Shown: positions 1-64,000 of the stretch, in pieces
Layout: every line of letters starts with the position of its first letter
Numbering within the stretch: position 1 is the first letter of the stretch
Source: Hormiphora californensis
Lineage: Eukaryota > Animalia > Ctenophora
Length of the DNA stretch: 64,000 nucleotides
Assembly: GCA_020137815.1 (NCBI GenBank)
Contig: CM035358.1
Location: 2,852,001-2,916,000 of the forward strand
Direction: 5' to 3'
Translations under genes and position numbers: made by a program
Notes under the pieces: generated by a model
Seen by the model: only the letters and a program-made list of their open reading frames with translations
What the model was told of the DNA's origin: nothing
Database searches by the model: none

Positions 1-3000
1 AAAATAATGGCACAGTATTATTGAGACAGAGCTCTGTGTGACACTGAATAGTGAATACTGGTCGGGTACTGATCATTCATTACCATAATTGTAGTATAGG
101 GTTTCATTTAGTACTGTGTTTATAGGTTACTAGGGTACGTGCTTTTAGTAACAACATTAACAGCATAATGAGCCCTAGCAGCAGTTATCTGCTGACCACC
201 TGTCTCTCTTCCTTTCTCTCTGCCCTCTTCGCTCGGTCCCCTCTTTATCTCCCTATATTATCATAAAATATGCATAAGATATTCTGAATAATAAGATAAT
301 AATCTAATAACCTAGCCAATAACATTTTCTTAAGAAGTATACTACGCTCTGTGCGTGTTTTAATAGTACATTCCGTGTTTGCTACTACATTAACATGCAG
401 GGAATTACTTGCTAATAAACTTCTCCTGCCACTTCCCCAAACCACTTTACTTTTTTAATTTTCTCTCATTCTCCTCACCTCTCTCATTCCCTCACCTTTC
501 TCTCTCTTTCTCTCTCCCCTTCGTGTACATGTCGGACATTTGAATGAATTTGTCCAGAAGGTGAAAGGAAAGCGCGGCTAGTAGCCGAGCTACTTAGCCT
601 TCTGCAGAGGGCAGAGAGAGAGGGAGGGAGAAATACAGGGAGAGAGAAATGCGGAGAGAAAGAATAATGAGACTAGGTTCACACAGTAGGTATACACGTA
701 GACTTGTATGCAGATGGGCTTATGTATAATTTATGTACGATGAAACGGTCTTATAAGAGAGGGGGGGGGTTAACCTTTGTGTACGGTGTTTACATACTGA
801 TAAATTTTCAAAGGAAATATGCGATCTAATCTGCTGCATCTTTCCGGACCGTTATGTGGATCTTTATGTGGATTTATCTACATTTTAGTGAGCTAGAGGG
901 TGAAGATATGAAATGAGTTGTATAGACAAAATATACTCACCACACAGGACATACACACACGCCCAATCAAAGTGCAAGCCACACCGCTACTGAACTAACA
1001 CGCCGAGAAAAATAGGAGTGGAGAGAGAGAGAGAAAGAGAAAGGGAGTGAGAGAGACAGAGAGAGAAAAAAAACCTCTTGAATATGAACACCCAACCCAC
1101 ATCCGTATGCGTTTTCAATGCATTGTATGTCTGAAACTACTGTCTAAAAGGCATAGAGGAGGGGAGTGGGGAGGGATATACAGGACAAAGGGGAGTAGTC
1201 TTGAGAGATAATAAAATTGCGGTCCATTATCGATAAGTACAAACCACATAAAACACTTTAAATACCGGCGATAAAACGCACAAAGGGTTATCTTACTAAT
1301 GGCACCACTAAGTGGATCTCAATCAAGCTTAGACCACGAACAGATGATATATCTTTGATTTATCGTTGATATGTCACGTCCATTATATATGTCTTAAAAT
1401 CTAGTGACCATTAAAAACACTAAACAGTACACATACAGCAATATTTTACCAAATTGGAAGCAGCAGTTACACTCACCGAAATGGCGAGAGGTTGAGTACA
1501 ATAATCCTCGGTCGTTTGTAAGTTTTGGTCGTCAAAGGAGGGACCATACTTGGCGGGTGGAGCAAGCCATTTTGCAACAAAATACAACGAGGGGTCCTGT
1601 GCTAAATTCGACTCAAGAGACTTTCCGCCTCCTGCACATGCGGCTGTTTTCATCCAACGCGACTTTTGCATAGCTTGATTCAAAGTGACGCGCACGCTCG
1701 CTTATTTTAATGCGTCGCGCTATTTTGCAGTGAAATATAAAACATCCCGCGGCGTCCGCATCGGCATTACGAAATATTTCTTCGTATCGTTTTTTCTTCA
1801 GGAGTGGTGGATTGTGAAGCCACTCTTGTTGTGTCCCTCTCCCACCTTCTCCGTGTGCCAACACAACACTATACTGGTACACCCGCACTGCACAGTCGTG
1901 TTCCATTTTTTCCGATTTTTTCTTCCGTTTTCCGGATTTTTTGAAAAAATCTCAAAATGAAAACAAAATTCAGGTTCTTCAGTTGCAAAGCGCTGCCTTA
2001 TCCCGCTATCGGGGGCCAGCAATGTTTGCCAAGTTCTTCAGACAATCTGGCATTTCACCACAACCCACAGTCACGAAGAATAAGGTAATAGCAACCTCTG
2101 AGTCCTGTCACGCCCTTTCTGTCGTCACCAGACCCCGTTTGGCGTATGCAGTGCAGTCTGCAGGTCGGTGCCGGCAAGCGTTAAAATCTGGGTGTTTCGT
2201 GAGTGCTGACAAACGGGTTTTCAGGTTTTGGACTAAAGTAGGGTTTGGATTGGGGTTAGGCCTTGACATTTCTTACCAGATAAACTTTGAATTAGCCAAA
2301 ACGGTTGAGTGGTTTGGCGGTTAGAGCCATTTTAGTGAATAGACAGAATCAGATAGAATCAACTTTTTTGGCAGTGCGCAGTGCGCACTGCGCACCTGTA
2401 AACAGGCTACCAAACACCCAGATCGTAACGGCGCACGTCGGTGCCACCAGACAGGCCAACTCATAGATGATAGAACGACTACAGGAGCCAGGAGGCGTAC
2501 TACGTCACGGTCATACCATTATCCCAAAATCGGTTGATCAGCCGACGAAAAAACTTTCCGACCAGTTGAATTGTTCACATTTTCTTTTTACACAGTTTCA
2601 AGCGACTCAACAGACCAGTGGGCAGTGGGAAAGACTTTTAGTTCATAGAGGGTTCCTAGATATACTTCTTCTGAAAAAGCTGTTTTCTTTCTCAACAAGT
2701 TTTCTTTCTTAATTCGATGTAGAAAGAGTTTAAATGAGGTAAACTTTGTTGCTAATTTTCTATTTCTGCCATAATAATTATTATCCTTCCTATAAACTCC
2801 CGTTGTAAGGCCCCCAGACTATAAAAAGTGTTTTGAGTTACTAAGTTTAGAGGCAGTCCTTTGTTCTCTAGAATAACGCGTCTGTCCTATGCCGGAAACA
2901 ACTAAACAATGGGATAAAACACGCTCTCCAGTCTCGGCTAAACACAGTCTCAGTTTATATTTGTTTCTTCATCTTGCATCAACATCTTTATCAGGCTAGG

Positions 3001-3186
3001 GATCTACTAACTTTAACACCTTTTTCCCCTCTGAAGTGAAAGGGCCTTATTGTGAACAATGCCGGTGGTAGTCCATCATTAACACGTCTTGTAACTAAAG
3101 ATTTTTCACACATATCAATGGCACCTTTAGTCAGAACAGCTATTTAAAAAGCCCCTCCCATCTCTCACACATTCACCGATTCAACA

Positions 3187-4224
3187 ATGAAGATAGCTGT
3201 AGTGATCATTGGAGCTCTTCTCCTTATCTCCGTTTCTGCACGACGTGGTGGTGGCGGTGGTCACGATGGTGGCAGGGACAGGGACGACCAAGACCATCAT
3301 GATCGGGACAGGGACGACCAAGACCGTCCTCGACCACCCCCTCGAGGCCCCATGATCAAGAACCCCAGGAAGGTGAAAGCGGAACAGGGAGGAAAAGCCA
3401 TTCTGAAGTTCGCCATCATGGGAGGAAAGCCCCTGGACGCCACCAAGGTTTCTATCGTCAAAATGCTGCCAGGTGGATTTGAAACTGAGAGCAGGTTTGA
3501 GTTCAAACTAGCTGAACTTGACTCCGAGGATATCGAGGGACGGTTCGAGCATGTTTTGGTGGGAAAGGCTGCTCTTGGGAATGTGACATGTAACGATCAG
3601 GCCCGATACAGGATCAAGTACACTTGTGGAAAGAAGGAGGAGGAGGAGGAGGAGATGTTCGAGCGAGATGTGGATGTGGAGAAATCCGGACATGGAGGTC
3701 GTCAGGGACACTTTGGGTTGATGGTTGAGGATTGTCCCCGACCCACCCGGGAACCCCGATATTTGAAGCGAGAGTCTGTTTCCGCACCTTCCATCCGAGT
3801 GAGGCCAGTCCACCAGGGACAAACTGATGGAAAGGTTATCGTCGACTTCTGGATCTACGGAAATGACGCTCTGGACGAGGACTGCTGTCAGCATTGTTAA
3901 ACTTGGCAGGGATAAGACTGAGGAGGAATCTCGATTTGTCTTCAAGCTGGCCACCGAGGAGACGGATGGAGGAAGGTATTCTGTCATCATGAAGGGACGA
4001 GCTGCAATGGATAACCTTGCTTGTGAGGACATGTCCAGGTATCTTGTAAATACGGTGAGTACGCTTCTGGAAACTTCTCTGTACTCATTGTGGATTGTAT
4101 GGAGCCTCGACCTACTCGGGAGCCTCGACCTACCCGGGAGCCTCGACCTACTCGGGAACCACGACCTACTCGGGAGCCCCGACCTGCAGAAAAGCGAAAT
4201 CCTGGCCCTGAATTCTGGTATTAA
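3187..4224 (+). CDS. Intronless secreted protein with two internally repeated Ig-like domains and an (EPRPTR)n tail; two compensating frameshifts in this sequence
   Basis: Signal peptide MKIAVVIIGALLLISVSA. Domain 1 (LDATKVSIVK..ESRFEFKLA..GKAALGNVTCNDQARYRIKY) aligns with domain 2 (LD/RTAVSIVK..ESRFVFKLA..GRAAMDNLACEDMSRYLV/KY) only with a +1 shift near 3877 and a -1 shift near 4049. Frame 1 resumes at 4051 and ends at TAA 4222-4224. TATA-like tatttaaaaa near 3141. The Ig-like call is by eye. Confidence 0.65.
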
Positions 4225-4907
4225 TCTGCTTGCGTAAAATTGAGATTCCTTGTTGTTATTTTCTACAGATCTTATAAAACGATCATGCATCACACCAAGT
4301 ACCTACCACATTGCTACATCATACAAGTACCATATCATTCATGCCATCACTATAATAACGGGGTACCGCATCAATCATATTTCTGATGAATTTCATTGTC
4401 GTGGCGGCATTTTCTTGATCTTAGCGAATGTATGTACATCACACTATAATACACTGGGTTTATCGGTATGAAATAATATGCCTTATAAGAGGGGCATGAT
4501 ATATTGGAAGGTGCAAGCCAGCTAAGTAAACTGGAATTAGGAGAGAATTGGGGGCGTGTCTGTAGTGTGGCATCATACCTCTCTCTCTCCTTGTATCATA
4601 CCTCTCTCTCCTTGTATTGTATTGTGACAATGTGACCTTCCCCCTCTGAGCGTGTACTGATTTAGTGAACATTATATGTTGCCTTAGAGCATATCTTTAG
4701 TCCACTTCTTCGATTTGTTTCTGCATCTTAGTCCTTAGATAGTCTCATTTTGGCTCATTCACATGCTTCTTGAATCTTGATTCATCATAGTTCGTCTCCC
4801 CGAGTCCCAAATGCTTTTTGAAGCTTGGTTCTAAGCCCTAAGGTAGTTGTCGGGTTGTTCGTGATCCTAATTCTGGTACCATCATAGTGTTTTGAGCTGG
4901 TGGGGTC

Positions 4908-7900
4908 ATGGAGGCTGGTTACTTCATAGGACTCTTCAGAGACAACCTTCAACGTAATAAGATTAGTGCTAGGACCAGTATCATTCTAAACATGTTATAT
5001 TCTGCATGTGACCCAGTCAGGGGTAAACATCTCCAATTCTGAAACACATTCCTAATCTTCAGAGGCTCTACCGAAATACAAGACTATCGATGGAAGTATA
5101 GAACGACTCAACCGTAGAACATTAGCTACCATATTCTTTGTTCTAAGTAAGCAAACCACGTGTGTTCAAGTTGACACTTTCTGTAATTTACTAACTGATA
5201 CCATGTTCAAGTCGAGACTGTAATTTACTAACTGATACCATGTTCAAGTTAGAATTAGAATTCACTGACTAAATTGTGAAAACTAACTTGATTTAGTAGG
5301 GACTGATCTACTAAATCTAACCTCAGGTGTTTTAAGTATTGAGGATGGGTTGCTAGGTAACAGGATAACATGTATGGGTTTTACTATTTTTAAAAACGAA
5401 GATTTTGTTAGGGTAAGTTTCTACACAATCCAAGAACAGTTTCTTTAATCGCGAATTCATCATTACATTGGCTTGTTCTCTACCTTCATTTACTTGCATG
5501 TAGATTCATATATTAAAATCCACTATGGTATGAGCTGTCCCACTGTGCAGGATTATTGTTGGACCCAGGGTATATTTACTAACCGGTACGCCTACGACAG
5601 ACCTCCCGATTCCATGCCTGCACCCGGTGTCATACCCTGTATCAGGTAATAAGATCATTGTTTTTATATTATATGTGAGCTAGAGCTGTCACAATATATA
5701 CTGCGGTATAGGCAAGCAAACACTCGTCGTGTAGATTAGTACACTCATTTGTACTCTAAAACATGTTTGAAGTTGTGAAACACACATGGTGGTATAAAGC
5801 TAAATTCAGCTGGGATTACCCTTGGATCCATCGCATCCTATTCTCGCTCTGCGAATAATAGGATCCCGGTCCGTTGAGAGCAAGAACTCACGTGCGCGCG
5901 ATATTAAAGCACGTTTTCAGCAGATCGCGCGTGATAGACCGTTTTTGGAGACCTTTTTAGCTGACCTAGCACTACTCAAAGGTCAATTATGGCCTCATTT
6001 TGCATCGTGATGAATCGGCGGGTATTTTCCCATACTCACAAGGCCATGACGATTCCCCCAGTACCCGCAGATTGTCCCAGGACCGAGTAGGAGCTTGCAG
6101 CCAGGTCTTAAATTAATTGCTCATGTTTAGCGTCAATTTTGACCCACTATTCCTCAAATGCTGATACTCGCGGGTATTTTCCGTAAAACTAGAGACAATT
6201 ATCTGCCAGGAGCAACAAACGAGATGCAAATCGGTTCGGTAGTTCCTTGCAGCCAGGTCTTTGAAAAAGTTTGCTCTAAAATCAATAACGCGCCGGAGGC
6301 CTAGATGTGAGATCGATCTCACTCAGGCATCAATGTGGCCAAGGATTACCCAATCTTGCCTTGCTTAACCCTCTTTCCGCGTGCTCTGCGGGTTTGAACA
6401 ACAAAACAAACCCTATCTAACTGCAGGTCTATAGACGGGTACAAGTGTTCCAATGAGGAACAAAAGAAGCAGATAGTGTTTCATCTGTGGTACCAGTGGG
6501 TTCCAATGTTCTTTATACTCAGTGCTGGCATCTTCTACCTTCCTTATATCAGTAAGTAACAACCAGGAACCGACCGGACCAAGTAAACAATCAATCAGAG
6601 CTCGTTATTTAGGTCACGTGACTGGTTATCAGCCAATCAGGGACCAGTATTTCCTGATTCGGTTCTATTTTGTTGTTAGTGTTGCCACGTGAAATGTCTC
6701 AACTCACGAGAGAGGAGGTACAACCTAAACTACATATATTTCAAGATCCAACTCATTTCAGTAACCCGTGGATCCATAGTGGGTAAATTGTCACGGTTTG
6801 TGGACAGCCTCCAGAAACCAGATGATTTAGTTGGGGAGGGAGGATCGGCAGAACGGCTGGGGAAACTTCTCTACTATTGGATCGATATGAATCTTCAAAA
6901 ACGGTTCGTGATTGCCTTATATTTGTCCAAACATTTTCGATCTGAAAGGCCCGGTACATCGATGGCCAAACGTGCTATTGTTTGTTTAGACTGTGATACC
7001 ACGCAATTCCAATTTGCAATTCCAACCTTTCAGATACCAGGCGAATCCCTTTGTTCAGTTTACAGTTCCATTTGTTCAGCTCCTAACTAAAGCGGCCTAT
7101 CTAGCTGTTTCTACTGGACATTTCTATGTAACAGGTAGGTTTGAGTTTGAACCTTCGAGGGGTATCTAAATGATGGTATAATATCACTCGCGAACTGTTC
7201 TTCAAACAGCTGTCATATCATAATTGGTAACCTAATCTGTCTTCTACCTACTCTGTGACAGAGGCTCTGTCTCCTACCTCTACATTATCTTTCTGATTTT
7301 GTACTATTTCTCCTACATCATCTCTCTTGCCCCAACTACGAACACAATCGTCTCTCTTGCCCCCAACTACTAACGTACAATCGTCTCTCTTGCCGGCCCA
7401 ACTACTAACACACTCATCTCTCTTGCCTTCAACTACTAACGTACAATCCTACAGGTCTGATGTTTCCCATTGGAAATTACTACAGGCTGGGTATAACCTG
7501 GCACATTGCCGAGACTGATAACTACACTCATGTGGGTGATGTCTTGTTCCCCAAAATGGCCGGGTGTCTGGTCCAGAAGTACACCAGTTCAGGTCAGTCA
7601 AAACATTCTGAGTCCCTGTCACACTTCTTTTTATTTTTTGTTGTTGTCAACTACACGAACTACGACGATATATTAAATCTGTGAAGTTAGACCACCGTTT
7701 TCTATCCTTTGAACGACTAATAAGTAACCAAGCCCCTGTATGTCACTGTGTACTGCACTTTGAACGGCGTGTTGATATTGATTTCCTAATGCAGGTATAA
7801 GCCAGGAGGCGGGTATGTGTAACCTAGCTCCTAACGTAGTGTTCCAGTATCTCTTCCTGATAACATGGTGGTGTGTTGCAATCATAACCGGTGAGTTGTT

Positions 7901-9566
7901 TTGGCAGGAACCGACCGAAACAAGTAAACAACCAATCAGAAATCGTTATATAGGTCACGTGACTAGTTATCAGCCAATCAGGGACCAGTGTTTCCTGATT
8001 CGATCGGTTCCTGTTTTTTGACAGCTGCTGTTTGAACGAAACAAGAGTTTGTAACACTGGCATCTGATTCTTGTTGTGATGGGTTGACCAATACCCTTCC
8101 ATTAGTCATATAGTTTTTACTAGCGAAGTAACTACCCTCCGACCTCTTTTCAGCTCTCAATCTGCTGAGTCTACTAAAGGGTATAGGAGAGTTGTTTGTC
8201 CATCAGTTTATCTACAAGATCTTTAAACACGACCTAGATGTATCGTATGATAGGAGCAATGGCCAAAGTAGCACAGAATACAGAGGTAAACAATCATACT
8301 ACTTACTAAGCAAATTGTGTGACAGAGATCACCTAGCAACTACACTTGCACGTGCAATTATTAGAGAGACCTGGAGATCTCTCTCCCGGTTGCAGTTGGG
8401 TACCAAGGGGAAATTCAATTCTGCACGTGCATTCTTTTACTTCTGTCCTGATGTCTAGCTCTTCCACCCCAAGCGCTATTCGGCAACGGTTATATGGGTC
8501 CAGAAGATCTGCTGCTGTCAGAGAGCAGGCTAGAGAATATGACAGATTACGCCAACGTGTTCAAGTGAGCCAATCAACGACTACGGATAGCTTTACCCAA
8601 CGTCGCCCAAGGGTGATTACTCCAGTCGAATAAAGAAATCTCCGAATCGGCTACGTAGCGGCCAAGTTTTCACGTGATGAATTTCTGGAACAGCACTGCA
8701 TCAGGCACCTCCATGACATTGATCTCTTAAATTCGGACCTTGACATTGTCAGGAAGCCCAGAGCGTACAACAACATGAGTAGGGAGAAAGTGAGAGATAG
8801 GCTAGGAACGGATGGTGCAGGTGATGTCAGCGTTCCCTAATCCAGTTACCATTTCCCCGAAATTCGCCCGTAGGGCGAACGGGCCTACTAGTAGTTTATT
8901 ATGGGATTTAGTGTGGGAGGATAATAATTGATATTTAATTCCATGATTACATATTTAATTGTCCGTATCACCGAATACTTTCACCATTACAAAAATCTCA
9001 CTGATAAAGATTTCAATTTCAGGTCCAACAAAGGATGATACTCAGATAATATTCGCGTATTATGACCTCAGTTCCCACATTATGTTTCACCTAATTTCTG
9101 ACAACGTTCATCCTGCTATTCTCGCTCTCGGGCTTAGGTATGTGTTCGCCGTTCGGATGACCGTTCTTGGACTCGCTATTTTGTAATGGGTTGCATTGGT
9201 CATTGAGTATGGTCTACCCGCTCTTATCCACACACGACATGGCGAGAGAGTGCAGCGTAGGAGGGGGTAGAGACAAGGGGGACCTTGTACCCAAGGTTGG
9301 TCAATGGTTGCAATGTTTAATCTCATTTCCTTCCATACAGGTTCACAGCAGAGCGGATACGAGACGAGATGGGACGAGATGAGGAACTTCGTCAATTCGT
9401 TATGTCGAGAATTCACGAACATGGTGGTCACAATGGAGAGAGTTCTGGTGGTAACCATGGCAACCAACCAGGGGGCAGGGGGATATCGTTAAATGCAGTC
9501 CGTAAGGGCTATAAATCGTTGTTACCAAAGACTAAGAAATTGAAAGACGGTTCGACGCAGTTGTAG
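4908..9566 (+). CDS. inx: Innexin (gap-junction/pannexin superfamily), paralog 1, 12 coding exons
   Basis: Exons 4908-4953, 5063-5146, 5327-5412, 5551-5645, 6427-6551, 6762-6903, 7034-7134, 7455-7592, 7795-7890, 8154-8285, 9023-9137, 9341-9566 join in frame with GT-AG introns. Motifs ITC..DYCWTQG, HLWYQWVP, LFPKMAGC, MCNLAPNVVFQYLFL. Confidence 0.93.
5822..6342. mobile_element. Non-autonomous DNA transposon remnant in innexin-1 intron 4
   Basis: Flanked by a 9-bp direct repeat ggattaccc (5813-5821 and 6343-6351), short inverted ends (ttggatcca / tggccaa), and an internal ~150-bp duplication. Confidence 0.4.
6564..6665. mobile_element. ~105-bp hAT-like MITE, copy 1 (right end degenerate)
   Basis: caggaaccgacc...gtcacgtgac...cctgattcggttc; near-identical copy at 7905-8013. 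Confidence 0.75.
7318..7450 (+). repeat. 4 x ~33-nt tandem repeat containing branch-point consensus TACTAAC, directly upstream of the acceptor at 7453-7454
   Basis: Unit tcRtctctcttgcc(n)caactactaacRYacaa; three copies carry a perfect TACTAAC. Confidence 0.85.
7905..8013. mobile_element. ~108-bp hAT-like MITE, copy 2
   Basis: TIR caggaaccga...tcggttcctg; degenerate 8-bp TSD (tgttttgg / ttttttga); same terminal sequence as the 21098-22424 element. Confidence 0.8.
8294..8891 (+). mobile_element. Non-autonomous Helitron-like element in innexin-1 intron 10
   Basis: 5' A|TCATACTAC; 3' hairpin gcccgt-agggcga-acgggc followed by CTAG|T; sits between A and T with no TSD; contains an Arg-rich ORF fragment. 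Confidence 0.55.
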
Positions 9567-10011
9567 TAGTGTGTTAATAGTTTTAGATGGTATATTTATT
9601 TGATTGTTTTGAGCTGGTTTTAAGACGAAATATATAATTATTAAGATGTATGTAATTTTGTTTCTATTTTTATTCCAACTTCACCCTCTCCAAAACTATT
9701 TGTATACTTCTTTGTGCCCGAAATAGAACACATGTGCACCACGTGTGTGGGCATGTTTGTTTATCTAATGTCTCTACTCAAATCACAAATGTGACACAGC
9801 ATTTATCCCTCACATCCCCCACAACAGACAGCAGCTTGTTACCACGCGGTGTGTGTGTCGACATTTTGTCTTGTACCTCTGCAGTCTGGGTCTTGTAGAT
9901 ACCAGCTCCTGCCCCAGCTTCAAGCCTGCAGTAGATCTACCCTCCTACAATTGCGTCTTGAGGTGATATCCCGTGATCTTCCCTGCTTGCTGATCATATA
10001 ATATCAGCGTG

Positions 10012-13000
10012 ATGGGTGTCACTTCTCACTACAGGGGAGATGGGTTCTTTACTGGAACTTTCAGGGACATTACTAACAGTAAGTACTTTCTTTGTGAACC
10101 ACTTCCTAAGCTGGGTCTTGCTCTTTACTTTGGCGGCGCAAACCTAATCTGAGCGCACTGTTGCACGCTCACTGCGTCGCTCAGATTAGATTTTGAAACG
10201 GGGTCTAACGGCTTTGTTGTAGCTTTCTGTGTCTCTTTTCCATATCGTTCTCTCCAGGTATCCAGAGGCTAAGTAACCGGTTCCAGTCCATTGACAGCAA
10301 CTTGATGGATTTGTTTTGCGATGAGATCTTCCCTGCTATGATGCTGGCATGTTCTATCATCTCACTGTCTCGGGAGCTACTTGGCAGTAGGCTGACCTGT
10401 ACTGGAAATGAGGCCTTCAAACGGCAATTCGTGAAGGTAATAGTCAGCAATTAGCCAATTATGTGTTAATTGAATCATGATCATACATCCAAATAATGTC
10501 CAACTAACACATGAACTGTGATCATACATCCAACAAGTAAACAGTTTGTCTACATTCGATCTATACATTTCAGGATTATTGCTGGTCTCAGGGGTTGTTC
10601 ACTAACAGATACGCCTATGATCTCCCTGTATCTCAGTTACCTGCTCCTGGTGTTGTACCCTGCATCAGGTGAGGGAACTTAATAAACCTGATATATCACA
10701 CGTAGTATTCAGTAGTCACCGTAACCTTCCATTGTTCAGACAGTCTCGTTCAGATTTTCGGCCTGATCCATTGAAAAACGTCAGTATAACAGTCAAACTC
10801 ACACCACCTCCCCTAGGATAGAAGACAACTACCAGTGCTCACCTAACATCCCCCTCCCTCTAGGATAGAAGACAACTACCAGTGCTCACCTAACATCCCC
10901 CTCCCCCTAGGATAGAAGACAACTACCAGTGCTCACCTAACATCCCCCTCCCCTCTAGGATAGAAGACAACTACCAGTGCTCACCTAACATCCCCCTCCC
11001 CTAGAATAGAAGACAACTACCAGTGCTCACCTAACATCCCCCTCCCCTAGGATAGAAGACAACTACCAGTGCTCTCCTAACATCCCCCTCCCCTCTAGGA
11101 TAGAAGACAACTACCAGTGCTCTACCTAACATCCCCCTCCCCTAGGATAGAAGACAACTACCAGTGCTCACCTAACATCCCCCACCCTCTAGGATAGAAG
11201 ACAACTACCAGTGCTCACCTAACATCCCCCTCCCCTCTAGGATAGAAGACAACTACCAGTGCTCACCTAACATCCCCCCTCCCCTCTAGGATAGAAGACA
11301 ACTACCAGTGCTCACCTAACATCACCCTCCCCTCTAGGATAGAAGACAACTACCAGTGCTCTCCTAACATCCCCCTCCCCCAGGATAGAAGACAACTACC
11401 AGTGCTCTCCTAACATCACCCTCCCCCAGGATAGAAGACAACTACCAGTGCTCTCCTAACATCACCCTCCCCTCTAGGATAGAAGACAACTACCAGTGCT
11501 CACCTAACATCCCCTCTCCCCTCTAGGATAGAAGACAACTACCAGTGCTCACCTAACATCACCCTCCCCTCTAGGATAGAAGACAACTACCAGTGCTCTC
11601 CTAACATCACCCTCCCCTCTAGGATAGAAGACAACTACCAGTGCTCACCTAACATCACCCTCCCCTCTAGGATAGAAGACAACTACCAGTGCTCACCTAA
11701 CATCACCCTCCCCTCTAGGATAGAAGACAACTACCAGTGCTCACCTAACATCCCCCTCCCCTAGGATAGAAGACAACTACCAGTGATCACCTAACATCCC
11801 CCTCCCCTAGGATAGAAGACAACTACCAGTGCTCACCTAACATCACCCTCCCCTAGGATAGAAGACAACTACCAGTGCTCACCTAACATCACCCTCCCCT
11901 CTAGGATAGAAGACAACTACCAGTGCTCACCTAACATCACCCTCCCCTCTAGGATAGAAGACAACTACCAGTGCTCACCTAACATCCCCCCCCCTCTAGG
12001 ATAGAAGACAACTACCAGTGCTCACCTAACATCCCCCTCCCCTAGGATAGAAGACAACTACCAGTGCTCACCTAACATCACCCTCCCCTAGGATAGAAGA
12101 CAACTACCAGTGCTCACCTAACATCCCCTCTCCCCTAGGATAGAAGACAACTACCAGTGCTCACCTAACATCCCCTCCCCTCTAGGATAGAAGACAACTA
12201 CCAGTGCTCACCTAACATCACCCTCCCCTCTAGGATAGAAGACAACTACCAGTGCTCACCTAACATCCCCCTCCCTCCTAGGATAGAAGACAACTACCAG
12301 TGCTCACCTAACATCACCCTCCCCTAGGATAGAAGACAACTACCAGTGCTCACCTAACATCCCCTCTCCCCTAGGATAGAAGACAACTACCAGTGCTCAC
12401 CTAACATCCCCCTCCCCTAGGATAGAAGACAACTACCAGTGCTCACCTAACATCCCCCTCCCCTAGGATAGAAGACAACTACCAGTGCTCACCTAACATC
12501 CCCTCCCCTCTAGGATAGAAGACAACTACCAGTGCTCACCTAACATCCCCTCTCCCCTAGGATAGAAGACAACTACCAGTGCTCACCTAACATCCCCCTC
12601 CCCTCTAGGATAGAAGACAACTACCAGTGCTCACCTAACATCCCCCTCCCCTAGGATAGAAGACAACTACCAGTGCTCACCTAACATCCCCCTCCCTCTA
12701 GGATAGAAGACAACTACCAGTGCTCACCTAACATCCCCCTCCCCTCTAGGATAGAAGACAACTACCAGTGCTCACCTAACATCCCCCTCCCCTCTAGGAT
12801 AGAAGACAACTACCAGTGCTCACCTAACATCCCCCTCCCCTCTAGGATAGAAGACAACTACCAGTGCTCACCTAACATCCCCCTCCCTCTAGGATAGAAG
12901 ACAACTACCAGTGCTCACCTAACATCCCCCTCCCTCTAGGATAGAAGACAACTACCAGTGCTCACCTAACATCCCCCTCCCCTAGGATAGAAGACAACTA

Positions 13001-16000
13001 CCAGTGCTCACCTAACATCCCCCTCCCTCTAGGATAGAAGACAACTACCAGTGCTCACCTAACATCCCCCTCCCCCTAGGATAGAAGACAACTACCAGTG
13101 CTCACCTAACATCCCCCTCCCCTCTAGGATAGAAGACAACTACCAGTGCTCACCTAACATCCCCCTCCCCTAGGATAGAAGACAACTACCAGTGCTCACC
13201 TAACATCACCCTCCCCTCTAGGATAGAAGACAACTACCAGTGCTCACCTAACATCCCCCTCCCCTCTAGGATAGAAGACAACTACCAGTGCTCACCTAAC
13301 ATCACCCTCCCCTCTAGGATAGAAGACAACTACCAGTGCTCACCTAACATCCCCCTCCCCTCTAGGATAGAAGACAACTACCAGTGCTCACCTAACATCC
13401 CCCTCCCCTAGGATAGAAGACAACTACCAGTGCTCACCTAACATCCCCCTCCCTCTAGGATAGAAGACAACTACCAGTGCTCACCTAACATCCCCTCCCC
13501 TCTAGGATAGAAGACAACTACCAGTGCTCACCTAACATCCCCCTCCCCTAGGATAGAAGACAACTACCAGTGCTCACCTAACATCCCCCTCCCCTAGGAT
13601 AGAAGACAACTACCAGTGCTCACCTAACATCCCCCTCCCCTCTAGGATAGAAGACAACTACCAGTGCTCACCTAACATCCCCCTCCCCTAGGATAGAAGA
13701 CAACTACCAGTGCTCACCTAACATCCCCCTCCCCTAGGATAGAAGACAACTACCAGTGCTCACCTAACATCCCCCGCCCTCTAGGATAGAAGACAACTAC
13801 CAGTGCTCACCTAACATCCCCCTCCCCTAGGATAGAAGACAACTACCAGTGCTCACCTAACATCCCCCTCCCCTCTAGGATAGAAGACAACTACCAGTGC
13901 TCACCTAACATCCCCCTCCCCTAGGATAGAAGACAACTACCAGTGATCACCTAACATCCCCCTCCCCTCTAGGATAGAAGACAACTACCAGTGCTCACCT
14001 AACATCCCCTCTCCCCCAGGATAGAAGACAACTACCAGTGCTCACCTAACATCCCCACCCTCTAGGATAGAAGACAACTACCAGTGCTCACCTAACATCC
14101 CCTCTCCCCTAGGATAGAAGACAACTACCAGTGCTCACCTAACATCACCCTCCCCTAGGATAGAAGACAACTACCAGTGCTCACCTAACATCCCCCTCCC
14201 CTCTAGGATAGAAGACAACTACCAGTGCTCACCTAACATCCCCACCCTCTAGGATAGAAGACAACTACCAGTGCTCACCTAACATCCCCCTCCCCTAGGA
14301 TAGAAGACAACTACCAGTGCTCACCTAACATCCCCCTCCCCTAGGATAGAAGACAACTACCAGTGCTCACCTAACATCCCCCCCCCCCTAGGATAGAAGA
14401 CAACTACCAGTGCTCACCTAACATCCCCTCTTTCCTAGGATAGAAGACAACTACCAGTGCTCACCTAACATCACCCTCTCCCCTAGGATAGAAGACAACT
14501 ACCAGTGCTCACCTAACATCACCCTCCCCTAGGATAGAAGACAACTACCAGTGATCACCTAACATCCCCTCTCCCCCTAGGATAGAAGACAACTACCAGT
14601 GCTCACCTAACATCACCCTCCCCTAGGATAGAAGACAACTACCAGTGATCACCTAACATCACCCTCCCCTCTAGGATAGAATACAACTACCAGTGCTCAC
14701 CTAACATCACCCTCCCCCAGGATAGAAGACAATTACCAGTGCTCACCTAACATCACCCTCCCCCCTAGGATAGAAGACAACTACCAGTGCTCACCTAACA
14801 TCCCCCTCCCCTAGGATAGAAGACAACTACCAGTGCTCACCTAACATCCCCCTCTCCCCTAGGATAGAAGACAACTACCAGTGCTCACCTAACATCCCCC
14901 TCCCCTAGGATAGAAGACAACTACCAGTGCTCACCTAACATCCCCACCCTCTAGGATAGAAGACAACTACCAGTGCTCACCTAACATCCCCCTCCCCTCT
15001 AGGATAGAAGACAACTACCAGTGCTCACCTAACATCACCCTCCCCTCTAGGATAGAAGACAACTACCAGTGCTCACCTAACATCCCCCTCCCCTCTAGGA
15101 TAGAAGACAACTACCAGTGCTCACCTAACATCCCCCTCCCCTCTAGGATAGAAGACAACTACCAGTGCTCACCTAACATCCCCCTCCCCTCTAGGATAGA
15201 AGACAACTACCAGTGCTCACCTAACATCACCCTCCCCTCTAGGATAGAAGACAACTACCAGTGCTCACCTAACATCCCCCTCCCCCTAGGATAGAAGACA
15301 ACTACCAGTGCTCACCTAACATCCCCCTCCCCTAGGATAGAAGACAACTACCAGTGCTCACCTAACATCCCCCTCCCTCTAGGATAGAAGACAACTACCA
15401 GTGCTCACCTAACATCCCCCTCCCTCTAGGATAGAAGACAACTACCAGTGCTCACCTAACATCCCCTCTCCCTAGGATAGAAGACAACTACCAGTGCTCA
15501 CCTAACATCCCCACCCTCTAGGATAGAAGACAACTACCAGTGCTCACCTAACATCACCCTCCCCTCTAGGATAGAAGACAACTACCAGTGCTCACCTAAC
15601 ATCACCCTCCCCTCTAGGATAGAAGACAACTACCAGTGCTCACCTAACATCCCCTCTTTCCTAGGATAGAAGACAACTACCAGTGCTCACCTAACATCCC
15701 CCCTCCCCTAGGATAGAAGACAACTACCAGTGCTCACCTAACATCCCCACCCTCTAGGATAGAAGACAACTACCAGTGCTCACCTAACATCACCCTCCCC
15801 TCTAGGATAGAAGACAACTACCAGTGCTCACCTAACATCCCCCTCCCCTAGGATAGAAGACAACTACCAGTGCTCTCCTAACATCCCCACCCTCTAGGAT
15901 AGAAGACAACTACCAGTGCTCACCTAACATCCCCTCTCCCCTAGGATAGAAGACAACTACCAGTGCTCACCTAACATCCCCTCTCCCCTAGGATAGAAGA

Positions 16001-19000
16001 CAACTACCAGTGCTCACCTAACATCCCCACCCCCTAGGATAGAAGACAACTACCAGTGCTCACCTAACATCCCCCTCCCCTAGGATAGAAGACAACTACC
16101 AGTGCTCACCTAACATCCCCCCCCTAGGATAGAAGACAACTACCAGTGCTCACCTAACACCCCTCCCCCTAGGATAGAAGACAACTACCAGTGCTCACCT
16201 AACATCCCCTCCCCCAGGATAGAAGACAACTACCAGTGCTCACCTAACATCCCCCACCCCTCTAGGATAGAAGACAACTACCAGTGGCTCACCTAACATC
16301 CCCCTCCCCCCCATTAGATAAAGACAAACTACCAGTTGCTCATCCTAACAATCACCCTCACCCATCTAGGATAGAAAGCAACTACGCAGTGGCTTCACCT
16401 AACATCACCCTCCCCATCTAGGATAGAAGACAAACTACCAGTGCTCACCTAAACATCACCCTCCCTCTAGGATAGAAGACAACTACCAGTGACTCCACCT
16501 AACATCACCCTCCCTCTCTAGGGGATAGAAGACAAACTACCAGGCCCACCTACATCCCCTTTCCCTAGGATAGAAGAAAAAGACCATAAAAAAACAACCA
16601 GTGTCACTAACATCCCTCCCAGCGATAGACAACTACCGTCTCCCAATCTGTTATGTACTTCTTTTGACGTCTCACCGACCTCTAAGGATTACGGAGAACG
16701 CTTAAATATCTCTTGGTCATCCGTGAATGTCCTCCCAGGGACTAGAGCTAACTCTGACACCCAGTTTCCCTCCCTGGAGTGAAAAAACCATGTGTCAGGT
16801 TTTTATCCCCCAGTTAAACCTAGCCGTGCTCACAATGAACAACCGTTCCTGTGAAAATAACACCGTTAGAGCTACATTGAGGTAAACATAATGTGCAAAC
16901 AACTGAACACATTGGTAGAGTCAAGTTAAGTGACTCACTAACATCCCCTCTCCCCCTAGGATAGAAGACAACTACCAGTGCTCACCTAAACACCCCTCCC
17001 CCCTAGGATAGAAGACAACTACCAGTGCTCACCTAACATCCCCCTCTCCCCTAGGATAGAAGACAACTACCAGTGCTCACCTAACATCCCTTCTTTCCTA
17101 GGATAGAAGACAACTACCAGTGCTCACCTAACATCACCCTCCCCTAGGATAGAAGACAACTACCAGTGCTCACCTAACATCCCCCTCCCCCCTAGGATAG
17201 AAGACAACTACCAGTGCTCACCTAACATCACCCTCCCCTCTAGGATAGAAGACAACTACCAGTGCTCACCTAACATCCCCCCCCCCCTAGGATAGAAGAC
17301 AACTACCAGTGCTCACCTAACATCCCCCCCCCCTAGGATAGAAGACAACTACCAGTGCTCTCCTAACATCACCCTCCCCTAGGATAGAAGACAACTACCA
17401 GTGCTCACCTAACATCCCCTCTCCCCTAGGATAGAAGACAACTACCAGTGCTCACCTAACATCACCCTCCCCCAGGATAGAATACAACTACCAGTGCTCA
17501 CCTAACATCCCCCTCCCCTAGGATAGAAGACAACTACCAGTGCTCACCTAACATCCCCCTCCCCTAGGATAGAAGACAACTACCAGTGCTCACCTAACAT
17601 CCCCCTCCCCTAGGATAGAAGACAACTACCAGTGCTCACCTAACATCCCCCTCCCCTAGGATAGAAGACAACTACCAGTGCTCACCTAACATCCCCCTCC
17701 CCCTAGGATAGAAGACAACTACCAGTGCTCACCTAACATCCCCACCCCCTAGGATAGAAGACAACTACCAGTGCTCACCTAACATCCCCCTCCCCTAGGA
17801 TAGAAGACAACTACCAGTGCTCACCTAACATCCCCCTCCCCTCTAGGATAGAAGACAACTACCAGTGCTCACCTAACATCCCCCTCCCCTAGGATAGAAG
17901 ACAACTACCAGTGCTCACCTAACATCCCCCTCCCCTAGGATAGAAGACAACTACCAGTGCTCACCTAACATCCCCCTCCCCTAGGATAGAAGACAACTAC
18001 CAGTGCTCACCTAACATCCCCCTCCCCTAGGATAGAAGACAACTACCAGTGCTCACCTAACATCCCCCTCCCCTAGGATAGAAGACAACTACCAGTGCTC
18101 ACCTAACATCACCCTCCCCTCTAGGATAGAAGACAACTACCAGTGCTCACCTAACATCCCCCTCCCCTAGGATAGAAGACAACTACCAGTGCTCACCTAA
18201 CATCACCCTCCCCTCTAGGATAGAAGACAACTACCAGTGCTCACCTAACATCCCCCTCCCCTAGGATAGAAGACAACTACCAGTGCTCACCTAACATCAC
18301 CCTCCCCTAGGATAGAAGACAACTACCAGTGCTCACCTAACATCCCCTCTTTCCTAGGATAGAAGACAACTACCAGTGCTCACCTAACATCCCCACCCTC
18401 TAGGATAGAATACAACTACCAGTGATCACCTAACATCCCCTCCCCTCTAGGATAGAAGACAACTACCAGTGCTCACCTAACATCCCCACCCTCTAGGATA
18501 GAATACAACTACCAAGGCTCTCCTAACATCCCCCTCCCCTAGGATAGAAGACAACTACCAGTGCTCACCTAACATCCCCCTCCCCTAGGATAGAAGACAA
18601 CTACCAGTGCTCGCCAGATCAAGCGGAAAAGCAGAAAGTCTTTCACTTGTGGTACCAGTGGGTTCCTTTCTATTTCTTTCTTAGCGTCATGGTTTTCTGG
18701 GCTGTAACCCATGGTAAATTAAATCAGTTGGACAGACTTGCTTATTTAAAAAAACAACTACCACACGTCTTGTGTATAATGGTCGTTCCTAAGTGATGTA
18801 TGCAGGAGAATTAGGCATTTGTTCAGTATTTTGATAAGATTCTCCAGTCAATAACCGTCCCCTGCTCTCCCAGTATTCAGTGCCAAGTGTCGCCTCTCCA
18901 AGATGAAATCTCACCTGCTGGAGAAGAGTCTCTCTGATGATGATGAGTTGCATCTCTGGTTGCGGCACTACATGAGACGAAGGTAGATAGGGATGTTTTA

Positions 19001-22000
19001 CTTGATTTTAATCTTGTTTGTTTTACAAATTAAAAACAACGGAAGTTTTTAAGGTCTATTCTTGTTTGTTTTATTGAGTCGCAAGAGAATCTCATCTTGT
19101 TTAGACCTTCCTTCTTCCCCGACAATACTTGTTGAGTAAGACTGTAAGTCAAAACTGTAGTTACAAACAGTACAAACAAAAAGCCCTTTGTTTTCAGGAT
19201 AGATCAGTCCCTGGTTGCCCAGTACAGTATACCCCTTTCTTTTCAGGATAGATCAGTCCCTTGTTGCACAGTACAGTTTACCGCTTTCTCTTCAGGATAG
19301 ATCAGTCCCTTGTTGCACAGTACAGTATACCCCTTTCTTTTCAGGATAGATCAGTCCCTAGTTGCCCAGTACAGTATACCCCTTTCTTTTCAGGATAGAT
19401 CAGTCCCTAGTTGCCCAGTACAGTATACCCCTTTCTTTTCAGGATAGATCAGTCCCTAGTTGCCCAGTACAGTATACCCCTCTCTTTCCAGGATAGATCA
19501 GTCCCTAGTTGCTCAGTACAGTATACCACTTTCTTTTCAGGATAGATCAGTCCCTAGTTGCCCAGTACAGTATACCCCTTTGTTTTCAGGATAGATCAGT
19601 CCCTAGTTGCCCAGTACAGTATACCCCTTTCTTTTCAGGATAGATCAGTCTCTAGTTGCCCAGTACAGTATACCCCTTTGTTTTCAGGATAGATCAGTCT
19701 CTAGTTGCCCAGTACAGTACACCCCTTTGTTTTCAGGATAGATCAGTCTCTAGTTGCCCAGTACAGTACACCCCTTTGTTTTCAGGATAGATCAGTCCCT
19801 AGTTGCCCAGTACAGTATACCCCTTTGTTTTCAGGATAGATCAGTCCCTAGTTGCCCAGTACAGTATACCCCTTTGTTTTCAGGATAGATCAGTCCCTAG
19901 TTGCCCAGTACAGTATACCCCTTTCTTTTCAGGATAGATCAGTCCCTTGTTGCACAGTACAGTATACCCCTTTCTTTTCAGGATAGATCAGTCCCTAGTT
20001 GCTCAGTACAGTATACCACTTTGTTTTCAGGATAGATCAGTCCCTAGTTGCTCAGTACAGTATACCACTTTGTTTTCAGGATAGATCAGTCCCTTGTTGC
20101 CCAGTACAGTATACCCCTTTCTTTTCAGGATAGATCAGTCCCTAGTTGCTCAGTACAGTATACCCCTTTCTTTTCAGGATAGATCAGTCCCTTGTTGCAC
20201 AGTACAGTATACCCCTTTGTTTTCTGCTGCGGAGGAGTGTATTCTGTCTGGTGGCGCTAATCCAGTTCATAATTACAAGTAAAACAATTATTGAGAGTCA
20301 TTTTGTGAGATACGTCGGACCCCGATTTACCGGGATGCTCGGACGGAAGGATTTTGTCCATTAAATTGGGTGCCGACTGATATATCAGAAGTCATTAAAA
20401 TTAAAGCCACATTATTATCTAACTCTCTCCAGTCTCCAATTTAAAATATTACTTATCTCCCCAGAGTTTATGTTTCCCATCGGGGATTTCTACCAGCTGG
20501 GCCTGAAATGGCACATTCCAGAGACTGATAACTACACTCATGTGGGTGATGTCTTGTTCCCCAAAATGGCCGGGTGCCAAATACTCAAATACGGGTCTTC
20601 AGGTAAGATTTCTGTGAGAAATAGGTTCACAAATCACTTTTAGTTTCAGGTTGGACATGTGATCCGAACAAGGCCAGGTGCATTGATTCAGAAGTCTGAA
20701 CCTGATGCTTCATTGGCCTACATTCGTCACACTTTCCTAATCGCGTTTATGTAACGCGCGGGTCATTTGACCAACTGGAAGTGGAACTGACTCTTGTCAA
20801 ACATGCGTGACGCGCAGACACCCCTCCCACTTATGACACACACCCACACGTCAATACGTCATGTCAACACTCAACATTGTCTAGCCGATACTGGCTTACC
20901 CCCCGGGGTCCTTTACCTACAGTTATTGCTGCTAGCAACATTTCTCTTCATATGACAATTTCTCTCTCAGGAATTATCACTGAAACTGTGATGTGCAGTG
21001 TTGCTCCGAATGTAGTTATCCAGTACCTTTTCCTTCTATCCTACTGGGCTCTACTTTTCGCTATAGGTAATATAAATATCCTTGTCATGGTTAATCCCAG
21101 GAAACGACCGAACCGGGTTTTTTTCCACCGAACCGAACCGAACCGAATTTGAAAAACTTTTTTACCGAACCGAACCGAACCGAACCGAATCGAATTTCGG
21201 TAACCGAACCGAACCGAACCATACAAAACTTTTTCTGTATAAATGTTTCTCTAAAAAGTCATGGAGAGCACCGATCAAGGTATTGAGAATCATTCTCTGA
21301 AATTTTGTTAAAAAATGTTTGAAAAATTTCAAAGTCAATTTTGTGAAAAAATTTTCAAAGTCAATTTTATCGTAAATTTTCTATGTCAATTTTTGCGTAC
21401 GAATCGTGTTTCGAATCGGCAATGCTATACGGGAATGGTATTGCTACCATTAAACGAACCATGAATCGTGTCTCTCTAAATTTCCTAATTAGATTTGATG
21501 GGGGATCACGTATCAGCACAATCCATCTCGGACCCACTAATTACCAACATCACTCCCGTTTAGCATTGTCGATTAGAAACACGATTCGTATACCATAATT
21601 TACTTAAAATATTTTTCACAAAAAAAATTTCATTTCAGGTAATGATTCTCAATACCTTGATCGATGCTCTCCATGAATTTTTAGAGAAACATTTAATTTT
21701 GTGAAAAAACTTTGTAAAATATTTCAAAGTCAATTTCGGAAAAAAATTTTGCCGTACGAATCGTGTTGCGAATCGGTGATGCTATGCAGCAGTGCTCTCG
21801 CTAATTAGCAGGATTTATTGAAACATGAATCGTTTCCCCTAAACTTCCTAATTAGATTTGATGGGGGATCACGTATCAGCATAATCCATCTCGGACCCAC
21901 TAATTAGCAACATCACTCCCGCTTAGCAATACCGATTCGAAACACGATTCGTACGCAAAAATTGGCATAGAAAATTTTCCATAAAATTGACATTGAAATA

Positions 22001-23239
22001 TTTTCCAAACTTTTTTACAAAATTTCAGAGAATGATTCTTAACACCTTGATCGGTGCTCTCCATGAATTTTTTGAAAAAAAAAGTTTCTGAATTTGTTGA
22101 CCCTCTCATGAGGACACGATTCGACGGGAAGTCAGGTATCAAATCAATCCATATCGAACCCGCTAACTAGCGAAATCATTTCCACATAGCACCACCGATT
22201 CGAAATAGGGTTAATACGGCGAAATTGACATTGAAATCCATACAATTTTCGTGAAATAATTGAAAAATTTTGCATGAAAAAGCCCGATTTCTGGGCATTT
22301 TTTGACCAAAAAATTCGGTGGTTCGGCCAAAAATTTCCTACCGAACCGAACCGAACCGAACCGCCCAAAAAACACCGAATTTCCGAACCGAACCGAACCG
22401 AACCGAATATTCGGTCGCTTCCTGGTTAATCCCATCCCTAATTGTTAAATATCAAATCCTAATTTATCTCCCTGTACCTCAGTACAGCTCAAATACTAAT
22501 TTGTCTCTCTGTTCCTCAGTTGCCAGTTTTCTGAACACCCTGTACACGGTTTCGATGTTCAAACGAGTTTCCCTCAGTGCCATCCTATTCAGACTCCCCC
22601 AAGAACCATTTGATGGAGATGGGGATGATAGCTATTACACAGGTTTTTACTTTATAATATCTATTTAGAAGTGCCCGGAGGATGACCCAATAGTTGTGTC
22701 CCTTCTAACCTACCCTAAGCCATCTGGTATTTTAATTCCATCCCTCCATCTCTATTTTCCTACCCAATAATAATCCCTCCCAGTTGTTACAAAGCCACAG
22801 CTGAAAAAAATAGCGGCGTATTTCGATCACAGCTCTATGATTGTCCTCAATGCAGCTGTCCATACGCATGATCCCTACAAAATGACGAGGTAAGATCTTT
22901 TTCCCTCCCTAGTCCCTATCCCTAGTTCCTATCCCTAGCTTCTTTAGTATGTTTTCAATTTCCCACTGAAGTTATAATTTAGTTTTTAACGAAGTGTATC
23001 CTCTCTTATTCTCGTACCCTTTCTCTCCCAGGTACATTATCTACCTAAGTTCGCTAGTGAGGCATCAGGAGCACACTGGGGAGGCTAGAGTGTGTCGGAA
23101 ACCTGGTCTTCTCAACTCACTACTACGGTGTCTCCCCATCCAGATACCAATGTTTGGTTCCAATACTGCTGCAAGATATGGTACACTGACTGATAACAAC
23201 CCTGATAACAACCCTGATAACAACCCTCCCCAGACTTAA
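10012..23239 (+). CDS. inx: Innexin, paralog 2, 11 coding exons
   Basis: Exons 10012-10078, 10258-10436, 10574-10668, 18589-18713, 18874-18982, 20178-20278, 20465-20602, 20971-21066, 22520-22642, 22784-22889, 23032-23239 join in frame. Motifs LTC..DYCWSQG, HLWYQWVPF, LFPKMAGC, MCSVAPNVVIQYLFL. Intron positions and phases match paralog 1. Confidence 0.93.
10805..18612 (+). repeat. Intronic tandem array (~46-48 nt unit, ~155 copies estimated) made of branch point, pyrimidine tract, 3' splice site and the first 24 nt of innexin-2 exon 4
   Basis: Unit acctaacatccccctcccc(tc)tag|gatagaagacaactaccagtgctc. The final copy runs into the real exon (..tgctcgccagatcaag..). Garbled or non-repeat interruption at about 16270-16930. 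Confidence 0.95.
19184..20224 (+). repeat. Intronic tandem array (49-nt unit, 21 acceptors) made of the 3' splice site plus the start of innexin-2 exon 6
   Basis: Unit ccctttSttttcag|gatagatcagtccctWgttgcMcagtacagtatac. First exon-start copy at 19198, last at 20178 (980 nt = 20 x 49). Confidence 0.95.
21098..22424. mobile_element. Non-autonomous hAT-superfamily DNA transposon (1327 bp) in innexin-2 intron 8
   Basis: 15-bp TIRs caggaaacgaccgaa / ttcggtcgcttcctg; perfect 8-bp TSD gttaatcc (21090-21097 and 22425-22432); subterminal (ccgaa)n arrays; internal direct and inverted duplications; no transposase ORF. Confidence 0.9.
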
Positions 23240-23620
23240 ATACTGTTCTGCATAGACTTGACAAACAGACAAATGTATGATTATGCTTTTTTTTCGCTAA
23301 AGACAGATTATTTTATTTTAACTATGACAGAAGAAAAGCTGGAGAATTTTGGGTAGTAAGACATTATTTCATACTACCGAATGGAGAGTTTTGTCCCTTA
23401 CTATGACCCTGGGGTCGTTTGTCAAACATAAACTATGGAAAATATGGGGACTGAAGTTGAAGTTTCCTACCCATTTTGTTTTTTGAAGTTTTTGAAAAAA
23501 ACTTCAAAAACTTCAAAAATATTGATAATTTATTACTAGTAGGCCGATTATCGCGTTTTTCCAGTTGAGGGTTTAGCAACAGAGGCATACACGCAAACTC
23601 TCTCACTCTCACTCTCACTC

Positions 23621-23670
<50 letters not shown>

Positions 23671-24566
23671 GCGCTCTCTCTCTCCCTGTCTTTGCGATCG
23701 CGATGACTTGGTTTTAATGCTAGTGTTTGACTCCGTCACGCGCTTAGACGCGTCTAGACTTTATAACCTAGTGTACACTATCTTTGCTCCCGTTCTTTGG
23801 CAAAGAGTATGTAGAGCTAAGCATTTAATTACTTAAGCATGAGGTTAGAAAATGGAACTGGATTCTGGATATATACAGATGAGCGAAACGAGTTTGTAGT
23901 TTCTGAAATCATTTGCCTGTCTGTCCAGTTTCTAGTTCGTAGCTGCACAGTACCTACACAGTTGCTGTATAGTGTATGATGTGCTATCGCGGTCCCCCAC
24001 CCTCGCGCTCAATCTCGCACGTGCTTAGCGACCGAGCGACGTATGATATGATAATCCCCTCTTTTTCATTTCTCAATACAGAAAAATATCCTCCCGATAC
24101 TCCTTTCTCTGCCTAGACGAACGACCTTCTAGAGGCTCTAGTAATAGAGCCATCTGCTGTTCTAACCATCCTTGACATTAGTCTTTTTATACTGTGATTT
24201 GACTTGTTATGTATTAATTGATCTCGTTTAGCTCTTCTTTAACTGCTTAGAACGAAGATCTCAACGACTGCTCCTGTATGTAATTGTAACGGAACATACT
24301 TAGAAAAACCGTTCAAAACTATGCACTTTTCAGTCCGAACTTACTAACTGAAAAGTGAAAAGTCCATCTAGTTTTGGACGGTATACCGTCAGGCCGGTTG
24401 TGAAGAGTCTCCAATGCCGCTCTCGTTTAGTTGTTTGCAGTGACACTTATTATTCAATCTAAAGCTTTTGAATAATTTTTTTTTGCAAAATAATTTCATC
24501 AGTTTTTATTTTTCCTCATAATGTTAACTTTTTATCATTTAGTTGCATTCGTAATGTGATTCAACG

Positions 24567-27500
24567 ATGAAACTTGGAGGGCTCTTGCTTCTCGCAACAG
24601 TTATCTCGGCGGTATGGTGCGAGTCATCTCGTAAGTTGAACTAATTTAATAAAATCAACCGTAAAACAAGTATGTCTTCTTGTAAAACCGCTTGCAAGAA
24701 GCGACCCTGAGACGTTTGCCTTTTTTACAAGATAGTCCCTGTTTACAGGTTGGATCACAGTGTCTGAGTTACCAGGTCCAACAGAAGATGAGTTGAAAAA
24801 ACTCAACGCCAAAGGTCTGAACTCGCATTCTGAAATGATTCACGTTATGCGATGGAACACAGATGGGCAGATTTTTGGAAAACAACACTCGGTCGGCCAA
24901 AAATATGTTATGTTCCTGGAGAAGAAAGATGGAGTGGCGATTAATATCATCTTTTCTCACAATGGAAACGAAATTACCAGGCTCCGCTGGGATGAAAACA
25001 GTATCGGAGAGATCGGTGATAAAAAATACTGTATCAACATAGCTACAACAGATGTTGACTGTTCATCAGCTGAATTCTGGATTGTAGCGAAAAATAAGGA
25101 TGATAATCCTTTGAACATCTACTGTGGTTCCCAGTTAAAGTTCCAAGTTAACGGTGGAGGTGATAATTGTATTTTCAAAAAGCATCCAGACGACACGTAC
25201 TTCCATTCTTCACTGAGCAATCACTATGTGTATTGGAGTGTACTTGAATTAGGTATGTAACACAAAATATATAAACTAAACTACATATTTGGTTTGTACA
25301 TAAAACATGATATTATTAGTTAATGAATTATTTAAATAATCTTTATTTACATAAAACGTATTTAAATGCACTATCAACTATGTTTATTATTTCGCAGGAT
25401 TGAGCTGCTACACAAATGGTAAATTTTTGTACGCTAAATCCGGAGCTCGAAAATGTAAATCATGTCCGAGTGTGAGCAGTCCCGATCCGATAACCTACAA
25501 TGGAGTTCAAGAAGCTTACAACTGTCTGAGTTTAACCCATCGATCACTTGATGGTCCCAGCTTTCACATTGGTATGTTTTAACGGGGTGTTAACTAGATA
25601 AGACTTGTATATTTGGTGAGACTGGACTGTCCTCTTAAGACTCTCCTTCTTGCTAAGGTATGTGCTCTAGCTGGTACCCGTTTTTAATTATTTTTCTGTA
25701 ATTTAGCTCGTGGCGAGCAGAAGTGTGAAGCATTTTTTTCATAGCACGAGTGGTTTTCTGTGTTTCCAATCTACGGACTTTTATATCAATCTTTTTAGAG
25801 TTCCAGGACTCTAACTCAGTCTGTTATGTAATCAGTCACCGATAGTTATGTGAGCCGATAGTAATGTGAGCCGGTGTTTTTCTTTATTAATTTTTGTTCT
25901 ATTAGGGATAAGTTGTCAAGGTCTTACTAGTATATTAACCGTTCAGATTATCCTTCAGTGACAGCATCAGTTTCGCTGCTCTGTCCCTGTCGGATATGGG
26001 CGGAATATAAACATGGTTATTATTATTATTATTATTATCTACAAATACGTTTTTCTCATAAATTTTTTTTTCAATTGTTCACCCCCCCCCCCTGGATCGT
26101 GCGCTGAATTGTTTTACGTATTTATCATGTAGTGTGTACCACAATATCTCACACGCACGAGTTTTGGGGTGAAAAAAATGGACTTTACGTCAAATCATAA
26201 ATCACCATCAGTTTTATTTTTATTTATCTGAGTTGCTTTTTTCAGGATGGTCACATGCTCCTGCCTGTGAAACATCGAACTGTGCAATCACCTTGAAAGA
26301 TTATAATACGATTACCTTCGAGATTCCTGATCCAAACCAAAACAATCAAGTTATGTTTTATGGCGGCTCGAATACGTCTCTTCAAGTTTTGGTTGACTTC
26401 GACCCGACAATTTCAAAGGTGTACTTTGGATGTGAAATAGAAGTGAACAACCTTGAAAACACACCAACTGTGGTAGAATTCACCAATAGTGGAATGATTG
26501 CTGGATGCTCAACTACTCTCAAGATCCAACTTGACCGAACAACTCCTGGAAATCCTGAGTTGCAAATCACGATCACCTGTGATAATTACTGGGGCCAGAA
26601 TGTTGTTTCACATCAACTTGACTGTATCAACCTGACACGTTTCTCCTTCTCGACAGACACGATTTACACCAATTATACTGAACTAGGTAAGCAGTGTGTG
26701 GGATTTAAGGGTACGCTAACCAAAAATTTTTTTCGAGTGCAGGGAAATCTCTCACCGTAGGGTTGTAGGCCATGCCAAGGAGACCTTAAATATGCAATTT
26801 GAGCTCTCAAGTCGAATTCATATTTTTGCTACAGCTATTTAAAAAATTTCCTGTAAATACGTTTTTGGCATCTCAAAAATTTTTTTTAAAAGATAGGAGC
26901 ATGAAAATTTGGGGATTTGAAGAGGACATGAAGGGGAATAACCACAAAAAAATTTTTTGCAATCCGAGCTGATTTCCGGTCCTGAGATGGATTTCTTTTT
27001 TTCCACTTTAACGCCCTATTTGGCAAAGTTCCGAAAACATGTGAAAGCTGTAAATTGGTGAAAAGTTGCGTCTAACGATTATCTAAGTGGCCATAAATTT
27101 TGGGCGTGTCCTTATTTGAAATAAGATGTACAGAGTTTTTTTTGTGAAAGCCGTCATTTCAGAAACAAATAAATTCCCTGTATCTCAAAAACGGCTGATC
27201 GTAGAGACCTGAGACTATGCTTAAACGATTCAGAAGGTCCGATTTTGGGGGGGTCTTCTGAGAGACATTTTGCTCCTACTTCAACCGTTTTTGCTGTAAT
27301 TGCGAAAAACAAAAACCCATCTTCGCCATCGTGGATTTTTTGTGATTTTGTTTTTGGTGATTATAGGGACCCATATGGACCAAATAGTGAAGGAATTAGC
27401 TTGTTACACATTTTTCCATAGTTTCGGTCCTTTCTTAGCCAAAATTCCCTAATTACAGGATATTGGAGTTTAGCTCTTGCCCTTTCCATAGAATTTGTTT

Positions 27501-30500
27501 TTCGCAATTACAGCAAAAACGGTTGAAGTAGGAGCAAAATGTCTCTCAGAAGACCCCCCCAAAATCGGACCTTCTGAATCGTTTAAGGGTACGCTAACCA
27601 AAAATTTTTTTCGAGTGCAGGGAAATCTCTCACCGTAGGGTTGTAGGCCATGCCAAGGAGACCTCAAATATGCAATTTGAGCTCTCAAGTCGAATTCATA
27701 TTTTTGCTACAGCTGCTTGAAAAATGAACTGAAAATAAGTTTTTGGCATCTCAAAAATTTTTTTTCAAAGATAGGAGCATGAAAATTTGGGGATTTGAAG
27801 AGGACATGAAGGTGAATAACCACAAAATTTTTTTTTGCAATCCGAGCTGATTTCCGGTCCTGAGATGGATTTCTTTTTTTCCACTTTAACGCCCTATTTG
27901 GCAAAGTTCCGAAAACATGTGAAAGCTGTAAATTGGTGAAAAGTTGCGTCTAACGATTATCTAAGTGGCCATAAATTTTGGGCGTGTCCTTATTTGAGAT
28001 AAGCTGTACAGAATTTTTTTTGTGAAAGCCGTCATTTCAGAAATAAATAAATTCCCTGTATCTCAAAAACGGCTGATCGTAGAGACCTGAGACTATGCTT
28101 AAACGATTCAGAAGGTCCGATTTTGGGGGGGTCTTCTGAGAGACATTTTGCTCCTACTTCAATCGTTTTTGCTGTAATTGCGAAAAACAAATTCTATGAA
28201 AAGGGCAAAAGCTAAACTCCAATATCCTGTAATTAGGGAATTTTAGCTAAGAAAGGACCGAAACTATGGAAAAATGTTTAACAAGCTAATTCCTTCACTA
28301 TTTGGTCCATATGGGTCCCTATAATCATCAAAAACAAAATCACAAAAAATCCACGATGGCGAAGATGGGTTATTGTTTTTCGCAATTACAGCAAAAACGG
28401 TTGAAGTAGGAGCAAAATGTCTCTCAGAAGACCCCCCCAAAATCGGACCTTCTGAATCGTTTAAGCATAGTCTCAGGTCTCTACGATCAGCCGTTTTTGA
28501 GATACAGGGAATTTATTTATTTCTGAAATGACGGCTTTCACAAAAAAAACTCCGTACAGCTTATCTCAAATAAGGACACGCCCAAAATTTATGGCCACTT
28601 AGATAATCGTTAGACGCAACTTTTCACCAATTTACAGCTTTCACATGTTTTCGGAACTTTGCCAAATAGGGCGTTAAAGTGGAAAAAAAGAAATCCATCT
28701 CAGGACCGGAAATCAGCTCGGATTGCAAAAAAATTTTTTGTGGTTATTCACCTTCATGCCCTCTTCAAATCCCCAAATTTTCATGCTCCTATCTTTGAAA
28801 AAAAAATTTTGAGATGCCAAAAACGTATTTTCAGGACATTTTTTAAACAGCTGTAGCAAAAATATGAATTCGACTTAAGGGCTAAAATTGCATATTTGAG
28901 GTCTCCTTGGTATGGTCTACAACCCTACGGTGAGAGATTTTCCTGCACTCGAAAAAAATTTTTGGTTAGCGTACCCTTAAACTTAAATTCTAAATGTATT
29001 AAATCACAACAAATAGAAACACGTTGGTTTACAAACAAATGTTTCGATCTTGCGATCTCATCAGTGTAACAGTGTAACTGATGAGATCGCAAGATCGAAA
29101 CATTTGTTTGTAAACCAACGTGTTTCTATTTGTTGTACTATCTGCTCTCGGTTCCACGCCGATAGAGCTCTCTTGTGGCCTACTGAAACAACCATATTGT
29201 TTTAAATCACCTAAAAACATTCCTCACCAGATTCTACGAACATGCAATGTGAAGTGGGATATGGTTTGTCTGAGTCCCAAGACTGTATAATGTGCACTAC
29301 AGGGTATTATAGTGATACAGTAGACGACCAGGCGTGTAAAGTATGCCCTGTTAACAGTGTTAGCAATTCTGCTTTCTCAGGATGTGGTAAGTTAAAATGG
29401 AAATAACCTTGCGTCCAATTAAATAATTCCCAGGAAGCTATACTTGTACACTTCAGGTTAAGTTTTGCTCGCCAATTGATGCAATTTATGTCAATTATAC
29501 TTCCTTTGCATAAGCTATGAAAAGCAATTTTATTACTCCTAAACACTAATAAATAATTCTTAAATTTCATTCAGTTTGTGCAGTGGGATATGCAGGACCC
29601 TATAGCGACTCTTGTACAGCATGTGACGCTGGTTCATACTCGGACGAAACTGGCGCAACTCAGTGTAAAACTTGTGACACTGGCCACGTTTCAACTTCAT
29701 CAGGAGCAACAAGTTGTGATCAGTGTCCGTCAGGAGCAACCAACAATGATGTTTTTACTAAGTGTGGTAAGTTCGAAAGAGTGAGACTTTTCTTTTCATA
29801 TCAGTGACTTGAAACTCTTTCAGTTTGCAAAGCGGGATATGCAGGAACCGATACATGCACACTGTGTGGAGCCGGTTCATACTCGGACCATACTGACACA
29901 ACTCAATGTACCAAGTGTGCTGAAGGATATATTTCAAGTTCACCAGGAGCAACAGAGTGCACTCCGTGTTCAACAGGATTCACCAGCAATGATGATTTTG
30001 ATCAATGTGGTAAGTATTCACTATTCAGACGGGAAACATATATCTTAGATAACATACATTTTACTCGACCCTTTTTCACAGTTTGTCCAACTGGAACCTA
30101 TGGAGACTCTCCTTCATCTTGTCAAGACTGCCCAGCCGGAACCTTCACTGACACCAAGGGTCAGGCTTCCTGTACACAGTGCGATGTGGGCTACTTTTCT
30201 AGTCAAGCAGCTTCTTCCTGCATGAAATGTGAAACAGGCTTCACTAATAATGCTGACTTCTCTGCTTGCGGTAAATCAATGTTTCCAATTTAAGTCCTAT
30301 TTTGTTGGTCTAGGTCCATTATACCCGGATTAATTAAGCTTTAAAAAACCCATCCTACACCCAACTAATCCCGTAATTATATTCAGTTTGTCCGGCGGGA
30401 TATGAACTAATTGGTGCAAGTTCATGTACACCTTGTTCTCCTGGTTCATACTCGGATGTTGCGGGTGCGAGTACATGTGCACAGTGTGACCCTGGTTCAT

Positions 30501-32047
30501 ACTCAGACGTTGCTGGTGCAAGTTCATGCAGACAGTGTGACCCTGGTTCATACTCGGTCGTTACTGGTGCAACTCAGTGTAAACCTTGTGACACTGGCTA
30601 CGTTTCACCTTCATCAGGAGCAACAGATTGCACTCAGTGTACAAAAGGAGCAACCAACAATGATGTTTTTACTGAGTGTGGTAAGTATTCAGACGGGAAA
30701 GCACAACTTAGATAATTAGTATTTTACTCGACCCTTTTTCACAGTTTGCCCAACTGGAACCTCTGGAGACTCTTCTTCATCTTGTCAAGACTGCCCAGCC
30801 GGAACCTTCACTGACACCAAGGGTCAGGCTTCCTGTACACCGTGCGATGTGGGCTACTTTTCTAATCAGAAGGCTTATTCCTGCATAAAATGTGACTCTG
30901 GGTTCACTAATAATCCTGACTTCTCTTCTTGTGGTAAATCATTGTTTCTAATTTGTTCCAGATTGCTCCACAACATTTGCCTTGCTCGGCCCTGTTTATT
31001 GAACAAAACAACACAAAATGACCTTGAGCTACCTTGACCTCATTTTAATCTTTCAGTGTGCCCCATTGGTACCTACATAGCGGGGTCTACCTGTGATAGT
31101 TGCCCTGACAACAAACTCAGTCCCATGGGATCACCTGACTCTGCATCTTGTACAGAAGGTAACGCTGCTTTGTAGTTTTTATAGTGGTTGGTAATTGTGT
31201 CACCCCTATCCCACACATAATACACACTATGACTGTAACAGTCGGACCCCGATTTGCCTTACTCAACAAGATTTACCGGGATCCTCGGGGGTAGCCATTT
31301 TGCACATGGGAAGGAGAGGGATGCAGGGGTGGCGGATCCAGGGAGAGGGGGCTGAGAACACAATTTGTTGAAAACTCTTTCCCCCTGTAGGGATCCCCAA
31401 GCTGTGTTATATTTCATAAAGCGTCACCCAAAGCGTTGTCCACGACGTCCGGTCCACTAACATTGTGTGCTTTTTGTGCGTCTTTTTGTACGTCGTGGAC
31501 AATGCTCTAGGCGGCGCTGTGCTGGCGGCCAATATGTTATTTGACGGAGCACCACTGTTAGATTTGACGTAATAAACGTTTTTTTTTGCAGATTGGATAG
31601 AGCTAGGTGAAGGCACCTACACGATTGATTTGAGGTCGGTCTCCAAAGTTTCGTTTAAGCTTCTAGCTGGTGTGGGTGCCATCGTAGTTTTCAAAACAGA
31701 TACTGCTGTGTTATGTGAACCTACTACTGGAGAAAGTGAATACAAGCTAGTGAAGACTGGAACTAAATGGAGGTAAGTCCCTATCCAATATTTAGGAACC
31801 CCGAACCAAATCTTCTTAATTGGAAGATCTGTAGAGCGATTCTTTAATAACAATCACATTTATTATAGCACATTCTTATTACTATCCCCACTATTTCAGT
31901 TGGTCCGGTATAACATGTGGAGATCCCTTCACCCTTACCAACTTAATTGTTACCTTGGGATCTACATCAGGATCCAGTTCTCCACTCCTCAAACTGAAAC
32001 CCGAAACACCAGATGGAGGTGATGATGATGATGACACTTTAAGTGCA
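24567..32047 (+). CDS. Secreted or surface protein A: signal peptide, uncharacterised N-terminal domains, then multiple Cys-rich Ephrin_rec_like (GCC2/GCC3-type) repeats
   Basis: Exons 24567-24630 (MKLGGLLLLATVISAVWC), 24749-25252, 25398-25571, 26246-26686, 29231-29386, 29575-29766, 29824-30009, 30082-30270, 30387-30680, 30745-30933, 31057-31158, 31592-31772, 31900-~32047. Repeat exons are phase 1-1 and encode CxxCxxGxYS..G.T.CxxCxxG motifs. The 3' end is uncertain and may extend to 32230. Confidence 0.8.
26709..28976. mobile_element. TTAA-targeting foldback element (Kolobok-like GG..CC termini): complete 1390-bp copy at 27587-28976 plus truncated copy at 26709-27586
   Basis: TTAA|gggtacgctaacc ... 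ggttagcgtaccc|TTAA; inverted arms of about 600 bp; the paralogous intron at ~34361-34380 lacks the insert (empty site). Confidence 0.85.
29006..29136. repeat. Perfect long hairpin / palindromic MITE
   Basis: About 60-bp arms acaacaaatag...ctcatcagt / actgatgag...ctatttgttgt with an ~11-nt loop. Confidence 0.85.
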
Positions 32048-32504
32048 AGTAAGTTGTTCCGTTCTGAAAACTCGTGGTTAGTAACAGATAAGTTAGTTTT
32101 AACTGAGTTTACAGATATATTGCTTTCCGTCTGTCGGTGTATAGTTGTATTCCGTTATTATAGGAATAAATATTACATTATCCTTCTCATGTTAATTATT
32201 AGTTTAGTGGTTGAGGGACCACTATGCTAATTTGGTTTGTTGCTAATTCGTAAGACAGACATACAGTGGATAGACACTTTCTATCGATCAGATTTGTGTT
32301 TTAGTCAGAAAAATACAGAAAGACAGACATCCAGACAGACACGAATTGTAAGAGCTGCCTGCTCTTTTTTTATAACCCCACACGCTAAGGAGGGGAGAGC
32401 CGATCAGGGATAGAAACTTCACTTTCCAATAACAGGGTCTCTCTCCCTTTCTATCATTCTCTATCTCTATCTCTATCATTCTCTCTCTCTCTCTTTCTCT
32501 CTCT

Positions 32505-32610
<106 letters not shown>

Positions 32611-32794
32611 CGAAAAGAAAAGGTAGGAGAGCAATCCTTGTGGTGTACTAAACAGAAGAGTTCAGTTGTTGAGCCATTACTGCTGATCTAACATAGAGCG
32701 TTGATCCCCTGTCCAGTATTCTTTGTTGTTCAGTTGTTTCGTTTTCAAAAACAGTTGTGTGGTAGGTGACATGTAAAGTTCGAAGATTTTCAAA

Positions 32795-35700
32795 ATGTTA
32801 CTCCGCCGAGGACTGGTCGCTTTGGCGGTGGTTCTAATTCTTGTTTCTTCTCAGTCAACCCGTAAGTAAACAGCAAGAAATCATTTTATTTATCCGAAGT
32901 CGGATTATTTTCATTTTGTGGTTGAATGGCCTGCCCATTTTCTTAAACTGAATTTCACCAATACAAGTAAACTGATCTTTTTAGGTTGGATCACTGTTTC
33001 TGAGTTACCAGGGCCAACAGAAGATGAGTTGAACAAACTCAACGCCAAAGGTCTAAACCCGAATTCTGAAACGTTTCACGTTATGCGATGGAACACAGAT
33101 GGGCAGATTTTTGGAAAACAACACTCAGTCAGCCAAAAATATATAATGTTCCTGGAGAAGAAAGATGGAGAGGCGATTAATATCATCTTTTCTCACAAAG
33201 AAGACCAAGTTACCAGGCTCCTCTGGGATGAAAACAGTATCGAAGAGATCGGTAGTAAAACTTACTGTAGCGATTACATAGCTACAATAGCTACAGTTGA
33301 CTGTTCATCGGCTGAATTCTGGATTGTAGCGAAAAATAAGGACAAAGAACCTTTGAACATCTACTGTGGTTCCCAGTTAAAGTATCAAGTTAAAAGTGCA
33401 GGTACTGATTGTATTTTTGAAAAGCATCCAGACGACACGTACTTCCATTCTTCACTGAGCAATCACTATGTGTATTGGAGTGTACTTGAATTAGGTACGT
33501 AACACAAAATATATAAACTAAACTATTGAGTTTGTACATAAAACATTAGAATTATTAAAATATTCTGTAATCTGTATTTACATAAAACGTATTACATGCC
33601 ACGCTGAGTATTCAAATACACTATACTATTTCTCAGATTCGAGCTGCTACACAAATGGTCAATATGTGTACGCTAAATCTGGAACTGGAGAATGTAAATC
33701 ATGTCCGAGTGTGAGCAAGCCCTTTCCGATAATCTACAAGGGAGTTCAAGAAGCTTACAACTGTCTGAGTTCAACCCATCGACCGCTTGTTGGTCCCAGC
33801 TTTCACATTGGTAAGTCTTAACTAAACAGTTCTACCTAAATACGCCTAAATAAAATAGTTTTATATATCACGATCAGTTTTATTTTTATTTACCTGAGTT
33901 GCTTTTTTTCAGGATGGGCACATGCTGATGCCTGTGAAACATCGAACTGTGCAATCACCTTGAAAGATTATAATACGATTACCTTCGAGATTTCTGATCC
34001 AAACCAAAACAATCAAGTTATCAAGTTTTATGGCGGCTCGAATACGTTTCTTCAAGTTTTGGTTAAATTTAGCTCGACAACTGCAGAGGTGTACTTTGGT
34101 TGTAATATAGCTGTGAACGATATTCCTTCTACAGCAATAGCTAAAGAATACATTAATAGTGGAATGATTGCTGGATGCTCAACTACTCTCAAGATCCAAC
34201 TTGACCGAACAAATCCTGGGTATCCCGTGCTGCAGTTCGCTTGTGATGATAACTGGGACGAGACTTTTGTTTCACATCAGATTGCCTGTATCAACCTGAC
34301 AAGTTTCTCCTTCTCGACAGACATGATTTACACCGGTTATACTGAACAAGGTAAGCAGTGTGTGGGATTTAACTTAAATTTAATTTACTTAAACCATTCC
34401 TCGCCAGAGTCTACGAACATGCAGTGTGGACTGGGCTATGGTTTGTCTGGATCCCAAGTCTGTATGATGTGCACTGAAGGGCATTATAGTGATACAGTAG
34501 ACGACCAGGCGTGTAAAGTATGCCCTGAAAACAGTGTTAGCAATTCTGATTTCTCAGGATGCGGTAAGTTAAAATGGAAATAACCTTGCGTCGAACTAAG
34601 ACCCGTATTTGTTTCTCGAAAGTCTAAATCCTTAATATTTATATAGTTAACTTTATTCAGTTTGTAATGCGGGATATGGACCAACTGATAGCGGTACACA
34701 CTCTAGCGATACTACTCAATGTTCATGTGGAGAAGGATATTATATTTCACCGGGAGAAGCAACAGTATCACCAGGAGCAGCAGATTGCACTAAGTGTCCA
34801 TCAGGAGCAACAAACAATACTGATTTTACTAAGTGTGGTAAGTTCGAAGACAATACTGATTTTACTAAGTGTGGTAAGTTCGAAAACAATACTGATTTTA
34901 CTAAGTGTGGTAAGTTCGAAGACAATACTGACTTTACTAAGTGTGGTAAGTTCGAAAGCTAGTGTATTTAGGTACTTACCAGTAACTTGAAACTCGTTTA
35001 GTTTGTGAAATGGGATATGCAGGAACCGATAGCAACGCTTGTACAGCATGTGTCGCTGGTTCATACTCGGCCGCTACTGGTTCAACTCAATGTACCAAGT
35101 GTGCCTACGGATCTATTTCAATTTCACCAGGAGCAACATGGTGCACTCAGTGTCCGTCAGGAGCAACCAACAATGATGATTTTACTGAGTGTGGTAAGTT
35201 TGAAAGAGTGAGACTTTTCTTTTCATATCAGTGACTTGAAACTCTTTTAGTTTGTGCAGCGGGATATGCAGGAACCGATAGCAACTCTTGTACAGCCTGT
35301 GACGCTGGTTCATACTCGGACGTTACTGGCGCAACTCAGTGTAAAACTTGTGACACTGACTACGTGTCAACTTCATCAGGAGCAACAAGTTGTACCGAGT
35401 GTACAAAAGGAGCAACTAACAATGATGTTTTTACTGAGTGTGGTAAGTGTTTAGGCAGGAAAGCACAACTTAGATAATTAACACACATTTTACACGACAT
35501 TTTCCCTGCCCGGATGAATGCCTTGCAAAAAGGCATAGCAGGGTTAGAATTTGAAAATGACATAATAATTAAATGTTCACCGTTACCTGCTACGCAACTG
35601 CTCCTTCATAAACCACTTCAATGACACGTTTTCATGAAATGTTTGGCGCATATTGTGGGGTTAATGCAACTTTCCTGACAGTGGTCATCCGACATATTCC

Positions 35701-37876
35701 GACGTGAAATTCGACCTGAATCTCGACCTGGAATGAGGCGCGCATCAGAGAGATTCATTCCAGGTCGAGATTCAGGTCGAATTTCACGTCGAGGTATGGC
35801 AATTATGTCGGATGACCACTGTGAGCCGCGAGTAGATACCGTTCCAGGAAAAGTATCCAGGTGCTTCACACGGCATAGCTGATAGCAGGGTTATAACATA
35901 ATGCGAATAATCTTGTTTACAGTTTGCCCAACTGGAACCTCTGGAGACCCATCATCTTGTCAAGACTGCCTGGCCGGAACCTTCACTGACACCAAGGGTC
36001 AGGCTTCCTGTACACAGTGCGATGTGGGCTACTTTTCTAGTCAGGCAGCTTCTTCCTGCACTCAATGTGACTCTGGGTTCACCAATAATGCTGACTACTC
36101 TTCTTGCGGTAAATCAATTTTTCCAATTTAAGTCCTATTTTGTTGGTCTAGGTCCATTATATCCGGATTAATTAAGCTAACAAAATCCCATCCTACACCC
36201 AACTAATCGCGTAATTATATTCAGTTTGCAAAGCGGGATATGAACTAACCGATGGCAGTACATGTACACAGTGTGGAGCCGGCTCATACTCGGACTACAC
36301 TGACGCAACAGAATGTAAACCTTGTGACACTGGCTACATTTCACCTTCATCAGGAGCAACAACTTGTACCATGTGTCCATCAGGAGCAACCAACAATGAT
36401 GTTTTTACTGAGTGTGGTAAGTTTGAAAAAGAGTGACTTTAATTGAAACTCTTTTACCACTGAGTGTGGTAAGTTCGAAAGTGATAGATTTGTCTTTTCT
36501 TATATGAGTACCTAAGTGTAACTTGAAACTCGTTTAGTTTGTCTGGCGGGATATGCAGGAACCGATAGCAACGCTTGTACAGCATGTGGAGCTGGTTCAT
36601 ACTCGGCCGTTACTGACACAACTCAATGTACCAAGTGTGCTGAAGGAACTATTTCAAGTTCACCAGGAGCAACAGAGTGCAGTCAGTGTTCAACAGGATT
36701 CACCAGCAATGATGATTATGATCAATGTGGTAAGTATTCACTATTCAGACGGGAAACATATATCTTAGGTAACATACATTTTACTCGACATTTTTTCACA
36801 GTTTGCCCAACTGGAACCTATGGAGACTCTTCATCTTGTCAAGACTGCCCAGCCGGAACCTTCACTAACACCAAGGGTCAAGCTTCCTGTACACAGTGCG
36901 ATGTGGGCTACTTTTCTAGTGGAGGGGCTTCTTCCTGCACGAAATGTGACTCTGGGTTCACTAATAATGCTGACTTCTCTGCTTGCGGTAAATCAATGTT
37001 TACAATATTTTTAGACTCCACAATATAACCAACTGAGCTACCTTGACCACATTTAAATCTTTCAGTGTGCCCCATCGGTACATCAGGGTCTACCTGTGAT
37101 AGTTGCCCTGACAACAAACTCAGTCCCATGGGATCACCTGACCCTGCATCTTGTACAGAAGGTAGATTAACTTGCTGTCCTGCTGAGTGGCTTTCTCACG
37201 TTTGACCTACACCAAGTCTTACTGTTATTGATAATTAGTTTATGGTTAAATAATATTAATTTTATCAGATTGGATAAAGCTAGGAGAAGGCACCTACACG
37301 ATTGATCTGAGTTCGGTCTCCAAAGTTTTGTTTAAGCTTCTAGCTGGTCAGGATGCCATTGTAGTTTTCATGACAGATACTGCTGTGTTATGTGAACATA
37401 CTACTAGTACTGGACTAAGTGAATACAAGCTATTGAAGACTGGAGATGAATGGAGGTAAGTCCCTTTCCAAGACAGATATATGTAGATTCTACACATTGT
37501 AGAATGTGTGACCTGACGTTCTACGTGACGCCACTTTTGGGTGATGGAATTTCACTTTTGTTGCCAAATCACAATTATAGCACATGCGCTTGTCCGTTTC
37601 GTGTCTTCGTATCGCATACTTCCATCTACTGACTAAACAAAATAGTCAAGATAGCACATTCTTATTCATTGTTATTACTATCCCCACTATTTCAGTTGGT
37701 CCGATATAACATGTGGAGATCCCTTCACCCTTACTAATTTAATTGTTACCCTGGGATCTACATCAGCATCCAGTTCTCAAATCCTCAAATTGAAAGCAGA
37801 AACACCAGGTGGTGGAGAAGGTGGTGGTGGTGGTGATAGTGGTGGAGGTGATAAGGAAAGTCTAACGGGAAAGATA
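32795..37876 (+). CDS. Secreted or surface protein B, tandem paralog of A with a different number and order of Cys-rich repeat exons
   Basis: Signal exon 32795-32861 (MLLRRGLVALAVVLILVSS). Exon 32985-33494 is highly similar to 24749-25252. Repeat exons run from 34409 to 37161. C-terminal exons ~37269-37455 and 37697-~37876 are homologous to A. The final exon and stop are uncertain. Confidence 0.8.
34815..34957 (+). repeat. 4 x 36-nt tandem repeat spanning a 5' splice site
   Basis: Unit caatactgattttactaagtgtg|gtaagttcgaaRa; donor GTs at 34838, 34874, 34910, 34946. Confidence 0.9.
35679..35822. mobile_element. Hairpin MITE within an intronic insertion of gene B
   Basis: acagtggtcatccgacata..cgacgtgaaattcgacctgaatctcgacctggaatga / tcattccaggtcgagattcaggtcgaatttcacgtcg..tatgtcggatgaccactgt. 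Confidence 0.7.
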
Positions 37877-38736
37877 AGTAAGTATAGTACGTCATACTAG
37901 TATTGGTAAGTTTGGACTGAGACAATAAGTACAATTCAGTGGGTTTGTGTATTATTACACCTGCACTGGTTGGAAGTTTGGTGACTGAATGACTCATGTT
38001 GTAAGTTTCTGTCAAGTGTGTTTGATTGTCCATGTCAGTTCATACCTTTCATGAACGTTTGTTGCCCAATTGTTTGTACAATCATTGCATTGTTACTGAT
38101 AGGGCAGTAACAGCTTATGTCCAATTTCCATAGTCCCCTAAAACATATCTGTCGTTATCTGACTTGTTTAGCACGGCAACTATTGTTGAGCAACATTATA
38201 GGAGACAGTGACAATAAAAACTAAGAATTACAATACAGACGGTGATCAGACAGAGAATATAATCAAACAGAAATCTTGAGTGGTTTGGTAATCCTTCTCG
38301 TTCTTGTGATACACGACTTATCATGGTGCGTACAGCTACGCAATGCTGGTTTTTAGTACCCTGATCGTGGTAATTAGTTTGCCAATAATAACCAAGCCAG
38401 ATGCACAAATAACGTTTTAGGCCTCACATATCCAACATGGACACTGACCTGTTCATCCGAACCCTTGATGTTAATTATAATCATTAATTTTAAAGGTCAG
38501 ATATTTTAAGTTGCTTATAAAATTGCTACACAGCTGCAATAGCAACCTTTTTATGATGGATTTTTTCAGTTTTCAAAGCGTGATAATTCCAACTTGATCA
38601 GAGATTCCTGATTTATTTCCTGTTTCACGAGTGAATCTGCACACCAGCGAGAGGTAAAGATAGATTCAGTCTGTCGTGTGTTAGCTCCGTTTAGTACACC
38701 CGATAGTATTGTTCTTAGATTGAAGATTCGCTGTTT

Positions 38737-39129
<393 letters not shown>

Positions 39130-41812
39130 TCTAAGCTGCCGTGACCTGTTAGCTCTTAGATCACTATGTTCAATGTAGCGGACAGCACAGCTCAATGTGA
39201 AAAGAGAGCTATAGATGGGTAGAGGGGTAGTCGAGGGAAGGTTGGGGAGGAGATCCAAGCTTTAAAGTCTATACTATAGACTCTATAGCTTACCTACGAG
39301 GTAGAGAGATGGGGGAGACCGGACAGAGAAAGTTATGAAAAGTACTTGGTGGTTCACTTTTTATGAGAGAAGGTATGATGGATGAATTGGATAACGTAAA
39401 TTATGGATAGAATAAACGAGTATAACGCCTAACCAGTAAGGGTTAAAAACCATGCATTTTACTGATTTTGTCATAACCAGACTCTATATTTTGATTTCAA
39501 ATCATGGGGAGAAGACATGTGACATGCTTGGAAGGAAAAAAATAGGGAGGCCAGGGAGAGAGGCAGAGAGAGAGGAAGAGAGAAATAGAGAGAGAGAGAG
39601 AGATAGAGAGATAGAGAGATAGAGAGATAGAGAGATAGAGAGATAGAGAGATAGAGAGATAGAGAGATAGAGAGATAGAGAGATAGAGAGATAGAGATAG
39701 AGATAGAGAGTGAAAAAGAGAGAAAGAGAGAGAGATGATAAGTTGTAGTGAGATGGATTCACGTGGTCCGCTTGCTTTGTGGCTAACTTGTGACCCGAGA
39801 ATATGACAAATGACTCCTGTGATGTAGGGCGAAGATTGAGTTATTTTACGAAAATGATAGCCAAAGATTTAGAGTTTGGTGAAAAATACAAAGGGAAAAA
39901 AAAGGGCGGGGTTCTTTTTTGGGGGGTTTTTGGGGGGGGTTTTGGGGTTTTTTTTTTTTCCCCAACCCTTTTCCTCGGGGGTTTTTCCCCCCCTTTTTTT
40001 TTTCATTTTTTTTAAAAATTTTTCCCCAAAAGCCCCAAAAAAAATTTTTTTTTTTTCCCCCCCCCCTTTTTTTAAAATTTTTTTTTAAAAAAAAAAAAAA
40101 AAAAAAGGGGGGGGGTTTTTTTTTTTTCCCCCTTTTTCCCCCCCCCGGGCCCTCCGGGGTCCCCTTTTTTTGGGGCCCCGTTTGGGGTTTCCCCCCCCCC
40201 CTTTTTTTCCCAAAATTTGGGGTTTTTTTTTCCCCCAAAATACTTGCCCGGTTTAAATCCGCATCTTCCCCTCCATTTTTTAAAACAAAGGGGGAGAGGG
40301 AAGAATTTAAAACTTTTAAAAAAAGGGAAAAGGGGGGGTAAAAACCTTTCCCCGGGGGCCGACTGACGAGACCAGGTAATAATTTTAGGTTTTTCCCTTT
40401 CTCACAAAAGAAACCGTCCCCCATAATAAAAACTCCCATTTTCAGGGGATTTGTACTTTCCCAAAAAAATTCCCCATTTACGCCGGGGGGGTTTGGTTGT
40501 TTTAGGGTGGGTTTCACGGGATTAATTCAAGTAAGGTCTTCGGATTTATTGTGGCCCAATAAAGCGCCCTTTCCCAATTGGTATTTGGGGGGTTAATTTT
40601 TGGCTTAATGATTTTTATGACGGGGCAATTTGGGATGTTATTGGGCTGTAGGGAGATTGGTGGTAATTGATTTTAGAGGAAAATGGGTTTAAATTAGGCC
40701 CATGGGGGTTAGGGAATTGGATTGGCTGTATGGCCTATTGATTTGCATAGAAATAAGAGAAAAGGAGGATTCCCATTATTGTGGGAAAAAGGGTCAAAAA
40801 AAAGTTATCATGGAGAGGTGGAAAAAAAATTTGAAAAAGATTTGGAAAGAACCCCCTATTTAAGCTCTATAGTAGCGTGTGTAAGCGTAAGAAGCTACAG
40901 GATACAGACCCGGATTGTCTCTCAAGCCTCCAGCTTACGCTCTCACTGCAGGTCGTTATTAAACTTCTATAGCCTATAGCTCATCTCTCTCTCTCTCTCC
41001 CTCCCTCTCTCTCTCATTCATCCTCTATCTGCATGCTCTCTCTCCCAACACACCCTCCCTTTCTCCCAGGATGATCAAAGCTGTTAGAGATAAACGGAGC
41101 TTTGCCCATGGGAAAAAATATCAGAGAGATCTGGGTATAATTGTGAGGAAGAAAACTGAAAATGGAGTACAGGTAATTCTGCCATTCTTTTCTGCGTAGT
41201 GATAAGGGTCAGTTGATTGTTCATGTCAGTCAATTATAAGGAATGATGTCGTAACCAACAAGGATACTGGGGAGGGGGGGAAAAGAACATTCAGAGACGA
41301 CTATATCCCCGGGAGATATTTGACCGCGATTTTAATTGCGTGCTCTCTATCATGTGCCCCATATAATAGTGTGGTCTAATATGAGATAAATCCTATATCG
41401 GGTCAGGGCGTATTCGTTTGCATGCAGGGATTACGAGCCATTTAATCGTTTGTAATCTACAACACGTGCAGTTAGGTCAGTGAGAGAGGGGAGAGAGAGA
41501 CAAATAGATGTAGAAAATTAGAGATCGGTGAGAGAAAAAGAGGGGCTTGGTGAAGATCGGGGAGGAATCTTGAGAGATCATGATACACATAGTTGGCTGA
41601 AAGCCTTCCAAACCACTCTGCCACATACTTTGAATTCCTGTCTTTAGAAAAGCAGCCAGATAGTGGGACAAAATGATGATGGCATGTTGCCTCGCTCCAT
41701 GATGGCATTGATAGTGGTAGACTACCGGTGTCTGTCTTTTAATGTCTGCAGTCTTCCAGCTCTATCACGTGAAGTCACTGTTCTCCTTCCTATTCCCTTT
41801 GTCGTATTTCTA

Positions 41813-41892
<80 letters not shown>

Positions 41893-42634
41893 CCTCTCAT
41901 CCAGCCATATACTGTCCCTAGATCTCGGTTCTGACATCAGTCATTGTTTGACAGGGGTTACGTTTCACACAAACAAACAATCAATGATTGTCACGTGCCT
42001 GTCATCACGGCCCAATCACCGTTATCCTCGGTGATCACGTGACATGTACAATGACCAATCAGTGCGAAGATCTGCCTGTCACGTGTTGTTTATGTTACAG
42101 TAGGGAAAAGTCTAATTGGGGAGAGAACCGAGGAAAAAAGAAGGGAACGAAATTTAAAAAAGAGGGAAAGGACAAGGATAGCCGTGGAAGATAGAGAGAG
42201 ATAAAGAGGAGAGATAAAGAGAGGATAGAGAGAAGGAGAGAGAGGGAAGTGAGGTTGATCTGGATCAATTCCGTCGGAAGAAAATTGCGGGAATTCTTGG
42301 ATTCCGATCGAATTATGGCTTTAGTTTCCATTTGCTATAATAGGAATAGAACTCTCCAGAAAATAATAAACGGGCTTCAGATAGACAGAAATGCGAAGAG
42401 TTGCAACACTAACGATGAATTTTGTCTATTGTCTAACATGCACAGTTTCTTGGGGGGAAATTTTGGTTTTGATATCCCGTATCCTCGATCTCCCATTCCC
42501 GCATCCTCTCTCACACTCTCAGAATCAGATTCACTTTTGTCGGCCCACCACAACAATGACATGGAATGGAATGCCAAGAATTCCACCACAATCGCTCCTT
42601 TTTGTCTAATATAGCTTCACGGGAGCTTCACCCT

Positions 42635-42766
<132 letters not shown>

Positions 42767-45150
42767 TCTCACTCCCTCTACCCCTTATGACAACCACCGA
42801 CCACCACCACTACCATGTCAAGTGTTTATAGGGCTCAGGGTAAAAGCTTGCACGTCAAGGAATCCCCTACACGCGTCAGATCCAATTTGCATTTGATCCT
42901 GATCTCTCACCTCAATTGTGCAATCAATTAGATATCTGCAGGCCAAAAGATCAATCGTGTACCAGCTAATCTCGGCCTTTTGTACAAGGTCCTGTTGATC
43001 TAATACCAAAACTTTCCCTTGTGATATTCCGATCAGTAGAAAGATCGAGAAGAGTGGTCTTTTTTTCTAGAAACTACATGGGAGAATCGGGGTTCAGGGG
43101 GGCTCATAATGACCGCAACATGCATCAGGGGATTATATTGCTCGGATTATAAATTGGGAAGGTATCAGGGAAAGTGGGGAGCTCACAAGAGAAAATTAGC
43201 TTGGGCAGAGAGAGAGATAGAGGGAGAGAGATAGAAGAAAAAGAGATGGTAAAGATCCCATGTAGCTACAGAGAGTTACTGCAGAGAGAGGAGGTGGAGG
43301 GTAAAGAACTTGGGATGGGAGTTAGGACGAGAATTATAGTTATGAGATAAATAGGGGCAGTCATGAGATCATGAGGGGGGGGGCTGGAGAGGACAAATAA
43401 AAAGATGCGGTCGAAAAAGAAAATTCGCTTTTCTCCCCGAAAATTCGCATTCCTTCACAAAATCCCAATAGGCCATGTCTGTCTCAAACTGTGTTTTCAA
43501 GTTGCAACACAAACATTTCCAATTTACAGGAAACTAACCCTCATTAACTGGATTAGTTTACAAATCAACGATTTTGTCGCAAAATGTCAAAAGAAACTGA
43601 AAGATTTTGCTACAGGAGACCATGCGAGAAGATCCATCATAAGATAGGAGAATAAAATGATTTGTTATGATAGCAAATTTATATGGTGAGCTCCGATCGT
43701 CCCTAAAACCCTAAATAGCATGTTTATATAGACTGGGTCATGCGAGAGATGAATAGTTATTATAGTGCCGGATACGATGATAAATCCTTCGAGAGAAAGG
43801 GTGAGAGAGAGATAGAGAGAGATAGAGAGACTCGAGTCTATTCCAGTAGCTTGTAGAAAACAAACAATGGTGCTCGAGGAGGAGGGTATAATATAAACAC
43901 TGTAGGAGCTATCTTTAGTGTAAACATTGGGAATCAGGCGAGAGCTGGTGTTGTTTATAGATTCATTTATTTTGTTTGCTCTGTAAACTTCGCTTGACCT
44001 CTCTCCGACACTCAACAGCTCCAGTGCCCAGTCTTCAACAACCCCTGTCACGTCTCCAACATCAGCTCTCCAGATTCCAACAGCTCCAGTCACTAACAAC
44101 TCTTCTGCGGACTCCATCAATTCCAGTCTCCGACAGTTCTCCAACAGCAGTAGCTCTATTTGGACATGTTGTCTCAACAATTATCAGATCAGTGTTTTCA
44201 TGGCCAATATGTAGGACGTTCTTCAACTATCTGTGTACCTCTCCACCTCGTATCAAACACCTGTAACCCACTTCTTAACTTCAACAACTGTTTGTGGTTC
44301 TACAACTGTGCTACTCAGACTAAAGAAACTTGATTTTCAGGAGCAAATTGTAACTTTCCGGAGCAACTCTTCTAACTTTCGGTATTATACCTGATCAAAA
44401 TATGGAAATTTTGGAGATATCAGCTCACTATAATATCCCCTCCTGCTATAACAGGTCTATCAGCTCATTATTATGCGGAATGATCTTGAAAGAGAATAAT
44501 TTTCAATCATCTGACCCAATGATCTCACTACCCAGATTTAACAATATTCTCGCTCCTCCTCCTGAGCTCCCTGCATAGTTATAAAGTTTTAACTTAACTT
44601 GAAAACGACATACGCAGTTCCAGAATCTCACGACCCCCCACCCCTCTAACTATAGTGGAATCCCAGGGGAGGCCTTCTTCTTTTCCCTGGCGTGATATAT
44701 TATATAACATCCCAGTCCCGCTAAATAATATATATTTCTGATCCAGGGGGCTCTCAATTGTCCATTGTTGGTATATAACCAGGAGATGATGGGTGGGTGT
44801 GATCCAGGGTAGTGTGTTTAACCAGCTTGGGGGTTACAGACTGGACCTTTCATTTGTCTCATGCACCACTTCCGTGTCTCCCCCACCCTCGTTACAATCC
44901 ATACAGCTCTGGTGAGAGAGGGTCCTGGGAGGGCAGCAGCAGGGAGAGAGGTCACGTGACATGCAGCAGGGAGATGGGTCACGTGATCAGATAGATTGTC
45001 ACGTGGGTTGCGCGTGAGCACACGCCTAATGAGGTGGAGGGGTAAGGGGTGCAGGGGGAGACAGAGAGAGAGAGAGAGAGGTATTTTACCCAGTTCAATC
45101 AACGTTGTTGCTCTTATACACATCAATCCAGATCTATCTATCTTGTGTAA

Positions 45151-49219
<4,069 letters not shown>

Positions 49220-51214
49220 AGTCCTCCATGCAGGAGCTTTGACCCCGTCAGAAGAAAGAAGGACTGACTATAGTTGATCAGATTTAGTAGACGGCTGCAA
49301 AGATGCTGAATGCAAGAGAGAGTTTAAGATCGTAAAAGAGAGACCGCGTCAGAGAGATAGATGATCAACACGTGATATAAAAGGACAATTTGGATACCAT
49401 GTATCCCCCCAAAACCCCGGCCGCGAACGAGAGTGTTTTTGAGCGAAACAAATTGCAATATTTGTGTGTTGGAATGATATTTTAAGCGAATGAAAACACA
49501 CACTTTTTAATCAAAGATATATTTAGCGAAATGAAAAGCAGAGGAAGCTATTAATTTATGAGATAGAGAGAGAGTGGAGATCGTTTTTATATATGGCTCG
49601 TTTATCGCCCGGTGCGAAGGCCTTGAAAATTCGTAGCAATTCGGAGGTGATCGATATAGATGACTCGAGAGTTTTAACAGAATTTTATATAACGTAACTT
49701 TATACACATTTCGTACTTAAGAACTTTATTTATACCGCGAATCTACCAAAATATGGTGATCGCACCTTAAATTCTACGAGTTTTCTAATTCTCTGATATT
49801 CTAGAAAATAATCTCTACTGAATCATATCTCCAATTCACAAGAGTTCCACTCATATACCAGTAAAGACTATTTTCTACTCCGAGTCCGACGGTACGTTCT
49901 ACAGTTCGGTATTTGTCACTGTCACTCTTGATCTGCCGACCCCTCACAGTGTGAGCTACACAATTCCGACTGTTCCACAGCTCTGTAGTATTTGTCAGTG
50001 TCACTCTCATGACAATGACAGCTCTATGAGCTCGGGATTGATAAGTGATCTAGTACCAAAACTTTGGTATTTCCCATCACACAATAAGAATTATAGGGGT
50101 CGGGGCGACCTGGATCGGATAGAAAATCTAATCACACTGGAGAGGGATCAGAGGGATGAGAGATGAGAGAGAGAAAGAGAGATGAGAGAGTGAGATGGGG
50201 AGAAAGAGAATCGAGTTGCTGGATGAGGCAAGCAATAGCTTGGGGGAATACTACAACTACACAAACGATAATCAGATTATAGGATAGAATTGCGGCGCCG
50301 GCTCCATATCATGACGGCCCAGTTCTTCTCTCCACAAGTCCGACCTCTGAGAAATGTGGGAAAATCTCAACTGATAGGGGGTGGGAGAGAAAATTAGGGG
50401 AAGCTACTACTATACAGAATCTGATCAAATCACAATTCCGGTTGATCGATGTATTTTGTGGGAAGAAAATAGGCGGGGTTTCACGGGCCATGGGAATTTT
50501 CTGGCGGATTGCGGTATGTGAGGGTATCATTTAAGGAACTTTATTCCAACTTGTAACTATTGCACGTCCAGTTTAGGAATCGACGATTCCGAATCGAATT
50601 AATCGGAATTGGAATGTTTCCAGGAAAGCGTTCCTACATATTTCAATGTTCCATAGTTTATGTGTAAATCACTGGTAGTGAACGCTAAGCCTAATTAGTT
50701 TCAACCATGATCATGGTAGTGACACGTGTAATCACATGGTCCCCAGTGTTTTTGATGTGTGTGATGACGTCTTTACTGACAGCTAATAGCTGTCAGCTTG
50801 TAGTGACGTCATCATGTGTGTTTTTAATGAGTGTTTGACGTTTGTGTCGCAGTGACGTCATAGTTAGGCTATCATGTGTGTTTTTAATGCGTGTTTGACG
50901 TTTGTGTCGCAGTGACGTCATTAAAAACTGATAGCTAGGCCATCACAGACGATTACCTAAACAAACACACTCCCCCTGGATCACCAGTGCGTAGCGGACT
51001 CTCGGGACTAATGGCTTGTGACAGGTCGAGAGAGAGAGGGATATTATTAGAAGTTCAGTGGGACTGTCGCTAAAGAAGTTAAACAAACAAACTCGGGGAT
51101 AGATTTGGAAACTGTTATAGAACTAGAAACACGACATTAGACTGAGACATGGACAACCGAATATGGGAAACACTGACAGATACTGGTAGATGGGAATGCT
51201 AATTTGATCAATGC

Positions 51215-52128
51215 AGAGACAGACAGAGACAGACAGAGACAGACAGAGACAGATAGAGACAGACAGATACAGATAGAGACAGACAGAGACAGATAGCGAC
51301 AGACAGAGACAGACAGAGACAGACAGAGACAGACAGAAAGACAGTCTGTCTCTGTCTGTCTCTGTCTGTCGCTATCTGTCTCTGTCTGTCTCTATCTGTC
51401 TCTGTCTGTCTATCTCTGTCTGTCTCTGTCTGTCTTCCTATCTCTGTCTGTCTCTTTATGTCTTCCTATCTCTGTCTGTCTCTTTATGTCTTCCTATCTC
51501 TGTCTGTCTCTGTCTTTCTCTGTCTTTCTCTGTCTGTCTCTGTCTCTGTCTCTGTCTCTGTCTCTGTCTCTGTCTTTGTCTATGTCTCTGTCTCTGTCTC
51601 TGTCTTTGTCTCTGCCTCTATCTCTGTCTTTCTCTGGCTTTCTCTGTCTGTCTATGCCTGTCTCTGTCTGTCTCTGTCTGTCTCTGCCTATCTCTGTCTG
51701 TCTCTGTCTCTATCAGTCTCTGTCTGTCTCTGTTCTCTGTCTCTGTGTGTCTCTGTCTGTCTCAGGTCTCTGTCTCTGTCTCTGTCTCTGTCTCTGTCTC
51801 TGTCTCTGTCTCTGTCTCTGTCTCTGTCTCTGTCTCTGTCTCTGTCTCTGTCTCTGTCTCTGTCTCTGTCTCTGTCTCTGTCTCTGTCTCTGTCTCTGTC
51901 TCTGTCTCTGTCTCTGTCTCTATCTCTGTCTCTGTCTCTGTCTCTGTCTCTATCTCTGTCTCTGTCTCTATCTCTGTCTCTATCTCTGTCTCTTTCTCTT
52001 TCTCTATCTCTGTCTTTCTCTGTCGCTGTCTTTCTCTGTCGCTGTCTTTCTCTGTCTTTCTCTGTCTTTCTCTGTCTGTCTATGTCTGTCTGTCTCTGTC
52101 TGTCTCTGTCTGTCTCTGTCTGTCTCTA
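51215..52128. repeat. Compound AGAC/GTCT and TCTCTG microsatellite with a foldback centre near 51343
   Basis: (agacagagac)n followed directly by its reverse complement, then a long (tctctg)n tract. Confidence 0.9.
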
Positions 52129-53686
52129 TGTTTTTAGGGTCGTGTGATTCGGTTGTGTCTGTTTTTCTAACTCTATAATCTTCTCCCATGTGGGTATGTT
52201 TTATGTAATTATGTCAACGTTTCCATCTACCAATTCTTCTTTCACAGAAAGGAGAGTAGAAGAAACATCACCCCGAGTATCGGTATGAGCGGTAGGATAA
52301 CATGGTGTAACCTGGTGTAACATATGTGCCAATTGCTCTGTTTACATGCGTCAAACTAGTACAAAACATAAACATGTTTGTCTTATATTGCTTTTGTTTC
52401 GCTTTTGAATCGTGACGTCATACTGTCATAGTATGATGTCATACGGCCTAACCAGTGATCCATCTGAACCTCTTTGAAAACTGAAATCATTTGAAATTGC
52501 TCACCAAGAAGAGGTGCATCTTCTTCGAATTTTATGGTGAAAACCAGTAACCAATAAACCACCATCACACGGTGAGAAAGCGCTAACCACGTGACCAGAC
52601 TAGTGCGCATTTTTCCGCACATATCACGTGGTCACACTGGGATGTTTATCTAACCATTTTCACAGTGTCACGTGACCAACAAGTTGGTTTGTCCGTTCCC
52701 TTCCGGTCCGTGTACATATGGGTGTGTGTGTGTGGGTGTCGGAGGACATGTTAGATAAACAAGAGGGAAAACCCAGCTCCATGCACTCCGTTCCACGAAG
52801 AGGAAGAGTGAGAAACTAGGTCACAGCTGGTTAGGGTTATAGGAGGAAACTATAGGTCTAGTTTCCTCTGCTAGTACTGAATAAGGTGCCATGGAAAGTG
52901 GGGGTAGGGCTATTATAACTGTCCATAATGCAAATTAGAGGGATTGTCTGTTGGCTCTGGCAAGGGCTGTGATTATACCAGGTATACCACCAGGTATCTG
53001 GTATTGACATTGACCAGCTGCGGACCCAATTTGGGGAACTTAGCTTCCCTCTATCGTAACCCCTTCGACGAAGAAGAAGGTCGGCTGCGAATAGAATCAG
53101 AACCCAGGCGTGTTTTCCTGATCCTATAATGAGTGATATATTGCTGAGGTGGATAAAAGAGAATTCAGTATAGCTGCCTGTCTTTGACTGATTTAATCAG
53201 CCCTCTCTCCCGCCCTAGCTTTCCTCCCTGCCACAGAGCCCGATATTTGCTTCCTCAAAACTTTAAAAAAGCAAGGACCTTTAAACCCCCTTTGAGTGTT
53301 AACCCCTTCCCTTCCTCTACCAACGATCTATCTAACAAGATCATATCACTAGGTTGACAAAAAGGAAAGAGATCAGCCGATATATGACGTGTGGTTGATC
53401 CTCGACGGCGACTGAGGAGACGGCCAAATGGTGCCTCAAGAATCACAACTCAACTCAGATCAGATCAGGTGATGTGGTTAATAAAGTGAATAACTTGTAA
53501 GTAACTTTTCTACTTCCAGGCTGATTAGAAAAAACTTATAGAGATGGAATCATATTCACGGTCAAATCCCAAATCTCCGGATCGAATAAGATTCTTTCGG
53601 GTTTACCTACTTCATCCTTCATAAGAGATCTTTACTGATTTCATGATTACTCATGCAACTTTTTAACAGCCATCATCGCTGCATCA

Positions 53687-53804
<118 letters not shown>

Positions 53805-54280
53805 ACCCCCTCTCGCTCACCCACTTTCTCTCTTTTCCTATCTTTCCATCTCTCTCCCAATACCCCTCATTTCCACATCCTATTTGAGTAAATGCTCTTG
53901 GTTGTAACACACCTCGTGACCCAATAACCACGTGACATTTTTACACGTACGGGTAAAGGAAAAGAGATCACGTGACAATCTGATCACGTGACCCCTCTCT
54001 CATCTCACCATACCATCTGTTACGACAATCTGAACGAGATGTAGTATCATGCACCACATCATATGGCCCCCCAATATACTTGATACCTCAGCTGTTTGTG
54101 GAGCAATGCAAATATTGTTCCCCCGGCCTCTCTGAAAAACAAACCATGAGCATAATATTTGTACTGTATTCATTGTTTGTTGTCTTTTGAAAGAGAGAGA
54201 AAGAGAGAGAGGTAGTGAGATATTATTGTTATTGTTTTGATAATGCGTGGCCGTGAAAAAACACAAACCTGCCCCAGGTC

Positions 54281-57200
54281 ATGACGTCAGCCAGACTTGA
54301 TGACAACTCCCCCGTTGCAACTCTGGGTCATCTCCATCACCATTTGAAACATGAAATCAAGCCAGAGATAATATCCTCCCCTCCACCCTCGGAACCAACA
54401 ACTGTACTGCCCCTGTCACCTAGCCAGGGTGACGGAAGTGGGTCCAGGGTCCTGTCACCGGGTCTTGGTGGTGGACAACCACTTTATCTGACTCCTGATT
54501 TGTATGGAGCTGCTAGGGATGGATCTTTGGTCCCACCGCCCTACCATCTTAACATGCATCCCAGCAATGTGGTAGGTTGGAACTGGATAGTTATTGACAT
54601 CCTCGTTGGACGTTGGGGTCTTTCAACTGTGAACTGCAGATTTGGGTATGGAAAATCCACCCAATATGCCATCATGATCATGTGTGTGTGTGTGTGTGTT
54701 TTCCAGGCCTTATACTTCTGTAGTAGAAGATTTCTTGATACCCCGGGAGTCGTTGCCAAATCAGAGTGATCATTCAGCAAATTGTCCCCAGTTGCTTTGC
54801 AAAGATAGGCCCACGTGATGATTCGCGTTCAAGGAGATTTAGAGAGAGAGGGAGAGAGGGAATGGAGAGAATTAGAGGGAGAGGGAATAGAGAGAAGGAG
54901 AGAGAGAGAGAGAGAGAAGGAGAGAGAGGGAGAAGGAATAGAGGGAGAGGGGAGAGAGAGGGCAAAGAATTAAAGCTATTTTCAAGTGGGGCATGATACC
55001 TGGATAATTCTCCCACGGCCAGTGACGTTGGTTGAACGCTAAGAAACCCCCTTCCCCAAGGGAGAGGGAGAGAGAGTAAAAAATAGAAGCTCCGGCCATA
55101 TTGCATTCCAAGTTAATCCCAGCAGGCTCTAGCTTTCAATCTCTCCCGCTTTTCTCTCTCTCTCTCTCTCCTAAGCTATCACTTTTCTTATTGGTCCTCA
55201 GCCGAGTGCCCGGGGAAGAGAAAACAAGAAAAAATGGAACCTAACTCTGACTAGGCCATAACGCATTTGCAAATCCGTCTAGGACCTGGAATTTTAGCTC
55301 CAAATATCAGGCCATAGTTTAACAAAGCTAATGGAGTCTCTAAATAAACCCCGACAAGCACTTGGTGCCCACATTGGAGTTTTAGGGAGTTAGGGATGAG
55401 TATTGAGTACTACCCAATGGGTACCCTACTACCAGAATGGCAGGGATGTTTAGTGTAATGCTACTCAGAACTCCCCAAGTTCTCTCTCCATACTCTCCAC
55501 TCCTTATCCTAACCCTAACCCTCTCTCTTCAGCAAGTGGGATGGTGCCCCACCAACAGAACGTCCCCTACCACAGCCGCCATGCTCCTTCCTCACCCCAG
55601 CGCGGTGGCCAGTGCAGCAGACACCTACATGAGCTACTTCAATCAGATCATACCACCCGTAGCAGGGAGCTATCTGAGCAGCATGGGGGAGGCAGTGGAG
55701 TATCGTGATTTAGGGGTCGAGGGATTCCACCAGTTTGCAGATATGCACCGGTGTGGACCGCCACCTAAAGGTGAGATTCATGGGTGAAATTTGAAGGGAG
55801 GGGGGGGGGTTTAGTTACATGAGGGCATAGGGGGGGGGGGCAGCTGTGCATTAATTTAACGTAACGCACGATGCAAGTTCAGTGTTCAATATCTGAATTT
55901 ATTTTCAAGGAAGTAAGAGTAGGAACCGACCACGAGCCTCCTCTGCTTCCAGCTCCAAGTCACCCTACTCCTACATTGCTCTAATTACCATGGCAATCAA
56001 AAACTCACCAGAGAAAAAGTAAGTTACAGTTGTTTTCAGAAAAACCTACAAACACATTTGCTCCTTCATAAAGATAAATACGGTTCTTTGCTCCTTCATA
56101 AAACTAACTAATCACTGAGGGTTCTACAACAGGGTATGACTCCCACAACCACTATATAGCATAAATCATGGTACTATCCGATATATATGGCAAAGAGCAA
56201 AATGAAACTACTAGTCATGTTGAGAGAGTGAGGGGGAGGATAAAATAGCTTGATTCATATTTACCTATGGAACTTAATTTTGTTATTCTAACTCAATGTA
56301 AACATTGGCTTCTTGTCTCTCTCCATATACCCTCCATTCCCTTCATCATCATCTTGCATGTATCCCCCTCCCTCCTCCTACACTTCAACCTGTTCCCACG
56401 ACTTGAGCCCTGTGCATGGGGGTAACCAGGGTAACCGATGGGTTTCTACAAGCAGCATCACGTGATCACCTCTCGACCAATAGGAGGGGAGCATTTTCAA
56501 TGATGATTGTGTTCGTGCTCCAGTATGAATAAAGCTCTTTAATAAAATTATCCAGCATTGGAGAGTTGAGGTGAATTAGGTGAGGGAGAGGGAGGGAGAG
56601 AGAGAAGGAGAGTGAGAGATGGAGAGTGGGGGAGAGAGGGGAAGATATTAAAAGGAAGAGAGAGCGAGAGGTTAAGAGCGAGAGGGAGTTGGCAAGCGAA
56701 AGTATCAATCAAAAGTGGGAGAGCTGTTGAATACTTGAGTGTTCTTTTTACCAGAAAATTACAGCAAGATCTAATATCGTTACCGTAAATTTTAGTTTTG
56801 GCACAAGCTTTCAAGTAGTTTTCAACTGAACAATTTTACAACAAGTTAACAAGCCACTAAACAGACGGGAGGTCATCACCCGGTGCACACACAACACACA
56901 GAGCTACTATCATCTGGAAACAAAAACACGATATGTTTTCATGGTCTCCCCTCACGTACAATGTTATCCTTTCATTGTTTTCCTATCCCCCTAGCAGTGT
57001 ATTTGTTTGTATCCAACACACACCCACCCACACTGTGATTATTCAATCCATCATCATGTGTGCCTCTCTCATACTGTGTTTATCCAAAGTGATGTTTGCC
57101 TAAGTCCTGTTTAGTTATCAAAGTGTTCAGATTATCACTGGTTGGTTTTCGTTTGTACCTAGCATTCATTGAATTCACAAATGAGTTGGTATGCTCTATC

Positions 57201-57799
57201 TCTTATCCGTCGACAGCTGCAGTTGTTCAATTTAGACGTGTGCCTTTAATCATTTATTCTTGACAGTATATTATGTAATCTGGGACCTCTGTTACACCCC
57301 TATCAACAATAGTACCATGAACCTTGGGACCTTGGGATGACTGCTTTGAGCAAGTTTAATCCTTGACCCATTTCAGGCTGACCCTGGCTCAGATTTATGA
57401 GTTCATTATGGAGAAGTTTCCATACTACAAGGACAATAAACAAGGATGGCAGAATAGTATTAGACATAACCTGTCTCTAAATGACTGCTTTGTAAAGGTA
57501 GGAAACATCACCTTTGTTTTTTTCCTCGTCTCGGTTTAGATATCATTGAATTTGAGAAGATCGGGAAAAGATGAAACCATTGTGATTGTCCACCAAGAAA
57601 TGTGTGTATCAGTTTGCTTCTGAAGTACTATAAAAAGTAATATTTGCCATGTTTGTCTACCCAAATAAATTCTACCCAACAAGTGGTGTTGAATGGTTCA
57701 TTTTCACCATTACCCTTTATCAGTGGACACATTTGTCAGTGAGTGTATACACCAGGAAGTGTTCTCGAGTTAAACAAACAACATCGGCACACTCCCCCA

Positions 57800-57879
<80 letters not shown>

Positions 57880-59054
57880 ACTCACTCTATCTCTCTCTCT
57901 CTCACTCACTCTCACTCTATCTCTCTCAATGTGACAAATCAGCGTGCGTTGTCCATCACGTGGTGCTGTGGTCCTGGTCTTCCTACCTGGATGAGAGAGA
58001 AATAGAGAGATAGGTAGAGATAGGTAGAGAGAGAGAGAGAGAGAGAGAGAGGACAGATGTTAGGGGTGTGGTAAATTAACTATAATGGTATCCTAACCCA
58101 TTCCAGGTACCACGCGAGCCAGGTAAACCAGGGAAGGGAAACTACTGGGCCCTGGACCCCGCCGCTGAGGACATGTTCGATAACGGGAGTTACAGGCGCA
58201 GAAGGAAGAGGTTCAAGAGGCCAAACAACCATGGTAGGTTTTAAAATAATGCTTCGTTATTTAAAACAGTACTTCTTCATCTGCCCAGAATCTACTGATC
58301 ATGCCCATCCGAAAGGAGGAAGCTAAATTCCTCAATGAAATTTGATTTGTCTAACTTGCTTTGAGATTCCCCGACAATTCTCAAACAACATTCTTTTACT
58401 TTTAGGTGAAGCGTTCACAGCCTCAGCTGGCTATCAAGTGGAGCCCTCCCAACTAGACCTGGACAGGGCGGGTGGGTCAGTGGGTCCCATTATGACCACC
58501 TCCGGCTACCATCATCACCACACTATTGGTCCTGATAACCTCTTCACCAACATAGAGTCCCTTATGAATGAAGTTAACAGCCCCCATAGACTGAATATAA
58601 ATAGTGTCCAGAGTTTGAAAGATATTCATAATTCTGCTGCCACGGCTGGGAGCCTAGAACACGGTCATGGTAGCCCGGTACCACCCGGGGGTGGCGGGGG
58701 TGTTCCATATGGGTACACAGAACACTACATGGGATTTGGGGAAATACCAACCTTTCCATTCGCGACCACAGTAGAGGTAAGTCACTAACTTTTAAAGTTT
58801 ATTATCTTGATTTTAACCAACTTTAAAAAGTATCTTGATATTGGTTAGGTTGCGTGTAAAATCTTGGATCCATGTCCCAAATGTATTCCTAACCAGCTCT
58901 TATTGCCCTGCAGGGTGGAGAGTGGCCCTTTAGGAGGCTAGAAGGACAGCGGTTATTGGCTGCCGGTACCGGTGAACTTCTACCCGAACCTAATATGTAT
59001 CACAGTCCCCCAGGGGCCCACCCACAAACTCAATACTTCCCTACTGTGACGTGA
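54281..59054 (+). CDS. fox: Forkhead-box transcription factor 2, tandem paralog
   Basis: Exons 54281-54571, 55533-55770, 55910-56018, 57377-57497, 58107-58233, 58406-58776, 58914-59054 join in frame. Domain [99 protein letters not shown]. Same two intradomain intron positions as Fox1. Confidence 0.92.
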
Positions 59055-59650
59055 AGTCTGGAAAATTAAAATTCAAGTTTTTAGATAACTTTCAATTTGA
59101 TGGTGTCAGTTTTACCATAATGGCCATGTATTATTTACTCAATTATTATTGTATCGTGTTTGTGTTGGATTAAATTTTGAGTTTTTTGACCGTTTGGTTT
59201 AACTTGTGTGTGTCAGTGTGTGATTTATCAATGTTCTAACATTCTATTTAAGTTCAACTAAACAACAATTCAGTTATTTGATTGCTCCATGGTGTAATTT
59301 TCAACCTCCCAGATTTTCCATGAAACTGTTCCGGGAAGAAACCTGAGGTTTCAGGACTAAAGGGCCGTAACTGTAAACTGGGGTTCAACCCCACTCGGTC
59401 ACTGTTTGTCTGCCTGTCTGTATCAAAACACAATCTGTCTGTCTTTCTGTCTCCCAGTCCGTCTGTAAAAGTATCTCTGTCTGTTCGTCAGTCTGTCCCT
59501 TCGTCTGTCCTCTAACTCCCTTCCTAGATCTATCCAATCCCTCTGCAGTAGCTGCCTTGAGGAGTATTGAGGTGCCTGTCATGTGCTCTATAATTGTGCT
59601 AGAGTTCCGGCTCCCCCTGAGTGCAGCTCTACACTCTAATTGTACACAGT

Positions 59651-61145
59651 ATGATGTGTTTTGTATCTGCCCTGATCCTAGTTCTCCAAATATTGATCCA
59701 GTGTGTCCTTGCCACATGCCCAATTGAGAAGAAAGAAGTACCAGAAACCAATGCCGAGTTTATTGGTACCACCTGGGCAGATAGTAATAATCTAGCACTT
59801 GCCGTGAGTAGATACCATATTGTGATTCACTTGTTCATGTTGACTGTGTTCCCCGTCTATGAATCCACTTGAAAGTCAAACATTGAGAGAGTTTTGGATT
59901 CCCAAAACTAAAATTCCCTCCCCTTCCCTCGCAGGACGACACACAGTTCGTACTAAAGTGTGCCCAGGCAAATCACGTGTTTGTTAATAGTGTTCGGGCT
60001 GTTGACAATGTTAACATCACCTCTCTAGACAGCTCAGGACAAGTAACAGGTATGTGCTTTGTTCTATTCCTGCGACCCACTCAGTTCTTGTTATTTTCTA
60101 ACCCTCCCTTTACATTTGTAAAGGTAGGTGTGGGGCGCCCGAAACAAAGTCTAGCCAGGCAACTCAGTTCCAGATCTCCGTCTTCATCAACCCCATGTCC
60201 CACTGCCTCAAAATCTCCCATATCTCTTCATGTCTCTCCCTCTCTCTCCTTGTTTATCTCCATCTCTCCCTCCTTGTTTTTCTCTCTCCTTATCTCTCTC
60301 CCTCCCTCCCACAGGAACGTGTACGGTGAACAACATGATACCCAATATCTTTGTAACAGACAGGGTGTACAACAGTTACAATGACAGGACCAGGAAGTTT
60401 TACTGTGCACGTGGGTGCAATCCGTTGAAACCCGCCGGTCAAACTATCTCCTACCCATCAACTCTTTTAGGTAGAAATATCCTTCTTTTAGTTTCATTTT
60501 CAAGTCGTCATTGAGCACCCCCTCTGAACGTGTTTTATTCAGGAAACGAAGCGAACTCCCCTCCCATCCGAGTGAGCGATGAGATAGTGACGGTGAAATG
60601 TGCTGAAAAGTACGCACAGGCTGTGGGGGATTCAGGTGCAACGGAGACACAATGTACCAAGAACGGGTGGTCCAAGACTAGTAGCCAGTTGGTGAAGTGT
60701 GTCAATGGCTGCCCTGATGTGAGGAAGATTGACAATGGGAAAACTAGGGCCACCCTGACTGGGAGTGAGGGGGAACCTCCCTTTATAATTGGGGATATCA
60801 TCCCTTTCGAATGTGAAGAAGGGTAAGTTGCAACTTCAAAAAAAACTAGCTTTCCAATGACACACATTTCCCGATGGGAAATCACCATAGTTTTACGCTT
60901 AACCACCCACCACCCACACTCCACAGCCTGTAACGTTACCTATGTCTCCCACTAGGTACGTTCTGGTAGGGTACAGAACCCTGACTTGCACGAGTGATTA
61001 CAAGTGGAGCGACAACATTCCTGAGTGTGTCCAAGTCGCCCTGGCAGAGGAAGCAGGCAGCGCTACCAGCAGTTCTATAGTTCCAACCTCCCTGATACTG
61101 CCCATTGTGCTTCTTGTGTGGACAATTGTGTGTACTGTGAAGTGA
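59651..61145 (+). CDS. Sushi/CCP-domain cell-surface protein with signal peptide and hydrophobic C-terminus (GPI signal or TM)
   Basis: Exons ~59651-59803, 59935-60049, 60315-60470, 60543-60822, 60956-61145. CPDVRKIDNG..GDIIPFECEEGYVLVGYRTLTCTSDYKWSDNIPEC is a typical CCP module; tail SLILPIVLLVWTIVCTVK. Confidence 0.8.
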
Positions 61146-61235
61146 AGGAGTATAAACACAATATGATGGAATGAGACATTGAACTGGAACAAAGATTAAA
61201 TGTGACATAATTGACAATGGTATTCAATTTGGTAT

Positions 61236-63394
61236 TACCTCGACCAAAACGCGGAGTTTTTACGTCAGCCGACCCGAAACCGGATTAAATTTTGCCACCC
61301 GCTGGTCTCAGGGCCTCCAAATATGTCAAAATATGTTTAAATTATCATTTGGGATCATGCAGACCTTTTAATTACATGTAATTACCCTTTAATTACATGT
61401 AATTACCCTTTAATTACATGTAATTACTTCCAATTACATTCCAATTACTTCAGCACCTCGAGAGCTTTCCAACGCACCCTAGAACATCTTTCTACTCCTT
61501 CTAATTGCCGAGTTCTGTTTACCCCTTATTTTGACTGTTTTTCGCGTCCTACCCCTTATAGGTTTGGGTATGGCCATCGCCACACCCCCTATACGTCGCG
61601 GGACCTCGAGACCTTTCCAACGAGCCATAGAACACCTCTCTACTACTTCAGGGGGCTTCAAAACTTTCACTCTAAAAATATCTATGGTTTTATGGTTTTA
61701 TGGTTTATGGTTACCTCGACCAAAACGCGGAGTTTTTACGTCAGCCGACCCGAAACCGGATTAAATTTTGCCACCCGCTGGTCTCAGGGCCTCCAAATGT
61801 GTCAAAATATGTCTGAATTGTCATTTGGGGTCATTTAGACCTTTTAATTACATGTAATTACCCTTTAATTACATGGTTTTACCAAAACGCGGAGTTTTTA
61901 CGTCAGCCGACCCGAAACCGGATTAAATTTGGCCACCCGCTGGTCTCAGGGCCTCAAAATACGTCAAAATATGTTTAAATTATCATTTGGGATCATGCAG
62001 ACCTTTTAATTACATGTAATGACCCTTAATTACATGTAATGACCCTTAATTACATGTAATTACCCTTTAATTACATGTAATTACTTCCAATTACATTCCA
62101 ATTACTTCAGCACCTCGAGAGCTTTCCAACGCACCCTAGAACATCTTTCTACTCCTTCTAATTGCCGAGTTCTGTTTACCCCTTATTTTGACTGTTTTTC
62201 GCGTCCTACCCCTTATAGGTTTGGGTATGGCAATCGCCACACCCCCTATACGTCGCGGGATCTCGAGACCTTTCCAACGAGCCATAGAACACCTCTCTAC
62301 GACTTCAGGGGGCTTCAAAACTTTCACTCTAAAAATATCTATGGTTATGGTTTTATGGTTTATGGTTTACCTCGACCAAAACGCGGAGTTTTTACGTCAG
62401 CCGACCCGAAACCGGATTAAATTTTGCCACCCACTGGTCTCAGGGCCTCCAAATATGTCAAAATTTGTCTGAATTGTCATTTGGGGTCATTTAGACCTTT
62501 TAATTACATGTAATTACCCTTTAATTACATGTAATTACATTTTAATTACATGTAATTACTTCCAATTACATTCCAATTACTTTAGGACCTCGAGAGCTTT
62601 CGAACGCACCCTAGAACACCTTTCTACTCCTTATAATTGCCGAGTTCTGTATACCCCTTATTTTGACTGTTTTTCGCGTCCTACCCCTTATAGGTTTGGG
62701 TATGGTCATCGCCACACCCCCTATACGTCGCGGGACCTCGAGACCTTTCCAACGAGCCATAGAACACCTCTCTACTACTTCAGGGTGCTTCAAAACTTTC
62801 ACTCTAAAAATATCTATGGTTATGGTTTTATGGTTTATGGTTTATGGTTTTATGGTTTTTTTTCATCTGGTATTAAGGGCCTGTCGGCTCGGCCCCGTTT
62901 TTTTAGTTTTAGGGGGGATATTTTAGGGGGGATGGGTTGAGTTTGGGTTATATTCGGGTCGGGGGGCCTTGCCAGGCCCCGAATGGTTTATGGTTTTATG
63001 GTTTTTTTTTCATCTGGTATTAAGGGCCTGTCGGCTCGGCCCCGTTGTTTTAGTTTTAGGGGGGGATGTTTTAGGGGGGATGGGTTGAGTTTGGGTTATA
63101 TTCGGGTCGGGGGGGCCTTGCCAGGCCCCGAATGGTTTTTTTTTCATCTGGTATTAAGGGCCTGTCGGCTCGGCCCCGTTGTTTTAGTTTTAGGGGGGAT
63201 GTTTTAGTGGGGATGGGTTGAGTTTGGGTTATATTCGGGTCGGGGGGCCTTGCCAGGCCCCGAATGGTTTTTTTTCATCTGGTATTAAGGGCCTGTCGGC
63301 TCGGCCCCGTTGTTTTAGTTTTAGGGGGGATGTTTTAGGGGGGATGGGTTGAGTTTGGGTTATATTCGGGTCGGGGGGCCTTGCCAGGCCCCGA
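61236..63394. repeat. Composite tandem array: ~450-bp unit (3 near-full copies plus 1 truncated) followed by a ~122-bp GC-rich unit (4 copies), joined by (TATGGTT)n-like linkers
   Basis: Unit A starts (ttacctcg)accaaaacgcgg at ~61236, 61712, 61881, 62368 and has internal aattacatgtaatt palindromic subrepeats. Unit B is ttcatctggtattaagggcctgtcggc...ccaggccccgaa. Confidence 0.85.
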
Positions 63395-64000
63395 ATTGAT
63401 TCAGAATTCAAATTCAAGTGGATCACTTGTTTACAATGACATGACACTGGACAGGCTCAGGCTGCAAGGTCCCTGCCACTGACCTGGGAGTCCCAATGGT
63501 CGCTGCACTAATTAGAGGCAGTGTACTAATACTAATAGACTGTCAATGTGTATTATAGGGCGAGGGACCTCATCGACCCCATTCAACCCCAGTTGTCGAT
63601 ATATGGAGCACATCCAGTACCACCTGTCCACATGGCTACTTTTTGTCTGTAACCATGTTCGCGCTAATAAAACCGCCAATTTCAATAGAATTGTAAGACG
63701 TAGGCGCTTGTTGGCGCTAATTGGGTTGCAGACAAAAAGTGACCATATAATATTACGAGCAGAGGAAAACACGTAAATTTTTGTGTTTTTGTAATGCATT
63801 TGGAAGGTTCATCAAGCAACGATAACTCAAACAAAATCATAGTTCATCTCCTCGTTTTACACCTCAATTGAGCCGCTAAAAGTTCAAGTTGCACAAAAAT
63901 ATATCACTCAAAACAGTTCTTAAATCCACGATGTGTGCTCAATTAGTGTCCTTTCAATCCAGTTGTGATCTATCCTTAATCAGAGTCACCGCACATACAG

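Follow-up and report, generated by a model that had tools for sequence, protein, structure and literature searches.

How does a gene reach its correct splice site when the intron in front of that site holds more than a hundred copies of it, and do the copies serve any purpose? The question is raised by innexin-2 of the ctenophore Hormiphora californensis, which we analyzed within a 64-kb stretch of DNA (the window; features lie on the + strand unless noted).

The innexin-2 model comprises 11 exons, canonical GT–AG introns throughout (10/10) and an open frame of 448 amino acids. Exons 1–3 (10012–10078, 10258–10436 and 10574–10668), placed by the gene model, precede a 7,920-nt intron 3 (10669–18588, donor GTGAGG at 10669). 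The terminal acceptor AG (18587–18588) opens exon 4 (18589–18713, 125 nt; 18587–18713 with the AG), which carries a WYQWVP motif, and exon 5 follows at 18874–18982 (109 nt), with the intron-5 donor at 18983. Gene model and alignment together place exons 6–8 at 20178–20278, 20465–20602 and 20971–21066, and exons 9–11 at 22520–22642, 22784–22889 and 23032–23239 (including the stop). Seven of the eight introns free of arrays measure 137–368 nt.

Several comparisons support the identity of the gene. Exon 2 is 100% identical to a Pleurobrachia bachei model (P0001, EukProt) and 263 of 273 aligned residues (96%) match across the two models, compared to 160 of 393 for a Mnemiopsis innexin (P0002). Cysteines at LTC, DYC, IPC, YQC, AGC and VMC are kept between innexin-2 and three Mnemiopsis proteins (P0002–P0004), as is WYQWVP, a YYQW-like innexin motif. 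The P. bachei model scored 72.6 bits against PF00876 (curated cut-off, 25); among single window exons, exon 4 (20 bits) and exon 7 (13.8 bits) fell below the cut-off and five others gave no innexin match. A scan for related loci returned ten distant innexins at 26–34% identity. The tandem paralogue innexin-1 lies upstream and, as a preliminary description of this DNA had stated, its matching intron (~781 nt) contains no array.

That description had also reported about 155 copies of the intron–exon boundary within intron 3, each with a branch motif, a pyrimidine tract, TAG and the opening of exon 4, and our counts bear out both number and anatomy. Array 1 (10813–18612) contains 155 matches to AG plus the exon-4 start between 10815 and 18587, the real acceptor included, or 158 units of 44–49 nt under a looser, fuzzy count; TRF reports a period of 46 (score 11837) over the full interval. 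The unit consists of the 24-nt exon-4 start, ACCTAACAT, a C-tract and TAG, with CTAAC as its branch motif, repeated 155–158 times. Spacings are 46 nt (63 cases), 47 (36), 48 (47), 49 (3), 45 (2) and 44 (1), along with two gaps of 156 and 489 nt. Each of the 149 clean units terminates in TAG or, in six cases, CAG, and the tract occurs in 35 variants. A unique head of the intron runs from 10669 to the first acceptor (AG 10815–10816, 148 nt from the donor), where the branch-like motif is CTCAC and the tract has diverged from later units; this segment (10669–10816) is probably a remnant of the ancestral short intron. Within the array, units at 16266–16625 are degraded (2 exact cores compared to ~7.7 expected) and are followed at ~16625–16935 by a stretch of roughly 310 nt that is not repeat and matches nothing else in the window. 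The whole patch (16266–16935, strand unassigned) is possibly low-quality consensus or an assembly join. A further low-quality patch lies at 39.9–40.9 kb of the window.

Array units resemble their neighbors. Adjacent units were identical more often than in shuffled orders (0.134 versus 0.083 at lag 1, p = 0.006), with an excess at lags 1, 2, 4 and 5 and none at lag 3; no higher-order repeat was detected, the longest recurring run of unit types being four. The exon-derived part had been described as nearly invariant, and its variants are indeed few, but that the constancy is specific to the exon is not clear, as 4 of 24 exon-derived columns vary compared to 4 of 9 intron-derived columns outside the C-run (P = 0.17). 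Counted per base, variants number 10 of 3,576 and 11 of 1,341, respectively (P = 0.014, with units not independent of one another). These figures lend no support to the view that selection maintains the exon-derived part for some function. Variants there include TGC>TGA in 5 of 150 units and GAC>TAC (D>Y) in 4 of 150. The 24-nt exon-4 start had no match among the metagenome contigs.

Sequencing depth speaks to whether the array exists as assembled. In two DNA runs from separate studies (X1 and X5), the summed contig depth of the array-1 unit was 1300–2400x that of the flank, showing that the array is no artefact. Because summed contig depth does not equal copy number, we set these values against a simulation from the window's own array 1 (960–1480x flank), which gave ratios of ~1.4–1.8x the window for array 1 in both runs; the ratios for the second array, in intron 5, were ~1x in X1 and ~0.3–0.9x in X5. 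C and CT length variants of array 1 exceeded a depth of 5000 in both studies. Array 1 is real and of similar or greater size in the DNA of two studies, its exact length being uncertain in view of the degraded patch and the non-repeat stretch inside it. Array size appears to vary between animals.

Array 1 is not the only such repeat in the window. Array 2, in intron 5 of the same gene (19184–20224), comprises 21 copies of a 49-nt unit made of the exon-6 start up to a CCCTTT(C/G)TTTTC stretch plus AG. Its first AG (19196–19197) lies 215 nt from the donor and its terminal AG is at 20176–20177; units end in CAG in 20 of 20 cases, so that these T-rich acceptors look strong. A direct repeat, CCCTTTGTTTTC, occurs both at the end of the intron and within exon 6. 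Read in the exon-6 frame, 9 of 13 variants of the unit are synonymous, among them all five located in its first 31 nt. Both arrays sit at AG|GATAGA. A donor-side array in a neighboring gene with Cys-rich repeats (34814–34956) holds four 36-nt units, each with GTGTG|GTAAGT; neither it nor array 2 figured in the earlier reading. Together with a branch-site array, the 64 kb contains two acceptor arrays and one donor array. Three of four non-coding intragenic minisatellites in the window lie over splice sites compared to an expected fraction of 0.20–0.27, which has a chance of ~0.03–0.06 in what is a small and post hoc sample.

A close relative, organism B, shows the state without arrays. It has a single copy at both the exon-4 and exon-6 junctions, with unbranched contigs of 254 and 865 nt at single-copy depth upstream of the exon-4 acceptor and a 628-nt contig continuing from the exon-6 start, and the arrays are therefore likely to be young. 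Coding sequence has remained constrained: within H. californensis, 8 of 9 listed coding differences in exons 4–5 are synonymous, compared to a neutral expectation of 19–25% (P ~1e-4 or lower), as are 22 of 23 listed differences from organism B, in tables that are partial, since P0001 carries two more exon-4 amino-acid changes outside them. All seven non-array indels are intronic and none is exonic. Alleles at 5 of 8 within-species synonymous sites are shared with organism B and so may predate the arrays; of the four remaining sites, three are synonymous. One replacement, K>T, stands at full depth in X1.

Which acceptor, then, yields the protein? The preliminary description held that the last AG is the one giving an intact product, and that 46-nt units carry an in-frame stop, 48-nt units read through and 47-nt units shift the frame. 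These frame statements hold. Every upstream copy leads to a premature stop (154/154 in array 1 and 20/20 in array 2), and across 664 AGs tested the full frame was obtained only from 18589 and, as the one exception, from a tract-less AG before 18562 that adds 27 nt. The protein from the terminal AGs aligns to Mnemiopsis innexins without insertion over both array junctions, and exon 4 is collinear with P0002 and P0003. As exons 4–5 look purified, the last AG is probably the one used. Correct splicing would then have to pass ~154 near-identical acceptors, most plausibly by a choice anchored on the exon, in keeping with the earlier suggestion of an extreme case of exon definition. The terminal array-1 acceptor is itself weak, being the sole TAG among 17 introns with two T in its 15-nt tract. 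Decoys carry the exon for 24–27 nt (array 1) or ~47 nt (array 2) with no donor nearby, and only the last copy has a full exon with a donor 125 nt (exon 4) or 101 nt (exon 6) away. The available part of one study (PMC9225289) describes exon-centric proximity at exon-defined sites and, under intron definition, a preference for the upstream acceptor at short range, a range that includes the first decoys (148 and 215 nt). Masking of the decoys by RNA structure was rejected, as all 100 shuffled versions of 18405–18720 fold better than the sequence itself (z = +2.67). Since a short junction overhang reads alike at the authentic acceptor and at a decoy, this junction may be misplaced by aligners and in gene models.

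Eight of 22 listed sequencing runs were compared over 18543–19246. Three of them, known or presumed to be RNA (X13, X20 and X22), yielded no contig there; the RNA runs are mostly environmental samples, so the missing contigs are not evidence on expression. A metagenome (X7) gave one contig over the same interval, on a dispersed repeat. The small matching shares of these runs probably stem from a repeat element in intron 8 and likewise say nothing about expression.

We consider it likely that the arrays are tolerated splice-junction minisatellites of the kind called mirages, seeded by microhomology, amplified after the split from the close relative and spliced at the last copy. Short direct repeats would have seeded the duplication, plainly at array 2 (CCCTTTGTTTTC) and more weakly at array 1 (CTCAC/ACC). 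Slippage and unequal exchange would then have amplified the 46–48-nt piece of intron 3 and exon 4 about 155-fold, with the usual turnover of minisatellites, including exchange with the coding copy. The acceptor being weak, and the last copy alone offering a full exon with its donor, exon-anchored choice would favor that copy; leakage to decoys would produce stop-containing RNA cleared by nonsense-mediated decay (NMD), and the array would persist as a by-product while the spliceosome takes its last copy. Some observations run counter to mere tolerance: the distance from donor to first decoy is only 148 nt for array 1 and 215 nt for array 2, in a gene whose array-free introns are mostly short, and array-2 acceptors look strong. 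Counter to pure chance, the shared AG|GATAGA position and the minisatellites on splice sites hint at a bias.

A bolder reading, which we regard as unlikely, is that the spliceosome skips ~154 acceptors with a leak that scales with array length, forming a hypervariable dial on gap-junction output coupled to NMD, while the arrays trade sequence with the coding exon, as the mostly synonymous array-2 variants would suggest. If true, this would mean strong exon-anchored choice of the 3' splice site in ctenophores, the lineage sister to all other animals, and, through that trade, decoys that store coding alleles and at the same time give rise to null ones.

Decidedly unlikely, in our judgment, is a rheostat in which decoys take a substantial share of splicing, NMD destroys the products and the level of functional innexin depends on array length, whether under selection or not. 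Stops after all 174 upstream copies, first decoys within intron-definition range and the apparently unequal array sizes would fit, and human 6-16 and CBS do use two pseudo-donors beside the real one (PMC1557585, in the part available). Nonetheless, organism B and the paralogue lack arrays, which leaves no conserved regulatory role, and amphioxus arrays are reported in the available text to leave splicing undisturbed (PMC3087553, PMC3902484). A designed decoy array, as proposed earlier, is not supported, given this absence from the relative, the apparent variability in size and the nonsense variants carried. Tuning through NMD or titration of splicing factors, which the earlier description also offered, is possible.

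We see only a slim chance that splicing itself seeds the repeats, through an RNA template running from branch point to exon or through R-loops formed at paused 3' splice sites, and that junction repeats therefore exceed chance in this lineage. The intron part of the array-1 unit does begin a few nucleotides before CTAAC, and the four junction repeats and the 3-of-4 count point the same way, but the sample is small and post hoc and a DNA direct repeat explains array 2. Moreover, purging of wholly exonic, frameshifting duplications would by itself leave repeats at junctions and in introns overrepresented, and no special mechanism would be needed. A new expansion mechanism, as suggested earlier, is likewise not supported, as array 2 stands on a plain direct repeat and the class is already known as mirages in the accessible parts of PMC3087553 and PMC3902484.

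It is quite improbable that the arrays largely disable innexin-2, with the first AG used, the transcript degraded and the tandem paralogue as backup. The first AG is nearest the donor, RNA contigs with the gene number zero (from mostly environmental runs) and K>T reached full depth in X1; against this stand the intact 448-aa frame and ten canonical introns, the absence of exonic indels compared to seven intronic ones and the synonymous excess within the species. Accumulating 155 copies and 35 tract variants would also need time, during which a dead gene should gather lesions.

Stepwise (recursive) removal of the intron through its units, as suggested earlier, or intron birth after Rogers is very improbable: acceptors are regularly spaced and both units contain weak GT dinucleotides, yet GA and not GT follows each AG, AGGT occurs in neither consensus unit and, by inspection, no GT/AG pair of a unit restores the exact exon, so that units lacking AG|GT leave both routes unsupported. 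An assembly artefact, for which the degraded patch with its foreign insert and the second low-quality patch might speak, is hardly credible given the unit depth and the C/CT variants in two independent DNA studies.

In the openly accessible main texts searched, which do not establish absence in print, we found no description of junction-spanning repeats in ctenophores. The word 'intron' is absent from the main text of a ctenophore innexin paper (bioRxiv 10.1101/2022.10.11.511657), the accessible part of PMC10078293 contains no acceptor-array case and the part seen of the Hormiphora genome paper gives just the share of the genome marked by TRF, 13%.

The closest known systems, as far as the accessible portions of the sources describe them, are the amphioxus mirages of globins BflGb6 and BflGb9, Adh3, troponin C and PGBD5 (PMC3087553, PMC3902484). 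The innexin-2 arrays are likewise head-to-tail repeats whose unit crosses an exon–intron boundary, and like BflGb6 they consist of tandem copies of an intron 3' end and the 5' part of an exon. Array-1 units (44–49 nt) fall within the 10–160 bp of amphioxus units (PMC3087553) and keep the splice signal. Donor and acceptor versions, several arrays per locus region, concerted evolution and diverged edge copies are common features; copy numbers differ between haplotypes in amphioxus and appear to differ between animals here; somatic instability is known for Adh3 (through work cited by these papers). Regular splicing was shown by RT–PCR for amphioxus, whereas for innexin-2 we infer it. Unlike amphioxus, the host here is a short-intron ctenophore with a relative showing the single-copy state, and array 1 has 155–158 copies compared to 3–6 in BflGb6.

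Human junction minisatellites also reiterate a splice site (PMC1557585, in the part available): F7 IVS7 has 5–9 copies of 37 bp, 6-16 has 25 pseudo-sites and CBS IVS13 15–20, with LMNB2 and PDGF as further cases. There the exon-proximal authentic site dominates and at most the two nearest pseudo-sites are also used. These repeats are on the donor side, so that transcription reaches the authentic site before the copies, whereas the authentic innexin-2 acceptor is reached only after 7.8 kb of decoys; the direct analogue of F7, CBS and 6-16 is the donor-side array at 34814–34956, arrays 1 and 2 reiterating the 3' site. The Rogers model, in the accessible text of PMC3265369, resembles array 1 in that an intragenic tandem duplication is spliced out and the protein is unchanged, but it needs AG|GT duplicated within an exon and its outcome is an additional intron, whereas array 1 lengthens an existing one without AGGT.

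Innexin-2 is a good natural substrate for asking how far exon definition overrides proximity and what array length costs in functional mRNA, because its controls come with it: the orthologue of a close relative has one copy, the paralogue has no array, and a further acceptor array and a donor array lie close by. Array 1 sets at least 155 competing acceptors in one intron against up to 25 in the published cases compared, as far as their available text reports. The class is known, and array 1 of innexin-2 is an extreme specimen of it, not a demonstrated control switch.

Innexin-2 (10012-23239, plus strand) is modeled with 11 exons, GT-AG boundaries at 10/10 introns and an open frame of 448 aa. 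Its exon 2 is identical to P0001, a Pleurobrachia bachei innexin model (EukProt EP00116_Pleurobrachia_bachei_P005943) scoring 72.6 bits against the Innexin profile PF00876 (cut-off 25). The full protein matches P0001 at 263 of 273 aligned residues and aligns collinearly with two Mnemiopsis innexins over the exon 3/4 and 5/6 junctions. This points to a Pleurobrachia-like ctenophore, near to but distinct from the source of P0001. The public P0001 model itself contains exon 6 twice, with one copy out of frame, and ends after exon 7; this structure is probably an assembly or annotation error and possibly reflects two merged haplotypes.

Intron 3 (10669-18588, plus strand) contains the repeat of ~155 exon-intron boundary copies claimed in the preliminary description (array 1), which we confirmed: AG followed by the start of exon 4 occurs 155 times as an exact pattern, real acceptor included, or 158 times by fuzzy count. 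Each unit runs from the first 24 nt of exon 4 through ACCTAACAT and a C-tract to TAG (n = 143) or CAG (n = 6 of 149 clean units), with lengths of 46 nt (n = 63), 47 nt (n = 36), 48 nt (n = 47) and, in a few cases, 44, 45 or 49 nt. Variation gathers in the C-run as had been described (35 versions in the 149 clean units), matching the expectation for slippage. All 154 upstream copies reach a premature stop (median distance 49 nt), and among 664 AGs tested in the intron only the terminal AG and a tract-less AG 27 nt upstream keep the full frame; the last AG thus gives the intact protein, as claimed, with one other AG also in frame. The exact array length is uncertain because a degraded patch (16266-16625, no strand assigned) and ~310 nt of sequence unrelated to the unit interrupt the repeat. 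A patch of mixed homopolymer runs at ~39900-40900 resembles low-quality sequence and, with 16266-16935, marks weak spots in the assembly.

A second acceptor array, absent from the preliminary description, occupies 19184-20224 (plus strand) at the intron 5/exon 6 junction, with 21 copies of 49 nt (array 2). Here 20/20 upstream copies lead to stops. The frame is preserved by 5 of 134 AGs tested, of which three fall within the exon and the others are the terminal AG and an AG lying 24 nt before it. The native intron-5 end, CCCTTTGTTTTCAG, forms a direct repeat with CCCTTTGTTTTCTG in exon 6, 49 nt downstream, and duplication between the two could have seeded the array. Just upstream, a polymorphic intron segment of 174 nt (19013-19186) is skipped by a contig from DNA run X5, and 19023-19059 corresponds to a dispersed repeat that has high depth and adjoins many unrelated flanking sequences both in organism A (the animals of runs X1 and X5) and in a close relative, organism B (runs X14 and X17).

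That the repeat is real was borne out by its high depth in X1 and X5, which come from two studies. Using summed contig depth assessed on 18543-19246, a rough ratio that is not copy number, the array-1 unit reached 1300-2400x flank in both runs, compared with 960-1480x in data simulated from the array in the window, so these animals have an array 1 of similar or larger size. Array-2 depth in four bins was 12/85/66/24 in simulation, 9/69/92/47 in X1 and 4/24/39/22 in X5, which suggests a shorter array 2 in the X5 animal; array size probably differs among animals. In organism B, whose exons are ~90% alike, depth at both junctions corresponds to a single copy. Contigs there extend unbranched for 254 and 865 nt upstream from the acceptor of exon 4, and one contig extends 587 nt from the exon-6 start. 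Loss of the arrays in organism B is the alternative to gain after the split, but given these single copies both arrays are, most simply, likely to be young and to have arisen after it. Organism B has TCA in place of the window's exon-4 TCG (18613), and TCA in the ancestral exon would lengthen the unit-exon match to ~27 nt.

Among the exon 4-5 differences listed, in tables that leave out some changes, 8/9 within organism A and 22/23 relative to organism B are synonymous, compared with 19-25% expected without selection. X1 shows one K>T replacement in these exons. Five of the eight synonymous within-A sites share an allele with organism B and may be older than the arrays. All seven non-array indels fall in introns. 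No RNA contigs were found on 18543-19246 in three of three RNA or possible-RNA runs, mostly environmental. The uninterrupted frame and the restriction of indels to introns make a working innexin-2 appear the likeliest state, in which case the terminal AGs are needed.

The array-1 decoys (acceptor copies upstream of the terminal AG) are not visibly under selection; 5/150 carry TGC>TGA and 4/150 GAC>TAC. The near-invariance reported for the exon-derived part is favored by a per-base count (P = 0.014, in copies that share descent) but not by a count of columns (4/24 variable exon columns versus 4/9 intron columns outside the C-run; P = 0.17). Neighboring units are more alike than in shuffled order, matching ordinary minisatellite turnover. 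Array 2 has 13 distinct variants, of which 9 are synonymous when read in the exon frame, including 5/5 in the first 31 nt (post hoc P ~0.001-0.002). Units 2, 3 and 16 each combine the two such changes seen at positions 16 and 22 of the coding copy in the window. Because any unit used as code would shift the frame, the variants are most simply read as originating in the coding copy and then entering array 2 through unequal exchange or conversion.

How the terminal AG might be chosen is suggested by exon context, on which the array-1 acceptor likely depends, being the sole TAG among 17 introns of innexin-1 and innexin-2 and having the most T-poor tract. In array 1, the complete exon and a donor 125 nt off belong to the last copy alone, which would permit exon-anchored choice; according to PMC9225289, exon-defined sites prefer the closest pair across the exon. 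The same paper states that intron-defined 3' sites prefer the upstream acceptor. This preference poses the main difficulty, since the first decoys lie only 148 nt (array 1) and 215 nt (array 2) from their donors and most introns of the gene are short; the strong-looking array-2 acceptors add to it. An NMD-coupled dial tuned by array length, together with exchange into the coding exon, is unlikely. Masking of decoys by RNA structure was ruled out by folding, and the stepwise splicing proposed earlier is unsupported, as is Rogers-type intron birth, since neither unit has the AG|GT that both require (PMC3265369).

Of the four non-coding intragenic minisatellites in the window, three span a splice site, compared with an expectation of 0.20-0.27 (post hoc P ~0.03-0.06), which only hints at a bias toward junctions. 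This set comprises periods of 30-100 nt with ~4 or more copies; excluded were a coding 51-nt repeat, a 249-nt duplication, and any repeats of short period or located within repeat elements. A donor-side array (34814-34956, plus strand; 36 nt x 4) lies in the second of two tandem Cys-rich-repeat genes, in which another donor, GAGTGTG|GTAAGT, is also duplicated, in two copies (36408-36476). A branch-site-region repeat in an innexin-1 intron (7317-7448; 33 nt x 3.9) contains multiple copies of a TACTAAC branch-type motif immediately ahead of the acceptor at 7453-7454. Innexin introns also hold repeat elements that are MITE-like by appearance, namely a 1.3-kb element (21099-22424) in which inverted repeats are nested and ACCGA runs occur, and two short ones with related GGAACCGACC inverted ends (6565-6670 and 7905-8013). 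Large near-perfect inverted repeats at 26704-28982 (arms of 884 and 610 nt, 97%), inside an intron, represent a foldback-like element or nested insertion. Two tandem genes (~45200-49220 and 54300-59060) share a motif type in translation, which we take to be forkhead-type.

Amphioxus Adh3 reportedly has a 'mirage' repeat with 10-72-bp units, as cited in PMC3087553. In that paper, tandem duplications in amphioxus BflGb6 join the intron 3' end to the 5' part of the exon (6 or 3 units by haplotype), and amphioxus mirage repeats are reported to leave splicing regular, to be unstable in length and to evolve in concert. Two further papers describe mirage cases in troponin C and PGBD5 (PMC3902484) and human donor-side junction repeats with up to 25 pseudo-sites (PMC1557585). 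Our literature search, covering main texts outside subscription journals, found no description of a junction-spanning repeat in a ctenophore, and the word 'intron' is absent from the main text of the ctenophore innexin paper (bioRxiv 10.1101/2022.10.11.511657). The preliminary observation stands, extended by array 2, and its interpretation is partly supported. The innexin-2 arrays share the structural features of amphioxus mirage minisatellites, with regular splicing reported for amphioxus only, and are an unusually large example of this known repeat class, most likely a tolerated one.

Follow-up and report, generated by a model that had tools for sequence, protein, structure and literature searches.

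The 64-kb window (the whole stretch of Hormiphora californensis DNA analyzed, 64,000 nucleotides; all positions below refer to it) carries a gene, here gene B, that by its sequence is assigned to the ctenophore innexins, i.e., the gap-junction genes, and that harbors two arrays of repeated splice acceptors. Protein P0001, which matches window exons at 87–100% identity (tblastn), scores 72.6 bits against the Pfam Innexin profile PF00876 (cut-off 25). Single-exon open reading frames of gene B reach 20.9 and 17.6 bits, below the cut-off, as expected of fragments, and an exon of the paralogous neighbor, gene A, scores 26.7 bits. The closest named relatives of gene B are innexins of Mnemiopsis leidyi. 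The motif QYSIPL of exon 6 aligns with EYSVPL, QYRVPA, and QFAIPG of other ctenophore innexins, a conservation that marks the exon part of the repeat unit described below as old coding sequence. The features of the locus are compiled in Table 1.

Table 1. Exons, splice acceptors, and junction arrays in the 64-kb window.
Feature	Position	Strand	Description	Evidence
First array of gene B	10813–18612	+	46–48-nt units: intron 3 end (CTAAC, pyrimidine tract, AG) plus first 27 nt of exon 4	
Working acceptor AG of exon 4	18587–18588	+		
Exon 4, gene B	18589–18713	+		
Exon 5, gene B	18874–18982	+	109 nt; ..HLWLRHYMRR; ends in phase 2 with AG	P0001, 100% identical; RNA joints from 18982 to acceptor
Unique 5' part of intron 5	18983–19183	+		Sequence
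Junction-spanning minisatellite (49-nt array)	19184–20224	+	Unit: 14 nt of intron 5 end (CCCTTT[C/G]TTTTCAG) plus first 35 nt of exon 6	Tandem Repeats Finder, register print
12-nt direct repeat CCCTTTGTTTTC, left copy	19184–19195	+	Intron end of unit 1, then AG	Sequence
Decoy acceptor AGs, n = 20	19196–20128	+	19196–19197 to 20127–20128, one per 49 nt	
Working acceptor AG of exon 6	20176–20177	+		RNA contigs X10 and X7 join 18982 to 20178
Exon 6, gene B	20178–20278	+	101 nt; RIDQSLVAQYSIPLCFLLRRSVFCLVALIQFIITK; third transmembrane stretch	P0001, 100% identical; RNA joint 20278 to 20465
12-nt direct repeat CCCTTTGTTTTC, right copy	20213–20224	+	Inside exon 6, codes PLCF, then TG	Sequence
Exon 7, gene B	20465–20602	+	FMFPIGDFYQLGLKWH...KYGSS	Pfam Innexin on open reading frame; RNA joints 20278 to 20465 and 20602 to 20971
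Donor-side junction array	34814–34956	+	36 nt x 4; last 22 nt of exon (..NTDFTKCG) plus GTAAGTTCGAAG	Tandem Repeats Finder, sequence, read-through open reading frame

Tandem Repeats Finder reports the array at the end of intron 5 with 21.2 copies, 95% matches, 0% indels, and a score of 1823. The motif CAGGATAGATCAGTC occurs in all 21 units, at 49-nt intervals from 19195 to 20175, and CAG is followed by GATAGATCAGTC in 21 of 21 units, each reading CAG/GATAGA across the junction. Units therefore lie head to tail with period 49 in exact register, and the position of the boundary that they span follows from GT..AG joints of RNA contigs as well as from protein alignment; both properties characterize the mirage class of minisatellites. 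An earlier note on this DNA had described an array of 21 AGs in 49-nt phase, each unit comprising the acceptor and 35 nt of exon 6, and both the repeat search and the register bear this out. In a blastn search with two units, no match was found in the 64-kb window outside the array. The array is far beyond chance, and a dispersed satellite is ruled out within the window. The acceptor AG directly precedes a donor GT, the feature of a recursive splice site, in none of the units, and no known RNA family was detected between 9900 and 21400.

The intron end of unit 1 recurs within exon 6 as the second copy of CCCTTTGTTTTC, the 0.2 copy that closes the array, so that the 12-nt match between intron end and exon interior to which the earlier note had drawn attention is plainly visible. 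Slippage or unequal exchange between these two repeats, 49 nt apart, would have given birth to the array, which may then have expanded by local duplication and further unequal exchange. Intron 5 was lengthened from 215 to 1195 nt, the protein being unchanged. Upstream of the array, TACAAAC at 19171–19177, 21 nt 5' of the first decoy AG, is the likely ancestral branch site. The microhomology reading would fall if a further, decayed unit, the 22nd, lay to the left of 19184. Such a unit has no clear support, since the flank aligned locally with the unit no better than shuffled sequences did (488 of 1000 shuffles reached the score in the first test; fractions of 0.05–0.17 over nine settings).

Frame computation reveals that splicing of exon 5 to any of acceptors 1–19 leads to a stop after 34 codons (..SG-stop), that acceptor 20 shifts the frame and runs into a stop within exon 7, and that acceptor 21 alone keeps the frame open. 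Splicing was analyzed in contigs of environmental sea-water RNA, none of it from the sequenced animal, whose exons differ from the assembly by 0–7%, and such contigs drop rare isoforms. Four contigs, from four of the five RNA-type runs (X7, X8, X9, X10, and X13), join exon 5 to the array. The X10 contig passes from 18982 to 20178, continues to 20278 with 0 differences, and enters the first 14 nt of exon 7, whereas the X7 contig (441 nt) comprises exons 5-6-7-8 with 0 differences over 103 nt of exon 6. These are spliced RNAs from two sea-water studies, both joined to the last AG and running on into exon 7, and the joint skips exactly 1195 nt of the assembly. The X9 contig was aligned at unit 3, whose exon part equals that of unit 21, and then reads ..GTTTTCTGC, which is present only in the exon interior; it probably uses the last AG as well, and it carries one unexplained T beyond the assembly after CCCTTT. 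The X8 contig is ambiguous: exon 5 is followed by 28 nt of type ..CCCTAGTTGCTCAG.. before the contig ends, and this type occurs in units 7, 17, 18, and 20 of the assembly and is absent from unit 21, so that the contig may reflect use of a decoy or an allele with two synonymous differences in its last unit. In X8, a 79-nt contig running from unit to unit has a depth of 18.3, compared with 3.7–4 for the exon contigs of this run, and could represent unspliced RNA, decoy use, or DNA. Apart from these joints, the end of exon 4 lies loose before 18873 in the RNA contigs. X13 and two long X9 contigs were discarded as gene B RNA, since they match only in 30-nt pieces at conserved innexin motifs and hence are paralogs. 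No contig of run X12 (organism B, a possible relative) aligned to the region, which speaks neither for nor against the array. Nor does P0001 count as evidence at the mRNA level that exons 5 and 6 are joined: it could be either a transcript or a prediction, and it contains a 63-residue insert that corresponds to the +1-frame translation of a second, diverged exon 6 copy together with 35 nt of exon 7.

The authentic site at the edge of the array is thus the one used in X10 and X7, probably in X9, and ambiguously in X8, leaving room for rare decoy use. Among the 21 AGs only 20176–20177 is productive, as had been claimed from the reading frames, and the claimed extents of exons 5, 6, and 7 agree with the GT..AG joints. 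We regard it as probable that the array is a mirage-type minisatellite that originated via the 12-nt repeats, whose last AG is joined in RNA and whose upstream AGs are passed over.

How the last copy is selected can be outlined from the arrangement of the units. From no. 2 onward, each unit would constitute a complete 3' splice site. The AG-free stretch before the working AG measures only 17 nt, and 116 AGs separate the working AG from the old intron; combined with the model of scanning from the branch point to the first AG, as presented in the part of PMC1431707 available to us, this places the presumptive branch point at about 20152–20162, within that part of the preceding unit that stems from the exon, a tail common to all units. 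Unit 16 matches the working unit 21 at all 49 nt, so that whatever sets the real site apart from a decoy must be located outside the unit. The choice of the last copy would accordingly depend on exon definition, through the exon body and the 20279 donor, which lie past +35; the 20 earlier AGs, which are not backed by the remainder of exon 6 and its donor as the last one is, are probably skipped for this reason. Any RNA spliced to a decoy would contain a premature stop and presumably enter nonsense-mediated decay. An RNA structure that hides the decoys was considered and rejected, as the last four units and exon 6 fold no better than shuffled sequences (z = 0.64).

The array at exon 4 follows the same plan at a larger scale. 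Tandem Repeats Finder assigns it 165.6 copies, and 152 units were counted, all after AG, with one 742-nt interruption; the array spans 7.8 kb, and intron 3 is now ~7.9 kb long. An X8 RNA contig joins the end of exon 3 to 18589 and continues into unique exon 4. The exon-derived middles of the 46- and 49-nt units are unrelated (p = 0.46), and a common origin was rejected; similarity across whole units (p = 0.001) stems from the shared GATAGA start, pyrimidine tract, and AG. The suggestion that gene B holds a second, unrelated array thus proved correct. A third junction array, of the donor-side type, was identified in what appears from its sequence to be a neighboring Ephrin_rec_like-repeat gene (Pfam PF07699 on paralogous exons). 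With two arrays in gene B and one in this neighbor, junction duplication recurs here, which strengthens the earlier view of a recurrent process.

The 21 units of the 49-nt array comprise 13 distinct sequences. Adjacent units differ at 2.05 positions, compared with 2.70 for all pairs or random order (permutation p = 0.003), and units 4–6, 11–12, and 13–15 form runs of identical neighbors. Because neighboring units are more alike than distant ones, the array is likely to have grown locally, and this likeness is the mark of turnover and concerted evolution expected of the mirage class. Within the exon-derived 35 nt, five of seven variant types, read in the true frame of exon 6, are synonymous. 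Variants occupy three of the four fourfold sites, two of them with three alleles, and two of the 31 other sites (hypergeometric P = 0.006). The 46-nt array contributes five synonymous types out of nine; pooled over both arrays, 10 of 16 types are synonymous against an expected 19–28% (P = 0.00015 to 0.004 for transition biases of 1–10), a test that comprises 16 variant types only and was conceived after the data were seen.

This excess does not fit a purely inert repeat and may reflect an exchange of sequence between decoys and the working copy. Decoys could be renewed by gene conversion or unequal exchange with the working exon start, or by fresh copying from the working junction, with whichever copy lies last serving as acceptor; we hold this reading to be possible, although tentative. 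Besides the synonymous variants, it draws on the X8 contig, whose unit type departs from the last unit of the assembly at two synonymous sites only, and on the ongoing turnover to which the likeness of neighboring units testifies. Constraint would be at best partial, however, since the 46-nt array contains TGC->TGA in five units and D->Y in four. Moreover, one synonymous type of the 46-nt array is that of the real exon itself. The 20 spare copies are instead likely to be harmless by-products of a known type of repeat. A broader version, in which junction minisatellites are a recurrent and living feature of this genome (three in 64 kb, one with ~150 decoy acceptors) and decoys and working exon start trade sequence, is a conjecture that we put forward with equal caution. 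Were it true, selection at the protein level would extend to intronic sequence, and which splice site functions would be decided by position, as the last copy, and not by sequence.

It is improbable that the array controls dosage, with a share of transcripts being spliced to decoys and destroyed by nonsense-mediated decay, so that the number of repeats tunes innexin output. Near-identity of the decoys to the real site from -14 to +35, premature stops in all decoy products, the two X8 contigs, and the presence of two such arrays in one gene would all be compatible with such a role. The last AG, however, is used in both unambiguous contigs and probably in a third, and the X8 junction may be allelic. 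Splicing is also undisturbed by mirages in amphioxus, according to the accessible portions of PMC3087553 and PMC3902484, and the paralogous gene A next door has no acceptor arrays.

An assembly artefact, either by false expansion of the repeat or by haplotypes stacked in tandem, is very unlikely to account for the array or its length. The copy number of 21 is a figure of the assembly, as the sequencing runs are usable as short contigs only and contig depth is no measure of copy number. In addition, the intron of the second sample, S2, differs, one of its contigs jumping from 19012 to 20167, and short contigs cannot provide a copy number there either. Nevertheless, X1 DNA contigs cross both edges of the array with 0 differences, one of them covering 19032–19205, and words of the array are found in two samples, with contigs of S2 (X5) on eight of 12 array bins. 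The 13 distinct units with their ordered pattern of variants and no indels likewise speak against an artefact, as does the exact length skipped by the RNA joint, although the latter does not measure the DNA in between. The reverse order, in which a satellite already present in the intron supplied the start of exon 6 from its last unit, is scarcely credible: the formal symmetry of the structure would allow it, but the repeated 35 nt encode ..AQYSIP, which aligns with conserved residues of Mnemiopsis and other innexins, and the 49-nt unit occurs nowhere else in the window.

The array constitutes a natural experiment on the choice of 3' splice sites, with 20 decoys that each have their own pyrimidine tract and a probable branch site. 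Splicing in the RNA examined goes to the last copy, one decoy being identical to it over 49 nt, and the sister array adds ~150 decoys, each with a CTAAC motif. Both arrays put models of exon definition, branch-point scanning, and first-come-first-served selection to a test that designed minigenes only approximate. They also illustrate that former exon sequence can turn into intron in bulk, as in introns 5 and 3. Annotation of such junctions, where gene predictors and short-read assemblies can be expected to err, calls for caution; the odd model P0001 may be an example.

Several known systems resemble the array in part. Adjacent alternative acceptors of the NAGNAG type lie within 18 nt or less of each other and share one branch point and pyrimidine tract. 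As in the innexin array, several AGs compete for one exon, but here each AG, 49 nt from the next, has its own whole module with a full tract. The closest counterparts are the mirage minisatellites of amphioxus, tandem minisatellite-like copies of an intron/exon boundary through which a splice signal becomes multiplied; they are described, in the available text of PMC3087553 and PMC3902484, for Adh3, the globins BflGb6 and BflGb9, troponin C, and PGBD5. Judged by these portions, the present array shares with the BflGb6 mirage the duplication of the intron 3' end together with the 5' part of the next exon, and with the amphioxus mirages in general the maintenance of regular splicing, units evolving in concert, and array edges that differ. 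It is distinguished from BflGb6 by its ctenophore host and by 21 units of 49 nt, against 3–6 units of 150–160 bp in the chordate gene, and from the amphioxus mirages by the presence of a second, independent acceptor array in the same gene, which comprises ~150 units over 7.8 kb. Whereas the amphioxus cases were defined by length polymorphism, the likeness in the ctenophore rests on structure, splicing, and turnover of units. In the literature searched, which did not extend to subscription journals, no report of junction minisatellites in ctenophores was found, and our results extend mirage repeats, previously described in lancelets as far as these sources go, to a ctenophore.

In the Rogers model, as discussed in the accessible part of PMC3087553, introns are gained or grow by tandem duplication over AG/GT proto-splice sites. 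The innexin array agrees with it in that duplication of a splice signal turns exon sequence into intron, 20 x 35 nt of former exon 6 now being intronic, and departs from it in that no new intron arose and an existing one was enlarged. Human junction VNTRs, finally, are found on the donor side; the available portion of PMC1557585 lists F7 intron 7 (37 bp, 5–9 copies), IFI6/6-16 (25 pseudo-sites), CBS intron 13, LMNB2, and PDGF, in which the first unit spans the exon/intron boundary, identical pseudo-sites follow, and mostly only the site adjoining the exon body is used. The array in the Ephrin_rec_like-repeat gene, its predicted unit combining an exon end with a 5' splice site as in F7, would be of this human type. 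The 49-nt unit holds a 3' splice site and no donor, and on the evidence of that portion the two systems are mirror images: human VNTRs multiply 5' splice sites of which the most upstream is used, whereas the innexin array multiplies 3' splice sites of which the most downstream is used.

The 3' end of intron 5 and the 5' portion of exon 6 are multiplied in tandem in the innexin gene B (19184-20224), where Tandem Repeats Finder returns a period of 49 nt, 21.2 copies in the assembly and 95% matches with no indels. A register print places CCCTTT[C/G]TTTTCAG, followed by GATAGATCAGTC..., in 21/21 units at a spacing of exactly 49 nt. The array of 21 AGs in 49-nt phase reported in the earlier note is real and was well described there. 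Thirteen different unit sequences occur among the 21, with units 16 and 21 being identical. Past unit 21 the sequence continues as CCCTTTGTTTTCTGCTGCGG, the opening 12 nt of which copy the unit start and constitute the extra 0.2 copy. Blastn searches of the 64 kb with two units as query matched nothing beyond the array, which is therefore not a dispersed satellite within the window. Both edges, left (19032-19205) and right (20194-20340), are spanned with 0 differences by contigs of DNA run X1, from which the assembly probably derives. X5 samples the same organism a second time; its contigs are found in 8/12 array bins and its upstream intron is different. These DNA contigs test array edges and words, not copy number. 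In both DNA samples the contig depth rises to 10^4-10^5, compared with ~300 in adjacent sequence, over three short stretches (19005-19093, 20251-20428 and 21052-21200); these lie within intron 5, within intron 6 and downstream of exon 8 and are copies of very abundant small dispersed repeats.

Coordinates of the innexin genes, gene B exons and further junction arrays
Feature	Position	Strand	Remark
Innexin gene A	~5060-9150	+	tandem with gene B
Innexin gene B	from 10012 on	+	tandem with gene A
Gene B exon	~10012-10080	+	
Gene B exon	~10260-10436	+	
Gene B exon 3	10574-10668	+	
46-48-nt acceptor array, end of intron 3, gene B	10813-18612	+	TRF, 165.6 copies
Gene B exon 4	18589-18713	+	
Gene B exon 5	18874-18982	+	
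Gene B exon 6	20178-20278	+	
Gene B exon 7	20465-20602	+	
Gene B exon 8	from 20971 on	+	
Third junction array, neighboring gene with Ephrin_rec_like repeats	34814-34956		36 nt x 4

In-silico splicing of all 21 acceptors leaves an open frame for acceptor 21 only. Exon 5 joined to any of acceptors 1-19 yields RIDQSLVAQYSIPL.FQDRSV....G and then a stop, and acceptor 20 leads to a shifted frame with a stop within exon 7, exactly as the frame arithmetic of the earlier note had it (distal AG alone productive, penultimate AG frameshifting, earlier AGs running into a stop). RNA evidence consists of contigs from sea-water libraries, not from the sequenced animal; four contigs, from 4/5 RNA-type runs, join exon 5 to the array. 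The X10 contig joins 18982 to 20178, continues through the entire exon 6 with 0 differences and reaches 14 nt into exon 7, and the X7 contig (441 nt) connects exons 5-6-7-8 with each joint flanked by at least 100 nt. The X9 contig connects exon 5 with a start of the exon 6 type; it aligns at unit 3, which has the same exon part as unit 21, and its loose end ..GTTTTCTGC is present only in the exon interior. The X8 contig passes from exon 5 into 28 nt of type CCCTAGTTGCTCAG, where it ends; this type occurs in units 7, 17, 18 and 20 of the assembly and is absent from unit 21, pointing either to decoy use or to an allele with two synonymous differences in its last unit. Further RNA joints connect 20278 to 20465, 20602 to 20971, exon 4 to exon 5 and exon 3 to 18589, and the previously proposed exon structure agrees with the joints on both sides of exons 6 and 7. 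X9 also carries an extra T relative to the assembly after CCCTTT (window 19336 / 20218) that would shift the frame of the remaining exon 6 and may stem from an allele or a paralogue, or be an error. In X7, a diverged sea-water haplotype, exon 6 differs at 0/103 nt versus 19/336 in exons 5, 7 and 8 (Fisher P=0.005); exon 6 may be under additional nucleotide-level constraint or recently homogenized.

Under a scanning model, in which the first AG that lies downstream from the branch point is taken, 116 AG dinucleotides lie between the old intron (TACAAAC, 19171-19177) and the working AG (20176-20177), which is preceded by an AG-free stretch of 17 nt only; the branch point in use would therefore lie within the exon-derived tail of unit 20. 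As this tail is common to all units, each of decoys 2-20 would form a complete 3' splice site, and since units 16 and 21 are identical, whatever distinguishes decoy from working acceptor lies beyond +35. The likely cause of last-AG choice is the remainder of exon 6 together with the donor at 20279, via the general principle of exon definition. Nonsense-mediated decay would be expected to mask any decoy use. Folding of the array RNA is nothing unusual (z=0.64), and it has no Rfam family match.

In the reconstructed single-copy state, CCCTTTGTTTTC(AG) at the intron end and CCCTTTGTTTTC(TG) in the exon interior lie 49 nt apart, and slippage or unequal exchange between the two copies would produce exactly the 49-nt unit. 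Of the microhomology origin suggested earlier, the repeat itself is present at both places, and its role in the first duplication is likely. A decayed further unit to the left would undo this argument; alignment of the left flank to the unit was no better than that of shuffles (488/1000 reached the score), with shuffle fractions of 0.05-0.17 under nine further settings. Neighboring units differ by 2.05 compared with 2.70 in random order (p=0.003), and because adjacent units are more alike, later growth was probably local.

Units differ from one another at five of the 35 positions that derive from the exon, comprising 3/4 four-fold degenerate sites in the real frame versus 2/31 other sites (P=0.006), and two of the three variable four-fold sites have three alleles each. 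Synonymous variant types account for 5/7 in this array and 5/9 in the 46-nt array, where TGC is changed to TGA in 5 units; pooled, 10/16 compare with an expectation of 19-28%, and P lies between 0.00015 and 0.004 for transition biases from 1 to 10, in a test of small numbers devised after the data were seen. The mostly synonymous variants suggest that decoys and working exon start exchange sequence, with which the X8 contig is compatible.

An unrelated further expansion in the same gene had been claimed, and it is indeed present, at the end of intron 3: 152 units were found with a 33-nt reference, AG precedes 152/152, and one unit is the real exon 4 start. In each, CTAAC and a pyrimidine tract precede the AG, after which come the opening 27 nt of exon 4; AG is followed by GATAGAAGAC in all, with CTAAC ~15 nt upstream, and unit lengths of 46, 47 or 48 nt result from the pyrimidine tract. 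The array is interrupted once (742 nt, 16218-16960), and an X8 RNA contig joins exon 3 to its last copy at 18589. Exon-derived middles of the two arrays are unrelated (p=0.46). Both array-bearing exons begin with GATAGA after the AG (window 18587-18596, 20176-20185), and this 8-mer, counted 156 times in the intron 3 array and 21 times in the 49-nt array, occurs elsewhere in the 64 kb only twice on the + and three times on the - strand; the shared start could be coincidental, or the motif could favor such duplications. The 36-nt unit of the third array consists of the exon's last 22 nt (..NTDFTKCG) plus GTAAGTTCGAAG, making this array donor-side; as 36 nt are 12 codons, a later donor is predicted to add KFE[D/N]NTDFTKCG modules in frame. 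Two arrays in gene B and a third nearby support junction duplication as a recurrent process. The window also has many long (TC)n tracts, and an upstream gene carries an in-frame coding repeat, PRPTRE (18-nt x 4.7, 4101-4185), with a single PRPTRE in an earlier domain; this is another young minisatellite, inside an exon.

Window exons match P0001, the closest database protein (350 residues, public collection; Pfam Innexin 72.6 bits, cut-off 25), at 87-100%, and the closest relatives with a name both come from Mnemiopsis leidyi (38% and 31% identity), which marks the organism as a ctenophore. Because ..AQYSIP, encoded by the repeated 35 nt, aligns with the conserved columns EYSVPL, QYRVPA and QFAIPG of three other innexins, the unit's exon part is old coding sequence, and copying went from exon to intron rather than from intron to exon. 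P0001 itself has a 63-residue insert between exons 5 and 6. Set against window 20166-20279 and 20465-20500, this insert (residues 193-255) is composed of an intron end, a diverged second exon 6 copy read in the +1 frame and 35 nt from the start of exon 7; normal exon 6 then follows again, through a join compatible with a cryptic donor and a CAG acceptor before GATAGATC. The source of P0001 seems to carry a bigger duplication at the exon 5/6 junction, unless the P0001 model is a prediction artefact. In gene A, the neighboring paralogue, a 33-nt x 3.9 repeat (7317-7448) of pyrimidine tract and perfect TACTAAC ends 6 nt upstream of an acceptor AG (7455-7456) whose exon is the homologue of exon 7, multiplying branch site and tract with a single AG. 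The exon 6 equivalent of gene A (window 6990-7170) shows an apparent frame change between ..QFAIPTFQ and ..FVQLLTKAAYLAVSTGHFYVTG, which an insertion, damage to the gene or a tiny intron could explain.

The gene B array is a real structure belonging to the known class of junction-spanning minisatellites, for which literature searches found no ctenophore report. It is notable for the ctenophore host lineage, for a gene that carries two arrays, of which one is of extreme size, and for the synonymous bias of the variants. According to published reports, amphioxus BflGb6 has an intron 3' end and exon 5' part duplicated 3-6 times with normal splicing (PMC3087553; PMC3902484); gene B multiplies the same parts, in 21 copies. 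Donor-side junction minisatellites are described from the human genes F7, IFI6, CBS, LMNB2 and PDGF, and in F7 the most upstream site alone is reported to be in use (PMC1557585). In gene B, by contrast, the acceptor is multiplied, and the X10 and X7 RNA contigs, and probably that of X9, use the last copy.
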